Positions 1 through 64,000 of a stretch of DNA of 64,000 bases are shown one piece after another. Position 1 is the stretch's first letter, and every line of letters starts with the position of its first letter. The notes under the pieces are model-generated. The model was given only the letters and a program-made list of their open reading frames with translations. It ran no database searches and was not told the origin of the DNA. The position numbers were made by a program, and so were the translations under genes. The stretch spans positions 5,783 through 69,782 of the forward strand of contig CAZRSB010000003.1 in NCBI GenBank assembly GCA_964602715.1, read 5' to 3'. The stretch is from an uncultured Thermoplasmata archaeon (GTDB lineage Archaea > Thermoplasmatota > Thermoplasmata > Halarchaeoplasmatales > Halarchaeoplasmataceae).

Positions 1-222
1 TCTCGAAAATCTCTGATAAATCTTGTGAAATATGTGGGTATCCGAAGAAAAAGAAGTCCGAAGAAGAGTGATTTAATTATCCTATTATCCCTTGTTTAAC
101 AGAAAACTTTCAATATTGAGGTACATCTTTTCATCTCCAAATATTCCTGATATAGTGTAATAATTTCTAAAAGAATTTTTTAAACTTAGAGTGATTTTAA
201 ATACTTGATTTCTATGATAGTA

Positions 223-720
223 TCAAAGATCCCGGAATTGTCTGTCCAGTTCACCGGTGTTTTTGGCTTCCTCCCAGGCAGCAATTTTTCTATGTATGAT
301 CCGTTTGTCCCTTTCGACAGAGGACATCCCTCTTTGGGTGAGATTTTTAGTGAACACTCTGAAATACACATCTTCTTCAGCATCATCCATTATGTAGTTG
401 ATCCTTTCCATAACCTCTTCAAGAGTCGGAGCTATGACGATATATCCTTCCCCAACATTACCATATGGTGGACACTCAATTACATGACCAGATTCTTTGG
501 GAGTAATGTCCTCATCATTCTGCCATACCTCTGCCATGGCTATTATATCCACGGTGGATTTTAACTTATTTCTAATCCTACTCGAAACGAAGTCGGAACC
601 TATTTGAAGAAACCCTGATTTTCCTTCACCAATCTTTTGCAGTTTAGCTTTAAGTTCATCAATCTTAGTTTTGCATTCCTTAGGACTTAAATTCTCGTAT
701 TCACTATGTGATTGAGTCAT
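223..720 (-). CDS. hypothetical protein; ORF extends to 822 but the internal ATG (MTQSHSEYEN...) at 720 is preferred as start
   Basis: Six-frame ORF 223..822. Sequence upstream of 720 is an AT-rich promoter-like stretch. No recognisable domain. Confidence 0.45.
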   Translation of the reverse strand: MTQSHSEYENLSPKECKTKIDELKAKLQKIGEGKSGFLQIGSDFVSSRIRNKLKSTVDIIAMAEVWQNDEDITPKESGHVIECPPYGNVGEGYIVIAPTLEEVMERINYIMDDAEEDVYFRVFTKNLTQRGMSSVERDKRIIHRKIAAWEEAKNTGELDRQFRDL

Positions 721-733
721 GGTTAAGGTATAG

Positions 734-1066
734 ATGTTATTAGGTAAAAATTTTTCTAATATCAAGGCTGATCGAAATTTAGAAAGCAGTTGTGAGGAGT
801 TAATAGAGGGCCACCCTACCAAAGATATAGAACGTAAAAGGATACCCTCTAAAGAGACAAATATAACGCCTTTAGCAAATGCTCCCGAGCCGATAAGAAA
901 GAAAAAACAAAAAGAGTATGATAAGGAATATAAGGAGAAAAAAGCAAACGAAAGGAGGGTGTTCTTAAAAGAACAGATAGCGAAGATAGAATCAACGATT
1001 CAAGATGTTAGAAATGACCTTAGCTATACATATTATCTGAAAAATGAACTGAGCAAAAAAAGATAA
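734..1066 (+). CDS. hypothetical Lys/Glu-rich small protein
   Basis: 110-aa ORF divergent from 223..720. Charged low-complexity composition. No motif; may be spurious. Confidence 0.25.
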   Translation: MLLGKNFSNIKADRNLESSCEELIEGHPTKDIERKRIPSKETNITPLANAPEPIRKKKQKEYDKEYKEKKANERRVFLKEQIAKIESTIQDVRNDLSYTYYLKNELSKKR

Positions 1067-1283
1067 ATTTAAAACTGACACTCCGATTTCTCTATAAACT
1101 CCAATATGAAGAAATCAAACAGAGAGAAGGACAAGCCACGTTCTTCTTCCCACGACCGCATATCATCGTGGGGAAAGAACTTTCACTTATACCGATTGCC
1201 CCGCCGATGTATAATCCTTTCACAAAAATCCGTAAACCATATATATTGTTAATTGAATATTTACCTACCAAATAAGTGAAAAA

Positions 1284-1658
1284 ATGGCAAAAGAAGGTTT
1301 GACGAACGAGGAAGAAGAATTGATAGACAGACTCATAAAAGCAGGTATTCAGAAGAACACGGCACGGACACTGGTTTTCGTTGCCAGCCAAGACGAAGCC
1401 AAAAGCAGAGAGATAGAGGATGCCACGGAGCTGAGACAGCCGGAGGTATCCATATCGATACAGGAACTGAGAGACCACGGATGGGTCAGTAGGCGGAAAA
1501 TCAAGAAAGAAGGAAGAGGAAGGCCAGTTCACGGTTATCAGCTAGATAAACCGATGGACGAGATAATCAAAGAGATAGAGGAGAAAGAAAGGGAACGTAT
1601 AGCAGAGATTGAGGAGAACTTAGAGGAAATCAAAGAACTCGTTGGATCATGCTTGTAG
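1284..1658 (+). CDS. winged-helix (TrmB/MarR-like) transcriptional regulator
   Basis: 124 aa. Helix-turn-helix with wing (TARTLVFVASQDEAKSREIEDATEL...GRGRPVHGYQL), followed by an acidic coiled-coil tail. Confidence 0.55.
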   Translation: MAKEGLTNEEEELIDRLIKAGIQKNTARTLVFVASQDEAKSREIEDATELRQPEVSISIQELRDHGWVSRRKIKKEGRGRPVHGYQLDKPMDEIIKEIEEKERERIAEIEENLEEIKELVGSCL

Positions 1659-1976
1659 ATCCAAAACAAAGAGCATTGTTTAGTCTTTCTAGAAATCTAC
1701 GTGATTAGTTATTTCAAAATCAGGCTAACATTGCCTTTTCCGTATAGTTTTTTTCTCTAACCCTACAGTGGGTATTAGGTACATTAAAAATTCTTGGATT
1801 ATGGGTTCAGTAGAAAACCTTCATTTTAGCCGATCTAAAGTTATAATAATCTTCTTCTTCGGTTTTATAACAACCTGTTTTTGCCCTAGATAGCCAATTA
1901 TTACTCCTTATTTAGAGGTTTTCTACAGAGCTAAAGAACAATAAATTTTTAATATAAAGTTAATAATGAATTACCA

Positions 1977-3074
1977 ATGCCAGAATATAAAAATCAACAT
2001 TATGTTCCACAGTATTATCTAAAGTTTTTTAATGACGGGAATAATAAGATTTGTGTTTATAATTTTGATAAAATGGATGAATTTATGGTACCAGTCTCTA
2101 ATGTATGTTCCAATACTTACTTTTATGGTGAAGGGAACATCGAAGAAAGTTTGAATGATTTTGAAACTCAATGCTCAGAATTGATTGAAAAAATAATTGA
2201 GAATGGTAATTTGAATAATATTAGCAATGAAGAGTACACTTTATTATTACAATTTATCCTATTCCAAAGAAGAAGAACAAAAAAGGCTAAAAACGAGATC
2301 GATGAAATTGTACAACACTTTTTCAGAGAGATTACAAAATATGGGGTTGAAAGCGGAGAATTAGACGAAAAAGCCTATGATTTAGCACAGAAAGGAAAAA
2401 TTAGACTAGAACATCCTATGTTTCAATACAGTCTATTATATGGTCCACTTTTTTACAGATTAATAGCCGATCTTGAACCTCTATTAATTCAAAATGAAAC
2501 AAAGAAGGACTTCGTTATAGGAGAACATCCCATAATATTTGATAACCCTTTATTTAAACATACGCAAATTCATGGTGGGATAGGACCGCTAAATAAAGGG
2601 TTGGTTATAATATGTCCATTAAGTACTGAATTTGCGATATTATTGTATGATCCTAAATCTTATAAGTTTGAGTTTGAAAATAGGTTGAAAATCAAAATTA
2701 AAGATCCTTTAGTGATTAAATCACTTAATATTTGTCAATATATCTATAGTGATTCAAATCTGTTCTATGGTCAATGTGGAAGAAAATATGAGATGAGAAC
2801 TATTCAAAAATATTTTAGAGAAGATAAACAAGAAGAAATGTCTAAACACATAGAATATACTCAATCGAATACTAAAAAATCGTTTTTACAATCAACTTCA
2901 AACCCTAGCGATTCTACACCTTATCTACCGTTCCTAAAAGAAAAAAACGGCGTCGAGTTTAAGTTAGAAAGAATAGAAGGTTTAAGTGAGGAAATCCATA
3001 AAGAAGTTTTAACGTATCTTGAAGATTTTTCTGAGTTATCAGAAGACGAGATTAAAAATCTATTCTTCACTTAA
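1977..3074 (+). CDS. DUF4238-family protein (candidate single-gene antiphage protein, Rst_DUF4238-like)
   Basis: N-terminus MPEYKNQHYVPQYYLKFF matches the HYVPQ(F/Y)YL(R/K)xF signature that opens DUF4238 (PF14022). Gene is very AT-rich relative to core genes. Confidence 0.6.
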   Translation: MPEYKNQHYVPQYYLKFFNDGNNKICVYNFDKMDEFMVPVSNVCSNTYFYGEGNIEESLNDFETQCSELIEKIIENGNLNNISNEEYTLLLQFILFQRRRTKKAKNEIDEIVQHFFREITKYGVESGELDEKAYDLAQKGKIRLEHPMFQYSLLYGPLFYRLIADLEPLLIQNETKKDFVIGEHPIIFDNPLFKHTQIHGGIGPLNKGLVIICPLSTEFAILLYDPKSYKFEFENRLKIKIKDPLVIKSLNICQYIYSDSNLFYGQCGRKYEMRTIQKYFREDKQEEMSKHIEYTQSNTKKSFLQSTSNPSDSTPYLPFLKEKNGVEFKLERIEGLSEEIHKEVLTYLEDFSELSEDEIKNLFFT

Positions 3075-3255
3075 ATTAATAATTCGACGGGTATTCTCTC
3101 CTGCATTTCGCGATCCTGCTACGGTCGATCATTCCGCTGTTCATTGCGATGGTGATGAAAGAGAAGAATATATGATGAAAAATTGATTACAACTGAGTCT
3201 AAACGATAATGTATCTCTAGATAATATAAAAAATAGTAATTAAATAAGAGGGTTT

Positions 3256-3408
3256 TTAAACATCGCTGATTCCATGCTTATGAGCACAGTCAACGTGAGC
3301 ATAGTCATCAATCTCTTCATAATAAGCTGGAGTTCCTTTTTCTCGTGTTTGACCTTCACCGCAGAATTTACAAGTCCTTCCCATTTTATATTGGAATGAC
3401 TTCTTCAT
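3256..3408 (-). CDS. small zinc-ribbon-like protein (50 aa), not in ORF track
   Basis: Manual translation: MKKSFQYKMGRTCKFCGEGQTREKGTPAYYEEIDDYAHVDCAHKHGISDV. Contains CxxC plus C/H ligands. Confidence 0.35.
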   Translation of the reverse strand: MKKSFQYKMGRTCKFCGEGQTREKGTPAYYEEIDDYAHVDCAHKHGISDV

Positions 3409-3746
3409 TCAAATAATTTTTGAGACCGTTGTTTTATGATGTCAAATTCATAATGAACCTCTACATTTTCTTTATAAAAAATTGGAACAGTATTTCATTT
3501 TCCACCTACTCAAACTCGCATCTCTCGCAATCCATCGATAGCTTCGGCACCGGGGTCTCCATCTTCAGTATGGCGAAAGAGAATAGTAAGGAGTAAGAGC
3601 ACCCAGAGGAGTACGAGTGAAAGAGATTTTTTCTGTGCTGTAATAGGTCATTAAATCACATCTGGGTCTACTGATAGTTTAGTTACCAACATCGAACAGG
3701 AAACCGTAATCATTATGAAACACCTATGTGTTTACATAGGGAGGAT

Positions 3747-4505
3747 ATGATGCGCAAGAACACTATGCTGACCTTGGAGGAGAGCGTGACAGAAACGGCC
3801 AAAACCATTGGTATAAATCTCAGTCAAGTGGCCGAGAAGGCCATAAAAGAGAGGATTCAAGAGATACTAAGACCAAGGGGAGAGGGGGTTGTTCAGATCC
3901 CCCAAACGGAAAAGGTGGTGCTAAAGAACGTCGGACATTTCCAAGGTGAGAGGGAATTTGAGTTTTCGAGCGGCGTGAATATCATAGTCGGGCCTAACGC
4001 TTCAGGAAAAACTACCATAATCGATTCGTTGAGAGCTGCCTATGGAGATGAAAGGTCTCCGACGAAGAACCAGTTCATGGAGGAAGAAGATGAGAGCTGG
4101 GTACGTGTCGTCCCTGAAAACGGAGCAATAAGAAGGAACGTTGGAGATGAGATCTCGTTCCCGCAGGGAGATACTTCTGAAAGGCTCGATCTAGAGAGAT
4201 TCGAGGGCTTAACCGAGGACGTTAAAGAGCGGCTGAAGTCTAGTGAAACTGAGAGAGCCCTATCAGAGGGAGATAGAGTTCTCAAGGAGATCATCCTCCA
4301 GTCGATGGCCACGAGAGGTAACGAATGTTATCTTAGAGATGGGACGTTGGCGATGTTAGATACAGAGATGAAAGAGATGGTTTTGGATTTCCTATATGAA
4401 CAGGAATTTCAGGTCATACTCACTTACCCTGAGAGAGGGGAGGAAGATAGCGTGATAAGTTCAGAAGATCACAACTTGATAGAATTGGGAGAGAGGAGGT
4501 CCTAA
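3747..4505 (+). CDS. compact ABC/SMC-head-like ATPase with N-terminal RHH-like segment
   Basis: GGAGG RBS at 3738-3742 precedes ATG 3747; the track ORF starts at 3726. Motifs: RHH-like MLTLEESVTETAKTIGINLSQVAEKAIKERI; Walker A GPNASGKTT in an EFEFSSGVNIIVGPNASGKTTIIDSL context typical of SMC/RecF/AAA_21 N-termini; signature-like LSEGDR; Walker-B-like TLAMLDTE; H-loop-like ILTYPE. No coiled coil. Confidence 0.55.
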   Translation: MMRKNTMLTLEESVTETAKTIGINLSQVAEKAIKERIQEILRPRGEGVVQIPQTEKVVLKNVGHFQGEREFEFSSGVNIIVGPNASGKTTIIDSLRAAYGDERSPTKNQFMEEEDESWVRVVPENGAIRRNVGDEISFPQGDTSERLDLERFEGLTEDVKERLKSSETERALSEGDRVLKEIILQSMATRGNECYLRDGTLAMLDTEMKEMVLDFLYEQEFQVILTYPERGEEDSVISSEDHNLIELGERRS

Positions 4506-4602
4506 AATATGTCAAAATTCATTCGCCCCCTATTAGAGGGTTTTAATTGTGAGAAAAAGTATTACATCCCCCGAGAGTTGAAAAGGAGGTATTGATGATC
4601 CC

Positions 4603-5814
4603 TTGGTGAAGATCATGTCAGGAAAAGAAAAACAGGGGTTACACGATCTTTCTGAGGAAGCGATGGACCATTTTATAGAAGGTGTGGAAAAGCAGGAAAA
4701 TGGTCTGTTAGAAGAGGCTATAGAAGAATATGAAAAAGTGATCTCTATCGAAACAAACGATGCTTCAACAAGGAATGATAACGTAGATGCTTCTCGTAGA
4801 AATGGAAAGTCCGGTGAGGAATCCCAGACCTATGATAAGGCCCCCTCTATCGAACCAAAACTCGTTAGAGTGTGGGGCATCAAGGGAAAGGCCCATTTTG
4901 AAAAGGAAGAGTACGATGAGGCCATAAGATGCTTGGACAGAGCCACTTTAATCGATCCCAAGTACACCAATATGTGGATCCATAAGGGAAATGCCTACTT
5001 TGGGAGGGGAGAGTATGATGAGGCTATTGAGTGCTACGATAAGGCTACTGCTATCGAAGCCAAGTATCCCGAATACGCTAAAGTCCTGAACAGCAAGGCC
5101 GAATATGCTAAAGGTTGGAATGGAAAGGGAAAAGCCTACCAAAAGAAAGGTAAGTATGATGAGGCTATTGAGTGCTACGATAAGGCTATCTCTATAGATG
5201 CTGGGGGCGGTATAACATGGGAGATCGATTCTGAGCATGCTATAGCGTGGAATAATAAAGGAAATGTATACAAGGAGAGAGGTGAGTACGATGAGGCTAT
5301 ACGATGCCTTGACAAAGCCACTTCCATCAAGCCAGAGTACACTAATGCGTGGATCAATAAAGGAGTTGCCTATGATGGAAAAGAAGAGTACGATGAGGCC
5401 ATACGATGCCATGAAAAAGCGATCTCTCTTGATTCTGAGAACGCTGGTGTATTGAATAACAAAGGATTGGCCTATGAGGGGAAGGAAGAGTATGAGAAGG
5501 CTATAGGCTTCTTTGACAAAGCCACATCCCTCGATCCTGAGTGTGTTGGAGCATGGATTAATAAAGGCAATGCCTACAGAAAGAAGGGAGAGTTTGACGA
5601 GGCGATCCGCTGTTGTGAGAAAGTTTTATCCCTAGATTCTACGGATCCTGTAGCTTCGGCCATAATCTGGGCTTCTAAAGGGATGGTACATCGGGATAAT
5701 GAGGAACTAACAGAGGCGAAAGAATGTTTTGAAAAGGCTCTTGATCTCTTTCCAGAGTTGTCAGAAGTTGAACCTGTTTTGTCTGAGGTCAAAGAAGAAC
5801 TAGCCGAAACGTGA
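4603..5814 (+). CDS. TPR-repeat protein
   Basis: About 9 tandem 34-aa repeats of the form W..KG.A.....EYDEAI.C.DKA..ID. Start codon uncertain (TTG 4603 or ATG 4615). Confidence 0.8.
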   Translation: MVKIMSGKEKQGLHDLSEEAMDHFIEGVEKQENGLLEEAIEEYEKVISIETNDASTRNDNVDASRRNGKSGEESQTYDKAPSIEPKLVRVWGIKGKAHFEKEEYDEAIRCLDRATLIDPKYTNMWIHKGNAYFGRGEYDEAIECYDKATAIEAKYPEYAKVLNSKAEYAKGWNGKGKAYQKKGKYDEAIECYDKAISIDAGGGITWEIDSEHAIAWNNKGNVYKERGEYDEAIRCLDKATSIKPEYTNAWINKGVAYDGKEEYDEAIRCHEKAISLDSENAGVLNNKGLAYEGKEEYEKAIGFFDKATSLDPECVGAWINKGNAYRKKGEFDEAIRCCEKVLSLDSTDPVASAIIWASKGMVHRDNEELTEAKECFEKALDLFPELSEVEPVLSEVKEELAET

Positions 5815-6129
5815 AGATTCAAAAACGTGGAGAGGAAAGAGAGGCTTAGATGTTAGGGGGGATTTTACCTTCCATCCAAAGCATCAGAAAGTCGAGCCCT
5901 CCCTGATAGTGATCTCTGTATTTCCTCCAAACATTTACTTGATAAATGTTTGAAAGTAAACAATATAGAGATTCTGGATGAATACATTACGTTGGCGGAC
6001 AAGAGATCAACAGGAGGCTCAACATGGTTAATCAGAAATAGCCTATAATGTCGTTGAGTCAATAAAAATTCATTCCCCAAAATGTTATATTCTTTTCATC
6101 ATTTTTACTCGAAAAAGAAGGTGAGTGGA

Positions 6130-7080
6130 ATGAAAAAATTGGAAAAGTATCTGAGAACCGATACACACCAAATGAAATTAAGTGGCTATGCCTACGACTC
6201 GGTGGGAGAGTTGATAGAAAATAAAAATATTTCGAGAGGGATATACGAAGGTTGGAAAAAAACGGGGTTGATCTCTGAACCTGAAGATTTCAAAGAAGAG
6301 GATGTTGGAATAACAAAATTGGAGACCGAGATTGATTTTCTCGCCACTTTGTCCAACTCAGACTTGAGTTGGAAGAATATAAGTGAATTTCTTTCTGAAC
6401 TCTCTAAGCCTTACCATTATGAGATTACTGGCTTATTTTATGATATAGGTAATGATAGGTTCATAGTCAAAGAAAATCTCTTGGAGGAAGAGTTGAAAAA
6501 AACTCGTGTTAGAGAATTTGAGGAGATTAATTTTGAAGACTTTTTACGCAAAAAAGAAACGAATTATGAGGATTTAAAAAAGTTAGAAACAATTGGCTTC
6601 CTCACAGATTTGCCCTCGAAGGATACAATCTTATCACTAGATGAACACAAAGAGGTCGATTTTCTCTGTGATTTATTGGAGAGCGGTTTAACTTGGGATA
6701 AAGTGAACACTCTTCTTGATAGGCTTGAGAAACCATACCAATACGATTCTAATGAACTATTATATAAGATTGAAAATGGAGAGTTCCTCACTAAAGGTGA
6801 TGTAATAGTAAATGAAATTAAAGACCAAATTATTTCTGAGGAGTACCTAAAAGAAAGAATAATGGATGAGCATGAGACTGAGATTATAGAAAGCACACTA
6901 CATAGTCTTCAGGAGAATCTCCAAGATTCAGAATTAGATTTAGTAGAAGACCAGCTAACTGAGGTTGGGGAAAAAATTATCTTTAGATGTAGGGAAATTC
7001 TAAATGAAAATATAGAGGAGATCTACGAAGAAAGAACCAAGGAGTTTGAATTAAGAAAGGATAGAAAGAGAGGTTTTTAA
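6130..7080 (+). CDS. hypothetical protein with internal ~55-aa tandem duplication
   Basis: Track ORF starts at 6082. ATG 6130 (MKKLEKY) follows an AGGTGA RBS. Two repeats: DFLATLSNSDLSWKNISEFLSELSKPYHYEITGLFYDIGNDRF and DFLCDLLESGLTWDKVNTLLDRLEKPYQYDSNELLYKIENGEF. Confidence 0.55.
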   Translation: MKKLEKYLRTDTHQMKLSGYAYDSVGELIENKNISRGIYEGWKKTGLISEPEDFKEEDVGITKLETEIDFLATLSNSDLSWKNISEFLSELSKPYHYEITGLFYDIGNDRFIVKENLLEEELKKTRVREFEEINFEDFLRKKETNYEDLKKLETIGFLTDLPSKDTILSLDEHKEVDFLCDLLESGLTWDKVNTLLDRLEKPYQYDSNELLYKIENGEFLTKGDVIVNEIKDQIISEEYLKERIMDEHETEIIESTLHSLQENLQDSELDLVEDQLTEVGEKIIFRCREILNENIEEIYEERTKEFELRKDRKRGF

Positions 7081-7254
7081 GTCTCTCTAGTCTTATTTAA
7101 AGGGTCAGAGATAGAGAGAGATTAACTTTATGCTAACATTATATCCACTAATTAGGGATGTTGGGGCTTCTGATAATAAATTAAATACCGGAGATCTTTA
7201 AACCCTAGGTCCTCTAATCCAAGGTCATGGCTAAAGATCCTCTATCTCTGTTTT

Positions 7255-8076
7255 TTAAGAGGCTTTGTACCCTTGACAGTTATCGCAGTACCATCTTTCA
7301 AATTCTTCGATAAATCGTAGAGATTTACTACAGTCTGGACACGGCGGGGAGCCGGGTTTTGGATCAGGTGAGTTAGGCTCAGATGGAGTTCTACATCTCC
7401 GTGAATCTCTAGACTTTTTTGGATCGATACCAGTCTCTCCAGTTGGCGAGTTTTCAGGTGAGCTTTCCTCTTTTTTTTCTTCGGGCGCATGTTCCTTATC
7501 CTGGTCGCTCTGGTCGTTCACCTCGATCTCTTCTTCACTGCCTTTCTCTTCGTCTATCTCTTGGGAGTTTTCCTCATCGAGTCCATCTTCCTGGACATCT
7601 ACTTTTTCACTTTCCTCTCTGAGATCCCCTTCTTCACTTTCTTCAAGAGCCTCTTCTTCCTCTACATCCTGCTGTTCCTCGTCTTCTTCACCTGCATCAG
7701 ATTCATCTTTTTCGCTTTCTTTTGTCTCTTTGGATACCTCTTCATCTCTTTCTTCTTTAGTCGGGCCCTCGCCTGGTTGGAGCGTGCTCTCTTCGCTCTT
7801 CATTTTCTTCTCTACTTCATCTTCTGAGATCTGTTCTTCCGATTTCTCAGACTTGCTCTTATTGTTCTGGATCCGATCGATGATCTCTCTGCGATCCCTG
7901 TTTTTCCTTTTCAAGTCCCTATCATTTTTCCGGTGCCATTCCTTTCGCTCTTTCATCTCATCTCTATTTGGTGGTCTGTAAAGTAGCGGAGCGTCCTCCA
8001 CGGGGGCTAAAAAAGGTTTTCGAAGTTCTTTTTCTGAGAGGGAAAACCCCTCTTCTAGATCTTCTTCAGCATGCAT
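7255..8076 (-). CDS. highly acidic, disordered protein with C-terminal zinc ribbon
   Basis: 273 aa of E/D/K/S low complexity ending in CPDCSKSLRFIEEFERWYCDNCQGY. Confidence 0.55.
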   Translation of the reverse strand: MHAEEDLEEGFSLSEKELRKPFLAPVEDAPLLYRPPNRDEMKERKEWHRKNDRDLKRKNRDRREIIDRIQNNKSKSEKSEEQISEDEVEKKMKSEESTLQPGEGPTKEERDEEVSKETKESEKDESDAGEEDEEQQDVEEEEALEESEEGDLREESEKVDVQEDGLDEENSQEIDEEKGSEEEIEVNDQSDQDKEHAPEEKKEESSPENSPTGETGIDPKKSRDSRRCRTPSEPNSPDPKPGSPPCPDCSKSLRFIEEFERWYCDNCQGYKAS

Positions 8077-8195
8077 GCTATCAATAAGTACTAGTTCGGA
8101 TAAACTATATAAATGTTTTTAATTCTACATATCACTCCATAATTATTAGCCCCTAATATTTAGATAGCATATTAGGCTCTAATAATCTGCTAAAT

Positions 8196-8489
8196 TCATC
8201 CTTTCCAGAAGCAATCATCACAAAAAACGCACCTCTTTCCTTCTAAATCTATTTTATATCGCTCTTTACACTCTTCAAAACCTTCTTGTCGCCCCTCTTC
8301 ACGGGCTTCTTCTATCTCTTTTTTGAGATCTAGACTATCTTTGATGATCTCCTCCAGCCAATCTTTTTTGCTCATATCTACTTCCTGGAGGAGTTCCTCC
8401 AATTCCTCTTTCAGTTCTCGATCAACTCGGAAATTAATAATCGGATTTTGCTTCTCATATTTCTCCCTGGAAGGCGCTTTATCAGCCAT
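8196..8489 (-). CDS. ribbon-helix-helix (CopG-like) domain protein with C-terminal Cys cluster
   Basis: PIINFRVDRELKEELEELLQEVDMSKKDWLEEIIKDSL resembles the RHH strand-helix-helix. C-terminus has CVFCDDC. Confidence 0.5.
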   Translation of the reverse strand: MADKAPSREKYEKQNPIINFRVDRELKEELEELLQEVDMSKKDWLEEIIKDSLDLKKEIEEAREEGRQEGFEECKERYKIDLEGKRCVFCDDCFWKG

Positions 8490-8532
8490 TATAATTATAA
8501 CATCACCTGCTCTATATAGTTTTTTTGTTTTC

Positions 8533-8606
8533 TACATAGTTTACTATATGGTTTTCCATACAGTTTTCCATATGGTTTGCTGTATGGTTTTCCATATCGT
8601 TTGCTA
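8533..8606. repeat. about 6 degenerate tandem copies of a 12-bp unit (TATGGTTTTCCA / TACAGTTTTCCA / TATGGTTTGCTG / TATCGTTTGCTA)
   Basis: Read directly in sequence. Lies 45-120 bp upstream of the RHH gene start (8489). The 8323..8697 ORF across it is a repeat artefact. Confidence 0.6.
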
Positions 8607-9003
8607 TGTGCAAAGGGAGATTTTCTCTTATACTCGATCATCTCCTATAAATTCTCTGGATAGCGATTTTAGTCAAGGCGTAGTAGGGGTACACTAAAAG
8701 GTGCACTATTCCTCGGAAACCGCCGCATGCGGTATATTATACCCCTTCATTTCACCCCTGCCGGCCCCAGGGGGGATGAGGGGTCCCCAAGGGACGAGAG
8801 GAAAAGATGGAAGGAGGGAGCAGGGAAGACAGAAGAAAAGCCGGAGAGGAAAGAAGTAGGAGTAAGAAGAGAGGGGCGAGGGACCGGCGGAAGAGGATGA
8901 GATAGCAGGCGGAGATGAGAAAAAAGTATAGGTAGAAATTAAGAAAGTTTATATTTTAGACGAGCACTCTTTATATGTCAGACAGACTGGAGGCATTAAA
9001 AAT

Positions 9004-9678
9004 ATGCGAGAAAGCACGATGAAAAGATCATCTGTGAGGGAAGAATTTGATATGGTGTTCGAAGAAGAAAATCTAGAAAAAGCAAGAGAAAGTCTTCAGA
9101 GGAAGATAGACGAGCTCGAAGACAAAAAGAAATTGGGAGATGCTCACTACCTTCTAGGATACATTTGCCAACGAGATGAGGACTATGATAAAGCCTACGA
9201 GCATTTGAGAGAAGCGGAGAAGTTGAGAAGAACAGTCGATGATAAAGAAGGGCTGGTAGAGACTCTCTCCTTCCTAGGAACTGTTGAAAAAGAAAAAGGG
9301 AATGAAGAGAAAGGGTTAGAAAATTTAGCTGAAGCGGCAGGTCTAGAAAGGGAACTAGAAAACTTCGAAAGTGCAGGAACATTCTACGCTATGCTCGCTA
9401 ATGGACATGATGAATTGGGTAGAACTGATGAGGTCCTTCACTATCAGAACAAAGCGATAGAGATGATGGAAGAGTTAGATAAAAAGGGCGAAAGCACCTT
9501 GAATGTAGAGGCTATGATTTTCACCAAAAAAGGTGGAGAAGAACTTCGAGACATCCATGGAAAGCGTATAGAGGCGTTTAAAGAGGAATATGAAGGTGAA
9601 TCAGAGGTGTTAACAACGTTTGAAGCCTTCGACGAGATGGAAAACTCCTTGTCAGAGTTGAGGGAAGAACTAGACTGA
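9004..9678 (+). CDS. hypothetical protein with TPR-like helical repeats
   Basis: 224 aa. GGAGG RBS 9 nt upstream. Segments such as AHYLLGYICQRDEDYDKAYEHLREAEKL are TPR-like. Confidence 0.5.
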   Translation: MRESTMKRSSVREEFDMVFEEENLEKARESLQRKIDELEDKKKLGDAHYLLGYICQRDEDYDKAYEHLREAEKLRRTVDDKEGLVETLSFLGTVEKEKGNEEKGLENLAEAAGLERELENFESAGTFYAMLANGHDELGRTDEVLHYQNKAIEMMEELDKKGESTLNVEAMIFTKKGGEELRDIHGKRIEAFKEEYEGESEVLTTFEAFDEMENSLSELREELD

Positions 9679-9802
9679 TCTGCAACGTCTTAAAACCTTT
9701 TGAATCTTTAACCCACTAGGGCAATATAGAGGACCCTAGGGATACGACAAGTTAGAGAAAAAATAAGATTTTGAAATATATACTTTAGCCTGATTCATAA
9801 TT

Positions 9803-12058
9803 TCAACCGTAATCTTCAAAATTTCTACTTATATAGGGGGCCTGCTCTTTGGGCTTCAAAGGTTCAGTCCTATTTCCTCTTCTAACAAAGAATTTTCCCT
9901 TTCCTTCTCTTTCTATAAACGAGGGGGTATCTGCATGTTCAACTTCTATTAAGCACACTTCCTTACCATTTACGGTAAAGAAAGAAACCTCAATATAATC
10001 ATTGAATTTTTCTTCCATATAGGAAGAAACTAGATTGAGTAGATGCCGTTGGAAAGCTTCTCTTTTTTCTTCCTCTTTGAACGTATCATAATCTTCTTCT
10101 AGACCGTAAACTTCTCCATCATTTTTAACGCCGATTAATAAAGTCCCTCCTTCTTCTGAGTTCAAAAATCCATTTATAGCTTTCATCGATTGATATTCCA
10201 CATCTTTTGTTCTCATACCTCTATCTTTTATATCCGTACGAAGGGTGGATTTAAACTCTAAATTTTGACCTTCACCTTCTTCGATCAACAGTTGGACATT
10301 TGTATCTTGTGCCCTTGAATCGATAACATTGAAAGTTATCCCATCCAGCTCTTCTTTGAGAAGTTCTTCGAATATCTTTATCCTCTTCTCGATAAATTCA
10401 TCGAGATATTTATGGCCCAATTCATCATCCCGGCACCAGTCAAGTATGGCCTTGGGGATTAGATGGGTTTCTAACACCTCTTCAAATCCTTCTCCATCAT
10501 AATCTTTAAGATAGTCAATTGGATTCTTGTCACTGATCTCTAGATTTGTAATCTGGGGAATATAAGCTATGTTCATAAGGCTGTCTTCGTCCAATTCATT
10601 GTCACCAGGATAATCCTCTACAAATCCACGTGGAAAGATATGATGTAGGTTTGGCTTATCTATTAAATGATAATATACTTCACTTATCACTGATCTATCG
10701 TAGTGTTTCCAGTCTTTTGGATCCTGGTTCGATAAGAGGGACAAAATAGCTCTAGAAAATCTCCCTCTATAACTGTATGATGATTCTCTCAGATCATTCC
10801 TATCCAGAATGAAAGGTTCAAATTCAAATTCTTCTCCCTGTTTGGCTTTCTCTAACTCTTCTAAATGATCATATCGAAGATGTCTTGTGTGCTTCAGTTT
10901 CTCTTCATTGTGGAACGAATAATACCAGAAGTACTTTTTTAGTAAATCATAATCAGGATCATCGTTTTCGTAGAAATAAGATGAGATAGTTATGTAGAAA
11001 TATCTGTATGGGATAAGATTTGGACCTTTCAAATGAAGATGGTTTTCAAAGAAGTCAAAAGTATCCCTAAAGGCTTCTTTCGCTCCATCCCATACCTCTT
11101 CTATTTGTTTTGCTGTGATATTATTTAGATAGGTGTCAGTGATATTGTGGACACTTGCATCTTCTATGTTCTGTCTAATTATCATCGCTAACATCTGAAG
11201 GTATGTTTGATACCCTATTCCGGAAAACTCACCTGGTGTATTGTCTTTGAAATCATCTATCATCTCTCTCAGATAGAAACCGCCCTCTGGATGCCCTTCT
11301 TGCCTAAACGTTTTAGCTACCACTATGTCAAATATGTTGAGAGGTTCACCTTCCTGATTTACTCTCTCAAATATTTCACAGACCTCATTGGTCTCTATTC
11401 CCTTCAATTCAATAAATGGGATCCTGTAGTTATCCATCACATGCTTTATCTTCCTCAAATTTTCCCTGTAAGGATGTTCGTAAGAAGTATACCCTAGATT
11501 ATGTATATTCCTTTCAATCTCATTATAGTTCTCCTTTATATCTTTCAGTTTTACGATCAGTCCCTTTTTGTATCTTTTCATCTTTGGGATGTTCTGCTTA
11601 ATCTCTCCGCCTTTGTCGTCTATCTCACCCCAACATAAGAAGCGTTTTTTATACTTTGAATCTTCCTCGTCTTCTTCCTCCTCCACCGTGAGGTCAACGT
11701 ACATAGTGGGCTCAAAGTCTCTTCTCCACTCCCCTTTAGCCCCATATAGGGAGGTTAGCAGGGCTGTTGTCCTTTGCTGCCCATCCAATATATATTTGAA
11801 GTCTGATTCTCTCTCAGAATCGTCGATCTCGTGTCCCCCGATCTTCCTATGTTTCTGCAGTTTTACATCTGTCTTCCAGACCAATATGCTCCCAATCGGG
11901 TAAAATTTATAGATACTGTCCCACAACTTTTTCACATTGTTCTTTTCCCAAATAATTTCCCTCTGGAAAGTGGGAATCTGATATTTTTTGTTCTTCAAAT
12001 TTTCAAGATATGTCCCTATAGAATCATGAGTGGGTTTGATTCTATCTGCATCTTCCAT
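9803..12058 (-). CDS. GmrSD-like type IV restriction-type nuclease (DUF262 + DUF1524) fused to a C-terminal AlbA_2/Schlafen-like domain
   Basis: N-terminal DUF262 motifs (QREIIW, ILDGQQRTTAL). Central His-Me-finger/DUF1524-like HHIFPRGF...NIAYIPQITNLEISDKNP. C-terminal EFKSTL...AINGFLNSEEGGTLLIGVKNDGEVYGLEED resembles the AlbA_2 (PF04326) core. Confidence 0.65.
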   Translation of the reverse strand: MEDADRIKPTHDSIGTYLENLKNKKYQIPTFQREIIWEKNNVKKLWDSIYKFYPIGSILVWKTDVKLQKHRKIGGHEIDDSERESDFKYILDGQQRTTALLTSLYGAKGEWRRDFEPTMYVDLTVEEEEDEEDSKYKKRFLCWGEIDDKGGEIKQNIPKMKRYKKGLIVKLKDIKENYNEIERNIHNLGYTSYEHPYRENLRKIKHVMDNYRIPFIELKGIETNEVCEIFERVNQEGEPLNIFDIVVAKTFRQEGHPEGGFYLREMIDDFKDNTPGEFSGIGYQTYLQMLAMIIRQNIEDASVHNITDTYLNNITAKQIEEVWDGAKEAFRDTFDFFENHLHLKGPNLIPYRYFYITISSYFYENDDPDYDLLKKYFWYYSFHNEEKLKHTRHLRYDHLEELEKAKQGEEFEFEPFILDRNDLRESSYSYRGRFSRAILSLLSNQDPKDWKHYDRSVISEVYYHLIDKPNLHHIFPRGFVEDYPGDNELDEDSLMNIAYIPQITNLEISDKNPIDYLKDYDGEGFEEVLETHLIPKAILDWCRDDELGHKYLDEFIEKRIKIFEELLKEELDGITFNVIDSRAQDTNVQLLIEEGEGQNLEFKSTLRTDIKDRGMRTKDVEYQSMKAINGFLNSEEGGTLLIGVKNDGEVYGLEEDYDTFKEEEKREAFQRHLLNLVSSYMEEKFNDYIEVSFFTVNGKEVCLIEVEHADTPSFIEREGKGKFFVRRGNRTEPLKPKEQAPYISRNFEDYG

Positions 12059-12490
12059 GGTATAATCACCTATTTTTGTAAAGCTAAACGATTAACAACA
12101 TAGAATATTTAAAATTAATCGCCGTAATTAATTTGATAAAAGTGTAGAAAACTACTCATTAAAGTTTCATCATCTATTCCGTTATTCTCACTTGCTACTT
12201 TTCTTCAGGCAGGAAACTTCATAAAATCTGTGTGATTTAAGAAGAAGCTAGAAATATGAATCATTCTAATATATACTTATATGAGTGTATATTCCTCACA
12301 CTCTACCGGATTTATGAAGGTGATCTTCACTTCTTTATATAGTATCACTTAAGTTTAACAGATGAAACTCGAAAATCGACGGAGAAACAGGAATTTTTAA
12401 CGATTTATCCTGATTGATTTTATTTTTTTCAAGAGGAAGAAAGAGTATTGAGGAAGAAAAGGTATGAACGGACAAAATCCCTAACGCACG

Positions 12491-12523
12491 CACGCATGCG
12501 CATTACGTAACATGTCCGGACAT
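12491..12523. repeat. three adjacent perfect palindromes (CGCATGCG, TTACGTAA, ATGTCCGGACAT)
   Basis: Read directly. Lies in the 515-bp intergenic gap between the GmrSD-like gene and the Rep-like gene. Confidence 0.55.
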
Positions 12524-12573
12524 ATCACATATAATAATACTATACGCGATCTGTCCGAAGTCCTATCTAGAGA

Positions 12574-15500
12574 TCAGTATCTACTTTCTATACCGTCTGG
12601 TGGGCGTGGTCCTTCCAACGGACTCTGATAGGGGCTTTCCCCTTCCAACTCTGTATCTCCTCCTGGGTTTATCCCGTTCAGGCCTTGATTGATCCATTTA
12701 TAGGCCACTCCTTCCTTTTTTTTGACAAGTGTATCAGTTTTCTCCTCTAGTTCATTCAGGCATCGTCGCACCTGTCTCTTTGACAAGTCGATCTTCTTTG
12801 CAATCGTCTTAGTGGTAAACTCTTCTCTTTTTTTCGCCTCTGAAAAGACTTTCTTCATCCCATCACTCCAAATATTTATGACCCCTGGTTGTGTCTCGTG
12901 AGGGACCCAATCAGGTAAAGTGTTCGTTTCGACATACACAACCGCTCCTTGTCCGTCTCTCCCGAAGCGCATTACTGCTTGAAGAGTGGCATTATGAGTC
13001 ATATGCCGATAGATTTTATTCCCAAAATCCCCATAGTCAGTATCCTCCCCTCTCCCTTCTCTTTCTACTCCCTCGTTTTGGTAGGCCCCCCATTTTTTGA
13101 TGTAATCGTCTCCGCAGTGATTCGATCCGATAACCACACCCAATCGCTTTTTTTTAAGCTTATTTGATCCTTTCAGATTACCGTAGTGAGTGTGATCATC
13201 GACGAATGTGAGCAATCCTTCTTCTTGGTATTGGTCCTTTGCTTTTTTCGTGGTGATCATAGAGGGCCTCTGATCATATAGTTCCGTTAGCTTTTGAAGA
13301 AGGAGCCGATCCGACTCGATGTTGACGTAATTCCCTGAGGAGTAGGGTTTCATGTGCTCAGTCGTGCGGATAAAATGATGATTCAATCCTTCCTTGAGGT
13401 ATTTCTTTCTTTCACTGTCATCCAATACCTGACGATGTTCTAATCTTGCACCACCAAGAGAAATTTCCCACATCTCTTTAATGGGAGTTCCATCTAATGC
13501 AATGATTTGCCTGCAGTAGTACAGATTCGGGGGTTTCATGACGTGAATTCTGTTAGTCGCTCGGTTATGAAGAACGGTGAGATGCTTATTTTTATCAAAA
13601 TAGCGCTTACGCTCGTATCCGTTGACCGTATTATCTTCATCTCCCACCATTTCAAGGAGGGCATGAATCACTGTAGGGGTAAGTGAATGTGTTTCTTCTG
13701 AGTCAAGGACCCATGTTGGGGTTTTCTCCTTCATTCCATCGAGATATTCGAGTGCTTTTTCCCGCCTTTTTTCATCATCCCTGTTTTCCAAAAGATCGGT
13801 AATGTTTTGGAAAGGGATCCTATCTTCGTCCTGAAGGTAATCCGATATGGCTTTTTTTAATTTTTCCGCTGAAAATTTTTCCTCAAAGGCATCCTCGGGA
13901 AATTCATCGAATACTACTGTTCTCTTTTTCGTAACTTTGGGAAGATGAGCACATAGATAATGCCCTATCAGAACATCGTAATATTCCGGATCGAAGTTCC
14001 AAGCCATGCTGTACGGACATGCCCCATCCTTTTGACACGGAGGAGAGCAGTATTTATGGATCTGTTGTGGGGTAAGCCCTCGTTCATACCAATCTTTTAC
14101 CTTATCTTTCCACTCTTCACCGTGTTCCCCTGTTGCTGTTGGACAACTCTGAAAAAAAGAAGGTAGCCGTTTATATGAGAGGTTCTCATCCTCGCACCAC
14201 TCTTCTATCTGTTTATACTGCTCTTTATGTCCCCGATCGGTAAGAACCGTTAGGGGTGTGTGTGTTTCTTTAGCGGCTTTGATTATACCGTTGCTCTTCC
14301 CTAACGAGGGTAGTGCATCGATGAGGATGTTTTCTTGGCTTTCTAACGCATCTACAAGGCAGTCTAACGTTTTTTTCCGTGCTTTTTCCACATGCCTTCT
14401 CCGTGGTCTGTCATCTATGAGGATGGGTTCAACAGGTAAATCACTTACATCATCAGGCTTGTTCACTGAAACTAATAGATCTGGTTTTGGAGATCCTTTT
14501 TCGAGGATGGGAATATCATATCCTCCCTCACTAAGTCCCTCTACGGCTTTCCAGAATGTCCTCCCGTCGAGTTTTTCAGCAGGAGTTGATATGAGCCCCA
14601 CTCCCAGCGCATACGCCTTGAGAGGACCACCGCCCTTATCTACTTTGTTATCTATGAACCGATTTTCTCCTTCAGGGATTGCACAAGATTTTCCGCTTTC
14701 ACTCTCCCGCCAAGAGGGGTTGAAGGTGATTTCGGATGATCTGTTCGAGGTGTCAAACTCGTCGGAAGCGTACTTTTTGACGATCTCTTTTACATCGATC
14801 CTATTAACAGCATCTACTACATCACACCAGTTATCGGTAGTTTCTAAATCAGCCAGGTTAATGTTCTTTTTACGACGCTCTTCCCGTCTCTCTTTCCGAT
14901 CTTCGGTAATTTTTTTTCGCCGTTTTTCTTTTTCCTTCTCCTCTTCAACCCAAGTCTTAAGGGCAACTTTCCAGTCCCCTTCGTAGAAATCTGGAAAGAG
15001 ATCTGAAATCATTTTGTCGAGTGGTCTATGGTTTTCGGGAACTGTGGTAAAATCTACACACCATTCTTTGACCTTTGAAATCAATTCGCTGTCTACGTCT
15101 TCCTTGCGAATCAACTTGTACTCCACGGTGGCAGTATCTATTGGATGGACCACGCCATCTATTTCTTTGTGTAAAGAGAGAGGGCCTTTATATTGCCGAT
15201 TCTTATTGTTAATCGCATCCATTTTACAGATTTCTTCTGCTCCATCAACGCTTTCAAGAACTTCAATCCTCTTTTTTTTAATCCAGTCATTCATGCGGTC
15301 CGTCAATTCATCGAATATTTTTCCCTTGCTGTTCAAATCGCTAATAGGTGCAGTGACGCCTGGAGCAGTGAATATGTAAACTCCTCCAACAGAATCCAAT
15401 AGAAAGACGTGATCCTCTCCTACCAACCTCTCGAATTCTTTTATCATCTTCTCTATCACTTTTGAGAATATTTTTTTCTTCTCAGAAGGAAGGGAGCGCT

Positions 15501-15903
15501 CTTTATGGGCATCCTTTAGGTCAATATCAACGAATAAAGCAGTGGCATAGATTTCATCATAATTAGGCAGAGGTGATTCCCCTCCCTCAAAATATGTGCC
15601 CCCATCGGTACTTTTGCATAATTTCTCTTTCAGAACATCTTTTTTCTGGTAGTTGAGCACGGCGTAATAGTGTCTGTCGATCTGATCTGCAAGTTCTCCA
15701 GCATCACCTCCCAAACTGTAAGGGCGGCCCCGATACTGATATCCTTCTTCGTAGCTTTCGATTTTCTTAGCCGGTCTTTTGTGGTACCACCCATAGTGAT
15801 CACTGATGCCAAAAGTAGTAGTCTCTTCCATCCCTCCTAGAGCTTTGAAAATCGGGATCAATTTTTGGTAATACTTCCTGTGCTCACTCCTTTTCCGTGT
15901 CAT
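12574..15903 (-). CDS. replication initiator-like protein: AEP primase-polymerase-like N-domain, P-loop NTPase, C-terminal wHTH
   Basis: AEP motif I-like ALFVDIDLKD and motif II-like DSVGGVYIF. Walker A-like LPSLGKSNG and Walker B VVFDEFPE. C-terminal helix-turn-helix KTIAKKIDLSKRQVRRCLNELEEK. 1109 aa. Confidence 0.55.
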   Translation of the reverse strand: MTRKRSEHRKYYQKLIPIFKALGGMEETTTFGISDHYGWYHKRPAKKIESYEEGYQYRGRPYSLGGDAGELADQIDRHYYAVLNYQKKDVLKEKLCKSTDGGTYFEGGESPLPNYDEIYATALFVDIDLKDAHKERSLPSEKKKIFSKVIEKMIKEFERLVGEDHVFLLDSVGGVYIFTAPGVTAPISDLNSKGKIFDELTDRMNDWIKKKRIEVLESVDGAEEICKMDAINNKNRQYKGPLSLHKEIDGVVHPIDTATVEYKLIRKEDVDSELISKVKEWCVDFTTVPENHRPLDKMISDLFPDFYEGDWKVALKTWVEEEKEKEKRRKKITEDRKERREERRKKNINLADLETTDNWCDVVDAVNRIDVKEIVKKYASDEFDTSNRSSEITFNPSWRESESGKSCAIPEGENRFIDNKVDKGGGPLKAYALGVGLISTPAEKLDGRTFWKAVEGLSEGGYDIPILEKGSPKPDLLVSVNKPDDVSDLPVEPILIDDRPRRRHVEKARKKTLDCLVDALESQENILIDALPSLGKSNGIIKAAKETHTPLTVLTDRGHKEQYKQIEEWCEDENLSYKRLPSFFQSCPTATGEHGEEWKDKVKDWYERGLTPQQIHKYCSPPCQKDGACPYSMAWNFDPEYYDVLIGHYLCAHLPKVTKKRTVVFDEFPEDAFEEKFSAEKLKKAISDYLQDEDRIPFQNITDLLENRDDEKRREKALEYLDGMKEKTPTWVLDSEETHSLTPTVIHALLEMVGDEDNTVNGYERKRYFDKNKHLTVLHNRATNRIHVMKPPNLYYCRQIIALDGTPIKEMWEISLGGARLEHRQVLDDSERKKYLKEGLNHHFIRTTEHMKPYSSGNYVNIESDRLLLQKLTELYDQRPSMITTKKAKDQYQEEGLLTFVDDHTHYGNLKGSNKLKKKRLGVVIGSNHCGDDYIKKWGAYQNEGVEREGRGEDTDYGDFGNKIYRHMTHNATLQAVMRFGRDGQGAVVYVETNTLPDWVPHETQPGVINIWSDGMKKVFSEAKKREEFTTKTIAKKIDLSKRQVRRCLNELEEKTDTLVKKKEGVAYKWINQGLNGINPGGDTELEGESPYQSPLEGPRPPDGIESRY

Positions 15904-16246
15904 TTTCAGGTTGTTCGATACTGATCCTTTCTCTCGCCAGGAGGCAGTCCTGGACGTGCCTACATCTCTTACAATCCCCAGTAATCCGATCTGATATGTT
16001 TCTAGTCCTCAATATTTCCAACTCTCTTTCCATCTCTTTGATAGCGTGGACCGCCAACCTTGCCTGATCGAAGGTGAATCCTAGCCCTTCTAGCATATCG
16101 ATCAGGATCTTGAAATCAAGAAGTTCAGATGGTCTGGGATGCTGACATTTATCAGGGAGGGGAAGTTTCTGGACGGCTTCCTTTCCAGCCTGTTCTATCT
16201 TTTCTTCCTCTTCAGATGTTAAGGCGTAGTAATTCTTCTCTGTCAT
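15884..16246 (-). CDS. hypothetical protein (element-borne), overlaps Rep start by 20 nt
   Basis: 120-aa ORF co-directional with and operonic to the Rep gene. Contains CKRCRHVQDC. Confidence 0.5.
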   Translation of the reverse strand: MTEKNYYALTSEEEEKIEQAGKEAVQKLPLPDKCQHPRPSELLDFKILIDMLEGLGFTFDQARLAVHAIKEMERELEILRTRNISDRITGDCKRCRHVQDCLLARERISIEQPENDTEKE

Positions 16247-16248
16247 AT

Positions 16249-16431
16249 TTACTCATCTCCACTGTTGGCACTTTCTTTCTTCTTTTCTTCCTCTATATCT
16301 TCTCCAGCCTGCTTTAGAATCGCTAGTGCCATCGCCCGAACTACAGTATCTCCGTGTTTAGCCAGTCGATGGAGTTTGTCTTTGTTCTTTCTGACGTATT
16401 GTTCAACATCATTCATCCTCATCACCATCAT
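16249..16431 (-). CDS. hypothetical small protein
   Basis: 60-aa ORF immediately upstream of 15884..16246 on the same strand. Confidence 0.35.
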   Translation of the reverse strand: MMVMRMNDVEQYVRKNKDKLHRLAKHGDTVVRAMALAILKQAGEDIEEEKKKESANSGDE

Positions 16432-16573
16432 TCATTTCCTTTTTACTTAAGAGAAGAAATATTCCTTCTCTCACATAACTACTCAGAGAATTACCTGTCT
16501 TTTGAGCCCGTTTTTCCAACTTTTCATAGGTAGAAGGTTTCAATCTGACAACGATCCGCCTTTTCTTAGACAT
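16409..16573 (-). CDS. ribbon-helix-helix (CopG/Arc-like) protein, 54 aa, not in ORF track
   Basis: Manual translation MSKKRRIVVRLKPSTYEKLEKRAQKTGNSLSSYVREGIFLLLSKKEMNDGDEDE. Basic beta-strand RIVVRL followed by two helices. Overlaps 16249..16431 by 23 nt. Confidence 0.5.
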   Translation of the reverse strand: MSKKRRIVVRLKPSTYEKLEKRAQKTGNSLSSYVREGIFLLLSKKEMNDGDEDE

Positions 16574-16681
16574 CGTATCGGTACACCTTTATAGTCACAT
16601 TCATCGTAATCTTTTTCACAGATGGCCGATTTTCAAGATTTGAAAATAGGTGCTTAAAGTGAAATTCGAGGTTTTCAAAAG

Positions 16682-17749
16682 ATGAAAAAAGAAGAAAATG
16701 AAGAGAAAATTTTAGACGTTTTAAGTTTCGGAAAAAACCCAACCACGCGTTCTTGGGAAATTTTGATGATAATATCTAATCAAGAAAAGATCGGATATAG
16801 TCTCGATACATTAATGGATAAACTTGAGAAATCCGGTAAGGATTACTCTAAGCAAAATGTGAGGAGAGACATAAAAAAGAGACTTAAAAAAGGTGATTTA
16901 ATTGAGGTAAAAAAGGAGAAGAAACCACAATATGGAACACCTCACAATAGGTACAAAGTCACATCTAGGGGGAAAATAGTTGCAGAGAAATTAAAAGAAA
17001 TCAAAGAGATATTGACCAATTTTGAAAAATATGAGGTAGAAAAAGATCATGAAAAATGGATCGAAAAATGGGTGGAAGAATTTACCAGCATGATAGATAA
17101 AAATGAATCGGTTGAAGATTCCGAATTAATTTCTAAATTGAAGGACTTAAGGACCTATATTAGGGATAATGACGCCTATATTGAAGTTTTTGAAAATAAA
17201 AGATTGTTAGATATTTTATGGGATTATATGGAAATCAAATCCCCTGCATACGAAGCAACATACACATTTAGGGATAAAAAACAGTATGTAGACTATCAGC
17301 TTTCTGCGTTCGTTATATATCTAGATATTCTTAAAGAAGGATTTGATCTAAACTTACCTTCTTTCCCAAAACAGGAAATGAATCGGATATGGGAAATTAT
17401 ATTTCACTTCTATATCAATTCTGAAAATTATTCTTACATAACCGATACTAAGACTAAAAAGAAAATTAAAAAGAGAGTGAACAATATTGTATCCACAATA
17501 TTTACAGATTATTATGGGGATGGAAGATCAATTGAGGAAAAATACCTTTTAGAACTTCTCGACGTTTTGTTTGATTCCTCCGGTAATATAGAAGATTCAA
17601 ATCTTCGAGATATTCTTGTTAATAAAATAAAAAACAGAAAGGATATGGAGTTCCTAAAGGAGCAGATCGAAGAGGAAATAAAAGAACAAGATGATTCAGA
17701 GTGGTTAAGAGAAATTCTAAGAGATGGGGGATACATCGAACTCATATGA
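16682..17749 (+). CDS. hypothetical protein with N-terminal winged-helix-like segment
   Basis: 355 aa, divergently transcribed from the RHH gene. N-terminus ILDVLSFGKNPTTRSWEILMIISNQEKIGYSLDTLMDKL is wHTH-like. Confidence 0.5.
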   Translation: MKKEENEEKILDVLSFGKNPTTRSWEILMIISNQEKIGYSLDTLMDKLEKSGKDYSKQNVRRDIKKRLKKGDLIEVKKEKKPQYGTPHNRYKVTSRGKIVAEKLKEIKEILTNFEKYEVEKDHEKWIEKWVEEFTSMIDKNESVEDSELISKLKDLRTYIRDNDAYIEVFENKRLLDILWDYMEIKSPAYEATYTFRDKKQYVDYQLSAFVIYLDILKEGFDLNLPSFPKQEMNRIWEIIFHFYINSENYSYITDTKTKKKIKKRVNNIVSTIFTDYYGDGRSIEEKYLLELLDVLFDSSGNIEDSNLRDILVNKIKNRKDMEFLKEQIEEEIKEQDDSEWLREILRDGGYIELI

Positions 17750-17761
17750 TATTGGTGTATT

Positions 17762-18997
17762 CTAATCAACTCTATCTTTCAATACTTTCTTGAACTCTTC
17801 CATTATCTCTTCGTTTTCGTTCATCAACTTTACCATGTCCATGAAATCCTGCATATCATCTAACACTTCTGGCTTTTCTTTTGCAAGTTGGGTAAAATCT
17901 TTGCTTACATCTTCTTTATCCTCTTCTATCTCTTGAGCGGCTTCCACACTTAGCGCTTGTCCACATCGCTGACAAAATTTAGCCTCGGGGGAGTTCTTTT
18001 CTTCACATCTAGGACAGTCTATAGGTGATAATTCGGCGTTGTCATCCTCTTCTTCCTCCTTTATCCCATGAATCTTGTCATATGCGTCATCTATATCTCT
18101 TCCGCTGAGATGCACATATTTAGAAGGTTGATCACTACCTTGGACCCATCCAAACCATTCACACATCATCGCCTCTGTGAATCTGGGGGCTAAAAATGTT
18201 GCTCTACTGTGTCGAAAATGATGTGGATTTACAGGCTTATTGATTTCTGCCTTTTCCGCTGTAGTGTTTAATGCCTTGAGTAAAGTTCTATATTCGGCTT
18301 TCTTTCCGTTATTTTTTGTACCAATATTGACCCATAACGGAGCACTATCCTCATCCCTTTTTGGATGTGAATTTAACCACTCTCTCACATCTGGAATACT
18401 GCTTACTAACGGGAGCCTTCTCGGGCCTGTCTTTCCGTTTATCACAATTTTCAGTCCGTGTTCACGATCCTCAAAATCCCCAATGGTCAGATCAATAATC
18501 TCACCGATTCTAGCGCCTGTTTCCCAGAGAAGGCTGATTAAACACCGATCTCTCGGGTTGCTAGCGTGATTTATCAACTTACTCACATCATCTTCAGTCA
18601 GCATTTTTTTCGGTAACTTACCGTTATTCTTTTTCTCTGTAGTATTGATCCAATCTACTTTATCTGGATATACCCCATCATTCAACCACTTATAGACTAC
18701 TTTTAGAACTATCTTATACTGTCTTTTAGTGGCATCAGCAATATCTCTAGAGTTTACCCAGGCTACAATCTCTTCTATTTGTTCTCTTTCAGCGCCTTTC
18801 AAGTCAAAATCGACATGTTCTAAGATTTTTTTCAAATGTGAGAGAAGTTTTTGTAAGTGAGCATCTGAATAGTCCTGTAGCATAAGATGCCTATGATATT
18901 CTTCTAAGAGTCCTTTGTTTCCTTCAGTTACTTCGTCATTCTCTTTTACCTTTTCGAGGATTTGCTCATGCCGCCCCTCATAGTCTAGGAGAGTCAT
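17762..18997 (-). CDS. int: tyrosine recombinase/integrase with C-terminal zinc ribbon
   Basis: SAM-like N-domain. Catalytic residues in TGARIGEI, HHFRHSRAT and the downstream Y region. C-terminal CPRCEEKNSPEAKFCQRCG. Confidence 0.8.
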   Translation of the reverse strand: MTLLDYEGRHEQILEKVKENDEVTEGNKGLLEEYHRHLMLQDYSDAHLQKLLSHLKKILEHVDFDLKGAEREQIEEIVAWVNSRDIADATKRQYKIVLKVVYKWLNDGVYPDKVDWINTTEKKNNGKLPKKMLTEDDVSKLINHASNPRDRCLISLLWETGARIGEIIDLTIGDFEDREHGLKIVINGKTGPRRLPLVSSIPDVREWLNSHPKRDEDSAPLWVNIGTKNNGKKAEYRTLLKALNTTAEKAEINKPVNPHHFRHSRATFLAPRFTEAMMCEWFGWVQGSDQPSKYVHLSGRDIDDAYDKIHGIKEEEEDDNAELSPIDCPRCEEKNSPEAKFCQRCGQALSVEAAQEIEEDKEDVSKDFTQLAKEKPEVLDDMQDFMDMVKLMNENEEIMEEFKKVLKDRVD

Positions 18998-19049
18998 ACT
19001 AATAACAATATACCTATTCTATAAAAGTGTTTTGAACTGTAAAGTAAAT

Positions 19050-19175
19050 GGACGCTGGGTCCACTAACAAATCTATGATTTTTAGTGGGCATAGAGAATG
19101 CTCTAACATTCTCTTGGGTCCACTAATCTCTGATTAGTGGTAAATCAGAATCTTTGATTCTGACGGGTCCATTAT
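19050..19175. repeat. cluster of direct and inverted repeats (GGGTCCACTAA x2, GGGTCCA x1, TTAGTGG x2, palindromes AGAATG-N6-CATTCT and TCAGAATC-N3-GATTCTGA): candidate att/ori
   Basis: Read directly. Starts 53 bp from the integrase start codon. Confidence 0.5.
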
Positions 19176-19548
19176 CATTACACGTCATATTAGTCCAAAT
19201 AAAATCCTTTATCAATAATCATACAAGCATATGTTAAATTCAGCATTCTAGAATAATATTCATTCTACTCAAAATTTTTGTCTGACTAGTAAAGATTACA
19301 TGTAATAGTAATAATCTGGATCTATTTCCACATTTTTTGCTTTAGACTCGGCTAAGATACCTTCTACTGAATAAGGCATTCTTATAGTGACGGTTCCTTT
19401 TTGCAAGAATGAGAAGAGTTCCAGTCAAGTTTTTTAAATGACATGATTTCTTTACAAATATATCTAATAGTGGAGGGATTTTTGCACACATTTAGAGTGA
19501 AAAATACTTTATTTCTTAAAATTATTAGTGAAATAGGGTGGTAATGCG

Positions 19549-20061
19549 ATGAAAGAAAAATCAAGATTGGGAAAGGAAAAAAAATCTAAACCTAAAAGAG
19601 GAAAAGATAGAAAAGATAAGGCGGATCATATGAAGAAGAAAGCTAAATATGACAAAAAAATTGCAAAACAGGAAAAGAAAATAGGCAAATATGAGGGTAA
19701 AATAGAAAAATATCGAAATAAAATAGAAGATTTCAAAGATAAAATAAATAAAGCAAAGGCAAAACAAAGAGAAGCACAGCAGCTTTCAGGGAGAGCACAC
19801 AAGAAAACCCAATCGAAAAAAGAGAGAGGTGACAGGGAAAATAAGGCTAAACATATGAAAGAGAAGGCAAAATATGATAAGACTATCGCAAAGCAGGAAA
19901 AGAAAATCGGTAAATATGAAGAGAAAATAAGTAAGTATAAAAATAAGATTAAAAAATATAAAAAGAAAAAGAAAGATGCTTTGGGAAAAAAGAAGGAACT
20001 GAAAAAAAAATCTAATGAAGAAAAGAAATCTATAAGAAAAGACTCTAATAAAGAAAAGTAA
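19549..20061 (+). CDS. Lys-rich protein with a ~75-aa internal duplication
   Basis: Repeats of HMKKKAKYDKKIAKQEKKIGKYEGKIEKYRNKI. GGTGG RBS. Confidence 0.5.
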   Translation: MKEKSRLGKEKKSKPKRGKDRKDKADHMKKKAKYDKKIAKQEKKIGKYEGKIEKYRNKIEDFKDKINKAKAKQREAQQLSGRAHKKTQSKKERGDRENKAKHMKEKAKYDKTIAKQEKKIGKYEEKISKYKNKIKKYKKKKKDALGKKKELKKKSNEEKKSIRKDSNKEK

Positions 20062-20407
20062 TAATTTTTTGAGAGAAAATCATTCTGTTCATTTTGATAA
20101 TAAATATGCTTGATTCAAAACGATCTATTCGCAGTAGTAAAAGATTAATAGGTGGAGAATAGATATGAAAAGTAAAAAGGGTTCAGAAACATAGAATTGA
20201 TACCTAATAGACATCATGAATCCTAAATAGGAAGATATCTCAGGAATTATGATTTAAACCAATAATTTGCTTGATGATCTGTACTGGTAATGACAATCAA
20301 AAAGTAAATGAATACGGATCTTATTGCATTTTATACGGCTTAGATATATGGGTGACTAAAACTCTCCCTCCCTTGATACTTCCTTTACTAATGAAATAAG
20401 GTTAGAT

Positions 20408-21280
20408 ATGATGGATAAATACTTACAAGCGATCAATATCACAAATAAAAAAAAGGGATTCGAATTAAAGGATGTATCATTAACTTTAAAGGAGGGGGAG
20501 ATAACCCTAATTGGAGGAAAAAACGGGTCGGGTAAAACAACATTATTGGAAACTCTTTGTTTGGTTCAAGAGCCTACCGAGGGGAGAATCGAATGCTTAG
20601 GAAAAAGGGTTTATGATGGAACTATCAACAGAAAAATTTTAAAAAATATTCAGCCAGACTTGGGTGCTCAATTTCAAAATGTCCAATTATTCAAAAATCT
20701 AACAGTAAAGGAAACATTAAATTTGTATTCAATACACCAAACATCAAGCAAGTTGGCTGAACTCATTTCTGAATGTGAGCCCATTCAGAACTATCTTGAC
20801 AAACGAATAGGACAACTTTCTTCAGGTAAAAAACAGCTTACAAAATTTTTATTGAGCATTATTAATGAACCAAAAATAGTTTTTTTAGATGAACCTGGAT
20901 CTAATTTAGACGATATCACAAAAAGATGGATATACAATAAAATCAAAAAGATGAAAAAACAAAAAGTATCATTCATAATTACCCTAAATGAGGAATGGCC
21001 CATTATCGATATCTCTGATAAACTGATTATCTTAAATGACGGAGATATAAAAAAAGAGATAAAGAACTTCAATTTGATTGGAAATGGAACGGTGATTATA
21101 ATAAATTCAGAAGAACTAACATCAGAATTGAAGGAAAAAAGTTGGATTCATAGGATAGAAAAAGTCGAAGAAGGTTTAAAAATATTTACGAATCTAAAAA
21201 AGAAAAGTGTCTTAAAAAAAATAAATTCTCTTGAATCCATTGAAGAGCTCAGGAGGATCAAACTAAATGATTTTTATTGA
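20408..21280 (+). CDS. ABC transporter ATP-binding protein
   Basis: Walker A GGKNGSGKTT, signature LSSGKKQ, Walker B VFLDEPGSNLD. Confidence 0.8.
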   Translation: MMDKYLQAINITNKKKGFELKDVSLTLKEGEITLIGGKNGSGKTTLLETLCLVQEPTEGRIECLGKRVYDGTINRKILKNIQPDLGAQFQNVQLFKNLTVKETLNLYSIHQTSSKLAELISECEPIQNYLDKRIGQLSSGKKQLTKFLLSIINEPKIVFLDEPGSNLDDITKRWIYNKIKKMKKQKVSFIITLNEEWPIIDISDKLIILNDGDIKKEIKNFNLIGNGTVIIINSEELTSELKEKSWIHRIEKVEEGLKIFTNLKKKSVLKKINSLESIEELRRIKLNDFY

Positions 21281-21283
21281 AGG

Positions 21284-22414
21284 GTGAACAGATTGAAAGA
21301 AAATCTAAAACAGATGAAAAAATTTATCGGAGCTCAATTTAAGCGGAGGTTTAGGAACAAGAAATTTCTCATTTGGATCATCATAATGCCACTAATTCTG
21401 ATGTGTTTTTTGAATTCTATAGGAGGTGGTGAAAATATTAGCGCAAGTGTAGCTGTTGTAGACGAAGATAATACATTACGGTCAAACCTTGCAGTAGCTA
21501 CCTTGGAAAATGAAGAAAGATTAAAAATTGAAGAAATCGATTCTCTAGAAAATGGAAAACAAATGATAAAAAGAGGAGATATAGAAGGCTTAGTACGGAT
21601 TCCAAAAGGATTTTCTGAACACTTAAAAGAAATTCAACAAGGAAACCATTCTGATCAATTAGCATTAGATGTTTACTATCCTGAAGGTGAAGATGAGGAT
21701 ATTTATGGATTGATATTAGATGGTATATCCTCAAAGATAAATGAATATTTCATTGAAGAAAAAATTGAAAGACCTGTTATATTACAGCACGAATCTATAG
21801 ATGTTAGGGAATGGGGGTTTTCAGACCTTCTGTTTCCAGCAGGCATGATACTTGTAATCCTTCATTTAGGATTATTCGCCTCTAGCAATACTGCCTCATC
21901 TCTTACTGAAAACAATACTTACAAGTCTTTGAAAATGCTTCCTGTAACTCAGAATTATCCTGTTTTCGGTATGATCATAACAGATTCATTATTCACTACC
22001 CTCGGAGTACTGATCGCGTTATTCTCAGGAATAATTCTATTTGGGACCTCGATATCTTTCATTAGTTTTATTGGCATTTTAATTATAATTTTAATCTCTT
22101 CTTTAATGCTGTCTTTTTTGGGTTGTTCTGTAGGTTATATATCATCAAATCAAATATCCGCCCAAGGAATCTCTTTCATTTTTGTGTTCCCTTTTATCTT
22201 TTTTTCATACAGCTATCTTTTTTCCAATCTTTTTCCAGATTACTTTTCGCAGATCTCTAAATTTTTACCTACTTACCCAATAGTGAATCAATTTGAAACC
22301 ATATTATTTCATGAAATCTCCCTATACAATTTCGTTGTTAAACTAAGCCTGCTTTTTATCTGGCTTATTGTTATCATGACTGCTTTTATGATTATACTAA
22401 AGAAAGTCAAATGA
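21284..22414 (+). CDS. ABC-2 family transporter permease
   Basis: N-terminal TM, large extracytoplasmic loop, then 5 C-terminal TM segments. Directly follows the ATPase gene. GTG start. Confidence 0.7.
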   Translation: MNRLKENLKQMKKFIGAQFKRRFRNKKFLIWIIIMPLILMCFLNSIGGGENISASVAVVDEDNTLRSNLAVATLENEERLKIEEIDSLENGKQMIKRGDIEGLVRIPKGFSEHLKEIQQGNHSDQLALDVYYPEGEDEDIYGLILDGISSKINEYFIEEKIERPVILQHESIDVREWGFSDLLFPAGMILVILHLGLFASSNTASSLTENNTYKSLKMLPVTQNYPVFGMIITDSLFTTLGVLIALFSGIILFGTSISFISFIGILIIILISSLMLSFLGCSVGYISSNQISAQGISFIFVFPFIFFSYSYLFSNLFPDYFSQISKFLPTYPIVNQFETILFHEISLYNFVVKLSLLFIWLIVIMTAFMIILKKVK

Positions 22415-22449
22415 AAAAGGTGTAATATTTTTTTGAGTTGAAAAAAGAA

Positions 22450-22525
22450 TGGTGCGGGTTCGGGGATTTGAACCCCGGTTATAGCCTTGGCAAGGCTAGG
22501 TGATACCAAACTACACCAAACCCGC
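22450..22525 (-). tRNA. tRNA-Gly(GCC): tRNA-Gly (anticodon GCC), CCA encoded
   Basis: Reverse complement folds as GCGGGTT/AACCCGC acceptor, anticodon loop TTGCCAA, T-arm CGGGG-TTCAAAT-CCCCG. 76 nt. Confidence 0.85.
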
Positions 22526-22640
22526 ATTTTAATTTCCGGGAATTCAGTTAGATATTTTTAGGTTATAAAGATTTTGCCTCCGACCGGTTATTATCCCAAA
22601 ATATATTGATTTTCAACACTTTATTATGACCTTAGATACT

Positions 22641-25565
22641 TCAAATCCCATCTAATTTAAGAATTAGTATCACGTACAATGGATTATCTTCATAATCTTT
22701 AACTATATGAAGGTCCGCCTTCCCACTCAATTCTTCACCATCCCCCGTTAAACAATCGATATCTATTTCTGTTTCTTCTATTTTTCCCGTAAAAAGTTTT
22801 TCAAGAGTATCTTTAACTTTATTTTCATATCCTTCCGATAAAAATTTATTATAAGAGTCATCAGTAAGCTGTCCTTCTGGCATCTCTAAAATTTCATAGA
22901 GACGGTCATTTGCTTCTCTTATTTTATGATCCCTATCTATCAAGATTATTGGATCCTCATAATTTTCAAATAAAACCCTAAATGATTCCTGACTTTCTCT
23001 CAATGCACCAAAGGTTTTTCTAAAGTCTGTTACGTCTGTTAAAGACACTATACATTTCTTAGTTTCTGGTATTAAAGATATTTCTACTAGGCAGTATCGG
23101 ATATCTCCAAATCGATTGATGGCTCTAAACGAATATCTATTAGGGGCTTCCCCACCTTCTCTTCTTAACTTGTGATACTTCTTCATCTTTTTTTTATCCT
23201 CTTCATAAATGAACTTTGACCAATCCATCTTTCCTTCGATCTCATCTTTTGAATAACCCACTATTTTTTCGAATTCTTCATTCACTAAAGAAATAGTTTT
23301 GTCCTCTTCGATAATCAACATAGCTGTACCTGTACTCTCAAATATTGTTCTGTATTTTTTCTCAGATTCTTTGAGTTTTTTCTGAGTGCGTTTGAGTTCC
23401 GTGATATCAACCAAAGAAAGTATAACGTGAGAAAATTTTTCTTCTGTTTCTCCTGAAGTAGTCCCTTTGCAGTAAAAATTTCTTTTCTCTCCACTCAGAG
23501 TATAATTTACCATATCACTAGTTTCAAATGTGTCAACACCCTCTGAGATCGCTACTAGTTCCTGTCTGAGACCTTCAAGACTTCTTTCTTTGAATATCTC
23601 TCCAAAATTATCTATTAGTTCTTTTTTATTCTCAGCTTCGAAAAGTTCTATAGATCTCTCATTTACATCTTTTACTCTCAAAAGTTCAACGCACTCTTCT
23701 ACAACAGAGTGTTTATCCTCTAAATATGCTTCCATATCATCAATATCTTTGTCTTTTTTTATCTTCTCTAAATATGCTTTAACCTCTGAAAAATCTTCTT
23801 CCCATATAGGTATAGGAGCCTTATCAAATAATTTTCTGTATCTTCTTTCATTTCTTTTCAGTTTTTCGAGTAATTCCACCCTTTCATGAGCCTCTCTTAC
23901 ATGTAAAAAAAGAAGTTTAAGGATGTTAAGATCTTCTTCACTAAAGTAATCTTCCATCTTTGACATGGCTTGGAACACACCAATATCCCCTATTGGAACT
24001 GTTATACCTGATCTATATCCTTCAATCCTCGGTTCTATATGTTCAGATTTACCAAAATTTAGGGTTATATCAGGTTTTTTTGTTTCCCAGACTTTGCCAA
24101 GTACACCATCATCTTTATCTCTTTTCATTAGATCTTGATCGAAATCTTCTAAATTTTCTCTGATATCGGAGGAAGCTGCTTTAAGGACTAATTTATCATC
24201 TTCTTCTACAAAAATACCTCCCATATTTATGTTCAAGATATCTTCAGCTACCTGTACGGCTGTATTATATATTGTTTCCATCTGCGTTTGTTTCTCGATC
24301 TTAGTCGTGGCTTCAAGTACACCTTCTATCTTATTCAGACTATCTTTCAATCTGTTTTCTGCTAACTTTCTATCTGTTATATCTAATGTTACCTCTACGA
24401 TACCAGTTACATCTCCTTTTTCATCTATTCTAGGAGTTGCTCTTATCAACCAGTATTTTCCATCTACCTCTTGGATCCCCTCTTGCTGACAACCTTTATC
24501 TATGGCCCTTTTTACTGGACAATCTACACATACCTCATCTCTATCTCTGATAATATTGTAGCATTTCTTACCTTTTAAATCCTCTTTTGAGATCGCACAA
24601 TATCTTTTTACTTCTTCATTAGTCCATATAATATTCAGATCTTTATCCAAATATGTTATACATTCTTTTGCCGTATCGAGTATGAGTGACTTTTCTTCCT
24701 TATTTTCAATACGTTCTACTGCTTCTTTGATATGTGATGCTAATATCTTAGCCATCTCAAGATCAAATTCATCGTAATGGTTCACCTCACGTGAAACTGT
24801 ACTGAAAATACCGAAATCCCCAACAGGGACTAGAACACCCGATTTCAATTCTTTTTGAGTCATGCCAGTATCCTGTCGTTTCGTAACGTCCTTAACCAAA
24901 AATGATTCTTTATTTTTAAAACAACGCCCTTTTAAACCGATTTCAGTTGAAACACGCTGCCCAACAGTAAATGAGCTATGACCTACAGTACATTTTACCT
25001 CTAACGCCTCACCGTCATAGATGAAAATAACACTAGTATAAAAACCAAGTATATCTCTTGCCGATTTTAAGGCTTGCTTATAAACATCTTGTTTAGTTTG
25101 GCATCTTCCCAATTTAGCACTAGCCTTGTAAAGTGCTTTTATCTTGGTCTCTCTTTCTTCTAACTTCATTCGACTATTGACTTTTTCAGTGATATCTGTG
25201 ATAACACCTTCAACCCGTTCAATTTCTCCATCATCTCTTCTTATTCCACATCCTTGTTCCCACACCCATCTCTCTTCATTTTCTTTTGTTATTATTTTAT
25301 AAGTGATTTGAAATTGTTCATCATCTTCAACAGATCTCTTTATTTCATCCCATACTTCTCCTCTAAAATCTGAATGGATTATGTCTGACCATGATAACTC
25401 CTGGTTGTCTATAAAATCCTCTGGTTTGTAACCTGTGATCTCTTCACAATTTTTGCTCAAAAATTTCATAGTCCAATCTCTATCAAACTTACATCTATAA
25501 ACTATCCCTGGAATATTTTCCAATAAAGATACCAGTCTCTCTTCCTTTTCCCTTATAACATCCAT
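22641..25565 (-). CDS. multi-PAS/GAF domain sensor protein
   Basis: 974 aa with several PAS-like and GAF-like blocks. No clear histidine kinase H-box seen. Confidence 0.7.
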   Translation of the reverse strand: MDVIREKEERLVSLLENIPGIVYRCKFDRDWTMKFLSKNCEEITGYKPEDFIDNQELSWSDIIHSDFRGEVWDEIKRSVEDDEQFQITYKIITKENEERWVWEQGCGIRRDDGEIERVEGVITDITEKVNSRMKLEERETKIKALYKASAKLGRCQTKQDVYKQALKSARDILGFYTSVIFIYDGEALEVKCTVGHSSFTVGQRVSTEIGLKGRCFKNKESFLVKDVTKRQDTGMTQKELKSGVLVPVGDFGIFSTVSREVNHYDEFDLEMAKILASHIKEAVERIENKEEKSLILDTAKECITYLDKDLNIIWTNEEVKRYCAISKEDLKGKKCYNIIRDRDEVCVDCPVKRAIDKGCQQEGIQEVDGKYWLIRATPRIDEKGDVTGIVEVTLDITDRKLAENRLKDSLNKIEGVLEATTKIEKQTQMETIYNTAVQVAEDILNINMGGIFVEEDDKLVLKAASSDIRENLEDFDQDLMKRDKDDGVLGKVWETKKPDITLNFGKSEHIEPRIEGYRSGITVPIGDIGVFQAMSKMEDYFSEEDLNILKLLFLHVREAHERVELLEKLKRNERRYRKLFDKAPIPIWEEDFSEVKAYLEKIKKDKDIDDMEAYLEDKHSVVEECVELLRVKDVNERSIELFEAENKKELIDNFGEIFKERSLEGLRQELVAISEGVDTFETSDMVNYTLSGEKRNFYCKGTTSGETEEKFSHVILSLVDITELKRTQKKLKESEKKYRTIFESTGTAMLIIEEDKTISLVNEEFEKIVGYSKDEIEGKMDWSKFIYEEDKKKMKKYHKLRREGGEAPNRYSFRAINRFGDIRYCLVEISLIPETKKCIVSLTDVTDFRKTFGALRESQESFRVLFENYEDPIILIDRDHKIREANDRLYEILEMPEGQLTDDSYNKFLSEGYENKVKDTLEKLFTGKIEETEIDIDCLTGDGEELSGKADLHIVKDYEDNPLYVILILKLDGI

Positions 25566-25759
25566 CTATATCCCCTTCTCACGGATGAGAGCTATTATTT
25601 TATTTTTCATACATATTGAATTATTTGATATGACTTTAAGTATGGAAAGATGATATTTGTGAGATAAATAGTTTCCCCCATCAAATTAAAGATATACGAT
25701 TTTGCAACCAGTAAGAGTGAAGGGAATATATTTTAATTACTTCCTTTATTTTGAATTGA

Positions 25760-26650
25760 ATGACAAAACTAAAATTTTTAAAAAGCTCTAACCCAGAGGT
25801 TATAGCACACTATTCGATTCCCTTTGCGATAATTGCAGCGTCTTTTGCCGCTATTTTTATCCGCTTTTCTAATGCTCATCCACTATCTATCGCATTTTAT
25901 AGGATGTTATTTTCCAGTTTGATTTTATTGGGATTCATTCCAAATCATACCAAGGAAATCAGATCTCTGAAAAAACAAGATTGGTTGATCTTGATTTCAA
26001 CAGGATTATTTTTAGCAATTCATTTCGCTGCTTGGATATCTTCCCTAGAATTTACTACAGTTGCATCATCTGTGATATTGGTATCCTCTCATCCTTTAGT
26101 GGTATCTTGGATAGGAGGCTGGTATTTAAAGGAAAAAAGTCCTACCAAGTTTTATTTTGGGGTGATGATCGCTCTAACAGGAGTCAGTCTTATGGTAATT
26201 TCAGATTATCAAGTTAGCGAATGGGCTTTAGCAGGAGATATTTTAGCAATAGTAGGAATGCTAGGGATGGCAGGATACATACTTAGAGGAAGAAAAATTC
26301 GACCTACCATGTCTTTAGTTCCATATGCGTTTTTAGTTTATCTCTTTAGCACGATATTTTTGGGTCTGTTTTCACTGGGCTTTTCTAATAGTTTTCAAAT
26401 ATATCCTACAAGAGAATATATATTATTTTTAAGTTTAGCAGTGATCCCAACGATGTTTGGGCATACAGTCTATAACTGGGCATTGAAATATGTCAAGGCA
26501 AGGCTTGTATCTATCAGTCTTTTTGGTGAACCAATTGGATCCTCCATACTTGCATTTTTTATTTTGAACGAGATCCCTCCGAGGCTATCTATTTTGGGTG
26601 GTATAATCACATTGTTCGGTGTATACTATTGCATCAGAAAAAAAGATTAA
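25760..26650 (+). CDS. EamA/DMT-family transporter
   Basis: About 10 TM helices in two 5-TM halves. Confidence 0.75.
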   Translation: MTKLKFLKSSNPEVIAHYSIPFAIIAASFAAIFIRFSNAHPLSIAFYRMLFSSLILLGFIPNHTKEIRSLKKQDWLILISTGLFLAIHFAAWISSLEFTTVASSVILVSSHPLVVSWIGGWYLKEKSPTKFYFGVMIALTGVSLMVISDYQVSEWALAGDILAIVGMLGMAGYILRGRKIRPTMSLVPYAFLVYLFSTIFLGLFSLGFSNSFQIYPTREYILFLSLAVIPTMFGHTVYNWALKYVKARLVSISLFGEPIGSSILAFFILNEIPPRLSILGGIITLFGVYYCIRKKD

Positions 26651-26652
26651 AT

Positions 26653-26963
26653 ACTAGGTCACCGAGGTTGGTGCTCAGCTCACCACTGAGGACCCCAAAT
26701 CCATCCTCGACCTCGCTACCCCACGAGCATCGGTAGTCCAGGTATCGGCTGCTCCCTTCCGGGCCTGGCCTGGTAAACCTGGCTAAGACAAAGGAGAACA
26801 ACCCTCCGGTTGTTCTCCAAAGCACCTCCGATCCCGTGGGACGAAGTCTCATCGTCTGGATCTGGCTCAGCGGTGGGCTGATTACACCGTCCCCGGTGGT
26901 CACCCCCGCGTATCGGCGATTTCGGTGTATAAGGGCACGCCGACCGCCCCGGTTAGACCTAGC
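26653..26963 (-). ncRNA. signal recognition particle RNA (7S RNA)
   Basis: Minus strand carries CCAGGCCAGGCCCGGAAGGGAGCAGCC, matching the conserved SRP RNA helix 8 / domain IV motif. Terminal helix CTAGGTC...GACCTAG. About 310 nt and GC-rich in an AT-rich genome. Confidence 0.75.
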
Positions 26964-26985
26964 AAAAGTTAGTTAGACCAACCTC

Positions 26986-26995
26986 ATATATAAAT
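26986..26995 (-). promoter_or_regulatory. TATA box (TTTATATAT on minus strand) about 25-30 nt upstream of the SRP RNA 5' end
   Basis: AT-rich TATA-like octamer at the expected distance from the predicted 5' end at 26963. Confidence 0.4.
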
Positions 26996-27119
26996 TCAAT
27001 GATTAGGGTCTTCGTTTCCATATCTAAAACAGAAGCAAATGAGAAAATAGAACTTTTGTTAATATAGTGATCACGTGGGTAAGTTATTAATAGGGGAGGA
27101 TATTATGAACTGAACCACT

Positions 27120-27398
27120 ATGAAGAAACCACGCAAGATTAAGGATTACTGTCCATCATGTGATACCCATACTGAAATGGAAGTTAGCAGAGGAAAAAAT
27201 AGACCAGGAAGTGAGCTCAGAAAAGGTCAGAGAAGATTTAAAAGGGTGACCTCGGGCTACGGTGGATTTCCTTGGTCTAAACCTTCTGGAGCCGGTAAAC
27301 CAGTCAAAAGAGTATACTTGAAATACACTTGTACTGATTGCGGTAAAACATGGCAGAAGAAGTGCAAAAGGGCCGGAAGATTTGAATTTGAGGAATAA
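27120..27398 (+). CDS. rpl44e: 50S ribosomal protein L44e
   Basis: 92 aa. CPSCDTH...CTDCGK zinc ribbon. C-terminal KCKRAGRFEFEE is typical of L44e. Confidence 0.9.
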   Translation: MKKPRKIKDYCPSCDTHTEMEVSRGKNRPGSELRKGQRRFKRVTSGYGGFPWSKPSGAGKPVKRVYLKYTCTDCGKTWQKKCKRAGRFEFEE

Positions 27399-27413
27399 TG
27401 GAGTGTTGAAAAC

Positions 27414-27605
27414 ATGGATCAAGAGAAAAAATTCGTAAAAATAAAATGCTCCGACTGTGAAAATGAGCAGATAACTTTCAAAAACGTCTCGTCTGAAGTC
27501 GAATGTTTAGTCTGTGGAGCATTTCTAGCCAGACCAACAGGAGGATTCTCTGATTTTGACGGAGAGATTATAGAAGAAATCGGAGCATCCGATGAGGTTG
27601 AATGA
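27414..27605 (+). CDS. rps27e: 30S ribosomal protein S27e
   Basis: FVKIKCSDCENEQITF...CLVCGAFLARPTGG. Conserved position after L44e. Confidence 0.9.
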   Translation: MDQEKKFVKIKCSDCENEQITFKNVSSEVECLVCGAFLARPTGGFSDFDGEIIEEIGASDEVE

Positions 27606-28390
27606 TGTCTGAAAAAGAAGAGTATGAATGGCCCGGAGAAGGGGAACTTGTAATCTGCGATGTGAAAACCGTAAAAGACTTTGGAGCCTTCCTAGAGTTG
27701 GAGGAATACAGTCAAAAAGAAGGTTTTGTCCATATATCCGAAATTTCTTCAGGATGGGTAAAACGAATTCAGGACCATATACAGGAAGGGGAGAAAAGAG
27801 TCTGTAAAGTTCTCAGAGTAGATAAGAATAAAGGACATATTGATCTTTCACTCAAGCAAGTTAATGATCATCAAAAGAGAGAAAAGCTACAGGCATGGAA
27901 AAACCAGAAAAAAGCCAACAAATTGCTCAAGATTGTAGCTGAAAGATATAATAAAAATTTGGAAGAATGTTACGATGAATTTGGTTTTGAACTAAGTGAT
28001 GAATTCGGTAGTTTGTATAAATCATTTGAGAAAATATCACTGAATCCAGACATATTAGAAGAAAAAGGATTCGAAGGTGAATGGATAAAGCATTTCAAAG
28101 ATGTAGCCTCTGAAAACATTTCGCCTCCGTATGTTAGTATAACAGGTTATGCAGAAATATCGTCACCTAAACCAGAAGGTGTATCTGACATAAAAGAGGC
28201 TCTGAAAATTTTTGAGGATACCGACGATTCTTTTGTGGATGTTAATTATGTGGCGGCACCTAAATACAGTATAGAAATTAAATCACAAGATTATAAGAGC
28301 GCTGAGCAAGTGTTTAAAGATCAATCCAAAAAAGTGATAAAAAAAATAGAAGAAAAGGGTGGCAAAGGGAAATTTTATAGAAAGGGTTGA
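27602..28390 (+). CDS. eif2a: translation initiation factor aIF2 alpha subunit
   Basis: S1 domain GELVICDVKTVKDFGAFLEL...GFVHISEISSGWVKRIQD. Conserved L44e-S27e-aIF2alpha operon. Confidence 0.9.
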   Translation: MMSEKEEYEWPGEGELVICDVKTVKDFGAFLELEEYSQKEGFVHISEISSGWVKRIQDHIQEGEKRVCKVLRVDKNKGHIDLSLKQVNDHQKREKLQAWKNQKKANKLLKIVAERYNKNLEECYDEFGFELSDEFGSLYKSFEKISLNPDILEEKGFEGEWIKHFKDVASENISPPYVSITGYAEISSPKPEGVSDIKEALKIFEDTDDSFVDVNYVAAPKYSIEIKSQDYKSAEQVFKDQSKKVIKKIEEKGGKGKFYRKG

Positions 28391-28773
28391 AGAGCATAGC
28401 AAGTTTAGTCAACTACCCCTCTCTAAAGGAAAGGGCTTGTATACAGCAAGACCAGACTGCATCGACAATTTAATTATCAGTGTACTCCACTCTATCCTGC
28501 AGAGCAGGAACGGAGAGGCATGTAGCTTCACGTTCGCTTCAACGTACCTGATTTAAGGGTCTGTTGACCACGACCCAAGCCGAGAAAGAACCCGTGCATG
28601 GTCAGTAGCGGGCAACCGCATTCGTTTCTTTTGCCTTCTCGGATTGCAGATATATTATTGTTTTTACAGTATTTAAATGTTCTGGATGTATTCCTCCCCG
28701 CCCTGAAGGACGGGGCCTCCTACCTTGTCTCAGGTGACTTTTTAATCTTATTTTTTGAGTAGAAGATAAGCCA

Positions 28774-29301
28774 TCACTTTTTGTAATATCTATCCCTTTC
28801 GCTGAAAATACAGCCGCAATATCCCTGTTTATAGAGGTTTAATTTATTTGCCATGTTATGATGTTCTGAAAAACCTTTCCTCAAGTCCTTATAAATAAAT
28901 TCTACATCTTTTGATCTTCCAACTCTTTTTCCTACCTTTTTGATCAATTGATGATCCTGGTATGGTGAGATAGTTAATGTTGTGGAAAATCGAGGTATTT
29001 TCTTTTCTTTAGCAATTTTTGCCGTCCTCAGAAATCTTCTTTCATAACAGATCTCACATCTATTTTCAGCTTCTAGCGCTTCTTTTAAAAAGCCTTCTAA
29101 GTGGTATTCATCTAAAAAAATAATTTTTGTATCTATCTCTTCCTCAAAGTTTTTCATAGATTCTAAGCGTTTCTCATATTCTTTAAAAGGGTGTATATTA
29201 GGATTGAACCAGATAGGTGTCACATCATCATATGCCTTTTTAAACTCTTTATAAGAGTAGGTAAGACAAGGAGCACAACAAGTATGAAGTAAGATACTCA
29301 T
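28774..29301 (-). CDS. queH: epoxyqueuosine reductase QueH (DUF208) homolog
   Basis: N-terminal LLHTCCAPC and C-terminal GYCGCIFSE match QueH hallmarks. 175 aa. Confidence 0.8.
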   Translation of the reverse strand: MSILLHTCCAPCLTYSYKEFKKAYDDVTPIWFNPNIHPFKEYEKRLESMKNFEEEIDTKIIFLDEYHLEGFLKEALEAENRCEICYERRFLRTAKIAKEKKIPRFSTTLTISPYQDHQLIKKVGKRVGRSKDVEFIYKDLRKGFSEHHNMANKLNLYKQGYCGCIFSERDRYYKK

Positions 29302-29325
29302 ATTGAGTCACCGATTTAGTTCAAA

Positions 29326-32300
29326 TCAAAAATCTAGAGAAAGTCGTTTTTTCTTTTTTTTCTCCTTTTCCGCTTTCTTTTCCTCTTTCTCTTCTTGAAA
29401 TTCATACACTACTAAATTAGTTCCGCAATCCGGACACTCCTCTTCTTCCTGAGAACAAGAGACATCATAGAGTTTACCACAGCTACAGTAAATTAGTTTT
29501 TCACCTTCATCGATCATCTCCCCACAAACTTCACATTTTTCCTTTTCCTCGGCAACTCTTAACTCTGAGCCTAGACTCACATCTAAAATTTCTTCGTCTT
29601 CAAAATTTTTATCGTCAAATATTCTAAGACCGCTAGCTACGATAGAGGCTCCCTCGTTCGAAGGTTTGATTTCACATGTGATCACGTGTTCTTCTCCAGC
29701 TTTTAGCTTTTCTTTGTTTGATATATCTCTAATCTCGCCCCCTATGAGTTCTATTTTGATATCTTTAGCGAGAGCTTGACCCTGGTTTATTAGTGAAATA
29801 TCCGCTTCATCCCATTTATCTACAGTAAATTTTCCAGAAACGTGCACTTCAATATCTGGGCTGTAATCAGAAAGCACATCCTCAATCTCTTGATGAGCTT
29901 CTTTTATTTTTTCAAAGGCTTCTATTTTGTCTTTCTCCTTTTTTATTGCCTCGGCCTCCTCTAATTTTTCTACAGCTGATTTGACGGAAGCTCCGAATTT
30001 TTTAGCATTTTTTATGGATTCCTTAACTTGGTTTAGAATCTCATCATACTCTTTCTGCTTCTTCAGACCTGAAATATTTTTAGCCTCTTCAATATATTTC
30101 GAAGCTTCTATAGGGTTATCAAACTCCATGAAAAATCTAGCTTTCTTCAGTATCTCTAACGCATTATCGACATCCTTTTCTCCTTTTTTTCTGACGTCTC
30201 CTTCTAGATTCTCAATGACGTCCCTGATCACGTCTTTATTTTCTGCTAAAATTTTATCAATATCTTCTAGAATCCTTTTAGCTTTTTTATATTGGCCATT
30301 TCTGTGATATTGGATGACTTCATTTTTCCTTTCTTCAAACTCAGATATATCTATTTCTCGATTTTCAAACTCTTCCATCAGGGTGTCAATATTATCTATA
30401 AAAAGTTTGATGTCTTCATACGCTTTCAATAGATTACTTAATTCTTCCCAAGCTTTCCAGGAATTTTCAATCACCTTAGTGTAGAAACCACTCTCATATG
30501 ATTGATTTGCTTGTTTCAGTATTTTTTTTGGTTGTTCAATTAGGATACCTTGATCCTGGAGCCTTTCTAACTCCTCTTTAGTTTTCGTAAGGCTTATGTT
30601 GGCTAATTTCTTCTGCATGCCCATCCTTTCTAGCTCACCCTCTGTTTGCATCGCGAACTTTACACCTTCGAGAAATCTCCTTTCATTTTTAGCTTTAACA
30701 GCTTTTTGAATCTTATTTTCAGCAAGAGCGGTATAAACGCCTTTATCACTTAGATCTTTTATTCTTTTTTTAGAATTGTTTATGATCTGTTCTAATCTAT
30801 CCTGCTGAGCTTTCTTACTGTCATCTAAAATTTTTTCAGCCTTTTCAAAAGCTTCATGATACCTAGCTTTTTCTATGTCTTCTTCAGCTTTTTCACTTAA
30901 CTTCCTTTCCTTACTTACATCCGCACCCATTATAGCAGCCTTCATCAAAGTGGTCTTGGCCTCAGCTAACACTTTTCTAGCTGATTTACCTTCTTCTTTA
31001 ATTTCATCAAGATCTTCTTTCAGGCCTTTTAACTTTTCTAGAGAATCCGTAATCCTTTTTTGGTTCAGCAAAGATCTTGTCCGTTTAATCTTATCTTTTT
31101 TCTCATCAACTTGAAAGCCCATCTCTTTCGCACAATCGCAGATGTCTTTAATCTTTTCTAATTCCTCATCTAAAGATTTTTCCAATATATCATTCAATTC
31201 GGTCTGTTTCTCTTTTATAATCTCCTTCACATCCGATTTTTCCCTGTCACTAACGGACTCTTTGATCTCTTGAAATTCTTCCTCGAATTCTTTAACCTCT
31301 TTATCAGAGAGCTCATAATTTTCTATTTTTTCTAATTTTTCTTCGATATTATGTGTTACCTCTTCAAAAAGATTATCAAATTCAAAGTTAGTGAGGATTT
31401 CATCAGCTTCCTGGGTTTTTTGTATGCTGTTCTCGTAATTCCTTGCTTCAAATTCTTTTTTTGCCTCTAACAATATGTTCTTTGCTGAATTGAGTTCATC
31501 ACCATCTTTTTTCTTTCTAAGATCTTTTAATTTAGATGCCGCGGCTGAAAGCATATCATAAGCTTCTTTTCTTTTATCTTTCAACTTAACCAGCTCCTTT
31601 TTCAATTTCTTTGCCGAAATTATACTATCGACAAAATTTTTTCTTTCTGTTTCTTCCTCTAAGTTTTTTAAATTTTCTTCATAAGCATCGGTTTCGACCC
31701 CCTCCTTCTTCGCCTCTTCTATCTCCTCTCTCGTTGTAGTCAGGGTTTTCTCAGCTATCAGAGATAGCGAGTTATTTAGGCTATCAAAAGCTTCTTCTAT
31801 TAAGGGCAAAGCTTCTGTTTCTTCGTCATCTTTCATGAAATCCTTAGCTTTTTCTATTTTTTCCTTTTGAGTGTCTATGTCTTCTACTTCTATCTCTTCT
31901 TTTTCAACTAGCTCTATTTTATCAAGAACCTCATCAATCTTGCTTTCTGCGGCACCCATCTTGACTCTTTTTACTTTTTTTCTTAAATGTTCTAGATTCT
32001 TTATAGAATCATCATATCTACTTTCTTCGATGCTTTTTTCACCTTTTGATACGATATCACTGAGCTCCTCCTTTGTCTCCTTTTCGATGTCTTCTATCTC
32101 GATTTGTTTTTCCCTAATTTCATCGTACTCCTGCTTTAATTTGCTTTCGATTTTTTCTGAAATTATCTCTATTCCTTTTTGAGCTATCTCAGCACTTTCT
32201 AAGTGATCAGAAGCTTCATATTTTTCACGGCTTCTTTTTATCTGATCAGAAAGTGATTCTAAATCGATATCTAATTTTTTTGCGCTTTTAGATAGATCTT

Positions 32301-33738
32301 CTAAATCACTGATCAGTGATTTAGCCTTTTCTTTTGATGCCTTAACTATTTTCTCCTGAAGCTCCTGGGATAAAGATGTTACTTTTTCTAAATTTTTTTC
32401 ATCCCATTGATATTTTATATCCTCTATTAACCCCTCTAACTCTTCAAAATCCTCCTCAAAAACGTTAATTAGTTTCCTGACTTCATCTTTCTGTTCTTGT
32501 ATCTTTTCTTTAGTTTTTTCAAACTTTTCAGTTAATTCTTGAACCTTTTCTCTTCCTTTGTGAGCCCACTCTAAAGATTCCTTGTAATCGTTCTTTTTCA
32601 AAGAATCTCTAGCAGTATTTAAAAATCGCATAGGCTCTTTTATGTCTGCACCTATCTCTTTAGCTTTTATGAAATCCTCCCTAGATTCCGCTATAGTATT
32701 CAAAACTTTATCGAATTTTTTTTCTTCAATTTTTTCTAAAGCTTCATTTAATAATCTATCAGCTTCTTCAATTTTGTCTTTTTTTTCTAAATTTTCAGCC
32801 TCCTCCCTCATCTCTTCTACTGTTTTTATAGGAGCATCTATCTCTTCTGCTTCCTCTATCTCCTCATCTAATTTCCTGAATTTTGATCCTAATATCTTTT
32901 CATCATAGATCTGATTGATCTCTTTTTTACCTTGTTTTAAATCTCTCAAAGCTTCTAAATATTTTTCCTCTTTGATTTTAGATTTTCCGTCATTTAATAA
33001 TTTATCCAAATTCGTTAATTTAATATCCTTGTTTTCTTCTAATTTCGCTTTTTTCCTTTCGATTTCGTTTATATTTTCCTGTAAGCCTTCTTCTACATGG
33101 TCTAGTATCTCTTTTTCTATATCTTGGATCAGAGACAAAGCTCTTTCAAATTCTTGAGAATCCAAAGAATACTCAGCCTTCGAAACCAACTCTTTCCCGG
33201 CCTCTTTTACATCTTCTGGTTCATCAAGGAAATCTATTAGAGACTCTAATCTTTCTTTCCTTTCTATTAAACCTTTTTCAATTATTTTCTCTGATTCCTT
33301 TTTCACCGTCACGATTTCATTTAAACCTTCTTCAATATTTCCCTTTTCTAGAAGAACCTTACAGTTTTCGATCTTTTCCTGCATCTCCTTAGATCCGCTC
33401 TCAGAATCAACTTCTTCTAGTATCTTATCTAAAGGACCAATCAACTCTTCATATTTTGAGATGCTTTGTGATTTTATAGATTCAATAACTTCTTGAAAAA
33501 TATCCAATGATTTTCTAAAATTCTTTTGTTCTAATTCTTCTTTACCTTCCTCAAATGACGTCTTCACATCTTCCAATTCTAAATCTACCTCGGAGGACTC
33601 AGCCAAATCAAGGAGTTTTTCCGTTTCTTTCATCATCTCCTGGGCATTTTTCTTTTCTTCCGCCGTCTTTTTGGCTTTTTCCTCCATCTCCTTTGCAAGT
33701 TGTCTTGCTTTTAGATACTTACCTGACAATCTTTTCAC
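29326..33738 (-). CDS. giant coiled-coil protein (1470 aa) with C-terminal beta-rich domain and zinc ribbons
   Basis: E/K-rich heptad-like sequence through about 1250 aa. C-terminus: CEVCGEMIDEGEKLIYCSCGKLYDVSCSQEEEECPDCG, then a KEKKKKK tail. Confidence 0.7.
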   Translation of the reverse strand: MKRLSGKYLKARQLAKEMEEKAKKTAEEKKNAQEMMKETEKLLDLAESSEVDLELEDVKTSFEEGKEELEQKNFRKSLDIFQEVIESIKSQSISKYEELIGPLDKILEEVDSESGSKEMQEKIENCKVLLEKGNIEEGLNEIVTVKKESEKIIEKGLIERKERLESLIDFLDEPEDVKEAGKELVSKAEYSLDSQEFERALSLIQDIEKEILDHVEEGLQENINEIERKKAKLEENKDIKLTNLDKLLNDGKSKIKEEKYLEALRDLKQGKKEINQIYDEKILGSKFRKLDEEIEEAEEIDAPIKTVEEMREEAENLEKKDKIEEADRLLNEALEKIEEKKFDKVLNTIAESREDFIKAKEIGADIKEPMRFLNTARDSLKKNDYKESLEWAHKGREKVQELTEKFEKTKEKIQEQKDEVRKLINVFEEDFEELEGLIEDIKYQWDEKNLEKVTSLSQELQEKIVKASKEKAKSLISDLEDLSKSAKKLDIDLESLSDQIKRSREKYEASDHLESAEIAQKGIEIISEKIESKLKQEYDEIREKQIEIEDIEKETKEELSDIVSKGEKSIEESRYDDSIKNLEHLRKKVKRVKMGAAESKIDEVLDKIELVEKEEIEVEDIDTQKEKIEKAKDFMKDDEETEALPLIEEAFDSLNNSLSLIAEKTLTTTREEIEEAKKEGVETDAYEENLKNLEEETERKNFVDSIISAKKLKKELVKLKDKRKEAYDMLSAAASKLKDLRKKKDGDELNSAKNILLEAKKEFEARNYENSIQKTQEADEILTNFEFDNLFEEVTHNIEEKLEKIENYELSDKEVKEFEEEFQEIKESVSDREKSDVKEIIKEKQTELNDILEKSLDEELEKIKDICDCAKEMGFQVDEKKDKIKRTRSLLNQKRITDSLEKLKGLKEDLDEIKEEGKSARKVLAEAKTTLMKAAIMGADVSKERKLSEKAEEDIEKARYHEAFEKAEKILDDSKKAQQDRLEQIINNSKKRIKDLSDKGVYTALAENKIQKAVKAKNERRFLEGVKFAMQTEGELERMGMQKKLANISLTKTKEELERLQDQGILIEQPKKILKQANQSYESGFYTKVIENSWKAWEELSNLLKAYEDIKLFIDNIDTLMEEFENREIDISEFEERKNEVIQYHRNGQYKKAKRILEDIDKILAENKDVIRDVIENLEGDVRKKGEKDVDNALEILKKARFFMEFDNPIEASKYIEEAKNISGLKKQKEYDEILNQVKESIKNAKKFGASVKSAVEKLEEAEAIKKEKDKIEAFEKIKEAHQEIEDVLSDYSPDIEVHVSGKFTVDKWDEADISLINQGQALAKDIKIELIGGEIRDISNKEKLKAGEEHVITCEIKPSNEGASIVASGLRIFDDKNFEDEEILDVSLGSELRVAEEKEKCEVCGEMIDEGEKLIYCSCGKLYDVSCSQEEEECPDCGTNLVVYEFQEEKEEKKAEKEKKKKKRLSLDF

Positions 33739-33959
33739 CTCAGCAACCTATAATTTTTTGATTAATCAATATTCCGTACACGGATTTTTTCATATTCCTA
33801 TATTATGTACTAACATATAGTCATTGGGAACGAGGTTTATTTTTTTTTCTATTTTTTGATGAGTAAAACTATGTATTGTAGGTCCAAATGTGAAAATCGA
33901 AAGATTTTTATACTCTATCAACCCTATTTTGTCATACATATCGTCAGACAGGAGTTACC

Positions 33960-34511
33960 ATGGGACGAAAATTACCTAAATACCTAAAAGAAAAAGAGGT
34001 TAGGAAGCTTCTCAAAGCTCCTGAAAGAGAAAAGATACGCGATAGGTTGATTCTGAGAATCCTATATAGATGTGGATTAAGAGTCTCAGAACTCACATCG
34101 CTTAAGATAGAGGACATTGATTTCGATGAAAATATGATAACTGTGAGAGGAGGAAAAGGGGATAAAGATAGAGTTGTTCCTATTGATCATGAAACTTTAG
34201 ATCTAATCCAGCTTTACAAAAAAGACGCAGAAAAAGGAATACTTATACTTTCACAGCGTGGACAAGGTCTCTCTACTAGACAGATCGAGAGGATAGTCAA
34301 AAAATATGCAAAGAAAGCTGGAATCGATAAAAATGTCTATCCACACATGTTGCGACATAGCTTTGCTGTACATTCTTTAAAAGCAGGAATGAATTTAAGG
34401 AGTGTGCAGAAGATGTTAGGTCATTCGTCATTGACTACTACTCAAATTTATCTAGATCTCACAGGTGAAGATATAAAGAAAGATTACGAAGAGCATCCTC
34501 TACCAGCCTAA
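33960..34511 (+). CDS. short tyrosine recombinase (catalytic domain only, 183 aa)
   Basis: RVSELTSLKIEDID...VRGGKGDKDRVVPI...HMLRHSFAVH...LGHSSLTTTQIYL gives R, K, HxxR and Y catalytic residues. No N-terminal core-binding domain. Confidence 0.75.
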   Translation: MGRKLPKYLKEKEVRKLLKAPEREKIRDRLILRILYRCGLRVSELTSLKIEDIDFDENMITVRGGKGDKDRVVPIDHETLDLIQLYKKDAEKGILILSQRGQGLSTRQIERIVKKYAKKAGIDKNVYPHMLRHSFAVHSLKAGMNLRSVQKMLGHSSLTTTQIYLDLTGEDIKKDYEEHPLPA

Positions 34512-34558
34512 TATTTATATCAGTAAACTGCTTGTTGTTTTAGCACATTACCCGAACC

Positions 34559-35806
34559 ATGAAAAAACAAGGTGAAAATATGGAAGATGTTTTCCAAAAA
34601 ATAGAAGATATGAAAAAAGAAATGAAAGAATCATTGATCAAGATGTTGAAGATCCCTGCTATCGGTCCAAGCAACGATGGAGATGGAGAAAAAAGTAGAG
34701 CAGATTTTATCTTAGACTTGATAGAAGATTTTGGATTTGATTCTATCGAGAGGTATGATGCAAAAGATGATAGAGTACCAAGTGGTATAAGACCAAACAT
34801 AATCGCTACTAAAAAGGGAAAAACAGACAAGAATTTAGTGATAATCAGCCATATGGACATAGTTCCTGAAGGTGATCTAGAAGAGTGGGATACCGATCCA
34901 TTCGATCCAATTTTTGAAGATGGAAAAATTTACGGCAGAGGTTCAGAGGATAACGGACAAGCCCTGATCTCTAGTATTTATGCAGTTAAAGCCATTACCG
35001 AAACTGAAACAAAGCCCGAATACAATATCAAGATCATGATGGTCTCTGATGAAGAAACAGGTAGCGAATATGGTGTAGATCATCTCTTAGAAAAGGGGGT
35101 TTTTGATAAAGATGATATGATACTTGTTCCCGATCATAGCGAAAAAGAAGGAAAACGAATCGAGATCGCAGAAAAGGCCGGGTTATGGGTCAGAGCGGAA
35201 GTACATGGAGAACAAGGTCACGCTGCTTATCCGGGTTACAAAACAAACGCAAATAGGGTTATGGCGAGATATCAGAATTTGGTAGATGAAGAACTCCATC
35301 ATGAATTCCAAGAAGAGAGTGAACTCTTTTCACCTTCAAAAAGTACTTTTGAGCCAACTAAAAGATTGAGTAATGTACCCAATGTCAACACAATTCCTGG
35401 AAAAGAAGTCCAGTATTTCGATTGTAGAGTATTACCCTCAATAGATCTAGATAAAGTAAAAACTACTTTCAATAAATGCGCAGAATTCTTAGAAGACGAA
35501 GTAGATTGTGAGATAAAAATCAAGTATGTCAAAGAAAGCGAGGCGCCTAAAAGAACTCCTGAAGATTCTAAAATAGTACGAAATCTGAAAAAAGCAGTGG
35601 AAGAAGTTACTGGATTTGAACCAGGTGTAGCAGGGATAGGTGGTGGAACAGTAGCTAAAAGCTTCAGAGATAAAGGCATACCAACAGCCGTTTGGTGTTC
35701 AAATAAGGGGCTTGCTCACCAACCAAATGAATTTGCTGTTTTGGATTACATGGTGAGAGACGCCAAAGTATTTGCAAAATTAGCCACCAGGCCAGATGAT
35801 AACTAA
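34559..35806 (+). CDS. M20-family metallopeptidase (ArgE/DapE-like)
   Basis: SHMDIVPEGD, GRGSEDNGQAL and the M20 dimerisation-region pattern. Confidence 0.7.
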   Translation: MKKQGENMEDVFQKIEDMKKEMKESLIKMLKIPAIGPSNDGDGEKSRADFILDLIEDFGFDSIERYDAKDDRVPSGIRPNIIATKKGKTDKNLVIISHMDIVPEGDLEEWDTDPFDPIFEDGKIYGRGSEDNGQALISSIYAVKAITETETKPEYNIKIMMVSDEETGSEYGVDHLLEKGVFDKDDMILVPDHSEKEGKRIEIAEKAGLWVRAEVHGEQGHAAYPGYKTNANRVMARYQNLVDEELHHEFQEESELFSPSKSTFEPTKRLSNVPNVNTIPGKEVQYFDCRVLPSIDLDKVKTTFNKCAEFLEDEVDCEIKIKYVKESEAPKRTPEDSKIVRNLKKAVEEVTGFEPGVAGIGGGTVAKSFRDKGIPTAVWCSNKGLAHQPNEFAVLDYMVRDAKVFAKLATRPDDN

Positions 35807-36999
35807 AAAACTGTTATCTCATCATTTAAAATCTTTTCTTTGATATCATATATTTTATTCAGTTGGTCTTTAGCTATAGCTTCTGCATTTTCTTCCTTTA
35901 CTTCAGAATCTACGTCTTCTTCAACAACTAGTTGGATACTTCCTATTTGTGGATCCGTTATTGGTTTTCCGATCTGGGAAACTAGTCTGACCAAAACCTC
36001 ATGAACTCCATCTTTTTCCTCCTCATAAATCTCTTCAGCTATCTCTTTGGCGATTATATTATAGAGTTTACCTATATGCGTAACTGGATTTTTGCCAGCA
36101 GATGCTTCCATACTCATCGGCCTGAAAGGTGTGATTAAACCATTTATTCTATTTCCCCGACCTACTGAACCATCATCTCCATTTTCCATTGATAATCCTG
36201 TGACTGTCAGATAATATATGTCCTTTTCGTAATTATCAGCGGTGTTTATCATTAAATTCAGATCTCTAGAAGTTTGTTTCACCAAATGGTCCTTAACTCT
36301 TTCTCTGAGTTCTTGGATGACACTTTTGTAATGATCAGCATCAGGAGTGAGTGAATCGATAACTGCAGCTGCTATTGTTATATCGATCTTATCTTCTTTG
36401 CGGGTAGACATCACTTTGATATCTTGACCTATTTCTGGCAAATCTTCTTTTAGAGGACTATTTATGAATCTCTCAGTATCTAATGTTATCTTTTCTGTGT
36501 CACTTAAGGGTGCATATGATACTCCAAAAGAGGTGTCATTAGCATTCTGCTGACTTGTGTCATATACCTCCTGAAGATCTACAGAGCCCTTGCCTATCCG
36601 ACAGTCTATCATAACACCTTCTTCGACATTTAGATGGGGGCAACTTTTTTCTAAATAATTTTCTGCAGTATTTAAAGCTGTAGACTTGTAGGGCAGACGT
36701 TTCCCATTTACATCGGTTGTAGCTCTGCCTGCTAGAAGAATATAAACCGGCTCTAATATCTCCCCTCCACCAAATTTTGGTTTAGCCTGTCCACCCACGA
36801 TCTGTACTTCATCAGTGTTATGATGTAATATTCTACTATGTTTTTCTAGATACATCCTTGAGAGAGACTTACTAATTTCCTCTGCAATTCCATCAGCTAT
36901 ACTATCGGGATGTCCCATACCTTTCCTTTCGACTATCTCCATCTTCTGGTCCTCAATAGGGGTTTCGTGAATTGTTTCAGCATTTATTTCGCTACACAT
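35803..36999 (-). CDS. mat: archaeal-type S-adenosylmethionine synthetase
   Basis: [16 protein letters not shown] and overall archaeal MAT architecture. 398 aa. Confidence 0.9.
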
Positions 37000-37285
37000 C
37001 TCATATCTCCTCTTAAATCTTTTAATTTAAAATTCAAAGTAGGATGGTTTATTTAATATTAGTGACATCCTCACCAGCCAAAGTTGATGAGGTTGCATTC
37101 TGCTCGCCGACTTGACTGTCTTTTCTGCTTTCATCTCCTCAGCTTTACAGGATCTTTTAGATATTTGAGTGTTCATCAAGGGGAAGGGTAAAAGTGAAAC
37201 GCCGATCCATCAGCGGTGATAACGAGGATGAAGAGGACGATAATCCTTGCGGAAGGTGTCTTCTCGGTCACCTATGTATAATTGA

Positions 37286-39034
37286 TCAATATCCCCAGAA
37301 ATCCTTTTCTTTTTGTTTTATCTCCCTGATTTCTTCTAAAATTCTTTCTTCATCAAAGGTAAGGTCTAAATCTCTCAATTCTCTTGCATCACCTTCTGGA
37401 ATATCCACATATAGTTCCTCCTTCTCTTCGATCTGTCTTCCAACAGTAACTCCTTCTATCGCAACCGCCACTTCCTCCCCCTGTTCTGCACAATCTAAGG
37501 ATTGCTCCCCACTCCTTATACTTCTTATCTCACCAACAACTCTACCATTATTCTTCAGGATCCTTCCCTTCGGTCTCAGATTACCGGCGAGGACCCTCAC
37601 CCCTACAATAGCTGGTTTAGACATTCTAAAGACATGATCTTCTAAAATTCTAAATTTAACTGGATGCACAACCTTTTCTCTTCTTTTTTTCTCCAACTCT
37701 TTTTCCTTTTCTTCTTTCCATTCTTGATATTCTTCTACAAGTCTATAAACAACATCATTTTTAAATAAAGTTACATCTTCCTCTTTCAGTTCTTCTTTAG
37801 CCTCGGGAAGAACCCCAACGTTGAAGGCAAGGATAACCTTCTCTAGGGGATTCTCAACTGTTGTAGCATCAGTTATGTCTTTCTTAGAAACATCTCCTAC
37901 GTCTGCCCTCACTATAGGTATATCTTCTTCTTGTAGTTCGAAGGCTAACCCCTCTAAAGAGCCTATAGCATCAGCTTTGACGACTACTCCTTCATCTTCA
38001 GTTTCTATGTTAGCTTTGCTTTCTTTTTTTATCATTTCAATTATTTCTTCTAATTCTTGTTCTCTAACGACCTTGATAGGAGCTCCAGCTAAAACACCCT
38101 CACATTCCGGAGTGACCAACTTCACCCCTGAAGCTGCACTTACCTCATCGATCTCCTGAAATTTTTCCCTAGGGTCTCGTATCTCGTCCATAGGTCTCGG
38201 TCTTAATAAAGCCTTGACTTTAGTGTGTATAGGATTATTTTTAGTTCCTATGACGACTTCGTCTCCTTTACATATGATGCCATCGTGAATAATAGTATCA
38301 AAAGTTGTTCCAAGGCCAGTTTCTTCTTTGACTTCCAAAATAGTCCCCTCTCCTGGACCATCTTCAACTTGTATTTGATCCTCCAGATAAGTTTGAGCTA
38401 AACCGATAAGAGTCATCAATATGTCTTCTATTCCTTCCCCTGTCTTAGCACTCATCGGCACTATCCCAATATTATTTGAAAAATTGTTGACCCTATCATA
38501 TCTATCAGCAGAAAACCCTTTGTCATAAAGATCCCCTATAATCTCATATAAGGAATCAGTCATCCTACTTTTTGCATCTTCTGATTGGTTTTGTAAATTT
38601 TTAACAAAGGGTTCATCCTTTGAATTCCACCCAGGAACTTTGTCCAATTTATTTGCTCCCACAACAAAAGGTGTCTTTTCTCTCTTTAAAATATCCAAAG
38701 ATTCTTTAGTTTGGGGCATGAAGCCATCGTTTATATCCACAATCAACACTGCTAAATCAGCTAACGAGCCTCCTCTTGACCTTAGGTTTATAAAAGAATG
38801 ATGACCTGGTGTGTCGATGAACAACAGACCTGGTAGTCTAAACTCAACTTCACATCCTAGTTTAGAGCATGCCTTTTCCAATGCTTCAATGGGGACCTCA
38901 GTAGCTCCAATATGTTGAGTGATAGCACCAGCCTCTCTTTCCTGGACAGCGGTTCCTCTGATCCTATCTAAAAAAGTAGTCTTACCGTGATCAACATGTC
39001 CCAGAACGCTGACTATAGGCTGGCTAGTTCTCAT
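37286..39034 (-). CDS. infB: translation initiation factor aIF5B (IF2 homolog)
   Basis: QPIVSVLGHVDHGKTTFLDRIRG, DTPGH, NKLDK. 582 aa. Confidence 0.9.
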   Translation of the reverse strand: MRTSQPIVSVLGHVDHGKTTFLDRIRGTAVQEREAGAITQHIGATEVPIEALEKACSKLGCEVEFRLPGLLFIDTPGHHSFINLRSRGGSLADLAVLIVDINDGFMPQTKESLDILKREKTPFVVGANKLDKVPGWNSKDEPFVKNLQNQSEDAKSRMTDSLYEIIGDLYDKGFSADRYDRVNNFSNNIGIVPMSAKTGEGIEDILMTLIGLAQTYLEDQIQVEDGPGEGTILEVKEETGLGTTFDTIIHDGIICKGDEVVIGTKNNPIHTKVKALLRPRPMDEIRDPREKFQEIDEVSAASGVKLVTPECEGVLAGAPIKVVREQELEEIIEMIKKESKANIETEDEGVVVKADAIGSLEGLAFELQEEDIPIVRADVGDVSKKDITDATTVENPLEKVILAFNVGVLPEAKEELKEEDVTLFKNDVVYRLVEEYQEWKEEKEKELEKKRREKVVHPVKFRILEDHVFRMSKPAIVGVRVLAGNLRPKGRILKNNGRVVGEIRSIRSGEQSLDCAEQGEEVAVAIEGVTVGRQIEEKEELYVDIPEGDARELRDLDLTFDEERILEEIREIKQKEKDFWGY

Positions 39035-39092
39035 GTTTTGCCTTAAGAAGAAATGCTATATAACTCTTTTTCGATTTTGACCATAAAAAGCT

Positions 39093-39848
39093 TCAAATCT
39101 CTTTTTTCTTACCACTGTACCAATGATGCTCTCCACGAATCTCAAAACCGAGATCCCTAGCTAGTGAGAGTGAGGGAGAGTTGTCTTTAAAAATTTGGAC
39201 CGCAGGTATTAAATTCATATCCTTTGCATCGAGACAGAGTTTTTCAGTGATTTCTTTCGCAAAACCCATGCGACGCCAATCTTTTTTGATGTGTAACATA
39301 CCAAACATGATGGTTTGATCAGTTATAAAATGAGTCAAACTCCAACCGATCAGATCTCCATTTTTCCTTATACCATATGCTGGGCCTTTCCTAATCCTTT
39401 GTTTTATGTAATCTGTAGAGTCTGTATCAGAAAGACCCCAATAATCATTTATGATCCTCGCATCTTTGTCTTCAAGGGGTTGAATCTCGGATTCAGGAAA
39501 AATTGGCTCACGATATGTTCTTTTCAATAGCCAGGTTGGTCGGTCATCTTCTACCTCAACGACCGCTTTACTAATCTCAAAAGAAATAGGATCAACAGCG
39601 TGAAACCTGTATATTCTTCCTTCATCCAGGTTTTCTTTCAATAGTTTTTCCATTTGAACTCCATCACCTCTTATTGTTATGGTTTCATCTTTCTTTATCA
39701 ATATCGCTGAAACCTTATCATCTTTTATAGAAGCGAAAATTTCGGTATCTTTCTCTTCCAGTCTAGCCAATTGGTAGGAATTGACCACTGGTTCTTTTTG
39801 AAGATATTTCTTAACTGTTCTTTTTGATTTTGAATTTGTAACGTGCAT
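39093..39848 (-). CDS. GNAT-family acetyltransferase-like protein
   Basis: C-terminal half has motif-A-like HIKKDWRRMGFAKEI. Confidence 0.5.
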   Translation of the reverse strand: MHVTNSKSKRTVKKYLQKEPVVNSYQLARLEEKDTEIFASIKDDKVSAILIKKDETITIRGDGVQMEKLLKENLDEGRIYRFHAVDPISFEISKAVVEVEDDRPTWLLKRTYREPIFPESEIQPLEDKDARIINDYWGLSDTDSTDYIKQRIRKGPAYGIRKNGDLIGWSLTHFITDQTIMFGMLHIKKDWRRMGFAKEITEKLCLDAKDMNLIPAVQIFKDNSPSLSLARDLGFEIRGEHHWYSGKKKEI

Positions 39849-39912
39849 GATTTCAAAAAAAAATAAGAGGTATTTGGTTCTTTTTGAGCGAAAATAAAAA
39901 ATAACCTGTCAC

Positions 39913-40356
39913 ATGTATCGAATGTATATGGAATCATTTGAACTTGATCTAATTTTTGCCGTACATATCCTTTTGGCTATAGCTATGGGAGGACTTATAG
40001 GATTAGAAAGGGAACACGAAAAAAAGAAACCCCAAGTTATAGCAGGAGTCCGAACATTCCCACTTACAGCTCTCTCAGGAGTACTATTTTCTTTTCTTTC
40101 GGGAGCTGTCGGCATGAGATTTATAGAAGTGGGTGTAATTATTTTTGGAGGTTTTTCGATCATATTGGCTTATCTAAAATATGAAATCAAAACCATTGGT
40201 ATCACAACTTCTGTAGCTCTCTTTATTACATTCCTTATTGGAATATATATCCAACAAGGTTACGTACTTGAAGCAGGATTTGTGACTGTTGTAGTAACTG
40301 TACTTTTATTGACCAAAGAAAGGCTGCATAAGATAGCGAGGGAACTAGGAAGATGA
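39913..40356 (+). CDS. MgtC/SapB-family membrane protein
   Basis: GGLIGLEREHEKK...AGVRTF matches the MgtC N-terminal signature. 4 TM. Confidence 0.55.
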   Translation: MYRMYMESFELDLIFAVHILLAIAMGGLIGLEREHEKKKPQVIAGVRTFPLTALSGVLFSFLSGAVGMRFIEVGVIIFGGFSIILAYLKYEIKTIGITTSVALFITFLIGIYIQQGYVLEAGFVTVVVTVLLLTKERLHKIARELGR

Positions 40357-40424
40357 ATGTGACTCAATATTTAGATAATTTTAGAAGCAAAAGTATAAAT
40401 ATATCATAGATAAGACTATTTTGT

Positions 40425-41663
40425 ATGAGATACAGAGACGAAATCAAAAAGGCAATAAAAGAAGATCTCTGTGATAATTGCTTTGGTAGACTATTTGCTC
40501 AACTGGGTACTGGGATCACAAACAAGGAAAGAGGAAAAAGTCTCCGAATTTTATTTGCAATGTTTCTCTCCGATGAAAAAAGGTGTGAAATTCCTGAAGA
40601 GTCTGGTGACTGCATATTATGCTCGAATATATTGAATGAAGTTGATAACTTAGCTGAGCTTGCGATAGAAGAACTTCAAAAATATGAATTCGATGACTTT
40701 TTGATAGGTACGAGAGTGGATCCTGAAATAGAAGAAAAAGAAGAAAATATTTGGTCGGAACTGAATTTGACTACTGGTGAACAAATAAAATCGGAATTGA
40801 ATAGGAGTATAGGAAAAAGAGTTCAGGATGAACTCAAAAAAGAAGTCGATCTAGAAAAACCAGATATAAAAGCAATTATCGATACCCGTTTCGATTCCAT
40901 TGAAATAGAGATATCACCTCTCTTCGTTTATGGGCGATATAAAAAACTTAGTAGAGATATACCTCAAACAAAGTGGATGTGCATAAGATGCAGAGGAAAA
41001 GGTTGTGAAAAGTGTGGTGGGAAAGGAAAGATGTATGAAAGTAGTGTAGAAGAGATCATAGGTATACCCATGATGAAAATGGTAGAAGGAGAGGATTATA
41101 CTCTCCATGGACTCGGTAGAGAAGATATTGATGCTAAGATGTTAGGAAATGGAAGGCCATTTGTCATGGAGATCAAAGATCCGGTCAAACGTGAATTCGA
41201 TTTCGAACAACTCAAAAGAAAAGTAAATGAAGATGGAAGAGTGAAAATAAAAGATCTAGAATACACTATAAGAGAAAAAATTCAAGAATTAAAAGATGCG
41301 AGGGCTGATAAAAGGTATAGAGTCTATATAGGGGTAAAAAAACCGGTAGAAAGGGCAAAGTTTAAAAAGGTCATAAAGGAATTGCAGGGTCGAAATATTT
41401 CGCAAAGAACTCCTACTCGCGTTGATCATAGACGAGCGGACAAAGTAAGGAAACGTGAAGTAATTGAGATAGACTTGATCTCTCTTGAAAATGATCAGGC
41501 CGTTCTAGAACTTACATGCGAAGCAGGAACTTACGTTAAAGAATTCATCCATGGGGATGATAAAAGAACCCAGCCTAATTTGGCTGAGGTTCTTGGAATA
41601 ACATGTGAAGTAAAAAAATTAGATGTAATTGAAGTCAAATATCCTAAAGGTGAAGGAAAATGA
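40425..41663 (+). CDS. pus10: tRNA pseudouridine synthase Pus10
   Basis: N-terminal CDNCFGRL zinc-ribbon/THUMP-like region. Conserved position upstream of L21e-RpoF. Confidence 0.8.
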   Translation: MRYRDEIKKAIKEDLCDNCFGRLFAQLGTGITNKERGKSLRILFAMFLSDEKRCEIPEESGDCILCSNILNEVDNLAELAIEELQKYEFDDFLIGTRVDPEIEEKEENIWSELNLTTGEQIKSELNRSIGKRVQDELKKEVDLEKPDIKAIIDTRFDSIEIEISPLFVYGRYKKLSRDIPQTKWMCIRCRGKGCEKCGGKGKMYESSVEEIIGIPMMKMVEGEDYTLHGLGREDIDAKMLGNGRPFVMEIKDPVKREFDFEQLKRKVNEDGRVKIKDLEYTIREKIQELKDARADKRYRVYIGVKKPVERAKFKKVIKELQGRNISQRTPTRVDHRRADKVRKREVIEIDLISLENDQAVLELTCEAGTYVKEFIHGDDKRTQPNLAEVLGITCEVKKLDVIEVKYPKGEGK

Positions 41664-41950
41664 AAAAATCTAAAGGTACCCGGCAGGGAACGCGTAAAAT
41701 CCTTAGAAAAAAGCCAAGTGAAAGAGGACTCATTCCTGTAAATAGAGCCTTGCAGGAATTTGAGAAAGGTGAAGTAGTCAAAATAAAGATTGAGCCAAGC
41801 GTCCATAAAGGACAACCACATAGACGTTTTCATGGTAGAACAGGAGAAATTAAAGGTAAGCAAGGCGACGCTTTCGTAGTTAAGGTGAAAGATGGTGGTA
41901 TAGTAAAAAAGGTGATCACTAGATCTGAACACCTTAGGAAATTGGAATGA
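41660..41950 (+). CDS. rpl21e: 50S ribosomal protein L21e
   Basis: KKSKGTRQGTRKIL...HRRFHGRTGEI. Confidence 0.9.
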   Translation: MKKSKGTRQGTRKILRKKPSERGLIPVNRALQEFEKGEVVKIKIEPSVHKGQPHRRFHGRTGEIKGKQGDAFVVKVKDGGIVKKVITRSEHLRKLE

Positions 41951-41951
41951 G

Positions 41952-42293
41952 GTGTATTCATTTATGGCAAGTGATGACCCTAGATTTGTTTCGTTGGCTG
42001 AGGTGAAGGAATTGTTGAGTAAAGAGTCTGAAAAAAGAGAATTAGGGTACGAACAAACCCTTGCTTTAGGCCATGCAGAAACATTTGTTAAACTCTCAGT
42101 CGAAGAAACCAAAGAGTTGATAGGCGAACTGAAAGAAGAATTTGATTTCATCGATGAAAGAAAGGCCTATAAAATAGCCGATACGCTTCCAGAAGATAAA
42201 GATGGATTGAGGGCTGTATTCCAGCAAGACAGATACACCCCTTCAGATGATGAAGTAGAAAAAATTATAAATACCATAAAAAAATATCTTTGA
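41952..42293 (+). CDS. rpoF: DNA-directed RNA polymerase subunit F (Rpo4)
   Basis: 113 aa. Conserved position after L21e. Confidence 0.75.
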   Translation: MYSFMASDDPRFVSLAEVKELLSKESEKRELGYEQTLALGHAETFVKLSVEETKELIGELKEEFDFIDERKAYKIADTLPEDKDGLRAVFQQDRYTPSDDEVEKIINTIKKYL

Positions 42294-42856
42294 AGGAGGA
42301 AAATATGGAGGACTATGCCTACGTACTAGATTATCTGCCAGAAGGTAGACATGATTCGAGTGATTATCAACACGAAAGCTTAGTACTAGCTTTGGGTAAA
42401 GATGAATTCAAACTTTTTGAACTCATACCAAAACAAGATAAAAACTTCCTTGTGGGTGATAGAGTTTATATTGGCAAGGATATGGATAAAAGAGAAAAAA
42501 TAAAACATGTTAAAAATCGAATCAGCTGGGATAAACTTACTCACGCTGCGCAAAGTGAGGTCCCTTATATAATAGAAGACATAATTGTAAACGAAGAGGA
42601 GCGGTTTTTAGAATTTTTCAATAAAGCTCATCCTATCACTAAAAAATACCATATGCTACAATTGCTACCAGGACTTGGTAAAAAAAAGATGAATGCAGTC
42701 CTAGACGATAGGAAGAAAAATGGTGATTTTGAATCTTTTAACGATCTAAAAGAAAGAGTACCAATGCTACATAAACCCAAAAAGATGATCAGAGACAGAA
42801 TTTTAGAAGAGCTCAAAGAAGAAAATGTAAAGTACAAGGTTTGGGTCGCCGAATGA
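42290..42856 (+). CDS. DUF655-family protein
   Basis: MEDYAYVLDYLPEG N-terminus. Conserved partner downstream of rpoF in archaea. Confidence 0.75.
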   Translation: MKEENMEDYAYVLDYLPEGRHDSSDYQHESLVLALGKDEFKLFELIPKQDKNFLVGDRVYIGKDMDKREKIKHVKNRISWDKLTHAAQSEVPYIIEDIIVNEEERFLEFFNKAHPITKKYHMLQLLPGLGKKKMNAVLDDRKKNGDFESFNDLKERVPMLHKPKKMIRDRILEELKEENVKYKVWVAE

Positions 42857-43229
42857 AAGTTAAAGGGTAAAATATGTTGCAAAATACTGATATTTCTGAA
42901 AACAATTTGACTCTGGAAGCTCAGTCTGACGATTACATAACCATGTTTTTTCTGTTTGATTCCGTTTTAGAGAATAGTGAGATCCAGTCACAAACAGCCA
43001 TACAATTATTTAAGAACATCCAGAACCAAGGACTACAATAGTTAAGATAATTAGCCTATTTTTTTATTCAAATCCCCAAAACTTTTATAGGATTAAACAC
43101 CTTTAGTATCTTGTCCGACGTATCAATGCTTTACGTCGGACGACACATCCCACGGGATGGGATTAAAATGCACTGTAAAACCTTAAAATCTAATCCTTTA
43201 AAGATCCAGTTCCTTGGAGGAAGATAATT

Positions 43230-46200
43230 TTGCACCTTAAAAAGGTTAGGATGGAAAATTTTAAGTCATTTGGAAAGAAGATGGAGATTCCCTTCAAAAA
43301 AGGTTACACAAATATTACTGGTCCAAATGGATCAGGGAAATCTAATATCGCAGACGCTATTTTATTCATCTTAGGTCCTAAAAGCTCTAAAGAGATAAGA
43401 GCTGGACGTCTGACAGATCTAGTATTCAACGGAGGTAAAAATGATGAAGCCGCAGATTATTGCAAAGTGAGTCTAATCTTTGAAAATGAAGATCGTACCA
43501 TTCCTCTTGATGAGGATCAAGTTACATTTACGAGAAAGGTAAAAAAGTCAAATAACGAGCAAGGATATAATTCTTATTTCTACGTAAATGGTAGATCTTC
43601 AACACTAACTGAATTTCAAGATCTATTAGCTCACGCACGTATATCCCCAGGAGGATATAACATAGTACAGCAAGGAGACATATCCAAAATCGTAGAGATG
43701 AGTTCTACAGAAAGAAGAAGAATATTAGATGATATATCCGGCATAAGTTCCTATGATGACGAGATAGAGGAAGCTGAGGAAAAGAAAGAAGAAGTAATCA
43801 ACGACCTAGACAGGATAAGTATACTCCTTGATGAGATCTCTACTCAAGTAGAGGAGTTAGAAGAAGATAGGGATCAAGCTCTAAAATACCAAGAATTAAA
43901 GGATAGAGCCTCTGAAGCCGAGCAAAAGAAAACTTGGAAATTGATACAAAACACTGAAAAAAATATAGCATCAATTCAACAAGATATAAAGGACAACAAA
44001 GATCATATAGAAAAAAAGGAAGAGAAAAAGAAAGAACTTGAAAATAACATCAAAAAGCTTGTTGAAGATATCGAAAAGATAAAAAAAGAACTAAAAGAGA
44101 AGGGTAGTGAAAAAAGTAAGGAATTACAAAGGAAAATAAATGAACTTAGATTAGAAATAGGAAGAGCCGATGATAGAAAAGAGGATGCAGAGTTCACTAT
44201 TGAATCTAACAAAAAGAAAAGAAAAAAATTACAAGAAAATCTGAAAGAAAGGAAAAAGGATCTAAAGGAAATAAAGGATGAAAAAAGAAGTTTAAAAGAA
44301 GAAAAAAGTGAGAAAGAAGAGAAGCTCAAAAAATTAAAAGAAAATATAGAAGAGGTAGAAGATAAACAATCTGATTCTGACGAAAGAATAAGAGACCTAA
44401 AAAAAGAAATTATTGGCTTGGAGAATAAGATCGGTGAAAAAAAAGAAAAACTCTCGAAAAAAAAGATAGAATTAGAGACGGTAAAAGATAAAATAGAAAG
44501 AATCGGTGAAGAGATAGCAGAGCTGGAAGAAGAAAAAGAAGACATCGAATTTGAAAAAAGAGAAAAAGAAATAGAACTCGAAGACATAAGTGAAAAAAAT
44601 ACAACTCAAAAAAATAAGCTATCTGAGCTCAAAGAAGAATTTCATAAAAAAAAGAAAAAAGAGAAAAGATTGAGAGACGATAAGGATGATCTAGAAGACA
44701 GAGTAAAAAGATTAAAAAGAAAATATGAACAGTTAAAAGCACAAAAGCATGCTGCTAAATCGGTAAAAAAAGGCTACAGCAACGCCGTTTCAAGCATATT
44801 AGAAGCTAGAGATAAGGGTCAATTAGAAGGAATACACGGCACCATTGCGGAACTAGCTGATGTAAATGATGAATACGAGGAAGCTCTAAAAGTGGCTGCA
44901 GGAGGGAGGATGCAATGTATTGTGGTCGAGAACGACTCAGTTGCAACTGAAGCCATAGAACATTTAAAAAAGAAAAAATCTGGACGAGCGACTTTTTTAC
45001 CACTAAATAAAATGAGAAGTGGACGCCCTAGAGGTAAAGCTTTAAGAACTGTTAAAACTGACAGAGCTGTAGATTTTGCCATCGAGTTAGTGGATTATGA
45101 TGATAAATATGATAATGTATTTTGGTATGTTTTTCATGATACAGTTGTGATGGAAGATATTGATTCAGCTAGAGAACAGATGGGAGGGGTGAGGATGGTC
45201 ACCCTGAATGGTGAAAAGATCGAAAAGAGCGGGGCTATGGTCGGAGGCACACTAAAAAAGAATATGATCGGGTTCAGTGCTCCAGATAGAGGCAAATTAG
45301 AGAAAGTGAGTACAGACTTGAGGAATAGTAGAGAAAATCTGAAGATGGTTGAAAATTCTTTAAATGATGTAAAAAACGAAGTCCAAAAAATACAAGATGA
45401 AATACAAGATCTAAAGAACGAAAGTGATCAACAGCGACAATCAGAACTTGAAGCACATATCGGAAGGTTGGAATCAAAAATAAAGAAAAAGGAAAATAAG
45501 ATCCAGGAGAAAAAAAATGAAGAGAATGACCTAGAATCTAAAGAAGAAAAATTGACTAAATCAGTAGGTCATTTAGAGGATGTAATAGATAATCTCAAAC
45601 AAGAAAAAGATACAATAAAAGAAAAGGTTAGAGAGATCAGCCCAGAAGAACTCTCTCAAAAATTGAGAGAACAGAAAAACAGAGAAGTGGAATTGGATAA
45701 AAAAGTGAATAAATTAGAATCAAAACTTGACAAGAAGAAAAACGAGATAGAACATATAGAAAATAAAATACAAGATATAAAGGAGAAAAGGGAAGAGCTA
45801 GGAGAAGAGATAGAGAGAAAAAAGAGTGAGATAAAAAAATCCTTTTCCATAATAGAAGAGAAAAAATCAAAATTGGAGGAGTTAGAAAACGAAGAATCAG
45901 AAGTAGACGATGAATTGGAAGAGTTAAGAGATGAACTCGAAGAAAAAAAGGAAGAAAGACTGGAAAAAAAACATGAAATCGATCAGTTAGATACAGAGAT
46001 AGAATCTAAACGAGAATTTATTATTAGTTCAAAAAGAAAGATGAGTACCGAAAAAGAAAAGCTCGAAGATTTGAAGGAAGATATAGATGAAGATATTGAT
46101 TTTTCAGATAAAAAACTTCCCACAATGAAAGAACTGAAAAACACAGTTAGAAGATGTAAAAATAAGATGGAAGAACTGCAGCCAGTCAATATGAGAGCTT

Positions 46201-46835
46201 TAGAAGATTATGAAAAGAAAAAAGAAAGAAAAGAAGAACTTCAAGAAGAATTCTCAGAGCTGGAAAAACGGAAAGAAGAATTAGACAAATTGATAGAAGA
46301 ATTGGACGAAAAAAAGAAAGAAGGATTATTAAAAGTAAAAGATGAGATAAACAAAAACTTCGGAAAAGTTTACGAGGAGCTATCAGATGGTGGTGAGGCA
46401 CATCTAGAATTGGAAAATCCAAATGATCCTTTTGAAGGTGGACTGACTATAAAAGCACGACCACCGGGTAAAAAGGTACATTTGATCAACGCTCTTTCTG
46501 GTGGAGAAAAAAGCCTAGTGTCTATGGCATTTATTTTTTCTATCCAGATATATGATCCCTCTCCATTTTATCTTTTAGATGAGATTGATCAAAATCTAGA
46601 TGCAGTTAACGCCGAAAATGTTGCAAAAATGATAAAAGATAATTCGAAAAGCGCACAGTTCATACAGATATCACTAAGAAAAGTCACCTTGAAAAAATCT
46701 GACCATATCATTGGCGTAACTATAAACGACGATGGTATATCAGATGTGATCATGAAAGTAAATATAGGTGAAGAAGAAGAAAAAGATCTTCCCGAGCTTT
46801 CAGATGTTAGTGGACTAAAACCAGAGGTGAATTGA
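43230..46835 (+). CDS. smc: chromosome segregation protein SMC
   Basis: TTG start after a GGAGG RBS. N-terminus MHLKKVRMENFKSFG...GPNGSGKSN, long coiled coils, hinge, C-terminal LSGGEKSL and LLDEID. Confidence 0.9.
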   Translation: MHLKKVRMENFKSFGKKMEIPFKKGYTNITGPNGSGKSNIADAILFILGPKSSKEIRAGRLTDLVFNGGKNDEAADYCKVSLIFENEDRTIPLDEDQVTFTRKVKKSNNEQGYNSYFYVNGRSSTLTEFQDLLAHARISPGGYNIVQQGDISKIVEMSSTERRRILDDISGISSYDDEIEEAEEKKEEVINDLDRISILLDEISTQVEELEEDRDQALKYQELKDRASEAEQKKTWKLIQNTEKNIASIQQDIKDNKDHIEKKEEKKKELENNIKKLVEDIEKIKKELKEKGSEKSKELQRKINELRLEIGRADDRKEDAEFTIESNKKKRKKLQENLKERKKDLKEIKDEKRSLKEEKSEKEEKLKKLKENIEEVEDKQSDSDERIRDLKKEIIGLENKIGEKKEKLSKKKIELETVKDKIERIGEEIAELEEEKEDIEFEKREKEIELEDISEKNTTQKNKLSELKEEFHKKKKKEKRLRDDKDDLEDRVKRLKRKYEQLKAQKHAAKSVKKGYSNAVSSILEARDKGQLEGIHGTIAELADVNDEYEEALKVAAGGRMQCIVVENDSVATEAIEHLKKKKSGRATFLPLNKMRSGRPRGKALRTVKTDRAVDFAIELVDYDDKYDNVFWYVFHDTVVMEDIDSAREQMGGVRMVTLNGEKIEKSGAMVGGTLKKNMIGFSAPDRGKLEKVSTDLRNSRENLKMVENSLNDVKNEVQKIQDEIQDLKNESDQQRQSELEAHIGRLESKIKKKENKIQEKKNEENDLESKEEKLTKSVGHLEDVIDNLKQEKDTIKEKVREISPEELSQKLREQKNREVELDKKVNKLESKLDKKKNEIEHIENKIQDIKEKREELGEEIERKKSEIKKSFSIIEEKKSKLEELENEESEVDDELEELRDELEEKKEERLEKKHEIDQLDTEIESKREFIISSKRKMSTEKEKLEDLKEDIDEDIDFSDKKLPTMKELKNTVRRCKNKMEELQPVNMRALEDYEKKKERKEELQEEFSELEKRKEELDKLIEELDEKKKEGLLKVKDEINKNFGKVYEELSDGGEAHLELENPNDPFEGGLTIKARPPGKKVHLINALSGGEKSLVSMAFIFSIQIYDPSPFYLLDEIDQNLDAVNAENVAKMIKDNSKSAQFIQISLRKVTLKKSDHIIGVTINDDGISDVIMKVNIGEEEEKDLPELSDVSGLKPEVN

Positions 46836-46836
46836 C

Positions 46837-47841
46837 ATGGTCTCTGAAACCAAAGAATCAAGTTTTCATTTAGGTGATCACACTGAAGATATCATCCAAC
46901 ACCTCACATTTCACAAGTCTATCATCGACGAAAAAAGGAATGGTGAAAGGATAGATGACTATATAAAAATGATAGAAGAGATGGATGATGGGGAAAAGGA
47001 ACTATCTGATGATCCTCTAGACAACGCTATAGCTTCGATTTTTAAATTAGTCATAGAAGAAAAAATGGATCCATGGGAAATCGATCTTGTATCTTTTACT
47101 CAACTATATTTGGAACAAGCAAAGGAAAAAGACGGACTAAATTTTATAGTGACTGGGCAACTAGTCAACATGGCCTGGTCTATTTTAAAGATGCAGTGCG
47201 AAAAAGTACTATCAAGTGCCGAAAAAGAAGAAGGGCAGGAAACTCAAGATCAAGAGGAGGATTTTTTTACCGAATGGGATATGGAAATATATGAAGAAGG
47301 GATCTATGAGGAACCAGAAGATATCGATTTTGAGGAAGAGATCGTAGAAGATGAAAAAACCCCATTAGAAAAAGCTGTGAGGAGGGAAGAAAAAAAACCT
47401 GTTTCTTTAATACAGCTAGTGGACGCTTTCGAGGACGCTAAGAGAGAAGCAAAATATAGAGAAAAAATGGAAAAAATCAGAAAAGAGAAAAAAAGAAAGA
47501 AAGAAGAAGAGTTAAAAGAAAGAAAAGAAAACTATGAAACAAGATCACATGAGGAAGACCTTCAGAGTGACATCTCTACTGTATGGAAAAGGATTTGCTG
47601 TTATGAGCAAAAATTTTTAACATTTAACATGATCCACGACGATAGAAAAAAAGATATCATTACAGCTTTGACTTCTCTTCTTTTCTTGAATAAAGAAGGT
47701 AGAATAAATATTAAACAACTAGATTACCCTAATGGTCAGATACTCCTAGAAAATTTAGTGCCTAAAAAGGAAAGGCAAAATGGTTTGATGGAGCTCGTGC
47801 CTGAGACTCAAAACGAAGCTCTAACTATCATAAAATACTAA
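46837..47841 (+). CDS. scpA: segregation and condensation protein ScpA (kleisin)
   Basis: Immediately downstream of smc with a 1-nt gap. N-terminal EEKMDPWEIDLVSFTQLYL. Confidence 0.75.
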   Translation: MVSETKESSFHLGDHTEDIIQHLTFHKSIIDEKRNGERIDDYIKMIEEMDDGEKELSDDPLDNAIASIFKLVIEEKMDPWEIDLVSFTQLYLEQAKEKDGLNFIVTGQLVNMAWSILKMQCEKVLSSAEKEEGQETQDQEEDFFTEWDMEIYEEGIYEEPEDIDFEEEIVEDEKTPLEKAVRREEKKPVSLIQLVDAFEDAKREAKYREKMEKIRKEKKRKKEEELKERKENYETRSHEEDLQSDISTVWKRICCYEQKFLTFNMIHDDRKKDIITALTSLLFLNKEGRINIKQLDYPNGQILLENLVPKKERQNGLMELVPETQNEALTIIKY

Positions 47842-47852
47842 ATATTATTATT

Positions 47853-49613
47853 TTAATCGATATAATAGTATTCGCCCTGAGTTTTTTGCTTCCTATCCAA
47901 ACGTGATTTAGGTTTATTAACTCTTGGACGGTTGGTATCTGCATCTCTTCTAAAGGTTATATCCACTTCTTTCAAAAATTTATTCATACCTTTTCTCATC
48001 TCATAGGGACCTTGCCCTTTTCCATATTGTCCTGGGTCTCCTGAAAAATTCATTATCAAGTCTGAAACGTAATCTATAAAATAAACATCATGGTCTACGA
48101 TCATCCCACCTTTCTCGATTTTTTCCATGAATCTTCTTATGACTTTAGCCGCTGTCATCCTTCTGCCAGCATCAAGATAAGCACTAGGTTCATCTATCAG
48201 ATAAAGATCAGCATCTCTTCCAAGACATAAAGCGAGAACGACTCTCTGAAGTTCACCACCGCTGAGATTAGGTACTTCTCTTTCATAAAGATCTTCTAAA
48301 TTCAAAGGCTTAAGCACGTTAGATTTAAAAAATCCTTCATTCAAACGTTTATTTATCTCAGTCCTGTATAGATCTATTACTCTGCCTTCATAGTCAGGCT
48401 TGATGTACTGGGGTTTATAACTGACTGTTATATCTTTTTCAATCTCTCCTTGAGTAGGCTCTATTACTTCAGCTAACATCTTGACAAATGTGGTTTTACC
48501 AGTAGCATTGGGGCCCACGATCCCTATGACCTCTCCTTCTGGAATTTCTCCTTTTTCCGTTTCAAGTTTAAAAGAATCCCATTCCTTCACCAGTTTCCCA
48601 TATTTGACCACTGGTTTTCCATGCCAGTCAGATTTTGGAGCTCTTTTTTCAAAAGTTATCTCATCATCTCTAAATCTAACATTTTCTTCATCTAAGAAGC
48701 CTCTAAGATAAGCATTTATTGCTACTCTAACACTCATCGGATGAGATGCGATTCCATAAGCTCCTCTAGAACCATACAACAGATGTACATTCTCAGCAAG
48801 AAAATCTAAAACTGCAAGATCATGTTCTATAACGATTACTCTATTTTCTTCACTTTTTTCTCTGATTACATCTCCAACTCTCATCCTTTGTCTTATGTCA
48901 AGATAAGAGGAAGGTTCATCATAAAAGTAAACGTCAGCCTCTTTTGTGGAGGTAGCAGCTATAGCTACTCTTTGGAGCTCTCCACCGGAAAGATTACTTA
49001 CCTTTGAATCTAACGTATTTTCTATTTCTAGAATTTTAACCCACTTATCATATCCGTCCCCTATCCTAGATAATAGATCTTCGACCTTACCTGTATAATG
49101 AGCAGGGATCCTATCCACATATTGTGGTTTGAGCGCTGTTTCTATTTCCCCATTATCCAAGGCCTTAAAGTACTCACCCATCGCTGTGCCAGAGTATTTT
49201 TCTATTATTCTCTCCCCTGTTACATCTTTTTCGTATGCTCCAAGGTTTGGGATTATCTCTCCTGAGAGCAATCTGATTGCAGTGGTTTTACCTATTCCAT
49301 TCGCCCCTAGTAATCCGGTTACTATCCCTTCTTTAGGGAGAGGTAAACGGTAAAGTCTAAAACTATTTTCACCGAACTGATGGATGAGATCTTCATCTAA
49401 TTCTTCTGGAAGATTTATTATCTTGATCGCATCAAATGGGCATTTATCAACACAAATACCACACCCTTCACATAACTCTTCAGAGATTTTGACACCATCT
49501 TCAGTCTTCACTATAGTTTCATTACCAGTTCTTACCATAGGACAGTAGTTTATGCACTCGTAACTGCACTTTTCAGGTTGACACTTTTCTTCGAGTAATA
49601 CAGCTATCCTCAT
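47853..49613 (-). CDS. abce1: ABCE1 (RNase L inhibitor / ribosome recycling factor)
   Basis: N-terminal 4Fe-4S CxxCxxC clusters plus two ABC ATPase domains. Confidence 0.9.
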   Translation of the reverse strand: MRIAVLLEEKCQPEKCSYECINYCPMVRTGNETIVKTEDGVKISEELCEGCGICVDKCPFDAIKIINLPEELDEDLIHQFGENSFRLYRLPLPKEGIVTGLLGANGIGKTTAIRLLSGEIIPNLGAYEKDVTGERIIEKYSGTAMGEYFKALDNGEIETALKPQYVDRIPAHYTGKVEDLLSRIGDGYDKWVKILEIENTLDSKVSNLSGGELQRVAIAATSTKEADVYFYDEPSSYLDIRQRMRVGDVIREKSEENRVIVIEHDLAVLDFLAENVHLLYGSRGAYGIASHPMSVRVAINAYLRGFLDEENVRFRDDEITFEKRAPKSDWHGKPVVKYGKLVKEWDSFKLETEKGEIPEGEVIGIVGPNATGKTTFVKMLAEVIEPTQGEIEKDITVSYKPQYIKPDYEGRVIDLYRTEINKRLNEGFFKSNVLKPLNLEDLYEREVPNLSGGELQRVVLALCLGRDADLYLIDEPSAYLDAGRRMTAAKVIRRFMEKIEKGGMIVDHDVYFIDYVSDLIMNFSGDPGQYGKGQGPYEMRKGMNKFLKEVDITFRRDADTNRPRVNKPKSRLDRKQKTQGEYYYID

Positions 49614-49659
49614 CTGCTAACCTCATTTTATAGGTGTTATTTTAGATTGATGGAATTTA

Positions 49660-51588
49660 TCATCTAGCTTCAAAACCGTCCCGTACTCTTGCTGCTAGAC
49701 CCTTATCTAGAGTATCGATCTCCTCTTCGTTAAGGAAAATCCTACCAACAGCAACAAGATCATCTTCTTTATCTACAACTAAAGCTTCATCACCAGGTCT
49801 TAAATCTGATGATATAGAACTTACAAATTTTGAGAATACACTCTTTCCTTGTCTGTTGAACTCCACGCTGTCCTCGACAACTTCAATTCTAAGATCTGGT
49901 GGCGAAAATTCTTTCCATAATCTCCTAGCTCCTCCTTCCTTTAAGGTGAAAAATCCATCGTAATGCCTCATAGAAAGTATGTGTTCTCCATCTAGTATAA
50001 CGTTCTTAATCCTTCCTTTCTTGTTTTTGACGTAATCTAACTCTCCATCCGTTAGCACTTCTCCTGCACCTTTAATGAATTGATAATCCGCTACTGCCTT
50101 GATCCTCATCTCATCAAAATCTAGATCTTCTTTTCTAGAAAGACTATCGAGAGTCCCCTCTCCTTCCCACAAGATCAACTCGTCTATCTGTTTTTCGTCT
50201 TTATAATCATCTAAAGATAACAACGGAGTTACGTGAGAGGGTAAAATAGATTGAGCTATAGGATATATCTCATCAAGTTCTAAAGGTACAGGTCCAAATA
50301 CTGTCGATACGAGTAGATTAACATCATATTCCTCTAGTAGAGATATCTCTTTTCTAAGTGCTCGGGCATAAGGTTTTCTCTCAGGCTCTTCAAAATAGAC
50401 AGTAGGACCATCTTTTGGAGGAGAATAACTTTCCATTATCCAATTCTGGATCCTTCTAAAATTAGGACGGAATGATGTTTCCTTACCCGTGTAAAGAGCT
50501 GCACCTTCTCTACTTCGGGGCTCATATCTTTCTAAATAATCGTATTCACCTTTCAAGACATCTAAAGAATCTAACAACAATGGATGTCCTCGAACTCTTT
50601 GTTCAGTGAATTCCCAAAGCTTACCTTCCATTATGGCCTGCTTTATCCTATCAATCTCCCGGAAGCTAACCCATAGATTGTGCTCAGCGATTGGTGCTAT
50701 ATCTCCTTTATCAAATTTATATTCTAGTTCTTCGGCTTGGTGAGAAGTACAAACAGGACACTCACAACCCAAATATTTTATATTTTTTATATTTTTAGTA
50801 CCAGAGGAATACATCATATCCCCTCTCTTGGCATATTTAGCATAAGAACTGGAATCAAATAAATCACATCCTAATAGAACAGCCAAAGAGTAAAGCATAG
50901 GATGTCCTGCACCAAAAAGATGTACAGGACCTCTAGGGCCTAATCCTTTTTTAGAAGCTAATATCACTTCCACAAGTTCGCGAAATCGGTATTCTTCCAT
51001 TAAAGGTACAACCCCTCCTATCGGATAAACTCCTCCTCCTAATTCCCCCATTACCTCAGCACAATATTTTCTTAAATCTGGAAACAATGATCCCTGGACA
51101 GGAAAAGCTATCTCACCTTTTAGACTATCATGTATCTTCTTGGCTTCTTTCGCTCTTTTCACTGTTTTTTCTACTTTTTTATTGGCTATTTCACGAGAAT
51201 CATGAGGTTCGGTAAATTCATCTAGGATCGTTAATATGTCTGAGCCGATCTCCTTCTGGAACTTCAAGATCTCTTTGGCTTCTATATCTATATCGCCATA
51301 TACGTGGGCCTGAAAAGTTCCTGAATCAGTCATGACAGGGCCTGAAAAGTTCAAGAGTCCACGAACACTTTTTTCCCTAGCCTTTTCTTTAAATTTTTCA
51401 TTAGTATATATAATGTAGGAATTAGTGATCAATATTTGTACATCAAACTCCTCCTCTAATCTCTTTATAGGTATCAGTTCTATAGAAGGATTCACTACTG
51501 GCATTATGGCTGGAGTCTGAATCGTACCGTGTATGAGTTCAAGCTTCCCGATCCTTGCTAATCCATCTTTTTGTTTGATCTCGAACAT
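49660..51588 (-). CDS. tgtA: archaeosine tRNA-guanine transglycosylase
   Basis: TGT catalytic domain with zinc site CxCxxC, plus C-terminal PUA domain. 642 aa. Confidence 0.9.
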   Translation of the reverse strand: MFEIKQKDGLARIGKLELIHGTIQTPAIMPVVNPSIELIPIKRLEEEFDVQILITNSYIIYTNEKFKEKAREKSVRGLLNFSGPVMTDSGTFQAHVYGDIDIEAKEILKFQKEIGSDILTILDEFTEPHDSREIANKKVEKTVKRAKEAKKIHDSLKGEIAFPVQGSLFPDLRKYCAEVMGELGGGVYPIGGVVPLMEEYRFRELVEVILASKKGLGPRGPVHLFGAGHPMLYSLAVLLGCDLFDSSSYAKYAKRGDMMYSSGTKNIKNIKYLGCECPVCTSHQAEELEYKFDKGDIAPIAEHNLWVSFREIDRIKQAIMEGKLWEFTEQRVRGHPLLLDSLDVLKGEYDYLERYEPRSREGAALYTGKETSFRPNFRRIQNWIMESYSPPKDGPTVYFEEPERKPYARALRKEISLLEEYDVNLLVSTVFGPVPLELDEIYPIAQSILPSHVTPLLSLDDYKDEKQIDELILWEGEGTLDSLSRKEDLDFDEMRIKAVADYQFIKGAGEVLTDGELDYVKNKKGRIKNVILDGEHILSMRHYDGFFTLKEGGARRLWKEFSPPDLRIEVVEDSVEFNRQGKSVFSKFVSSISSDLRPGDEALVVDKEDDLVAVGRIFLNEEEIDTLDKGLAARVRDGFEAR

Positions 51589-51704
51589 CTAGCTCACATC
51601 GACTTTTTATCATAACAAAATTATGATATGGAAATAACCGATATCAAATCTGAAAAAATAAAAAGTGTTTAAAGTTTTTTGTATGCTATCTATTACTCCT
51701 CGTT

Positions 51705-54700
51705 CTAGTCTTCCTCATCCTCAGAAGGTTTCTTAACGACCCTCTTTTTCACTTTTTTCCTTTTCTTCGGTTTTTTCTTCGTTGTTTCTGGAGATTCGTC
51801 GATCGTCTCTTTCTTATCTTGTTCCTCTTGTTTCTCACTAACATCTTTACTTTTTTCGCTTTCTGTTACTTCTAGGTCTTCATCCTCTAATGATGATATC
51901 TCTTCATCTATATCTAATTCCTCCTCGATCTCTGCGATCTCCTGTAAATCTTCTTCAGCTGCTTCTGACATCTCTTCATCCACCTCCTCGTCTTCTTGTT
52001 CCATCTCAATTTCTCCAAATTCGATAAGACTTTCACCACACTTCTGACAAACAGCCGCATCTACATTATTCAATGTTCCACATTCAGGACATTCTTTACT
52101 GCCCTCTCTCCTCTGTTTTTCTTTTCTTTCTAACCATTCGTCAAAAGTAACAAATGACGGTTGTTCTTTCCACCATTCCATGAACTCTTCTCTAGTTAGT
52201 TCAGTATCTAATTCCTCTTCTGCTCTTCGTTTTTGTTTATCCACAAACTTCCTAAATTGTTTTCTCATTCGCTCAGTGTAATCTTCGACCTCTTCCCCAG
52301 TTTTTACGAATTGGGCATCACACTCTGGACATGTATCAGCATCGGCTGGAATCCATTCTTCACATTCACTACATTTAACGGTATTCAAGTCGAACTCAAC
52401 ACCGCATTTTGGACAATTATTAGCATCAGCTGAGATCGTAGAACCGCAATTACCGCACTCGACCATCTCCCTTTCTCGGAAGAATTTAAAGTAAGCTACA
52501 GTTGATCCTGAACCACCTGCTGCTATTATCACAATAACCAAAAGTACCCACCAAGGCATACCTAGTATCTCCAATGTTTCAGTTTGTGCATTGAATGCCT
52601 CTGAGAAAGTATAATCAGGGCTAGCTTCTGTATGAGCTTGGATAATGATATCATATTCACCTTCCTCTTCAGGTATCTCAATATCCACGGAGAAATCACC
52701 ATTACTATCGGTATCAGTCATCTCGCTTACTTCAGAATCGCCTATTTTCAAAGTGATTGTGACTCCTGTATTAACCAATGGTCTACCATCACCTCTCTCT
52801 AATGTCCCTTCAAAAGTGTATGTGCCTCCAGTGTAAGGGCTTTCAGGGAAGTTCTCATTCGTTATTACAATTTCCTGTATCTCATCTATATCAAGCGACC
52901 ATGAAGTAGAATTGTATAGATATTCCTCTTCTGCCGCTGGGCCGATATACATATTTAAGGTTACTAACTGATCTCCTTGCCCAAACTCAACTGTCCACTC
53001 ATCTTCGATCTCTACAGTATCCTCTTGTTCCAAAACAACTTCATCGTATTCATCCCCTAGGAGTTCATTAGAAGTTTCGTCAGGATATTCGATGTTGATG
53101 TAGGCGGCACCCAGATCTAGAGCAGTTTCATTTGTATTCTGAACTGTTCCACTAAATCGAATCTCACCTTTTTCAATTAGGCTAGTATCCATATCATTAG
53201 GGTAAAATGACTCCCACTCGCCATTTTCTTTAACTTCCCAGGATTCTTCGACCAGAACCAGGTTAGGAGGAGACTTTAAATGCAGTTCTACTTGACCTTC
53301 TCTTACGTTGTTTTGTAGATACTTGTCCCTTTCATTCACGGTTTCTCCATCTATTTCTACCTGAACATCCTCTTTTATCTCAGCTATAATGATGTAATCA
53401 TCCGGAACAGCATCTGAGGTATCCCACTGGAATGTGATCTCAGTATTATGTTCTTCATAACCATCTCTTACATCAAGCGTCTCATCAAAGGTAAGATTGC
53501 CAATCCGTGTTTTTTCTGGTTCAGCAACTCCTACTTCTTGTTTATAATATTCAATCTCAAAATTGGTCACCCTCAGATCACCTTCATTTACTATAGTTGA
53601 GGTGATTACAACAGGGTCTCCTTTAGTTCTTTCCTCTGGGTAATCGATCTCTCCTGTAATAGCTAAATCAACATGTCGCTCAATATTTATCTCATCTGTT
53701 ATACTCAATATGTCTTCGTCTTCTTCCTCCTGATAAGGGTCTAGATCAACTTCTACTCTTATATCTCTAGCTTCTTCAATAGCTCCTAAGTAATGTGTCA
53801 GCATCTCGGCCTCCCAAATCATAGATAAGGTCTCCTCATCTCCGCTCTCTATTCCTTCTTCTAGATTCTCTGAACCAATCTCTATATATTCTCCGTCCTC
53901 ATCTTCAACAAGGAAATCAGCGTTAACTTCTTCTGAAACCCATCCTCCTATGTTCTCAATCGTCGTTTTTATTTCCACTTCCTCACCCACTCTAATGGGG
54001 TCTTCAGAGAATTCAATCGCTTCAATAGTTAATTGAGGTCTTTCAAGTATTGAAAATGATTTGGTCATTCTATCTTCTGTGCCCTCTACATTTTGCTCTC
54101 CATTTTCTACAGATATATCAACATATAATTCATAATCACCAGATTCAACTTCGTCAGTACTCCATTGAATATCTTCAAATGGTTTTACTTGGTCGGGTTC
54201 AAGATAAATACTGTCATTATTATAAATTGAGGATTCTTCTCCTTCAATCCCGATCTCAACTTCAGCACCATATATATCGTCTGCACCAGAATTCTGGACT
54301 TCTGCAGAAAAGGTAATATCCTTACCATCCATAACCTCTCCTTCACGGAAGAAATTGTCCTCATGGAAATTTATCGCATCAACTTCAAGACCCGCTCTTC
54401 TCTTTACAGTCAGATCGGTTGTTTGATAGAGGTTACCTTCTTTACTGTCTAGATCTAACGTCTCTTGGTCTATACTTGCGGTTATCTCTCTTACTTCAGT
54501 AAGATCTTCTACATCCTCACTCATCTCTGCGGTCCAGGTGAAATCAATAGGTTGTGTTTCTATGCCTGGTTCAATGTCAGCAGTATGGATAGATTCCTCA
54601 TCATCTAAAATGAACTCAACTGTTGTAGCTTCGGATGGCCATTCTCCTAAGTTTTCTATATCAGCGGATATCTGTACATTTTCTCCGATATAGTTATCCT

Positions 54701-57440
54701 CTATATCATATAATGTGAGAGAAAGTTCAGGTTTGCTCAATACAGTTATTTCTTCTTCTAGTCTACTTTCAGTTCCTTCTAATTCAACGCTAACTGTATA
54801 ATCACCTAAATCTCCAGGTTCCCATTCAAGTGGATCCGTCTCGTTATACGAATAGGGAGGTCCTGAAATACTTTCTTGCAGTGCTGCCATATCTCCCCCT
54901 GGAGCCCCTTCTATATCAACCTTGAACTCTTCGTGTTCCACCATTACTCCGTCTTTATCAGTTATGTTTATCCAAACTGACAAATCATCTATACCAAACT
55001 CGCCTTCGTTGATTATCCCTGCATAGACATTTACCTTTTCATCTACTAAAAGTTGCCGATTCTCATTCATCCTAATTTCATATTCTTCAGCATCGATATG
55101 TATCTGATCAACTGAAAGATCAGGACCTTCAGTCACAGTTATATTGATTTCATCTATGTTATTCTCACGACACTCTTCTAAGATCTCTTGTTCCGGGTCT
55201 ATTTCAGCAGTTAAAGTATAATCACCTCTACCTACCTCCTCTTCTCCTGGCCACTCAACATATAAAGTCTCATTTTCACCAGGCCCAAGGTCGGACCAAT
55301 CTTTTTCCTCTACAAATTTAATCTTTTCCTCATCTTCTCGTTGACGGTAATAAAAAGCCAGATCGATATTTTTTGCTTCTGACTCTCCAATATTTTTAAC
55401 GGTAAGACCTAATTCTCCCGACTCATCTTCAGGCAGCCTATGTGTCTCTTCACCTTCATATCTAAAGCTCAGATCTTCAACTTCGAGATCCGGTAGGGGA
55501 ACGGGGATGACCACATTGGTAATTTGCGGGTTTTCCATGGTAGGGAAATCTTCAAGATGATCTATCTTTACTTCTTCCTCGACTGAAATGTCATCATCAG
55601 TATAATTTACATAAAGATCATAATTACCAACGAATTTGCTGTTGGGCCAATCTTCAGGATAATTCAACCTGTCGCTCGCTAAAAACATAGTTGTGTTGCC
55701 GTCATCTCCACTCACGTACATTTCTTCGTCGGGGTCGTAATAGCCATATCCTGTTTCATTCAGAAAATCCCAAGCAGCCTGATTATGGGGTTCTGTAAGA
55801 TCATTGGCAAAGTTTATCTCCTCCTCTAAATCATCTTCTATTGCGGGTTTTGGATCAAGTCTGACTCCAGGTAGACCTATACCTCCTTCTGTTGTCACTT
55901 GTAACTCCACTTGTCTGTAAATCCAAGTCTTGTTGTGCTCTTCCTCAGTATTCAAAATCCAAGGATCAACATCATAATTATGATCGCTCACATTATCGTC
56001 AGCTATCTCTAAACCATAGCTCCTAAATTCGCTACCCCCGTACAATCTTATCGTTCTATGGTCCATGTTGGCGTTGTGTAGATATGTTTCTTTACAAGTA
56101 TCTACGTCGTTACCTCTTGGATCAACGTCGCTTTTTTCTATATCTACATCTATAAAACTGTCTATAGCCGTAAATATAGAATTTTCTACATGGATATCAT
56201 TATCATAGGAAGAAACAAGTCTCAGCTCAGTTACGTTTACATAATTATCGCCATCTATGTCATGTCCCTCATGATGTAAACTCAGATCCAGATCAAATAA
56301 CCATCTCCATTGGTCTCCGCGCTCTTCCTCGTAAAATCTACTCAAATCCATTTCCCATATATTTAGGAATTTTTCCCCTAGTGTTTCCGTTTCATCCAAT
56401 TGTATCGCTTCTTCGATCCACCCTTCTTCCGGACTTGAATAATTCAGATAAGCTTCACCATCATAGTCCTCAGAAGTATCATATTCTACCTCTATATATA
56501 AAGAGCTGATCAAATCTACCGGGTTTATATAGGGATATTCTTCTAGATATTCATGTGGAACCATAGGGTTTGAAAGGAACCATTCTCCTATTTCAAGCTC
56601 ATCAATACCTATATCATTATCGTTATCTTGGAGTTCTTCAATTGGCTCACCATCATCGTCCAGCGGGTACCAGGTCATCTCATCGGTGTTATACTCTGTA
56701 TCTCCTTCTGGAAAGTTATCATTCGTATAATAATCATTTATCTCTGATCTTTCCATATATACTTCTGAATTTTGAACAAATAACCTTGGACCGTCATTAT
56801 TGTCCTCTTGAGCTTGAGTTTCTAAATCTCCATCCCACAGATAATCATAATTAGGTATCTCGTCTTCATCTAGAGCTTCGAATCGTGATCCGATCATATC
56901 AAATTCAGAATCTTGGATGTGCACAAATCCAGGAAAAGAGAAGGAGGAATCATTATTTAAAGACAAAAATGATCCATCTTTAATGGTGACATCTGTTTTT
57001 AAAAACGGATGGGACCAACCTTCCTCTTCAGAATCAATCCAGGTCGTGATCGTACTGTTATCAAGGTCAAGAGTTCCAGAATGCACAGTTATATTGTACT
57101 GGTTTTCTGTATCTTGCCTTAAAGTGATCGTCGAATTTATCATTATTAGAGTACCTTCTTCTTCGATTATCACATCTCCATCTACCAAAAGGTCCCTGTC
57201 TTCTTCGATCCGGGTTTCTCCTTCTTCGATGATGAGATCCCCCTCGATATAATCATACCCCATCATACCGACTCCCTTTGGCACTGCTCGTTCAGTTGAA
57301 AGACTTGCACTCCCTACCGCTGATCCTATAGTCGGAGCAACTAGTCCCAAAATTAAAGCAGTCGCGATAATCATGCTCAACATTTTATGTATAGCATCTT
57401 TTTCATCAATCATGGTTTTCCACCGGGATAGTAAATCCAA
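51705..57440 (-). CDS. giant acidic surface protein (1911 aa): signal peptide, CARDB-like repeats, C-terminal TM, cytoplasmic triple zinc-ribbon tail
   Basis: N-terminal hydrophobic segment. Repeated DLSV...VKNIGESEAKN-like CARDB motifs. TM WWVLLVIVIIAAGG near residue 1640. Tail has three CxxC-N12-CxxC zinc ribbons followed by an acidic/K-rich tail. Confidence 0.7.
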   Translation of the reverse strand: MDLLSRWKTMIDEKDAIHKMLSMIIATALILGLVAPTIGSAVGSASLSTERAVPKGVGMMGYDYIEGDLIIEEGETRIEEDRDLLVDGDVIIEEEGTLIMINSTITLRQDTENQYNITVHSGTLDLDNSTITTWIDSEEEGWSHPFLKTDVTIKDGSFLSLNNDSSFSFPGFVHIQDSEFDMIGSRFEALDEDEIPNYDYLWDGDLETQAQEDNNDGPRLFVQNSEVYMERSEINDYYTNDNFPEGDTEYNTDEMTWYPLDDDGEPIEELQDNDNDIGIDELEIGEWFLSNPMVPHEYLEEYPYINPVDLISSLYIEVEYDTSEDYDGEAYLNYSSPEEGWIEEAIQLDETETLGEKFLNIWEMDLSRFYEEERGDQWRWLFDLDLSLHHEGHDIDGDNYVNVTELRLVSSYDNDIHVENSIFTAIDSFIDVDIEKSDVDPRGNDVDTCKETYLHNANMDHRTIRLYGGSEFRSYGLEIADDNVSDHNYDVDPWILNTEEEHNKTWIYRQVELQVTTEGGIGLPGVRLDPKPAIEDDLEEEINFANDLTEPHNQAAWDFLNETGYGYYDPDEEMYVSGDDGNTTMFLASDRLNYPEDWPNSKFVGNYDLYVNYTDDDISVEEEVKIDHLEDFPTMENPQITNVVIPVPLPDLEVEDLSFRYEGEETHRLPEDESGELGLTVKNIGESEAKNIDLAFYYRQREDEEKIKFVEEKDWSDLGPGENETLYVEWPGEEEVGRGDYTLTAEIDPEQEILEECRENNIDEINITVTEGPDLSVDQIHIDAEEYEIRMNENRQLLVDEKVNVYAGIINEGEFGIDDLSVWINITDKDGVMVEHEEFKVDIEGAPGGDMAALQESISGPPYSYNETDPLEWEPGDLGDYTVSVELEGTESRLEEEITVLSKPELSLTLYDIEDNYIGENVQISADIENLGEWPSEATTVEFILDDEESIHTADIEPGIETQPIDFTWTAEMSEDVEDLTEVREITASIDQETLDLDSKEGNLYQTTDLTVKRRAGLEVDAINFHEDNFFREGEVMDGKDITFSAEVQNSGADDIYGAEVEIGIEGEESSIYNNDSIYLEPDQVKPFEDIQWSTDEVESGDYELYVDISVENGEQNVEGTEDRMTKSFSILERPQLTIEAIEFSEDPIRVGEEVEIKTTIENIGGWVSEEVNADFLVEDEDGEYIEIGSENLEEGIESGDEETLSMIWEAEMLTHYLGAIEEARDIRVEVDLDPYQEEEDEDILSITDEINIERHVDLAITGEIDYPEERTKGDPVVITSTIVNEGDLRVTNFEIEYYKQEVGVAEPEKTRIGNLTFDETLDVRDGYEEHNTEITFQWDTSDAVPDDYIIIAEIKEDVQVEIDGETVNERDKYLQNNVREGQVELHLKSPPNLVLVEESWEVKENGEWESFYPNDMDTSLIEKGEIRFSGTVQNTNETALDLGAAYINIEYPDETSNELLGDEYDEVVLEQEDTVEIEDEWTVEFGQGDQLVTLNMYIGPAAEEEYLYNSTSWSLDIDEIQEIVITNENFPESPYTGGTYTFEGTLERGDGRPLVNTGVTITLKIGDSEVSEMTDTDSNGDFSVDIEIPEEEGEYDIIIQAHTEASPDYTFSEAFNAQTETLEILGMPWWVLLVIVIIAAGGSGSTVAYFKFFREREMVECGNCGSTISADANNCPKCGVEFDLNTVKCSECEEWIPADADTCPECDAQFVKTGEEVEDYTERMRKQFRKFVDKQKRRAEEELDTELTREEFMEWWKEQPSFVTFDEWLERKEKQRREGSKECPECGTLNNVDAAVCQKCGESLIEFGEIEMEQEDEEVDEEMSEAAEEDLQEIAEIEEELDIDEEISSLEDEDLEVTESEKSKDVSEKQEEQDKKETIDESPETTKKKPKKRKKVKKRVVKKPSEDEED

Positions 57441-57577
57441 GTTATAAACCTAGTTATACCTATAAATTTTTTTGCCCTAAACACCAACGGCGGCTTTCTT
57501 ACAATATTTATAGATTATCAATGTACTTTTTATATAATCTTCACTTACTAAAACAGTGATATTGAGGTGTCAAATAT

Positions 57578-58135
57578 ATGGACGTATACAATGCAATAAA
57601 GAAGAGAAGAAGTATAAGAAGATTTAGAGAGAAAAAAGTATCTGAAAAGACACTTGAAAAATGCATCGATGCTGCCAGATTGTCTCCCACTGGAGCTAAC
57701 AAACAACCTCTAAAATTTATAACTATAAAAGAGGAATTAGAGAATGTATTTCAATACACAAATTGGGCAGGATACATAGATTGGAATCCTTCTGAAAAGG
57801 AAATGCCAAGAGCATATATCGCTATCACAAAACATGCCAAAAAGGGATCTAAAATTGATATCGGAATAGCAGCTCAAAGTATCTGTCTCACAGCATTAAA
57901 CGAGGGGTTGGGTAGCTGTATGTTGGGAGCTATAGATAAAAAGAATCTTACCAGAATTTTACCGATACCTAAAAATCACGAACTCGAGCTTCTGATAGGT
58001 CTAGGCTATCCCAACGAAAATCCAAAAATAATTGAGAACCCTAAAAAAATAGAGTATTACAAGGAAAACAACGATTTGGTAGTTCCAAAAAAACCTATAG
58101 AAGAAGTATGGATCAAGCGGAATAAAGATGATTAG
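57578..58135 (+). CDS. nitroreductase-family protein
   Basis: MDVYNAIKKRRSIRRF N-terminus and nitroreductase fold length. Confidence 0.75.
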   Translation: MDVYNAIKKRRSIRRFREKKVSEKTLEKCIDAARLSPTGANKQPLKFITIKEELENVFQYTNWAGYIDWNPSEKEMPRAYIAITKHAKKGSKIDIGIAAQSICLTALNEGLGSCMLGAIDKKNLTRILPIPKNHELELLIGLGYPNENPKIIENPKKIEYYKENNDLVVPKKPIEEVWIKRNKDD

Positions 58136-58218
58136 GATTTAAAATGATGATGAGCACCAAAAGGGACACATTTAAATACATGTTATCGTTAAGTCGATAG
58201 TTGCAGTTCGTTGTTTAT

Positions 58219-58353
58219 GGGCCTGTAGCTCAGCCAGGTAGGAAAAAGGTTTATTTCCTTTTCCCTGGAAAGAGCATCTGGCTTTTAACCAGATGGCCTG
58301 GGGTTCGAAAATGAATCATCGAAAGGTGGTTCTCGAAAATCCCCACAGGCCCA
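58219..58353 (+). tRNA. tRNA-Lys(UUU): tRNA-Lys (anticodon TTT) with two predicted non-canonical introns
   Basis: Acceptor stem GGGCCTG/CAGGCCC. D-arm GCTC-AGCCAGGTA-[~30 nt insert]-GAGC. Anticodon arm TCTGG-CTTTTAA-CCAGA. T-arm TGGGG-TTCGAA[~30 nt insert]T-CCCCA. CCA not encoded. Exonic length is about 74 nt after removing both inserts. Confidence 0.7.
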
Positions 58354-58399
58354 TTAACTAAGAAGATCTCCCGCAATTCAAAAAGAATGGGGGCTAAAA

Positions 58400-58666
58400 A
58401 TGGGTAAAAAGGATGACATAAACGTACTAAATCATGGGCTTGTTCCCGAGCATGAACTTGTTCCTAGAGAACAAGAGAAACAGATTCTAGAGGAACTTGA
58501 TGTAGAGAGAGAAAATCTGCCTAAGATCAGAAAGACTGATCCAGTAATAAAACAATTAGAGAAAGTGCATGGGAACATCGAGGTAGGTAGGATGATTGAA
58601 GTTAAAAGGAAGAGCAAAACAGCCGGTTTTGCGAAGGCTTATCGGCTCGTTGTAAAAAGGCAATAG
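58400..58666 (+). CDS. rpoH: DNA-directed RNA polymerase subunit H (Rpo5)
   Basis: 88 aa immediately upstream of rpoB. Conserved archaeal order. Confidence 0.9.
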   Translation: MGKKDDINVLNHGLVPEHELVPREQEKQILEELDVERENLPKIRKTDPVIKQLEKVHGNIEVGRMIEVKRKSKTAGFAKAYRLVVKRQ

Positions 58667-58685
58667 TTTATAGGTGGTTTAAAAA

Positions 58686-61600
58686 ATGAGAGAATTAGTA
58701 GATGCTTTTTTCGGAGAATTTAGCATCGTAGGACATCATATTGAATCGTACAACGATTTTATACCAACAATTGACAATCCCAATAGTAGAGCTCAAAAAA
58801 TAATCGACAATTTGAGAATCGGTTTCGATGAAGGTGGTTGGGGAAAAATTAAACTCGATCCAGAAAAAGTTAACGGACAAGATATCCAGATAAGAGTCGG
58901 TAGAAAAAGAGGAGAAGATGGTAGGATCAAGCAAAATTCTGAACCTACTATACGTGTAAGAAAACCAACTATACGAGAGGCTAGCGGCTCTGAGCACAAG
59001 TTGACTCCTCACGAGGCGCGACTTAGAGATCTCTATTATGATGCAGAACTGGAGATGCAGTTTACTATAATAAGGGAAGGCATAGAAGAGGAGCCACAAT
59101 GGCTGTCTGTTGGTCGTTTACCTGTGATGATCGGATCGAAGATATGTAATCTTAATGAAAACAATATAGATAGTACAGTAGAAGAAGTTCTCAATAAGGA
59201 CATAGAGAGTCCTGATTATATTGAAAAATCCTACGAAGACAAGCTTGTCGATTTGGGAGAAGATCCTGTAGATCCTCAAGGTTATTTTATAATCGGAGGA
59301 ACAGAGAGAAACTTGATGGCTGTAGAAGATATGGCTACCAATAGAGTGATGTGTGAAATAAAAGAAAAATACGGAAGAGAACATGAAGTTGCTAAGATAT
59401 TCTCACAAAGGCATGGATTTAGAGCACTAACAGTGATGGAGAAAAAGAAAGACGGAATGATAGCCGTTTCTGTCCCCTCAGCCCGGGGAGACATTCCTCT
59501 TGTGATATTGATGAAGGCACTGGGCATGGATGAAGATGAGGAAATATACAACTCTATAGTTACAGATCCAGAGATGGCAAGTTTGATTTTCGCTAATATC
59601 GAGATGTGCCAAGATGAGGATGAATATTCACCAGATGGAGTGTACGATCAGGAGGACGCACTAGCTTATCTTGAGAGGAAATTTGCGACAGGACAAGCGG
59701 AAGAGTACAGAAGAAGGAAAATAGAATCCATCTTAGATAGGTCATTGCTTCCACATCTAGGCGATAAGAAAGAAAATAGGATGAAAAAGGCAGTATTCTT
59801 AGGAAGGATGGCAAGAGCTATACTCGAATTGAACATGGGTGAAAGAGAAGCTGACGATAAGGATCACTATGCTAACAAAAGATTGAAACTAGCAGGTGAT
59901 CTCATGTCTGATCTTTTTAGAGTTTCTGTAGTCAATTTACTCAAGGATTTAAAGTATCAACTTGAAAGAAACTTTAGAAAAAAAGGAGATATAAGGATCA
60001 AATCCTCTATACGGCCGGACCTACTGAGCAATAAATTACAGCACTCGATGGCCACTGGGAACTGGGTTGGAGGTAGAACTGGTATATCTCAGTTGCTAGA
60101 TAGAACTTCAAATATGGCTACGATAAGTCACCTAAGAAGGGTCAAATCACCGTTATCTAGAAGCCAGCCTCACTTTGATGCTCGAGAACTACATCCTACT
60201 CATTGGGGTCGCTTATGTCCAAACGAAACTCCTGAAGGTCAGAATTGTGGGTTAGTCAAAACTTCTGCCTTGATGGTTAATGTTTCAAAAGGCTCTGAGC
60301 CTATGGAAGTAAGATGGAACCTGCATGAATTAGGGCTTAAAGATATAGGATCTGAAACCGATGCAACAACAAAAGTATATCTTAATGGAGATCTGATTGG
60401 TTTAGTAGAACAGCCAGAAAATTTTGTGGAAAAGATCAAGGAGGAAAGAAGAACAGGAGAACTATCTGATCAGGTGAATATTAAATTCGAGCAAAAGATG
60501 GACGAAGTTATAGTCAATTGTGATGAGGGCCGGGTTCGAAGACCTCTTTTGGCACTCGAAGATGGGAAACTAAAGTTAACTGCTGAAGTTGTCGAAGAGC
60601 TCCTTGATGATAAAAGAGAGATTAAATCCCTCTTTGAAGAAGGCTATATGGAATGGATCGATACTGAAGAAGAAGAAAATCTATACGTAGCTTTATTCCC
60701 CTTCAATATTCCAGAGATGTGTGAAAATTGTAACTCAGCCATCTCCGAGGCAGATATTAAGTGGATCAATATGGGTAAGGGGGAAGATAAGGCTAAACTA
60801 AAATGCAAGGACTGCGGAGAGATAATGGAAGAAGAGATAAAATTAGAAGAAGAACACACCCATATGGAAGTTGATCCATTGCTGATCTTGGGAGCATCAA
60901 CAGGTCTAGTTCCATTTGCAGAACACAATGCAGCTCCCCGGTGTTCGATGGGAGCCAACATGATGAAACAAGCTCTTGGACTAAATGCTTCAAATTACAG
61001 ATATAGACCTGATACTCGAGAACACCTTTTGCACTACCCACAACTCTCATTGATTCAAACAAAAACGATGGAATATGTTAACTACAATAAAAGACCAGCT
61101 GGTCAAAACTTTATCGTGGCTGTTATGCCCTATCATGGTTACAATATGGAAGATGCCTTAATTATGAGTCGAGCTTCTATTGATAGAGCACTTGCAAGAT
61201 CCACATTCTTCCGAACATATACAACAGAGGAAAGAAAATATCCTGGTGGTCAAGAAGACCAATTTGAAATTCCTGATCCAGACGTTAGAGGAGCAAGGAG
61301 TGATCAGCAATATAGTAAACTGGATACTGATGGAATGATAAATCCCGAAACACAAGTCGATGGAGGTGAAGTGATCGTAGGGAAGACTTCACCACCAAGA
61401 TTTTTAGAGGAAGATACAGACTTGATGGCACCTCAAAAAAGAAGAGAAACTTCAGAGACGATGAGACCTAGAGAAAAGGGATGGGTAGATTCTGTGATGT
61501 TGACTGAATCTGAAGACGGGAGTAGGATAGTCAAAACAAAGATAAGAGATCAGAGGATACCTGAGCTAGGTGATAAATTTACCTCAAGGCACGGTCAGAA

Positions 61601-62309
61601 AGGAGTGATCGGAAAATTGGTAGAGCCAGAGGATCTTCCATTCACTGAGGAAGGTGTGGTACCAGACTTGATCGCTAATCCTCATGCGATTCCATCTAGA
61701 ATGACTGTTGCCCATATGCTTGAAATGCTTGGGGGAAAAGTAGCTTCTCTAAAAGGACGAACTATCGATGGCACGCCTTTCAGCGGTGAGAGCGAAGAGG
61801 CTCTCAAGGAAGCATTAAAAGATTCAGGCTTCAAATCAAATGGAACCGAAATATTATACGATGGTAAGAGCGGAAAGATGATGGAAGCTGAAATTTATGT
61901 TGGCGTTATATATTATCAAAAATTACATCACATGGTAGCCGGAAAACTCCACAGCAGATCACGAGGTCCAGTACAGATACTGACAAGACAGCCAACTGAA
62001 GGACGTTCTCGAAAAGGTGGTTTAAGATTTGGTGAGATGGAAAGAAATACGCTTATTGGTCATGGTACCGCAATGGTGATCAAAGATAGACTTTTGGATC
62101 AGTCCGATGGAACTAAAGAGTTTGTTTGTGGAAATGAAGAATGTGGTCATCTAGCCATCTTAGATAGTAATGGTGAACTACGATGTCCTGTATGTGATGA
62201 AAAATCTGATGTCCATCAGATTCAGACTAGTTTTGCATTTAAACTTCTGATGGATGAATTAAGATCACTTGGAGTAACCATGAGATTGAATGTGGAGGAT
62301 CAACGATGA
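58686..62309 (+). CDS. rpoB: DNA-directed RNA polymerase subunit B (unsplit)
   Basis: 1207 aa. Conserved Rpb2/RpoB blocks and C-terminal zinc ribbon. Has an extra internal Cys4 insertion. Confidence 0.95.
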   Translation: MRELVDAFFGEFSIVGHHIESYNDFIPTIDNPNSRAQKIIDNLRIGFDEGGWGKIKLDPEKVNGQDIQIRVGRKRGEDGRIKQNSEPTIRVRKPTIREASGSEHKLTPHEARLRDLYYDAELEMQFTIIREGIEEEPQWLSVGRLPVMIGSKICNLNENNIDSTVEEVLNKDIESPDYIEKSYEDKLVDLGEDPVDPQGYFIIGGTERNLMAVEDMATNRVMCEIKEKYGREHEVAKIFSQRHGFRALTVMEKKKDGMIAVSVPSARGDIPLVILMKALGMDEDEEIYNSIVTDPEMASLIFANIEMCQDEDEYSPDGVYDQEDALAYLERKFATGQAEEYRRRKIESILDRSLLPHLGDKKENRMKKAVFLGRMARAILELNMGEREADDKDHYANKRLKLAGDLMSDLFRVSVVNLLKDLKYQLERNFRKKGDIRIKSSIRPDLLSNKLQHSMATGNWVGGRTGISQLLDRTSNMATISHLRRVKSPLSRSQPHFDARELHPTHWGRLCPNETPEGQNCGLVKTSALMVNVSKGSEPMEVRWNLHELGLKDIGSETDATTKVYLNGDLIGLVEQPENFVEKIKEERRTGELSDQVNIKFEQKMDEVIVNCDEGRVRRPLLALEDGKLKLTAEVVEELLDDKREIKSLFEEGYMEWIDTEEEENLYVALFPFNIPEMCENCNSAISEADIKWINMGKGEDKAKLKCKDCGEIMEEEIKLEEEHTHMEVDPLLILGASTGLVPFAEHNAAPRCSMGANMMKQALGLNASNYRYRPDTREHLLHYPQLSLIQTKTMEYVNYNKRPAGQNFIVAVMPYHGYNMEDALIMSRASIDRALARSTFFRTYTTEERKYPGGQEDQFEIPDPDVRGARSDQQYSKLDTDGMINPETQVDGGEVIVGKTSPPRFLEEDTDLMAPQKRRETSETMRPREKGWVDSVMLTESEDGSRIVKTKIRDQRIPELGDKFTSRHGQKGVIGKLVEPEDLPFTEEGVVPDLIANPHAIPSRMTVAHMLEMLGGKVASLKGRTIDGTPFSGESEEALKEALKDSGFKSNGTEILYDGKSGKMMEAEIYVGVIYYQKLHHMVAGKLHSRSRGPVQILTRQPTEGRSRKGGLRFGEMERNTLIGHGTAMVIKDRLLDQSDGTKEFVCGNEECGHLAILDSNGELRCPVCDEKSDVHQIQTSFAFKLLMDELRSLGVTMRLNVEDQR

Positions 62310-64000
62310 AACACGATAGAGGAATATCAAAAAGGGTAGGTAGTATACAATTCGCTTACATGTCCCCAGAGGAAAAAAGAAATCTCTCTGCGACCAAGAT
62401 CATAACCCCTGACACTTACGACGACGATGGATTCCCAATAGAAATGGGATTGATGGATCCCCATCTTGGAGTTATCGAACCTGGTTTGCGATGTAAAACA
62501 TGTGGTGGAAGAGTTGACGAATGCTCAGGTCACTTTGGTAACATCGAATTAGCAATGCCTGTAATCCATATAGGTTATGTTAAAGAGATCAAAAAATTAT
62601 TACGATCTACCTGCAGCGAATGTGGAAGGATATTACTCCCCGAAGAAGAGAAAAATCAATATGTGGATAGGATGGAAGAGATGAGAAATATGGGGGCCGA
62701 TCTCTTGGATATCCGTTCATTAGCTAAAGACGTATCAAAAAAGGCACGTAAAAACAACGTCTGTCCTCACTGTAAAACAGAACAGCGAAAAATCAAATTA
62801 GATAAACCAACTACCTTCCGTGAAGAAAAAACTAAGCTTACCCCAAAAGAAGTAAGGGCTAGACTAGAAAAAATTCCTGACGATGATTTATGGCCACTTG
62901 GAATAAATCCCGAAGTTACTAGACCAGAATATATGGTTTTGAAAGTATTATTAGTGCCCCCTGTAACAGTAAGACCTTCTATTACTCTAGAATCTGGAGA
63001 TAGATCCGAGGATGATCTCACTCATAAATTAGTTGACATCTTAAGGATCAATCAAAGATTAAGAGAGAACCGAGATGTAGGGTCTCCTCAACTCATCGTT
63101 GAAGATCTTTGGGATCTATTACAATATCATATAACAACTTATTTCGATAATCAAACTTCAGGTATACCTCCAGCTAGACATAGAAGTGGAAGAACATTGA
63201 AGACTTTGATCCAACGTTTGAAGGGTAAGGAAGGGCGATTCCGACAGAACTTGAGTGGAAAAAGAGTTAACTTTTCTGCCCGAAGTGTTATCTCACCAGA
63301 TCCTTGGTTATCGATAAATGAGGTAGGTGTTCCAGAAAAGGCTGCTCGTGAGTTGACTGTACCACTTAATGTGACCCCTCTTAATCTCGAAAATGCTAGA
63401 GAAATAGTTGCAAGAGGGCCATCTCCTAGAGAAGATGGCGAATATGCACCAGGAGCAAACTACATGATAAGACCAGATGGACGGAGAATTAAAGTAACAG
63501 AAAAAAATGCTGAAACAGTAGCAGAAAAAGTAGAGCCAGGTTTCACAATTGAGAGAGAATTAAAAAATGGCGATATAGTTCTATTCAACCGACAACCCTC
63601 TCTACATAGAATGTCAATGATGGCACATGAAGTTAAAGTCGTACCAGGAAAAACATTCAGGCTCAATTTAGCTGTATGTCCTCCTTATAACGCTGACTTT
63701 GATGGTGATGAGATGAATCTCCATGTGCTCCAGAGCGAAGAAGCAAGAGCAGAAGCAAAAGTACTGATGAAAGTTCAGGAACACATATTATCACCAAGAT
63801 TTGGCGGGCCTATAATAGGTGCAATACAAGATCATATAAGTGGGTTATTTTTCTTAACTAATGAAAATCCTACTTTTTCAAGGAAAGATATGATAAGTAT
63901 ATTTTCAAATCTAAAAACTGAAAGCTTCCCTGATCCAGTCATTGAGGACGGAGAAAAAATATGGAAGGGAAAAAAGATTTTCAGCCACTTTTTACCTGAT
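62306..64000 (+). CDS. rpoA1: DNA-directed RNA polymerase subunit A' (3' partial, continues beyond window)
   Basis: ATG 62306 overlaps the rpoB stop. Manual translation MKHDRGISKRVGSIQFAYMSPEEKR...CKTCGGRVDECSGHFGNIELAMPVIHIGY matches the RpoA' N-terminus. No stop within window. Confidence 0.9.
   Translation, partial: MKHDRGISKRVGSIQFAYMSPEEKRNLSATKIITPDTYDDDGFPIEMGLMDPHLGVIEPGLRCKTCGGRVDECSGHFGNIELAMPVIHIGYVKEIKKLLRSTCSECGRILLPEEEKNQYVDRMEEMRNMGADLLDIRSLAKDVSKKARKNNVCPHCKTEQRKIKLDKPTTFREEKTKLTPKEVRARLEKIPDDDLWPLGINPEVTRPEYMVLKVLLVPPVTVRPSITLESGDRSEDDLTHKLVDILRINQRLRENRDVGSPQLIVEDLWDLLQYHITTYFDNQTSGIPPARHRSGRTLKTLIQRLKGKEGRFRQNLSGKRVNFSARSVISPDPWLSINEVGVPEKAARELTVPLNVTPLNLENAREIVARGPSPREDGEYAPGANYMIRPDGRRIKVTEKNAETVAEKVEPGFTIERELKNGDIVLFNRQPSLHRMSMMAHEVKVVPGKTFRLNLAVCPPYNADFDGDEMNLHVLQSEEARAEAKVLMKVQEHILSPRFGGPIIGAIQDHISGLFFLTNENPTFSRKDMISIFSNLKTESFPDPVIEDGEKIWKGKKIFSHFLPD

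Follow-up and report, generated by a model that had tools for sequence, protein, structure and literature searches.

Primase-helicase fusions are the standard replicases of small mobile elements in archaea and bacteria. The helicases known in such fusions belong to the SF3 (D5/pRN1), SF4/RepA, MCM, DUF3987 and UL9-like SF2 types; XPD/DinG-like SF2 helicases have been described in repair, in transcription and in type IV CRISPR systems. [quoted passage not shown] The PrimPol-PV1 supergroup includes three families in which the conserved His of AEP motif II is relaxed to Tyr or Gln: PrimQH, described as "AEP + PriCT/Zn-binding domain + P-loop ATPase + WH"; All3500, in which the AEP is fused to remote SF2 helicases; and PrimHYQ, a uniform and helicase-free AEP + PriCT-1 + HTH family. 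All three are borne by mobile genetic elements (MGEs) with integrases (PMC5862659). In the methanogen elements of arCOG07809 (Mpal_2033), primase-less homologs and stand-alone versions of the helicase also exist (Makarova et al. 2014).

The current work concerns a gene, here called rep, in a 64,000-nt stretch of DNA from a salt-loving archaeon (the window, to which all coordinates refer). With pRN1 it shares the order of the three domains and the small ribbon-helix-helix (RHH, CopG-Rep) gene ahead of rep on a small plasmid or integrative element. Unlike ORF904, its AEP belongs to another family, nearest LigD-Pol/PriS and without a Pfam Prim-Pol match, its helicase is of the SF2 XPD/DinG type rather than SF3, and it carries an additional fold resembling the DnaG zinc-binding domain (ZBD) without zinc. 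The relaxed motif II is shared with the PrimPol-PV1 families; membership of PrimHYQ was rejected, since rep has the ZBD-like domain and an SF2 helicase. The arCOG07809 elements are likewise small, archaeal and integrase-bearing, with a main gene that combines primase, helicase, HTH and Zn finger, but their helicase, with Mpal_2033 compared by description only, is given as superfamily I or DnaA-like. Like primase-helicases of the T7 gp4 / DnaG-DnaB type, rep has a catalytic primase domain, a DnaG-type ZBD fold and a helicase, presumably of 5'->3' polarity, on a single polypeptide; in sister proteins of rep, a true DnaG/Toprim primase core is joined to this helicase module. In rep itself, however, the primase is an AEP and not a Toprim enzyme, the ZBD is free of zinc ligands and follows the catalytic domain, and the helicase is a two-RecA-domain SF2 motor instead of a hexameric SF4 ring. 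Motif II variation and AEP-helicase-wHTH fusions have thus been published before, and rep is a fresh variant among these.

The rep gene and its element

The rep gene (12574..15903, minus strand) is a single ORF of 1109 aa plus stop with an ATG start, supported by homologs and structural models, and contains all four motif strings that an earlier sequence-only reading had quoted. A 3.3-kb open frame in a region of 37-44% GC excludes a chance ORF. A copy with 97% identity in another genome, a full-length homolog at 56% identity and, in an exhaustive search, 839 representative homologs were found. Residues 6-24, among which Tyr12 is invariant, align with all relatives and are kept as coding in the 97% copy; the first ATG is therefore the real start, and the public gene call P0001 (1085 aa, from Met25) is too short. 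The 97% copy differs by 15 synonymous and 19 non-synonymous codons, which are clustered and too few for an informative dN/dS. As judged from sequence, the motifs of rep are under selection; conservation was counted over 32 relatives of the N-terminal (N-) module and in alignments of 45 and 43 sequences for the C-terminal (C-) module. When rep alone was searched against curated libraries and PDB sequences, only HTH matches appeared, all of them sub-threshold.

From the N-terminus, the protein consists of an AEP primase, a charged helix, the Zn-less ZBD-like domain, an XPD/DinG-like SF2 helicase, a wHTH and a disordered tail. The sequence-only reading had correctly listed the primase, the NTPase and the wHTH, and had overlooked the ZBD-like domain.

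The gene lies in a provisional integrated element (9564..19082) that is 100% identical to an independently assembled metagenome contig (L001, Logan; 9519 bp) holding exactly the integrase, RHH, rep and GmrSD genes. The ends of this contig do not overlap and so give no sign of a circular form. The gene order in the window is integrase, RHH gene, two small ORFs, rep and a defence cargo gene, and the GC content of the rep region exceeds that of the flanks. The tyrosine integrase (17762..18997, minus strand; 411 aa) ends in a zinc ribbon and matches PF00589 with E 1.4e-18. The RHH gene (16409..16573, minus strand), the first of the rep operon, encodes 54 aa that are CopG-like, with weak RHH_3/NikA-like matches. 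A 60-aa ORF (16249..16431) separates it from a 120-aa ORF (15884..16246, minus strand), which overlaps the rep start by 20 nt. The latter has no Pfam match, shows 73% amino acid identity to an ORF of locus L003 and was co-inherited with rep in the copy from a Thermoplasmata metagenome-assembled genome (MAG). Downstream of rep, a 751-aa cargo gene (9803..12058, minus strand) joins GmrSD_N (PF03235, E 1.4e-31) to Schlafen/AlbA_2 (PF04326, E 4.2e-16); its product, to judge from these domains, is likely a defence nuclease.

An integrative element is indicated by the PF00589 integrase beside a replication module, by related circular plasmids that carry an integrase together with a rep homolog, and by the 97% copy of rep and the 120-aa ORF, which stands in unrelated flanks in another genome. 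A palindromic site, CCACTAA-N7-TTAGTGG, adjoins the integrase. Convincing att direct repeats flanking the element were not found, only a 10-nt repeat at 9512 and 19073, and no replication origin was identified. A tRNA-Gly gene (22450-22525) was considered as the integration target and rejected: it stands 3.4 kb beyond the element, separated from it by ABC-transporter genes, and a search for a repeat of it found none.

An AEP-like half with tyrosine in motif II

Structure prediction gave an AEP catalytic fold for the N-terminal region (aa 1-305; 14989..15903, minus strand), as the sequence-only reading had expected, and the model lies nearest to LigD-Pol/PriS. Its top structural neighbours are the NHEJ polymerases 2fao, 2iru and 5dmu, and the matches include CAPP, a CRISPR-associated Prim-Pol. 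Motif I, ALFVDIDL (aa 122-129; 15517..15540, minus strand), contains the hhhDhD/E pattern as LFVDID; D126 and D128, the predicted metal ligands, are present in 32/32 relatives, so that the earlier view of this motif as clear holds. Motif III is provided by D229, at the end of model strand 226-229, and is followed by a putative nucleotide-binding stretch, N235-R236..K239..L242..H245, with a PriS-like K-x5-H; motif III and this stretch together occupy 15169..15219 (minus strand). The six-residue spacing of K239 and H245 is that of positions 231 and 237 in the HKH combination of PolpTN2 (PMC5862659).

The canonical sxH of motif II is absent, and S171-x-G-G-x-Y176 takes its place. This variant, DSVGGVY (aa 170-176; 15376..15396, minus strand), is modelled as a beta-turn-beta hairpin with strands at 166-170 and 174-179, and puts Tyr176 at the canonical His site. 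Tyr at the usual His site had been seen correctly from rep alone: among the 32 N-module relatives, Tyr occupies this position in 31 and Phe in one, and His in none. The substitution is less of a departure than had been supposed, for His/Tyr/Gln variation at motif II was reported by Kazlauskas et al. 2018 (PMC5862659) and a BT4734-like primase-polymerase has Lys (K243) at the residue mutated as motif II (PMC11724360). Since published AEP families may have Gln, Tyr, Lys or Arg at this site, the missing His does not bar rep from the AEP superfamily; for the same missing His, primase activity is not to be presumed. D126, D128, S171, G174, D229, R236, K239 and H245 are kept in 100% of the 32 relatives.

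The AEP assignment rests on predicted structure and motifs, without sequence similarity to other primase N-termini. The N-module profile retrieved nothing relevant from PDB sequences and Pfam, and Pfam Prim-Pol (PF09250) had no match at E <= 1 in rep or any of 27 relatives. Comparison with the PrimPol family, to which the sequence-only reading had pointed, also gave no relationship: when the N-module was aligned by hhalign to nine further N-terminal families on the same helicase, including those bearing PF09250, probabilities stayed < 1%. These N-terminal families were defined by clustering with coverage limits; single-linkage clustering merged all N-termini into one cluster because the ZBD-like domain is common to those fused to the helicase.

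The AEP is followed by a linker, a long Lys/Glu/Arg-rich helix in the model (aa 311-345; 14869..14973, minus strand) whose second half is less sure (pLDDT 61-72 in blocks 331-360). The next domain (aa ~355-470; 14494..14841, minus strand) has the zinc-ribbon fold of a DnaG-type ZBD, with conserved residues that include P396-S-W398, S401, G404, F416-x-D418 and G426. At positions matching the CHC2 zinc ligands, no conserved Cys or His was found in 150 copies of the domain.

An XPD/DinG-like helicase module and its family

The P-loop domain had been likened to D5/ORF904 enzymes. This identity was rejected: a Pfam search found none of D5_N, DUF5906 or Pox_D5 in rep, and among its relatives these domains are confined to those with the N-module in common. 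The region (aa ~500-1010; 12874..14406, minus strand) is instead an SF2 helicase core of the XPD/DinG/Rad3 type with a putative Cys/His metal site, two RecA-like motor domains, of which the first has two insertions, and motifs I, II, III and VI. A UL9-like SF2 enzyme as closest relation was rejected by fold comparison of the C-module, and haloarchaeal initiators of the RepH or Orc type had no match in any search made.

Walker A (motif I), ALPSLGKS (14293..14316, minus strand), aligns with AKPGLGKT of XPD; the string noted earlier, LPSLGKSNG, spans aa 531-539. Walker B (motif II), VVFDEFPE (aa 663-670; 13894..13917, minus strand), is preceded by an invariant R661. Both motifs stand as first read, with G535, K536, D666 and E667 invariant in the C-module alignments. 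Motif III-like LDGTP (aa 803-807; 13483..13497, minus strand) has invariant L, D and G and nearly invariant T and P. Motif VI-like QAVMRFGR (12958..12981, minus strand), found in nearly all family members, contains a candidate arginine finger; its Q975, R979 and R982 are likewise invariant.

Between motifs I and II, at the site of the 4Fe-4S domain of XPD, lies a putative metal-binding insertion (14017..14145, minus strand) with C587, H616, C623 and C629 in a C-x28-H-x6-C-x5-C arrangement that ends in CPY. These four residues, one of them a His, are invariant in the helicase family, and C619 of rep is not conserved. A second insertion of ~135 aa, made of helices and three strands, separates Walker B (aa 666) from LDGTP (aa 803). 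The structural neighbours of this half are the repair helicases XPD, Rad3 and DinG, as well as type IV-A CRISPR DinG and CasDinG, and the best named viral fold match of the C-module is the fusellovirus protein SSV-K1 B494. Sequence identity to the XPD/Rad3/DinG family, whose members are 5'->3' DNA helicases, is only 10-14%. Compared with them, rep has DEF instead of DEAH in motif II, Cys-His-Cys-Cys instead of four Cys as ligands and a small Arch-like insertion (that of ~135 aa); it is also fused to a primase and a wHTH, plasmid-borne, and probably outside the repair and transcription pathways.

The C-terminal wHTH noted earlier was borne out by model and profile (aa ~1014-1072; 12688..12864, minus strand). 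The model has H-S-H-H-S-S topology (in C-module numbering, helices 520-530, 537-543 and 548-562 and strands 534-536, 565-570 and 573-578). Its profile matched the TFE wHTH in the PDB with E 2.2e-4, along with many MarR, ArsR and MecI proteins; family members match Pfam MarR with E down to 5.5e-7, and rep alone stays sub-threshold.

The helicase-wHTH module forms a large haloarchaeal family that is common yet unannotated. Hundreds of representatives at 50% identity exist, recognised by no curated protein-family library and labelled "hypothetical protein" or "MarR family transcriptional regulator" in public records. In some proteins the module stands by itself; in others it is joined to a primase of one of at least three unrelated types: the rep-type AEP, Prim-Pol (PF09250) and DnaG/Toprim (PF08275+PF13155); an unannotated N-terminal family is a further partner. 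A primase domain is absent in 82 of 255 C-module proteins. The N-module, in turn, is joined to SF3 helicases of the D5 type in P0003, P0005 and pHTUR06, relatives that have no more than this module in common with rep. By these architectures, the partnership of primase and helicase has been assembled anew several times.

The nearest copy of rep lies in a MAG labelled Thermoplasmata, and all other relatives are in Halobacteria genomes or plasmids. The DPANN-type origin that the sequence-only reading had attached to its proposed initiator family is thus without support. On small circular, integrase-bearing plasmids of haloarchaea, with sizes of 8.9 kb (Halorientalis litorea), 10.8 kb, 15.8 kb (pHTUR06) and 23.7 kb, a rep homolog is the one large gene. 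The plasmid pHTUR06 is without orc/cdc6 (PMC3528665).

Proposed function and alternatives

We consider it probable, at roughly three chances in four, that the product of rep serves as replication initiator and primosome (Rep) for an integrative plasmid-like element of ~9.5 kb in an archaeal chromosome. A self-contained Rep that combines origin binding, unwinding and priming is the best reading, and to this extent the initiator first proposed is upheld. It is supported by the catalytic residues invariant across both families, the modularity, the small-plasmid setting and the gene order in the window.

In such a Rep, the C-terminal wHTH would recognise the origin of the element. The XPD/DinG-like motor, in which Walker A GKS, Walker B DE and Q..R..R are intact, would then open and unwind the DNA using ATP. 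It would probably work as a single subunit that travels 5'->3' along the template of the lagging strand, and its Cys-His-Cys-Cys insertion may be a strand-separating wedge like that of XPD. The AEP would make primers on the strand so exposed and may also elongate them; Tyr176 would assume the nucleotide-contacting role of the motif II His beside the invariant R236, K239 and H245, and the Zn-less ZBD-like domain may help to hold the template. Handover to the host replisome would follow. Copy number is probably set by the small RHH protein, as by CopG in pRN1, and the element's own integrase would carry out integration and excision.

Some features count against a Rep. For the AEP and the helicase half alike, the closest structures (LigD-Pol and XPD/DinG) come from repair and not from replicative enzymes, Walker B reads DEF and not DEAH, and the putative metal site is CHCC and not four Cys. 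The missing motif II His, the AEP half's lack of sequence similarity to other primases and the failure to find an origin or convincing att repeats weigh on the same side.

The protein could instead serve the element in DNA repair or damage tolerance, with the AEP in gap filling, end joining or translesion synthesis and the helicase on damaged DNA or R-loops. Such a role would agree with the NHEJ polymerases and repair helicases among the top neighbours, and primase-polymerases of MGEs can show repair activities (PMC11724360). We regard it as improbable: rep homologs are the sole candidate replication genes on the plasmids of 8.9-23.7 kb, including pHTUR06, neither a ligase nor a Ku partner lies near rep in the window or in L001, the module is swapped with bona fide primases (Toprim, Prim-Pol) and replicative SF3 helicases, and plasmid Reps typically show both the fusion to a wHTH of sequence-specific type and an RHH gene in one operon with rep. 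It is also unlikely that the His to Tyr change has left the AEP dead, so that the protein would act only at the origin, as a helicase or loader to which the primase of the host is drawn. The three metal-binding Asp, S171, G174, R236, K239 and H245 are fully kept and Tyr is nearly so, a conservation pattern that fits an active site and not decay, even though the canonical His is essential in many AEPs (PMC5862659), no member has it, and about a third of the C-module proteins, the 82 noted above, lack any primase domain. Least credible is a defence or anti-defence component that works with the neighbouring GmrSD/Schlafen nuclease, in the manner of CRISPR-associated DinG or Prim-Pol. The adjoining GmrSD_N+AlbA_2 gene and the matches to type IV-A DinG, CasDinG and CAPP suggest it; the GmrSD neighbour, however, is not conserved beside rep in other loci (L002, L003), the 97% copy and the 56% homolog are followed by unrelated genes, the cargo of the small plasmids is different, and neither a CRISPR array nor cas genes are found near rep in the window.

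If a Rep is accepted, the gene pairs a primase with an XPD/DinG-like SF2 helicase, outside the helicase types known in mobile-element replicases. Should the motor move 5'->3', the protein would be a gp4-like lagging-strand primosome built of repair-type parts. The AEP half is a well-conserved natural His to Tyr variant on a PriS/LigD-like scaffold and is informative on AEP nucleotide binding; if the proposal is true, this AEP family binds its nucleotide through Tyr rather than His, and the choice between NTP and dNTP may shift. Recognition of the family provides a handle for spotting integrative plasmids in haloarchaeal and related genomes, and rep with its origin would be a compact candidate replicon for genetic tools. 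We put forward, tentatively, the wider idea that haloarchaeal plasmids may use an unrecognised class of replicative helicase: a monomeric XPD/DinG-like SF2 motor with a CHCC (Fe-S or Zn) wedge and an origin-binding wHTH, interchangeable on at least three primases ("Y-K-H" AEP, Prim-Pol and DnaG/Toprim).

Reading frame and primase domain of the rep gene

In the ORF listing, rep is a single open reading frame of 1109 aa with an ATG start on the minus strand (12574..15903). Exhaustive searching of 1.84 billion representatives yielded 839 homologs, of which 452 had E <= 1e-30. A full-length homolog from another metagenome (P0002) shares 56% identity, and a 97%-identical copy is present in a soda-lake MAG labelled Thermoplasmata (contig L003). 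By sequence comparison, the reading frame is judged to be real. The public gene call (P0001) starts at Met25 and has 1085 aa; because residues 6-24, including the invariant Tyr12, align with all relatives and are also kept in L003, the first ATG is taken as the true start and P0001 as too short. All four motif strings named in the sequence-only reading were found in the translation: ALFVDIDL (residues 122-129), DSVGGVY (170-176), LPSLGKSNG (531-539) and VVFDEFPE (663-670). Against Pfam, PHROGs, NCBIfam and PDB sequences, rep gave nothing beyond sub-threshold HTH matches at aa ~1020-1067; thus, both enzymatic halves lie outside every curated family model.

Within the N-terminal module (aa ~1-470), the predicted fold is that of an AEP primase, and the sequence-only suggestion of AEP motifs was borne out by structure comparison. 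The highest scores were obtained with the LigD polymerase domains of P. aeruginosa (16.0) and M. tuberculosis (15.5) and with Prim-PolC (15.5), followed by PriS of human (14.7), yeast (14.5), P. horikoshii (12.3) and S. solfataricus (11.9), and by CAPP (10.7). Profile-profile comparison of this module with other primase N-termini detected no sequence similarity, so the AEP assignment rests on predicted structure and motifs. A long charged helix (aa 311-345) joins the AEP domain to a zinc-less DnaG-ZBD-like domain.

Among 32 family members, D126 and D128 of motif I, S171 and G174 of motif II, D229 of motif III, and R236, K239 and H245 are 100% conserved. Position 176 in motif II is Tyr in 31 members, Phe in one and His in none. 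The strand-turn-strand expected of motif II is present in the model, its second strand beginning with the Tyr; the motif pattern and this modelled hairpin suggest that Tyr176 sits at the canonical His position. K239 and H245 are spaced six residues apart, as are positions two and three of the PriS-typical HKH combination reported by Kazlauskas et al. (PMC5862659), and the family can therefore be designated Y-K-H. Loss of the His might imply a catalytically dead AEP domain. This is disfavoured, since the catalytic positions are conserved perfectly, as is the Tyr itself but for the single Phe, and AEPs without the motif II His have been published: PolpTN2, with Gln, is active and PrimHYQ members carry Tyr (both in PMC5862659), and a BT4734-like enzyme with Lys is active (PMC11724360).

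The C-terminal helicase and wHTH

The predicted fold of the C-terminal module scored 19.3 with S. tokodaii XPD, 19.2 with F. magna DinG, 19.1 with XPD 3crv, 18.1 with the type IV-A CRISPR DinG and 17.6 with yeast Rad3. Independently of the fold comparison, the only helicase matched by the family profile in the PDB was XPD 2vl7 (E 1.3e-3), in an alignment running from motif I (ALPxxGKS against AKPGLGKT) through to the first Cys. As in XPD, motif I is followed by a Cys/His insertion, motif II, an insertion of ~135 aa, a (D)GT-P motif III and a second RecA domain ending in Q..R..R. Sequence identity with XPD is only 10-14%; motif II is DEF instead of DEAH, and the putative ligands of a metal, either a 4Fe-4S cluster or zinc, are three Cys and one His (C-x28-H-x6-C-x5-C). 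Invariant residues in the family are G535, K536, C587, H616, C623, C629, R661, D666 and E667, and further L803, D804, G805, Q975, R979 and R982.

Foldseek comparison with viral models gave moderate matches, mostly unnamed, with SSV-K1 B494 as the top named one. UL9-like SF2 helicases have been found fused to All3500 primases (Kazlauskas et al., PMC5862659); this group was rejected as the closest relation of the module, because UL9-type origin-binding proteins reached only E ~1e-3 and TM 0.2 in Foldseek.

The C-terminal wHTH proposed from sequence was confirmed as the last structured element (aa ~1014-1072, H-S-H-H-S-S in the model). Its profile matches TFE (E 2.2e-4) and many MarR, ArsR and MecI proteins. 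For family members, matches to Pfam MarR reach E 5.5e-7, which accounts for the label "MarR family transcriptional regulator" in public records.

Genomic setting and host

The window is archaeal chromosome. It contains an archaeal SRP RNA and genes for aIF5B, ABCE1, archaeosine TGT, Pus10, SMC and an unsplit RpoB of 1207 aa (58686-62309, plus strand). In Halobacteria and many methanogens, RNA polymerase B is split into B' and B''. The unsplit gene speaks against a haloarchaeal host, though most relatives of the element are haloarchaeal. Very large ORFs occur at 29326-33738 (-; 1470 aa, no Pfam match at E <= 1e-5) and 51705-57440 (-; 1911 aa). A DUF4238 gene lies at 1977-3074 (+); another, on a Natronorubrum bangense plasmid (L013, 2009-2917), is separated by 3 kb from a C-module gene that stands alone, possibly by coincidence.

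The interval 9564..19082 recurs without any difference in a 9519-bp metagenome contig that was assembled independently and has exactly the same gene set, and the element is provisionally taken to span this interval; neither flanking att repeats nor a circular overlap of the contig was proven. Upstream of rep are a 120-aa ORF overlapping its start (15884..16246, -), a 60-aa ORF (16249..16431, -), a 54-aa RHH gene (16409..16573, -), an ORF of 355 aa whose PadR-like match is weak (16682..17749, +) and the gene of a zinc-ribbon tyrosine integrase (17762..18997, -). Directly downstream is a 751-aa gene (9803..12058, -) whose product combines GmrSD_N, the N-domain of DUF262-type restriction endonucleases, with a C-terminal Schlafen/AlbA_2 domain, and which is probably defence cargo. 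GC across rep is 0.40-0.44, above the flanks.

L003 (PWHR01000015.1, 3239-6921) is 97% identical to 12587-16260, covering only rep and the 120-aa ORF. The sequences flanking it in L003 are unrelated, implying that the replication module is itself mobile between contexts. The few amino acid differences are concentrated at aa 3-31 and 142-175, a pattern suggestive of mosaic recombination. In L003, the frame stays open beyond the position of the stop codon in rep, as far as the end of the contig.

Close upstream of the integrase gene, 19056-19175 holds two exact copies of TGGGTCCACTAA at a spacing of 59 nt. Both have an inverted TTAGTGG as partner (e.g. CCACTAA-N7-TTAGTGG at 19120-19140), and a degenerate third copy comes after them. 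The matching contig ends at 19082, within the first palindrome, and the motif shows no enrichment elsewhere in the window; the cluster may be a recombinase core/att site or an operator. Beyond it, an ORF of A-rich 21-nt (7-aa) tandem repeats (19549-20061, +), with weak, coiled-coil-type Pfam matches, precedes an ABC transporter operon. On the other side of the element, 6.8 tandem copies of the 12-nt unit GTTTTCYATATG (8527-8607) lie directly upstream of a small RHH-like minus-strand ORF (~8200-8490, MADKAPSREKYEKQNPIINFRVDRELKEEL...). They resemble an array of iterons or an operator and, ~1 kb outside the provisional limit, may belong to the element, e.g. as its origin, or to a neighbouring element. 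Between this array and a TPR gene, 8730-8920 is strongly purine-/G-rich (GGGGGGATGAGGGGTCCCC...GGAGGGAGCAGGGAAGACAGAAG...).

Plasmid relatives, proposed function and modularity

Evidence on function is most direct from four complete plasmids, each with a rep-family member as its sole large gene: Halorientalis litorea unnamed4 (8.9 kb, gene of 1062 aa), Halomarina sp. BCD28 unnamed5 (10.8 kb, gene of 1246 aa), halophilic archaeon DL31 phalar02 (23.7 kb, gene of 1312 aa) and H. turkmenica pHTUR06 (15.8 kb, N-module with D5 helicase). The three smaller ones each carry a site-specific integrase, and phalar02 encodes a protein with a resolvase domain; apart from a few mid-sized genes in pHTUR06 and phalar02, all else is small ORFs. 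The annotation of the four plasmids contains no other replication genes, and pHTUR06 is listed without orc/cdc6 (PMC3528665). The RHH-rep operon layout in the window also resembles the CopG-ORF904 arrangement of pRN1, as summarised in PMC4158269. Plasmid content and operon layout thus support the sequence-only proposal of a replication initiator. Its attribution to DPANN-type elements found no support, the relatives being in Halobacteria and one Thermoplasmata-labelled MAG.

The nearest folds of both halves are repair proteins, which would fit a repair enzyme; the plasmid evidence points away from this, and Ku or ligase partners are lacking nearby, so that it is disfavoured. A defence component working with GmrSD is likewise disfavoured, since that neighbour is not conserved in the other loci and plasmids. 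As a plasmid Rep, the protein would locate the origin through its wHTH, unwind DNA with its SF2 motor and prime with its AEP domain, after which the host replisome would take over. If the polarity is 5'->3', as the XPD/DinG resemblance suggests, the motor would run on the lagging-strand template beside the primase of the same chain, as T7 gp4 does.

AEP-helicase-wHTH Reps are familiar from small integrative elements, such as pRN1 ORF904, PrimQH and All3500 (PMC5862659) and arCOG07809 in methanogens (PMC4158269), and relaxed motif II, Tyr included, has been published (PMC5862659). The general kind is thus already known, and the motif II Tyr, though present and never His in the family, is less exceptional than had been supposed. 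The AEP family with a PriS/LigD-like fold and Y-K-H signature, the XPD/DinG-like SF2 helicase with a CHCC putative metal site partnering plasmid primases, and the zinc-less DnaG-ZBD-like adaptor common to the fusions appear undescribed in the literature searched and the curated libraries. The Y-K-H family is so far confined to halophilic archaeal elements, save one weak match in a Methanosarcinales virus (E 2e-7, 25% identity).

By the region shared with rep, the homologs are of three kinds: a few are full-length (P0002, P0010, P0029, P0118), some align to aa ~1-470 only, and many to aa ~505-1087 only, sometimes from aa ~350 on. The N-module is joined to D5-type SF3 helicase domains (PF19263, PF08706, PF03288) in P0003, P0005 and the pHTUR06 "DNA primase family protein", and elsewhere to other C-termini or stands nearly alone. 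Of 255 sequences with the C-module, 82 consist of it alone (~600 aa); elsewhere it is fused to an unannotated N-terminal family (98 members), Prim-Pol PF09250 (~31), a primase core of DnaG type (PF08275+PF13155; 15 clustered N-termini, among them all four sequences with those Pfam matches) or the query-type N-module (9). These fusions to several primase types indicate that the partnership between a primase and the rep-type NTPase has been built repeatedly from unrelated primases.

Follow-up and report, generated by a model that had tools for sequence, protein, structure and literature searches.

A tRNA-end core repeated with paired palindromes upstream of an integrase gene: a putative att region of an archaeal integrative element targeting tRNA-Ala

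Integration into tRNA genes is the main chromosomal entry route of archaeal viruses, plasmids and defence islands; to our knowledge, very few archaeal att sites have been dissected so far. The stretch of DNA analysed here (64,000 nt of contig CAZRSB010000003.1 from an uncultured Thermoplasmata archaeon, referred to as the window) has a dense cluster of direct and inverted repeats at positions 19050-19175, a short distance upstream of an integrase gene. The first-pass annotation of the window had offered three readings for this cluster, namely att sites, integrase arm-type sites or a replication origin, and the question is which of these, if any, accounts for its organization.

Repeat array and integrase gene

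The integrase gene is encoded on the minus strand, and the gap of 53 nt between the start of its ORF and position 19050 is as the first-pass annotation gave it. All of the repeats that it described in 19050-19175 were also found where it placed them. Together with the putative promoter of the integrase gene (int), the features are as follows.

17762-18997, minus strand: tyrosine integrase gene, 411 aa (Pfam Phage_integrase, 1.4e-18)
19019-19039, minus strand: putative integrase promoter region, TATA box and family-conserved motif
Complement of 19020-19026, minus strand: TATA box TTTTATA, 22 nt from the ATG
19029-19039, minus strand: family-conserved motif CAGTTCAAAAC (plus strand GTTTTGAACTG)
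19033-19053 and 19167-19187, no strand assigned: imperfect 21-nt inverted repeat, 76% complementary, bracketing the array, of uncertain significance
19053-19063, plus strand: core O1, CGCTGGGTCCA, predicted promoter-proximal att core, 13 nt from GTTCAAAAC
19056-19067 and 19115-19126, plus strand: TGGGTCCACTAA, direct repeat in two copies
19060-19089, plus strand: palindrome A1, its 5′ arm opening with the terminal CCA of core O1
19082-19088 and 19134-19140: TTAGTGG, pairing with the CCACTAA of the boxes
19093-19114, plus strand: palindrome B1, AGAGAATG-N6-CATTCTCT
19115-19122, plus strand: core O2, TGGGTCCA, 8 nt of a tRNA-Ala end
19120-19140, plus strand: palindrome A2, CCACTAATC-TCT-GATTAGTGG, also opening with the CCA of its core
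19145-19163, plus strand: palindrome B2, TCAGAATC-TTT-GATTCTGA
19164-19171, plus strand: core O3, CGGGTCCA, distal copy and end of the array
19165-19171, plus strand: further copy of GGGTCCA

Read along the plus strand, the tRNA sense, the order is int promoter, a 13-nt spacer, O1, A1, B1, O2, A2, B2 and O3, that is, two complete core-A-B units of 59 and 49 nt followed by a terminal core. The three core copies all have the same orientation and lie about 49-59 nt apart, with spacers of 42-51 nt and no ORFs between the units. The two hairpin-type palindromes A1 and A2 are formed by the pairings of CCACTAA with TTAGTGG, and the arms of A1 are perfect over these 7 bp and extend to 13 bp with one bulged C. 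O3 is followed by TTATC... in place of CTAA..., and beyond it lies non-repetitive AT-rich DNA; an AT-rich non-coding stretch of 370 nt adjoins the repeats. The 21-nt inverted repeat which brackets the array closes its predicted multi-hairpin fold; no counterpart to it was seen in the loci of relatives.

A window scan, simulations and fold z-scores all place the repeat density beyond chance. Within 19050-19175, 7-mers with an inverted partner cover 69 of the 126 nt, which is the maximum for the 64-kb window, reached in 4 of 6388 sliding windows (starts 19051 and 19061 being among the matches listed). First-order Markov simulations matched this inverted-repeat value twice in 5000 runs and the combined direct-plus-inverted value once in 5000. 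The single strand of the array is predicted to form four hairpins, with z-scores of -8.3 as DNA and -8.9 as RNA, and none of 200 shuffles folded as well. Perfect hairpins with a stem of at least 6 cover 0.37 of the array bases; elsewhere in the window the value is 0.033 +/- 0.047, which puts the array at about 10 times the background density.

The integrase aligns over its full length with 27 homologs, among which the catalytic R, K, H-x-x-R, H/W and Y columns are invariant. Its best solved relative by profile is XerA of P. abyssi (positions 29-305, E-value 9e-22), while the integron integrase IntI4 is a weak match among the solved structures (positions 117-207, 91 positions, E-value 1.4e-09). 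As the XerA alignment spans positions 29-305 and leaves only about 28 extra N-terminal residues, the family is one of two-domain recombinases of the XerA type. An N-terminal arm-binding domain is lacking, and about 105 aa are added at the C terminus. This C-terminal extension has a zinc ribbon at residues 328-349 and is conserved in the family.

More than 1600 relatives of the integrase were identified. The best 120 of these have 44-79% identity over nearly full length and include proteins from Archaeoglobi (among them the complete genome of Ferroglobus placidus), Thermoplasmatota, Halobacteria, Methanonatronarchaeia-like lineages, Hadarchaeota, Aenigmatarchaeota and others, with Bathyarchaeia and Nanoarchaeota also present among the genome loci fetched. 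Identity within the family stays at 45-60% across Archaeoglobi, Thermoplasmatota, Halobacteria, Hadarchaeota, Bathyarchaeia and DPANN lineages. Among viral integrases, those of pleolipovirus proviruses of Archaeoglobus and Geoglobus come closest, with 33-35% identity. For comparison of the upstream regions, 80 genomic loci were collected by an alignment-based scan, together with several contigs by exact protein look-up (individual loci are given L numbers below); a scan of GTDB genomes with the single protein gave no matches.

Nearly all of the fetched loci have (G)GTTCAAAAC and a TATA box 20-30 nt before the ATG, with a variable GC-rich box 10-14 nt further upstream. In L001, L002/L006, L004, L007, L008 and L089 the block takes the form (G/A)GTTCAAAAC-N-TTTATA at this distance. 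It is from this conservation of sequence that 19019-19039 is assigned as the putative promoter, and with a TATA box only 22 nt from the ATG the int mRNA would be leaderless or have a very short leader. No neighbouring gene is conserved across the integrase relatives. The convergent 355-aa gene downstream of int was considered as a conserved partner and rejected, as it is not homologous to the neighbour in L002.

The upstream box and the tRNA 3′ end

The nature of the GC-rich box is apparent from loci where the tRNA gene itself is present. In ten loci a tRNA gene abuts the int promoter and ends exactly at the position of the box. In four haloarchaeal loci (L027, L036, L040, L044) a tRNA-Thr(CGU) gene is present on the opposite strand, 3.4-7.5 kb downstream of int, and its 3′ end (core CCCTCCACCGGCT) is repeated as the reverse complement 66 nt upstream of int. 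The repeat matches over 12-15 nt, with one mismatch in L027 and L040, and the upstream core sits 12-13 nt from GGGTTCAAAAC; in the haloarchaeal elements the tRNA-side core is bordered by an inverted partner, AAGGGTTCAAATCC. Judged from these sequences, the tRNA-Thr end and the upstream box of the four loci are a classical attL/attR pair. Likewise, ThalV2, an annotated Archaeoglobus pleolipovirus provirus with an integrase of 34% identity, begins at a like box 63 nt upstream of int. Taken together, the tRNA ends, the haloarchaeal pairs and ThalV2 indicate that the box is an att core, which copies the T-stem and the 3′ acceptor strand of the tRNA that is targeted.

In the window, O1 occupies the same position as the proven att core of the haloarchaeal relatives and ThalV2. 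It matches in 11 of 11 bases the 3′ end of tRNA-Ala genes of other archaea, corresponding to the last 3 nt of the T-stem, the 3′ strand of the acceptor stem including U70, and A73. The acceptor strand reads TGGGTCC, in which U70 forms the G3:U70 pair characteristic of tRNA-Ala, and the A after it is the discriminator. A target ending in ...CGCTGGGTCCA had been predicted and was then met in L012, where a tRNA-Ala(UGC) gene ends in GCGGGTTCAAATCCCGCTGGGTCCA; the tRNA-Ala of L125 is nearly identical to it. The tRNA-Ala match falls from 11 nt in O1 to 8 nt in O2 and 7 nt in O3, and the 7-8 nt of the inner boxes may be too little for recombination. The tRNA-Ala identity of the core rests on the genes of these other archaea, the host's own tRNA-Ala being absent from the data.

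Of the three proposals made for the region, that of an att site is the one borne out, since the array abuts the int promoter and its box is a tRNA 3′-end core. On this basis the region is, with good confidence, predicted to be the att region of an integrative element whose tyrosine integrase would target the 3′ end of tRNA-Ala.

At position 19000 the GC content falls from 0.40 to 0.30. The integrase side is occupied by a defence-gene island that extends from a PCNA gene to int, with genes for GmrSD, a DUF4238 protein, an AAA/CcdA protein, an MmeI-like methyltransferase-endonuclease and a PLD nuclease. A small RHH-like ORF is also located in the island. Elsewhere the window carries an archaeal SRP RNA (26652-26964) and a tRNA-Gly (22450-22525), both outside the array and the only matches to pass the Rfam 15 gathering score.

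A search for the core at the other element end, suggested as a check in the first-pass annotation, succeeded in the relatives L027, L036, L040 and L044 and gave no second copy in the window. Over 27 kb on the integrase side (1-17762 and 8 kb further left, L099) neither a second core nor a tRNA was found, and the plus strand of this region has no GGGTCCA box. With the second core and tRNA-Ala absent from these 27 kb, the other element end may be located further off or have been lost, and the element is possibly a relic. Two other sites were inspected and rejected. The 1-mismatch copy GGGTACACTAA at 8687 is of a kind expected about 0.66 times by chance, has neither tRNA nor palindromes beside it, and contigs of three other samples run straight through it; the other was TGGGTTCA at 1802.

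An empty site was sought through homologs of the flanking ABC ATPase, the best of which was 47% identical; the host has no close relative in the databases, and there is consequently no empty site for comparison. IMG/VR had one distant integrase locus and no un-integrated relative, and the plasmid and phage collections had no DNA match to the array.

The core-palindrome unit in other loci and the number of cores

The arrangement of the window array, (core-A-B)n, recurs upstream of homologous integrases with other tRNA-end cores. Examples are as follows.

L004, upstream of int: five (T/C)GTCCG(C/T)-type boxes and four A and B pairs
L010, upstream of int: four GGGAGCA-type boxes, 185-nt unit
L001, upstream of int: two full 13-nt tRNA-Ala cores 104 nt apart
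L012, upstream of its integrase: one unit, different tRNA-end core
L093, upstream of int: like arrangement, three boxes

Palindrome A varies with the core, reading CCA.../...TGG, CCGCTA.../...TAGCGG or GCA.../...TGC, and as its 5′ arm opens with the last 2-3 nt of the core of each locus, A covaries with the target. The B palindromes mostly have the half-site AGAAT...ATTCT across loci, and palindromes of this type occupy the corresponding position in the L004, L010, L012, L125, L150 and L212 arrays. Pairing is perfect over 6-13 bp while sequence and loop length differ between units, and a bulged base in one palindrome arm is shared by A1 of the window and L004.

The recurring B half-site bears on the possibility, unlikely in our estimation, that this is an operator and arm region. 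The integrase would then bind the boxes as arm-type sites, for instance through its C-terminal zinc ribbon, and the palindromes would be operators of a dimeric accessory protein or directionality factor (RHH or HTH) with roles in DNA bending and control of the int promoter. The direct repeats do lie about 50-59 nt apart beside the promoter in one orientation, the zinc-ribbon extension has been kept in the family and the island has its small RHH-like ORF. However, the integrase has no lambda-like N-terminal arm-binding domain, the boxes are copies of the core and not a distinct arm sequence, and no neighbour gene is conserved across relatives. The arm-type sites of the first-pass annotation are accordingly not supported in the lambda sense. 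In addition, arms that pair perfectly although sequence and loop length change are better explained by selection for pairing than by one operator, which favours a structural role for the palindromes.

Arrays were also sought by pattern scan in JGI metagenomes. The matches were mostly due to chance; L107, L169, L180 and L202 were rejected on inspection, and the true relatives were L125, L150 and L212 only. In L125 and L212, as in the second array of L012, the units directly follow a tRNA-Ala gene.

L125: tRNA-Ala(UGC), the array setting in directly where the gene ends
L212: tRNA-Ala(CGC) with three units after it
L150: contig beginning inside a core, array with window-like units
L012: about six cores after tRNA-Ala

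No integrase homolog was found within the tRNA-Ala array loci L012, L125 and L212 or in L150. The units of the tRNA-Ala arrays belong to a few recurring types. The core-A1-B1 unit of the window is 80-90% identical to units in L012, L125, L150 and L212. A2 with its core matches 24 of 25 bases directly after the genuine tRNA-Ala(UGC) of L125, while B2 with the next core matches 25 of 25-26 bases in the arrays of L125, L150 and L212. The B2 palindrome is also present upstream of the L012 integrase (17/17), there beside a different tRNA-end core. L012 and L125 are syntenic upstream of tRNA-Ala; their proteins are only 50-63% identical and the order of the units differs.

Since the arrays at real tRNA-Ala genes sit where read-through transcripts would reach, a structured non-coding RNA or tRNA trailer may also be considered, transcribed from the plus strand divergently from int and with its hairpins acting as RNA. 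The RNA fold is very strong (z = -8.9), and the tRNA-sense strand is the more stably folded in five of six arrays; this asymmetry, consistent with G-U pairs, is uncontrolled for base composition. No Rfam family matches (the best in the array region has an E-value of 0.5 and 19 bits against a cutoff of 100), and neither a terminator nor a separate promoter was identified. Palindrome A would moreover compete with the tRNA acceptor stem for C71-A73, and a DNA-level explanation fully accounts for the association with integrases and tRNA ends. An RNA function is thus considered improbable.

The proposal of a replication origin fares worse, and we give it hardly any credence. Iterons with an AT-rich flank would serve replication of the integrated element, and the repeats do adjoin the AT-rich 370-nt non-coding stretch; in one relative, L004, Orc1/Cdc6 is encoded two genes downstream of int. 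However, the island proteins that were compared with Pfam had no Orc1/Cdc6 or Rep domain, the repeat itself is a tRNA end, and arrays occur with unrelated cargo and after tRNA-Ala genes with no element genes nearby. We also know of no likeness of the array repeat to the ORB consensus.

Within the reading as an att region, it must still be asked how many of the cores take part in recombination. L092, L093 and L094 have an identical integrase (P0013) with two, three and two boxes respectively, the extra box of L093 being set off by a 95-nt unit. The host flanks of L092 and L093 are 68-71% identical up to the outermost box and 98% identical from there inward, over a 2.0-kb block comprising the unit, the promoter, int and two small ORFs. 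In all three loci the outermost box is hybrid on its outer half, at the switch from about 70% to 98% identity. With the unit inside the 98% block and a hybrid outermost box, the unit lies on the mobile side and the crossover was at the distal core. By analogy with these outermost boxes, O3 is a candidate for the element-chromosome junction in the window. More generally, the arrays travel with integrases that have unrelated cargo.

Contigs end at or inside the arrays in L001, L002, L003, L005, L088, L125 and L150. Structural heterogeneity would give such ends, low coverage being the alternative. Contig L088 starts at 19142, between A2 and B2, which fits neither O1 nor O3 as the junction.

One possibility is a classical site with a single core, in which O1 alone is the attR core and the sequence from A1 to O3 is the displaced host flank (B′) of the target tRNA-Ala. 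This flank would lie outside the present element, either as old att scars that had stacked up earlier or as a host "landing pad". We regard this as a serious possibility, somewhat short of an even chance. In its favour, the annotated border of ThalV2 and the haloarchaeal direct repeats put the junction at the promoter-proximal box, and the long 11-nt tRNA match is limited to O1, the inner boxes being short. Like unit types also directly follow genuine tRNA-Ala genes with no integrase in reach, and what follows the first core of L001 and L006 is the sequence found after tRNA-Ala in L012 ("seg1"), in line with the prediction for P-O-B′ against B-O-B′. However, in L092-L094 the unit is part of the 98%-identical mobile block while the host flanks are at about 70%. 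L012 and L125, whose proteins have 50-63% identity, nevertheless have units 80-90% identical to those of the window and in a different order, and B2 also follows a different tRNA-end core beside the L012 integrase. Finally, a classical cycle leaves no scars, so that the origin of the array would stay unexplained. Were the palindromes dispensable and O1 the only core used, the region would be an ordinary attR site with decorative debris.

An att region with more than one usable core would be the most economical account of the observations as a whole; that the cores are alternative recombination points is, in our judgement, an evenly balanced proposition. Direct support for it comes from one clade, that of L092-L094; in the haloarchaea and ThalV2 one promoter-proximal core suffices and hairpin arrays are sparse. 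Under an att region with several cores, strand exchange by the integrase would take place within a core of 7-13 nt, with GGGTCCA as the shared part, and any of the cores could potentially be used. Some units would then end up at attL, beside the tRNA, and others at attR, beside the integrase gene. With attP of the form P-O-(A-B-O)n, use of the proximal O would leave the units beside the tRNA, as in L012, L125 and L212, and use of the distal O would leave them beside int, as in L092-L094 and possibly the window. If different cores were used for entry and exit, units may be added or removed, or scars left, over cycles of integration and excision. The palindromes, in which the final bases of the core are always included, are probably structural elements (hairpins or cruciforms) or else sites for accessory proteins, and would help in assembling or orienting the recombination complex. 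Binding at O1, which is 13 nt away from the promoter motif, would probably autoregulate int as well.

A broader and more tentative extension, which we hold to be rather doubtful, is that units of tRNA-end core, A and B are a dedicated, exchangeable recombination module of a pan-archaeal integrase family. There would be several functional cores per att region, units would be shuffled, added and removed between tRNA loci and elements, and the palindromes would act as folded DNA that places the recombinase. If this were true, the array would be a gene-less analogue of an integron cassette array and a record of past integration cycles, and cruciforms or single-strand hairpins would position the recombinase at a tRNA gene end which has no dyad symmetry of its own.

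The arrangement provides a sequence signature for element borders and integration hot spots in metagenomes, where assemblies also break. It makes testable whether att regions have several usable cores and whether integration-excision cycles leave scars that can be counted. It also raises the question of how a recombinase acts at the asymmetric extreme 3′ end of a tRNA gene, for which the covariation of palindromes with the core suggests a structural solution.

Comparison with known systems

An att site with a tRNA-end core is of a known kind. In open-access text, short tRNA-end cores and tandem archaeal integrations are described, and a regular core-palindrome array was not found there.

The SNJ2 integrase of haloarchaeal pleolipoviruses is, like that of the window, an archaeal tyrosine integrase with its core at a tRNA 3′ end. 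It uses a 13-14-bp core at the extreme tRNA 3′ end with conserved flanking arms; its att is placed at the int 3′ end, Orf2 and Orf3 are co-transcribed with int, and the family was reported to be restricted to Halobacteria (PMC5861418). Membership of this family was rejected for the window, where att lies upstream of the int promoter and the downstream gene is convergent and unconserved. SNJ2 was also not among the listed phage matches of the window integrase.

Closer are the classical non-suicidal att sites of pNOB8/XerA-like archaeal integrases, such as those of ThalV2 and the haloarchaeal elements. These share with the window an intact int beside a tRNA-copy core of 11-14 nt, a core 10-13 nt from the int promoter and a position at the edge of a variable island, and archaeal att cores have been reported at 8-14 bp (PMC8371274). 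Unlike these sites, the window has a threefold core with a fixed order of two palindromes, and no partner core at a tRNA was found.

Tandem accretion of integrative elements at one tRNA gene is known in bacteria and archaea (PMC6563490, PMC7253208). It resembles the window array in having several direct copies of a tRNA-end core in one orientation at one locus, degenerating with distance. The window differs in its gene-free spacers of 42-51 nt and in its conserved palindromic unit types, 80-90% identical in other genomes; the array is not random debris of decayed elements.

Finally, integron attC arrays and the hairpin attP of CTX-phi (XerCD) also have imperfect palindromes beside a tyrosine recombinase gene, read away from that gene. 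Pairing is kept in these folded-DNA sites while sequence varies, and one arm has a bulged base, both of which are features of the window palindromes. In contrast to the integron, the window units are without gene cassettes, each has a tRNA-end core, and the integrase is closest to XerA. The likeness to attC and CTX-phi is an analogy and serves as a lead only.

Cargo and defence genes beside the integrase

The integration module of the archaeal loci L092-L094 swaps its cargo. The module is 2.0 kb long, consists of an identical integrase and two small ORFs, and has 98% identity between L092/L094 and L093. In L092 and L094 it carries a HerA/NurA/DUF7662/metallophosphatase gene set, while in L093 the same module lies beside genes unrelated to that cargo.

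To the left of the XerA-like tyrosine integrase gene of the window, a variable island of approximately 27 kb stretches from a PCNA gene to the integrase (window 1-19000 together with 1-10000 of L099, the contig extending the window leftwards) and is dense in defence-type genes, namely:

window 1977-3074, DUF4238
window 3726-4505, AAA/CcdA protein
window 9803-12058, GmrSD
island, TPR proteins
L099 part of the island, MmeI-like methyltransferase-endonuclease
L099 part of the island, PLD nuclease

Repeats and tracts of unusual composition are also present here. A 102-nt repeat in 2.8 copies (window 5284-5567) lies within the 403-aa TPR gene, and its copies are ordinary TPR repeat units. Immediately upstream of a 97-aa ORF (8196-8489, minus strand), a 12-nt unit (GTTTTCCATATG-like; a period of 36 nt is also possible) recurs about seven times in tandem at non-coding positions 8527-8607, and these repeats look like iterons or an operator. 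Between the same ORF and a TPR gene, about 200 nt of non-coding DNA (8740-8940) have an unusual composition, being strongly purine-rich (G/A) on the plus strand.

The right side of the repeat array

A different sample (SRR9330141) contains contig L088, whose sequence agrees with the window at 100% identity from 19142 to the right. The contig's start, window 19142, falls inside the array, between palindromes A2 and B2, and is accounted for by neither junction model, be it an element border at core O1 with the array as displaced tRNA flank, or a border at O3 with the array carried by the element.

Immediately right of the array, a 170-aa ORF (19549-20061) has no match in Pfam and is composed mostly of 18-21-nt tandem repeats (19645-19746, 19897-19969 and 20003-20062).

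Repeat units at related integrases and tRNA-Ala

Upstream of a Thermoplasmata integrase with 54% identity, positions 1-660 of L010 comprise at least three repeats of a 185-nt unit with exact copies of 136 nt, every unit having its own tRNA-end box along with several palindromes, and the start of the contig falls within this array. A second unit of 90-104 nt, 'seg1', includes part of the tRNA-Ala T-arm in inverted orientation (GGGATTTGAAAA) and was found at:

L012, 5007-5096
L001, 1-115
L002, 1-60
L150 (a tRNA-Ala array), 1-110

In L012, L001 and L150 'seg1' is flanked by two cores, these being the full 13-nt CCCGCTGGGTCCA on both sides in L012, with an int-proximal copy of 11 nt in L001 and the contig start lying within the first core in L150. 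Such a core-flanked 'seg1' resembles a minimal integrated remnant.

In the haloarchaeal elements L036/L044, upstream of int, inverted T-arm-like motifs (GTTTTGAACCC ... GGGTTCAAATCC) lie on either side of the att core at a distance of 10-12 nt, one of them overlapping the int promoter, and further inverted tRNA fragments occur farther out from the core (L036/L044 upstream of int; L036 14380-14425).

Follow-up and report, generated by a model that had tools for sequence, protein, structure and literature searches.

We identified an archaeal gene, mini-xerA, that probably encodes a functional site-specific recombinase of the XerA lineage which has lost its core-binding domain and works with its catalytic domain alone. 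In the halophilic Thermoplasmatota order Ca. Haloplasmatales (Natronoplasma and Saliniplasma MAGs), mini-xerA belongs to the core genome, where it is inherited vertically and present in single copy. Its product represents the founding type of a broader clade, whose members measure 181-194 aa and are also encoded in other Thermoplasmatota and on some archaeal contigs with virus- or plasmid-like content. The gene and its associated elements are listed in Table 1, in coordinates of the 64-kb stretch of DNA that we analysed (hereafter the window).

Table 1. Features of the mini-xerA region, in coordinates of the window
Feature	Coordinates	Strand	Remarks
1470-aa coiled-coil gene, divergent	29326..33738	-	No Pfam or NCBIfam match
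Palindrome TTGATTAATCAA	33758..33769		Not part of the system; only in same-species assemblies
Putative BRE/TATA element AAAGATTTTTATAC of the mini-xerA promoter	33900..33913	+	Consensus CAAAATCTTTTTATA; fixed distance to the start codon in 18 species
Double box TTGTCATAC-N5-GTCAGAC	33929..33949	+	In the 5' leader, around the expected transcription start
Shine-Dalgarno-like AGGAG	33950..33954	+	5-9 nt 5' of the ATG; position kept in 18 species; GGTGG in relatives
mini-xerA CDS, including stop codon	33960..34511	+	ATG-start ORF, 183 aa; catalytic-domain-only XerA-type tyrosine recombinase
Housekeeping block: M20 peptidase, SAM synthetase, aIF5B, GNAT	34559..39848		Downstream of mini-xerA; same order in L001, L002, L004 and L005
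Tentative related site in the smc promoter region, inverted repeat GTCCGACGTAT-CAATGCT-TTACGTCGGAC	43113..43141		Intergenic inverted-repeat scan

Identity of the recombinase

The preliminary description of this DNA had recognised a tyrosine recombinase of 183 aa reduced to its catalytic domain, and we confirmed both the ORF and its domain content. The sole Pfam match of mini-XerA is Phage_integrase (PF00589, residues 7-167, E 6.7e-48). The catalytic residues (R41, K66, H129-x-x-R132, H155 and Y164) are all present and do not vary across an alignment of 35 sequences. The protein scored 228.1 bits with the NCBIfam equivalog model of XerA (NF040815, cutoff 220), and the match was confined to model positions 91-263, i.e., the catalytic half. 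Other members of the short clade scored 163-221 bits with this model, most of them below the cutoff.

The solved structures closest to mini-XerA are those of the XerA of Pyrococcus abyssi (4a8e, residues 98-272) and Thermoplasma acidophilum (5hxy), with whose catalytic domains it shares 43-50% identity. The AF2 model of the protein (pLDDT 89.2) superposed on the catalytic domain of 5hxy with a TM of 0.88 and covered about 59% of the 5hxy chain. The best Foldseek matches of the model were XerA 5hxy (TMq 0.88), 4a8e, IntI4 and XerH. The predicted fold is that of a complete XerA catalytic domain. It keeps the helix C-terminal to the catalytic tyrosine (alphaN-type), which is required for recombination by the XerA of P. 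abyssi (PMC3646895). The pI of mini-XerA is 9.66, against about 4.8 for the neighbouring proteins, and this basic pI suits a DNA-binding protein within an acidic, salt-adapted proteome.

Models of other tyrosine recombinases matched the protein poorly. The integron integrase models remained below their cutoffs (TIGR02249, 128.7 bits for a cutoff of 265; NF011946, 89.2 for 435), and the match was broken into two stretches around the IntI-specific insertion, which is absent. The FimB/FimE-type models remained far below theirs (NF007370, 71.5 bits for 222; NF007371, 65.5 for 221), which speaks against the FimB/FimE-type identity suggested earlier. Judged by these sequence comparisons, mini-XerA belongs to the archaeal XerA lineage and not to that of FimB/FimE, and its catalytic domain appears nearer XerA than any integrase family.

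Absence of the core-binding domain

Mini-XerA lacks the N-terminal core-binding (SAM-like) domain, and with it the two-domain C-clamp architecture of XerA. Its N-terminus is the linker that precedes the catalytic domain (KLPKYL, aligned with XerA residues of about 98-105). We sought an upstream continuation of the protein in the 221-bp spacer and found stops in all three frames and no likeness to a core-binding domain. We consider 33960 to be the true start because the position of the Shine-Dalgarno-like element is conserved in 18 species. With TATA, boxes and ATG likewise conserved in 18 species, the upstream frames closed and more than 80 database clusters of 181-194 aa, the short N-terminus is genuine.

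Since mini-XerA begins exactly at this linker, XerA might be split, with the core-binding domain supplied in trans by a separate small protein and the pair forming the C-shaped clamp on dif. A pairing of this kind, between a catalytic-only tyrosine-recombinase-like protein and a separate SAM-like protein, has a precedent (PMC9299015). We looked for core-binding domains using tblastn and an HMM built from those of 29 XerA. In the window there was no such ORF, except for a weak match within an unrelated 411-aa integrase (17762-18997). The latter is the only other tyrosine recombinase of the window; it scored 102 bits with NF040815 (cutoff 220) and is a mobile-element enzyme, not a XerA. The HMM had no match in 312 kb of related loci, nor in loci L137-L139, including the surroundings of the gene on mobile-element-like contigs. 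When the core-binding profile was compared with 5.8 billion proteins, a search of limited sensitivity, it retrieved nothing but XerA of Thermococcales in fragmentary or frameshifted form. We thus regard a split XerA as unlikely, and a catalytic domain that acts alone as the better reading.

The published classification describes tyrosine recombinases throughout as composed of a core-binding and a catalytic domain (PMC8138268). Xer proteins without the former are absent from the classification and reviews of tyrosine recombinases (PMC8138268, PMC8371274), and our text search of the literature found no account of such a family.

Genomic neighbourhood

The window is archaeal in content; it encodes aIF2-alpha, aIF5B, an archaeal SAM synthetase, Pus10, the SRP RNA and SMC. 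The housekeeping block downstream of mini-xerA anchors it in the core chromosome. An M20 peptidase is also directly downstream of the short-form gene in L010 and L027. More distant short forms adjoin an amidohydrolase (L003, L006, L221) or aIF5B (L220), lie between primase genes (L137), or are found beside eIF-1A/RIO1 (L138). The full-length XerA of other Thermoplasmata also adjoins eIF-1A/RIO1, and the position of the L138 gene is a hint of positional orthology with full-length XerA, not a proof. Two branches of the short clade are located on virus-like (L008/L009) or mobile-element-like (L139) contigs. Because some members reside on such virus- or plasmid-like contigs, the clade is not exclusively a housekeeping one.

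We scanned 18 Haloplasmatales loci for tRNAs, and 15 of them encode a divergent tRNA-Lys(CTT) upstream of mini-xerA. The distance is usually 120-220 bp; in L010 it is about 860 bp, and in L027 about 4 kb. In L004 and L010, eRF1 and ArgRS are encoded on the far side of this tRNA. The slot between the tRNA and the recombinase gene differs in content between species: it holds a 1264-aa subtilase in L027 and a 196-aa ORF in L010. In the window, the upstream slot is filled by the giant coiled-coil gene, and no tRNA is present.

Together with the clade members on virus-like and mobile-element-like contigs, this arrangement could suggest a domesticated or relic integrase that once targeted tRNA-Lys(CTT) and that mediates, or mediated, the exchange of cargo in the slot, the giant gene being one such cargo. 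Yet, neither mobile-element genes nor att-like direct repeats flank mini-xerA, the 5' end of the tRNA faces the gene rather than its 3' end, and the leader boxes described below occur once per locus. Instead of an att-bounded element at the 3' end of a tRNA, the mark of a mobile-element integrase, we found housekeeping genes on both flanks in relatives. Species whose synonymous sites are saturated still share the downstream synteny and the promoter, and no integrase family comes as near to the catalytic domain as XerA does. An origin as a tRNA-targeting integrase is therefore quite doubtful.

The giant gene and the invertase reading

The 1470-aa gene is indeed divergent from mini-xerA across some 220 bp, as initially described. 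The spacer (33739-33959) measures 221 bp with the GTG start of the giant gene, or about 272 bp if this gene starts at Met18, the choice of one gene caller. The giant gene is next to mini-xerA only in assemblies of the same species, and none of the other mini-xerA loci examined has it on either flank. The sequences thus point to a neighbour acquired by species-specific rearrangement and not to a functional partner. We also compared the giant protein, itself counted among the zinc-ribbon neighbours, with those of other loci as possible homologous partners: it has no similarity to the DZR proteins of L003 and L221 or to x191 of L055, whose mutual match is limited to a short zinc-ribbon motif.

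The small, catalytic-only recombinase, similar in size to FimB/FimE, and its position divergent from a large, possibly surface-related gene had led to the proposal that it inverts a promoter-bearing segment of the spacer, turning the giant gene on and off by phase variation. Besides the low scores with the family models, several observations contradict this. Between 28.5 and 36.5 kb the only inverted repeats were low-complexity pairs (70-86% complementary), none of which bounds a segment. The palindrome noticed earlier in the spacer does exist, but it has the frequency expected by chance: the window contains 19 perfect 12-bp palindromes for 21 +/- 5 expected, and one is present in 10% of the spacers simulated with matching composition. 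There is a single copy of the leader motif. Conservation extends to the recombinase and its promoter but not to the neighbour gene, and a comparison of orientations in relatives found the adjacency missing in every other species examined. The three same-species assemblies (the window, L001 and L002) are identical over 33000-34600 and show a single orientation, although assemblies hide minority orientations. The invertase idea is largely refuted, and we give it very little credence. A promoter switch for the giant gene was rejected as a candidate, given an adjacency limited to one species and the lack of inverted repeats.

Conservation, selection and phylogeny

Orthologs of mini-xerA with exactly 183 codons and no indels exist in 17 or more species of Thermoplasmatota of the Ca. 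Haloplasmatales type. The 17 orthologs showed pN of 0.08-0.135 and pS of 0.8-0.98, the latter being saturated. The resulting pN/pS is around 0.1, and dN/dS is 0.03-0.045 in the few unsaturated pairs. These values argue for strong purifying selection on a gene of invariant length. The close relatives (80-87% identity, in GTDB genomes) belong to MAGs named Ca. Natronoplasma, Ca. Saliniplasma, Thermoplasmata or Thermoplasmatota. These MAGs, among them PWKY01, come from hypersaline and soda-lake sites. In the literature, the Natronoplasma/Saliniplasma lineage corresponds to Ca. Haloplasmatales.

The search among 5.8 billion proteins retrieved more than 80 clusters of 181-194 aa, with identities to mini-XerA ranging from 100% down to about 47%. 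Full-length relatives (278-300 aa) first appeared at 50% identity or less. In a neighbour-joining tree without support values, 84 of the 85 short forms grouped in one clade beside the archaeal full-length XerA, and this clade was sister to the sampled Thermoplasmata XerA, not nested inside them. The short forms would thus share a single origin, and their sister position fits equally well an old paralogue or a fast-evolving ortholog of XerA. Mini-XerA carries clade-specific motifs (HSFAVH, QIYLD-TGEDIK-DY--HPLP).

Searches of mobile elements and metagenomes retrieved only more distant proteins. A scan of IMG/VR with the short-form alignment gave distant relatives only (27-37% identity). Among the matches listed from a scan of metagenome contigs with generic patterns (35-45% identity to mini-XerA), none was of the short family. 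Using tblastn against deposited phages and plasmids, we found nothing above 44% identity, and the two phage matches that we examined were full-size integrases.

The preliminary description had also considered a truncated XerA. The relation to XerA holds, but not the decay: a functionless, decaying duplicate, which might be suspected since tyrosine recombinases are held to require the lost domain (PMC8138268), is hardly credible for a gene with invariant catalytic residues, identical length in 17 species, a pN/pS of this order at saturated pS, a conserved promoter, Shine-Dalgarno element and start codon, and an architecture shared by more than 80 clusters, with identities as low as about 50%. 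We rejected this candidate on the selection and conservation data.

Promoter, leader and candidate sites

The region preceding mini-xerA has the same order in 18 species: a BRE/TATA element (CAAAATCTTTTTATA), about 17 variable nt, TTGTCATAC, 4-5 variable nt, GTC(A/T)GAC, GGTGG or AGGAG, and the ATG. The leader boxes can also be given as GTCATAC-N4-5-GTCWGAC; the boxes are kept and the 4-5 nt between them vary. The sequence farther upstream of the BRE/TATA element is unalignable among species. By analogy with the architecture of archaeal promoters, the element at 33900..33913 would act as the promoter. We found no RNA family of Rfam in the upstream regions.

The double box, which has the geometry of an imperfect 8-5-8 repeat, has one copy in the window, where none is expected, and each of 20 related loci likewise has one copy, in the corresponding position. 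In L220, GTCCGAC-N4-GTCAGAC is found 3' of the TATA. Since the double box is conserved across species with saturated synonymous sites, it is presumably functional DNA, and its location at the expected transcription start suggests an operator. It is thus a candidate operator or a candidate pair of recombinase-binding half-sites.

The gene downstream of the inverted repeat at 43113-43141, which can also be written TTGTCCGAC...CGTCGGAC, encodes SMC. The promoters of smc and mini-xerA have in common the layout TATA-spacer-TTGTCnnAC...CGTCrGAC. The pattern TTTATA-N12-26-TTGTCMNAC, which was derived post hoc, matches the window only in these two promoters, for 0.08 matches expected. Among the more distant short forms, four loci (L003, L221, L137 and L138) share a conserved block of about 75 nt, located 165-249 bp upstream of the gene. 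The block includes an inverted repeat of the 11-6-11 type (GTCG-N16-CGAC), a TATA-like element and a further GTCG box. The N16 spacing is identical in the four loci, in which GTCG-N16-CGAC is otherwise nearly absent.

The dif arms have been experimentally defined in P. abyssi (PMC2958812) and Thermococcus kodakarensis (PMC11840125). Neither the candidate repeats nor any other site in the window scored better against these arms than shuffled sequence, and for this reason we call the repeats candidates and not dif sites. A site linked to the gene is nevertheless plausible for mini-xerA, because a dif-like site has been reported in haloarchaea, where it precedes the xerA operon (PMC11840125).

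Proposed function

Mini-XerA would cleave and rejoin DNA via a Tyr-3'-phosphate intermediate, following the Holliday-junction pathway as a dimer or tetramer. Strand exchange without a core-binding domain is the activity predicted from its sequence. The site would be recognised by the catalytic domain, possibly aided by a chromatin protein or by an unlinked partner. Such an enzyme would most probably resolve chromosome dimers in the manner of Xer, or carry out a related recombination of the housekeeping kind. If the genome carries a full-length XerA, dimer resolution would probably belong to the latter. The conserved boxes at the transcription start might serve in autoregulation, or in co-regulation with smc, which a similar layout precedes.

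We tentatively consider a more specific scenario, in which a clade of Thermoplasmatota including Ca. Haloplasmatales replaced the two-domain XerA by mini-XerA as its sole chromosome-dimer resolvase. Recognition of the site would require the catalytic domain alone, or a non-homologous partner besides it. Elements of the gene's own promoter region (the GTCnnAC double box in Haloplasmatales, or the 11-6-11 GTCG-N16-CGAC repeat in sister lineages) would serve as the site or operator, and mini-xerA and smc would share their regulation. Such a scenario is possible, and appreciably less secure than the functional recombinase on which it builds.

The conservation of the catalytic half of XerA suggests that the catalytic domain alone suffices, that a partner supplies the missing half, or that the protein has a new housekeeping role. 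If mini-XerA is the sole Xer in these genomes, it would constitute a minimal natural Xer system and the first without a core-binding domain. Its 183 aa would then be of interest for the mechanism of recombination and as a compact recombinase scaffold, and they would show how chromosome dimers are resolved in an uncultured order of halophilic archaea. There is also a consequence for annotation, as databases automatically name such short proteins 'XerA/integron integrase' even though the defining two-domain architecture fails.

Comparison with known systems

The archaeal XerA (Pab0255/4A8E, T. acidophilum 5HXY, NF040815) are the systems most directly comparable with mini-XerA. They share the sequence and fold of the catalytic domain, the R-K-H-R-H-Y active site, the helix that follows the tyrosine, and a lone recombinase gene among housekeeping genes of the chromosome. 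[quoted passage not shown]

FimB and FimE (NF007370/NF007371) are similarly small (about 200 aa) and consist essentially of the catalytic domain. They rely on accessory DNA-bending proteins. Mini-XerA differs from them by its scores below the cutoffs and by having no invertible segment, inverted repeats or conserved target gene.

XerS/difSL, XerH/difH and the haloarchaeal xerA (PMC11840125) resemble mini-xerA in that one Xer-type enzyme is associated with repeat elements directly upstream of its gene. However, these enzymes have full core-binding domains. The elements upstream of mini-xerA are putative, unlike the gene-linked sites of these systems, and that of the Haloplasmatales is an imperfect 8-5-8 repeat.

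MpsA of SGI1 (with its partner MpsB), TcpM and MobK have a catalytic tyrosine-recombinase fold without a core-binding domain in cis. MpsB may supply a separately encoded SAM-like domain to MpsA (PMC9299015). These proteins show that proteins without a core-binding domain can function, in one case with the SAM-like domain encoded separately. They differ from mini-XerA in being conjugative relaxases of bacterial mobile elements that belong to another sequence subfamily, whereas mini-xerA is associated with neither an oriT nor transfer genes.

The Int(C) of the 'suicidal' integrases of the SSV type also consists of the catalytic half alone. Such catalytic halves are reported to retain weak or reduced recombination and DNA binding in vitro (PMC8371274). 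Yet, Int(C) is a by-product of an integration that splits the integrase gene, whereas mini-xerA is an intact ORF of the Xer lineage that stands alone and is under selection.

Upstream regions of mini-xerA

In most Haloplasmatales, the halophilic Thermoplasmatota with close orthologs of the short XerA-type recombinase gene mini-xerA, tRNA-Lys(CTT) is encoded divergently from this gene at a distance of 120-220 bp (loci L004, L010-L027). What lies in the slot between the two varies: L027 has a 1264-aa subtilase there, L010 a 196-aa ORF. The window lacks this tRNA; in its species, the place is taken by a block encoding the giant protein, QueH and aIF2-alpha. The giant protein, rich in Glu and Lys, matched no profile of Pfam or NCBIfam, and its composition is suggestive of a coiled coil. 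On visual inspection, the last ~200 aa show less repetition than the rest, and close with CEVCG...CPDCG, a Cys-rich motif resembling a zinc ribbon, and then a tail rich in Lys. We found no homolog of the giant protein in any of the related loci examined. The gene of QueH adjoins the giant gene, directly downstream. Queuosine is regarded as a tRNA modification of bacteria and eukaryotes, and this archaeal QueH may therefore have been horizontally acquired or serve another role.

Locations of the features described
Feature	Location	Strand	Remarks
1109-aa protein	window, within 12574-18997		no strong Pfam match
120-aa ORF	window, within 12574-18997
355-aa ORF	window, within 12574-18997		PadR-like
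411-aa tyrosine integrase	window, within 12574-18997		SAM-like N-terminus, C-terminal zinc ribbon
170-aa protein	window 19549-20061	+	extremely Lys-rich
QueH-type epoxyqueuosine reductase	window 28774-29301	-	PF02677, E 4e-55
Giant gene	window 29326-33738	-	1470 aa
Inverted repeat	window 43113-43141		strong; GTCCGACGTAT-CAATGCT-TTACGTCGGAC; upstream of smc (43230-46835)
tRNA-Lys(CTT), example	L004 9804-9880
Conserved ~75-nt block	L003 9853-9925
Conserved ~75-nt block	L137 5761-5835
Conserved ~75-nt block	L138 2388-2460
Conserved ~75-nt block	L221 about 4885-4960
Gene divergent from mini-xerA	L003 8106-9344	-
Gene divergent from mini-xerA	L221 3152-4252	-
Virus-like contig (L008/L009)	ENA k141_937866; JGI Ga0210003_1000451		about 40 kb

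Outside Haloplasmatales (L003, L137, L138 and L221), a conserved ~75-nt block lies upstream of mini-xerA, in AT-rich and unusually long intergenic regions (650-850 bp). It consists of ATGTCGnAAAA-N6-TTTTnCGACG (11-6-11 geometry), then TTTATATA, then another GTCG box. The divergent gene of L003 and L221 encodes a conserved protein of 366-412 aa (58% identity between both loci) with two zinc ribbons and, as judged by eye, a putative helix-hairpin-helix-like stretch. This protein is unrelated to the giant protein of the window.

The inverted repeat upstream of smc is located ~25 nt past a TATA-like box, in a layout similar to that of the mini-xerA promoter. Given this resemblance, smc and mini-xerA may be under a common regulator.

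Putative mobile and virus-like elements

The window carries an apparent integrated mobile element (12574-18997), which perhaps reaches about 20060; we searched it for att-like direct repeats and found none. Its largest listed protein gives the visual impression of a primase-helicase with a C-terminal HTH. The integrase was ruled out as XerA because it scored 102 bits on the XerA model (NF040815, cutoff 220 bits). The gene of the Lys-rich protein borders the putative element, and is made of an internal ~225-nt repeat whose copies (19606-19773 and 19831-19998) are 70% identical.

The virus-like contig had no match in IMG/VR or among deposited phage records. A family-B DNA polymerase, a PD-(D/E)XK nuclease and two tRNAs are encoded on it, and it also carries a primase-like gene and a large number of small unidirectional ORFs. 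Its mini recombinase (189 aa) has 49% identity with the mini-XerA of the window.

What the first reader, a model, noticed from the sequence alone, without database searches (positions are those of the whole stretch)
51705..57440. 1911-aa acidic CARDB-repeat surface protein with cytoplasmic triple zinc-ribbon tail
It is a type I membrane topology: signal peptide, a long highly acidic ectodomain with repeated CARDB-like beta modules, a single C-terminal TM, then three CxxC-N12-CxxC ribbons and a charged tail inside the cell. Giant acidic cell-surface proteins are characteristic of episymbiotic DPANN and nanohaloarchaea and are candidates for host attachment. An intracellular zinc-ribbon tail suggests signalling or cytoskeletal coupling.
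Basis: partly seen in the sequence, partly recalled or inferred. Interest (0 to 1): 0.5.

Follow-up and report, generated by a model that had tools for sequence, protein, structure and literature searches.

The report
Giant archaeal surface protein, zinc-ribbon tail
This gene encodes a real 1,902-residue membrane-anchored surface protein of a salt-loving Thermoplasmata archaeon (not a DPANN symbiont); it belongs to an unnamed protein family found across that class, whose most conserved part is a short three-zinc-ribbon tail inside the cell.

Summary
One ORF on the minus strand (51705-57413 from the likely ATG) encodes, in order:
- a signal peptide
- a ~590-aa right-handed beta-helix head
- seven CARDB-like modules and one MG/CarboxypepD-like sandwich
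- a single TM helix
- a 260-aa tail with three CxxC-N10-CxxC ribbons (N10, not N12), an acidic linker and a KKVVKK-type basic end

- **Organism:** it is a halophilic Thermoplasmata archaeon near Ca. Natronoplasma. It is not DPANN or a nanohaloarchaeon.
- **SPEARE:** the protein has none of the three SPEARE domain types.
- **Family:** the protein belongs to an unnamed family. There was one copy in each of 42 MAGs, and at least 167 clusters (50% identity) at E<=1e-30, including non-acidic members from non-halophiles.
- **Tail:** it aligns without indels and is 48-79% identical, against 35-55% for the head. It has no sequence or fold relative in the PDB.
- **Neighbourhood:** in 20 of 42 genome loci and 4 of 6 distant loci the gene abuts a type IV pilus-like cluster with two ATPases and a split platform. 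In this window it does not.

Best reading: an S-layer-like envelope or adhesion protein whose tail couples it to a cytoplasmic partner. Function is inferred, not shown. It is a new variant of a known kind, of moderate interest.

The parts
51705..57413 (-). Whole gene: 1902 codons plus stop, from the likely ATG start.
57306..57413 (-). Sec-type signal peptide, residues 1-36: MIDEKDAIHK, a hydrophobic core, then GSAVGSA.
   Evidence: Hydropathy. The N-terminal hydrophobic segment is conserved in full-length homologues. The cleavage site is inferred; no dedicated predictor was run.
55533..57305 (-). Head module, residues 37-627. It is a right-handed parallel beta-helix with an inserted beta-sandwich and a C-terminal CarboxypepD-like sandwich. 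It has no Pfam match.
52842..55532 (-). Stalk, residues 628-1524: seven tandem CARDB-like Ig-fold modules.
   Evidence: Pfam CARDB. An iterated family profile gives seven domains with i-E from 3e-26 to 7e-4.
52563..52841 (-). Membrane-proximal beta-sandwich, residues 1525-1617, CarboxypepD_reg / MG4-like. It scores below the Pfam cut-off.
52488..52556 (-). Single transmembrane helix, residues 1620-1642: PWWVLLVIVIIAAGGSGSTVAYF.
   Evidence: In every long family member with the full tail a TM segment ends within about 8 residues of the tail start.
52014..52472 (-). Conserved cytoplasmic tail module, residues 1648-1800. Ribbon 1 is at 52404-52457 and ribbon 2 at 52320-52373. A helical segment with invariant WW, QP, F and W residues is at 52104-52286. 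Ribbon 3 is at 52038-52091.
51780..52022 (-). Acidic low-complexity linker, residues 1798-1878, about 50% D+E.
   Evidence: In non-halophile relatives it is replaced by a Pro/Ala-rich linker.
51729..51779 (-). C-terminal basic motif KKKPKKRKKVKKRVVKK, residues 1879-1895. It is a family-wide [KR][KR][VI][VI][KR][KR] short linear motif.

Best explanation
The gene encodes the local orthologue of an undescribed large type I membrane glycoprotein of the cell envelope. The family spans the class Thermoplasmata and occurred once in each MAG that carried it.

A beta-helix head is held away from the membrane on a stalk of CARDB Ig-like modules. The number of stalk modules varies between lineages. The protein is anchored by one C-terminal TM helix.

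It most likely acts as an S-layer-like coat or adhesion protein in organisms that often lack a regular wall. Its strongly constrained cytoplasmic tail would act as a docking module that ties the outer layer to a partner inside the cell. The tail consists of a double zinc ribbon, a Trp-rich helical segment, a third ribbon, a flexible linker and a terminal KKVVKK-type motif.

The most likely partner is the type IV pilus-like machinery encoded next to the gene in many relatives, or its KaiC-like ATPases. The inner face of the membrane is an alternative.

Shown: the architecture, the topology indicators, the family distribution, the tail conservation and the neighbourhood. Inferred: the coat or adhesion role and any partner of the tail.
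For: **Architecture and topology:**

**Family and lineage**
- Only 15 full-length hits were found with the whole protein.
- The tail profile finds 167 representative clusters at E<=1e-30 and 340 at E<=1e-10. In the best 150 the tail lies at the C-terminus; the long entries are 1000-4500 aa and the short ones look like contig-truncated fragments. In the long members with the full tail a TM precedes it.
- The head HMM hits 110 of 184 collected proteins, including distant ones.
- Named members are Thermoplasmata, Thermoplasmatota or Methanomassiliicoccales MAGs, plus one labelled Methanobacteriota.
- 42 genome loci lie in 42 different MAGs, which indicates a single copy. The window itself holds one copy.

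**Housekeeping neighbourhood:** the order nitroreductase | gene | TGT | ABCE1 | ScpA | SMC is shared with relatives.

**Tail constraint:** the tail is 48-79% identical with no indels, against 35-55% for the head. In the same genomes TGT is 61-67% and ABCE1 79-86% identical.

**Link to a type IV pilus-like cluster**
- A convergent cluster of T2SSE, T2SSF, T2SSF, T2SSE and a DUF7289 pilin-like gene directly follows the gene in 20 of 42 genome loci.
- The same is true in 4 of 6 distant non-halophile loci, where the T2SSE is 62-66% identical.

**Literature**
[quoted passage not shown] Zn-ribbon membrane proteins occur in other pilus loci (PMC4858521).
- Thermoplasmatales have an unidentified ~20 nm exterior protein layer instead of an S-layer, and a pilus machine with two ATPases and a split platform (PMC12448462).
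Against: - There is no expression, abundance or localisation evidence for any member.
- No lattice-forming property can be inferred from sequence.
- In this window and its clade (14 loci) the pilus cluster is not adjacent, and none is present in the 64 kb.
- Where the cluster is adjacent it lies on the opposite strand, so it is not co-transcribed with the gene.
- I could not establish that the family occurs in cultured Thermoplasmatales, where the exterior protein layer was seen.
- The tail model is of medium confidence only (pTM 0.41).
- The top structural matches of the head are adhesins and polysaccharide-active enzymes. A specific binding or catalytic role therefore cannot be excluded.
Confidence: 0.5

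Rival explanations
1. It is a dedicated adhesin. The beta-helix head binds a specific ligand, such as a polysaccharide, a mineral or another cell, and works alongside the neighbouring pili. The protein is a low-copy attachment organelle and not a general coat.
Against: The family is single-copy and vertically inherited with housekeeping synteny, and its head is conserved. Adhesins involved in partner recognition are usually multi-copy and hypervariable. The beta-helix fold alone does not indicate adhesion. This reading also overlaps the best explanation and does not exclude it.
Confidence: 0.25
2. It is a transmembrane receptor. Ligand binding or mechanical load on the ectodomain is passed through the single TM helix to the zinc-ribbon tail, which recruits or releases a cytoplasmic effector.
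For: The tail is the most conserved part of the protein and ends in a short linear motif after a flexible linker. This layout is typical of docking tails. KaiC-like ATPases, which are known pilus regulators, lie directly upstream in L048, L051 and L052 (PMC4858521).
Confidence: 0.12
3. It is a surface-anchored polysaccharide lyase, epimerase or hydrolase. The beta-helix is catalytic and degrades or remodels extracellular glycans for a heterotrophic archaeon.
Against: No Pfam or NCBIfam carbohydrate-active family matches, even at E<=1. Sequence identity to those enzymes is 7-14%. The middle of the head is variable or absent in distant members. An enzyme would not need a conserved 260-aa cytoplasmic tail.
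Confidence: 0.08
4. It is a SPEARE-like host-interaction protein of an episymbiotic DPANN or nanohaloarchaeon.
For: The gross topology is the same: a large ectodomain, a C-terminal TM helix and a conserved cytoplasmic portion (PMC6642349). The protein is very acidic.
Against: The organism is a Thermoplasmata archaeon. There is no serine protease, laminin-G or type III restriction domain. No SPEARE-type protein appears among the homologues. Family members exist in non-halophiles.
Confidence: 0.01

Closest known systems
'S-layer like proteins' encoded in euryarchaeal PilA/PilB3-type type IV pilus loci (Makarova et al. 2016, PMC4858521)
   Same: Both are secreted proteins (the paper gives a C-terminal TM anchor only for the Thermoproteales examples) encoded beside a pilus ATPase/TadC module. 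Here the module has two ATPases and two platform genes. The paper notes the same for Aciduliprofundum, and PMC12448462 describes it for Cuniculiplasma.
   Different: Those proteins are defined only by context and belong to various arCOGs. No conserved cytoplasmic triple zinc-ribbon tail is described for them. Homology to this family was not tested because no sequences were available. In this window the pilus cluster is not adjacent.
SPEARE proteins of Nanohaloarchaeota (Hamm et al. 2019, PMC6642349)
   Same: Both are giant, acidic, mostly extracytoplasmic proteins with a C-terminal TM helix. In both, the cytoplasmic portion is the most conserved region.
   Different: SPEARE proteins carry serine protease, laminin-G adhesion and type III restriction-enzyme domains, are 3,300-8,500 aa long and occur in DPANN lineages. 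This protein has a beta-helix head, CARDB modules and zinc ribbons, is 1,902 aa long and comes from Thermoplasmata. No sequence relationship was found.
Haloarchaeal S-layer glycoproteins, such as the Haloferax volcanii S-layer glycoprotein (from general knowledge)
   Same: Both are very acidic, N-glycosylation-rich, Ig-like multi-domain envelope proteins held at the membrane by their C-terminus.
   Different: Those proteins use a PGF-CTERM / archaeosortase lipid anchor or a short TM helix with almost no cytoplasmic part. They have no beta-helix head and no zinc ribbons.
Beta-helix passenger domains of bacterial autotransporter adhesins (pertactin 2iou, Vag8 7akv, Hap 3syj)
   Different: Identity is 8-14%. 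The secretion and anchoring systems are entirely different. This is a resemblance in fold only.
Pfam DZR (PF12773), Zn_ribbon_3 (PF13248) and CARDB (PF07705)
   Same: The individual ribbons and Ig modules match these generic domain models above their cut-offs.
   Different: No model covers the 153-aa tail as a unit (two ribbons, a Trp-rich helical segment, a third ribbon) or the 590-aa head. Public annotation reads 'hypothetical', 'CARDB domain-containing', or wrongly 'ribosomal protein L40E' or 'subtilase'.

Membership tests
SPEARE (nanohaloarchaeal giant surface proteins) | Serine protease domain in the ectodomain | tested here: not met
   No peptidase family appears in Pfam at E<=1, for the whole protein or for its nine segments.
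SPEARE (nanohaloarchaeal giant surface proteins) | At least one laminin-G adhesion domain | tested here: not met
   No laminin-G or LamG-like match.
SPEARE (nanohaloarchaeal giant surface proteins) | Cytoplasmic type III restriction-enzyme domain | tested here: not met
   The cytoplasmic part holds only zinc ribbons, a helical segment and low-complexity sequence.
SPEARE (nanohaloarchaeal giant surface proteins) | Large ectodomain, C-terminal TM helix, cytoplasmic C-terminus | tested here: met
CARDB domain proteins (PF07705) | Match to the CARDB model above the gathering score | tested here: met
   103 bits against a cut-off of 22.7, with 5 stretches. Four single modules score 23-45 bits.
Double zinc ribbon (PF12773) / Zn_ribbon_3 (PF13248) | Match above the gathering score, with paired CxxC knuckles | tested here: met
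   41.2 and 41.0 bits against cut-offs near 27. There are six CxxC motifs with N10 spacing. Metal binding itself was not tested.
Right-handed parallel beta-helix (pectate lyase-like / autotransporter passenger fold) | Predicted three-dimensional fold superposes on known beta-helices | tested here: met
Archaeal S-layer protein | Forms a two-dimensional paracrystalline lattice and is among the most abundant cell proteins | not testable with these tools
   This needs microscopy or proteomics of a cultured carrier. Only indirect support exists: single copy, lineage-wide distribution, sequon enrichment and a C-terminal anchor.
Type IV pilus-associated 'S-layer like protein' (Makarova 2016) | Encoded in or next to a pilus ATPase/TadC locus | tested here: inconclusive
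   Met for 20 of 42 genome loci and 4 of 6 distant loci of the family. Not met in this window or its clade of 14 loci.
Type IV pilin / archaellin-like protein | Class III signal peptide: a [KR]-[GA] cleavage motif before the hydrophobic stretch | tested here: not met
   The N-terminus reads ...AIHK-MLSMIIATAL..., with no G/A at -1 and a Sec-type GSA motif after the hydrophobic core (sequence). No Pilin_N match.

The most novel reading that the evidence does not exclude
The 153-aa triple zinc-ribbon tail may be a previously unrecognised transmembrane coupling module. Through it, Thermoplasmata, many of which have no cell wall or regular S-layer, would physically connect their outer protein layer to a cytoplasmic machine.

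The giant protein would then be the unidentified 'exterior protein layer' component, acting as the anchor or stator for the two-ATPase type IV pilus machinery. The tail or its terminal KKVVKK motif would dock on the PilB3-like or KaiC-like ATPases.
Probability: 0.15. Interest if true: 0.75.

Novelty: new variant of a known kind. Interest (0 to 1): 0.5.

Why it matters
Thermoplasmata include wall-less organisms whose surface layer has been imaged, but its proteins have not been identified. How such cells anchor pili and archaella without an S-layer is an open question (PMC12448462).

This family is a concrete candidate. It is single-copy, conserved across the class and surface-exposed, and it is recurrently encoded tail-to-tail with the pilus machine. 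Its cytoplasmic tail is conserved at a level between a tRNA-modifying enzyme (TGT) and ABCE1.

The finding defines two domains that lack models, the head and the tail. It also corrects misleading automatic names such as 'ribosomal protein L40E' and 'subtilase'. Finally, it shows that extreme acidity here marks a saline habitat, not a symbiotic lifestyle.

Tried and rejected
- **SPEARE or DPANN origin:** rejected on lineage and on domain content.
- **TTG start at 57440:** rejected in favour of the ATG at 57413.
- **N12 spacing of the ribbons:** corrected to N10.
- **Internal repeats by self-BLAST:** nothing found. The modules are too divergent, so an iterated family profile was needed.
- **NCBIfam:** no family.
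- **Word-indexed search with the tail profile:** it returned only short fragments. A search with a distant full-length member returned 6 proteins. Neither widened the taxonomy much.
- **AlphaFold-database fold search:** unavailable. Presence in cultured Thermoplasmatales could therefore not be checked.
- **Literature:** searches for CARDB plus zinc ribbon, Halarchaeoplasmatales, and Thermoplasmata surface proteins found no description of this family.
- **Co-transcription with the pilus cluster:** rejected, because the cluster is always on the opposite strand.
- **Second copy in the window:** none, and no T2SSE, T2SSF or DUF7289 genes either.
Full report

Yes. The minus strand carries one uninterrupted ORF, 51705..57440. 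The ATG nine codons downstream (57413) is the better start for three reasons:
- The public protein P0001 is 1902 aa long and 100% identical from that Met.
- Homologues begin at the aligned position.
- A GGTGG motif lies 6 nt upstream (sequence printed).

Kyte-Doolittle scanning finds only two hydrophobic segments. One is N-terminal and is followed by a small-residue GSA motif. The other is at residues 1620-1642.

Pfam reports CARDB at E 1e-29 with five stretches, Zn_ribbon_3 and DZR at about 1e-10, and a weak CarboxypepD_reg/MG4 match just before the TM helix.

Scanned as separate segments, four CARDB modules pass the curated cut-off on their own. A profile iterated on the family's own repeats resolves seven tandem modules between residues 628 and 1524.

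Six CxxC motifs form three ribbons.

The ectodomain has net charge -344 and only about 5% K+R.

**2. Topology**

No dedicated predictor was available, so I used indicators that do not depend on one.
- In this protein the 15 residues after the TM hold three K/R, against none before it.
- The ectodomain has 19 N-x-S/T sequons, where shuffles give 11 +/- 3. The tail has none.
- Twelve of the fourteen Cys are the ribbon ligands.

Across 120 long family members the same asymmetry holds:

| Indicator | Outside / ectodomain | Inside / tail |
|---|---|---|
| K+R in the 15 residues flanking the TM | 0.57 | 1.80 |
| Sequons per 100 aa | 2.05 | 0.10 |
| Cys content | 0.18% | 5.1% |

**3. Whose gene is it?**

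The neighbours are archaeal housekeeping genes:
- ABCE1/RLI, archaeosine TGT, a nitroreductase, an unsplit RpoB, SMC, Pus10 and DUF655.
- On the longer source contig, the rest of the RNA polymerase operon.

Every named homologue is a Thermoplasmata or Thermoplasmatota MAG.

A pattern scan of one genome per GTDB species found 42 loci in 42 different MAGs. Forty-one are labelled Thermoplasmata or Thermoplasmatota and one is labelled only 'archaeon'. They include Ca. Natronoplasma, Ca. Saliniplasma and Ca. Haladaptatiplasma. The taxonomy look-up places Ca. Natronoplasma in the order Ca. Halarchaeoplasmatales; the other two genera were not looked up.

The window's ABCE1 is 86% and its TGT 67% identical to those of a Ca. 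Natronoplasma sp. MAG. This is not a DPANN or nanohaloarchaeal genome.

The window's proteome is moderately acidic, with pI around 5. That is consistent with a saline habitat. The surface protein is more extreme mainly because it is depleted in K and R.

**4. The family**

All 13 close homologues with a complete C-terminus share the same plan: a signal peptide, a ~600-aa head, a variable number of Ig-like modules, a TM helix and a tail.

*The tail*
- The tail alignment has 154 columns, no indel and 77% mean column identity. All 12 Cys and a set of aromatic residues (Y, F, WW, P, F, W) are invariant.
- Tail identity to the window protein is 48-79%, against 35-55% for the head.
- In the same genomes TGT is 61-67% and ABCE1 79-86% identical.
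- The tail is thus constrained like a core enzyme, while the ectodomain drifts and changes length.

*Wider distribution*
- A full HMMER scan of 1.84 billion representatives with the tail profile gave 1601 hits at E<=1e-3, 340 at E<=1e-10 and 167 at E<=1e-30.
- In the best 150 the tail lies at the C-terminal end; the long entries are 1000-4500 aa, and about a third are shorter, apparently contig-truncated, fragments.
- In every long member with the full tail a TM segment ends within about 8 residues of the tail start, and every complete tail keeps six CxxC motifs.
- Many members have ordinary charge, with D+E of 8-17%.
- Named distant members include a Methanomassiliicoccales MAG and other Thermoplasmata MAGs.
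- A head HMM hits 110 of the 184 collected proteins, including distant ones. The first ~230 and the last ~150 positions are the conserved core.
- This is therefore one orthologous family across the class, not a fusion specific to halophiles.

*Downstream of the third ribbon*
- Halophiles have an acidic linker, and other lineages have a Pro/Ala-rich one.
- Nearly all members end in a [KR][KR][VI][VI][KR][KR] motif, such as PKKVVKK or RRIVRRP. The motif is sometimes repeated.

**5. Structure**

*Head.* The AF2 model of the head, built with 14 sequences, has pLDDT 74.7 and pTM 0.74. It shows a right-handed parallel beta-helix with an inserted sandwich and a C-terminal sandwich that carries a helical hairpin.

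*Tail.* The AF2 model of the tail has pLDDT 70 and pTM 0.41. It shows three ribbon hairpins and helices at positions 60-88, 94-101 and 110-123. The helical part is the best predicted, with pLDDT 84-89.

**6. Genomic context**

In the window's clade the order is nitroreductase (divergent) | gene | TGT | ABCE1 | ScpA-like | SMC. Fourteen loci share it.

In 20 other genome loci the gene is instead followed, tail-to-tail on the opposite strand, by a five-gene cluster. The cluster holds:
- a DUF7289 protein with a pilin-type N-terminus
- a PilB3-like T2SSE ATPase
- two T2SSF platform genes
- a second ATPase

Six of those 20 loci keep the upstream nitroreductase. The arrangement nitroreductase | gene, facing the pilus cluster, is therefore probably ancestral.

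The same cluster directly follows the gene in four of six distant, non-halophilic loci that I examined (L048, L049, L051, L053). There the ATPase is 62-66% and the platform proteins 50-59% identical to the halophile versions. The upstream genes are unrelated.

Two of those loci also carry giant Pilin_N+CARDB(+VWA) proteins and an M14/C11 peptidase upstream. Three carry a KaiC-like ATPase upstream.

This is the only neighbour that persists across the family's depth.

The layout of two ATPases plus a split platform matches the CdiP pilus machinery described in Cuniculiplasma (PMC12448462). I compared the architecture only, not the sequences.

Makarova et al. (PMC4858521) reported three relevant points:
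[quoted passage not shown] For the Thermoproteales examples the paper specifies attachment by a single C-terminal TM domain.
- Aciduliprofundum has two ATPases in one locus.
- Zn-ribbon membrane proteins occur in other archaeal pilus loci.

The 64-kb window itself contains no pilus genes.

**7. Interpretation**

Shown:
- the architecture and the topology indicators
- the lineage and the size of the family
- one copy per MAG among the 42 MAGs that carry it
- the strong constraint on the tail
- the recurrent adjacency to a type IV pilus-like cluster

Inferred: the protein is an S-layer-like envelope or adhesion protein. A beta-helix head sits on an Ig-like stalk, and the tail docks the outer layer to something inside the cell.

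The pilus ATPases, KaiC-like ATPases or the inner face of the membrane are the obvious candidates. The invariant Trp/Phe patch and the terminal basic-hydrophobic motif are the likely contact elements.

I give this about 0.5. The adhesin reading overlaps it (0.25). A receptor reading (0.12) and an enzyme reading (0.08) cannot be excluded. The SPEARE/DPANN reading is refuted.

**8. Comparison with known families and novelty**

SPEARE proteins share only the gross topology, and the fact that the cytoplasmic portion is the best conserved. Their three defining domain types are absent here.

Haloarchaeal S-layer glycoproteins share the acidity, the glycosylation and the C-terminal anchoring. They lack a cytoplasmic domain.

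Large archaeal surface proteins with Ig-like repeats and a C-terminal TM helix are a known kind. New here are the conserved 153-aa triple zinc-ribbon tail with its terminal motif, the head without a model, and the recurrent link to the two-ATPase pilus cluster.

I found no description of the family in eight literature searches. Public records call it 'hypothetical', 'CARDB domain-containing', 'subtilase' or 'ribosomal protein L40E'.

I rate it a new variant of a known kind, with interest 0.5.

**9. Limits**
- There are no expression or localisation data.
- Presence in cultured Thermoplasmatales could not be checked.
- The tail model is of medium confidence.
- Pilus adjacency is absent in this particular genome region.

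Noticed in passing
L017-L038, L045, L005/L036, L048, L049, L051, L053 (downstream of the homologous gene); absent from the window: A type IV pilus-like cluster lies tail-to-tail with the giant gene in 20 of 42 genome loci and 4 of 6 distant loci. It holds a DUF7289 pilin-like gene, two PilB3-like T2SSE ATPases and two T2SSF platform genes. The layout equals the CdiP machinery of Cuniculiplasma.
   Followed up: partly
L049:1-8901 and L053:1-8857: Upstream of the family member, on the same strand, lie two giant Pilin_N+CARDB(+VWA) proteins (1,783-2,555 aa) and a ~1,000-aa Peptidase_M14+Peptidase_C11 protein. Together they form a large surface-protein gene block next to the pilus cluster.
   Followed up: no
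L048:6804-8709, L051:6932-8842, L052:6365-8807: A KaiC-like ATPase (PF06745, ~235-245 aa) and an unannotated 368-466-aa protein lie directly upstream of the giant gene in three distant lineages. KaiC-family ATPases are reported pilus-associated regulators (PMC4858521).
   Followed up: no
L051:15348-15899: A separate 183-aa double zinc-ribbon (DZR) protein is encoded between the giant gene and the pilus cluster.
   Followed up: no
P0089 and P0117 tails: Some distant family members carry a fourth CxxC...CxxC ribbon inside the Pro/Ala-rich linker, between the conserved tail module and the terminal basic motif.
   Followed up: no
window 29326-33738 (-): A 1,470-aa ORF with no Pfam family at E<=1e-4. 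It is both very acidic and very basic (26% D+E, 19% K+R), and has only a faint RING-finger-like match at residues 1398-1438.
   Followed up: partly
window 12574-15903 (-): A 1,109-aa ORF with no significant Pfam family. Only weak helix-turn-helix matches appear near residue 1030. The region also has higher GC (0.40-0.44) than its surroundings.
   Followed up: partly
window 9803-12058 (-): A 751-aa protein combines a GmrSD_N restriction-endonuclease N-terminal domain with a Schlafen AlbA_2 domain. This looks like a defence-type gene.
   Followed up: no
window 22641-25565 (-): A 974-aa multi-PAS/GAF sensor protein with no recognised output domain in the Pfam table. A tRNA-Gly(GCC) gene lies just downstream of it, at 22450-22525 (-).
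   Followed up: no
window 1-64000: GC content ranges from 0.31 (20001-22000) to 0.44 (4001-6000 and 14001-16000) in 2-kb windows. This hints at patches of different origin.
   Followed up: no
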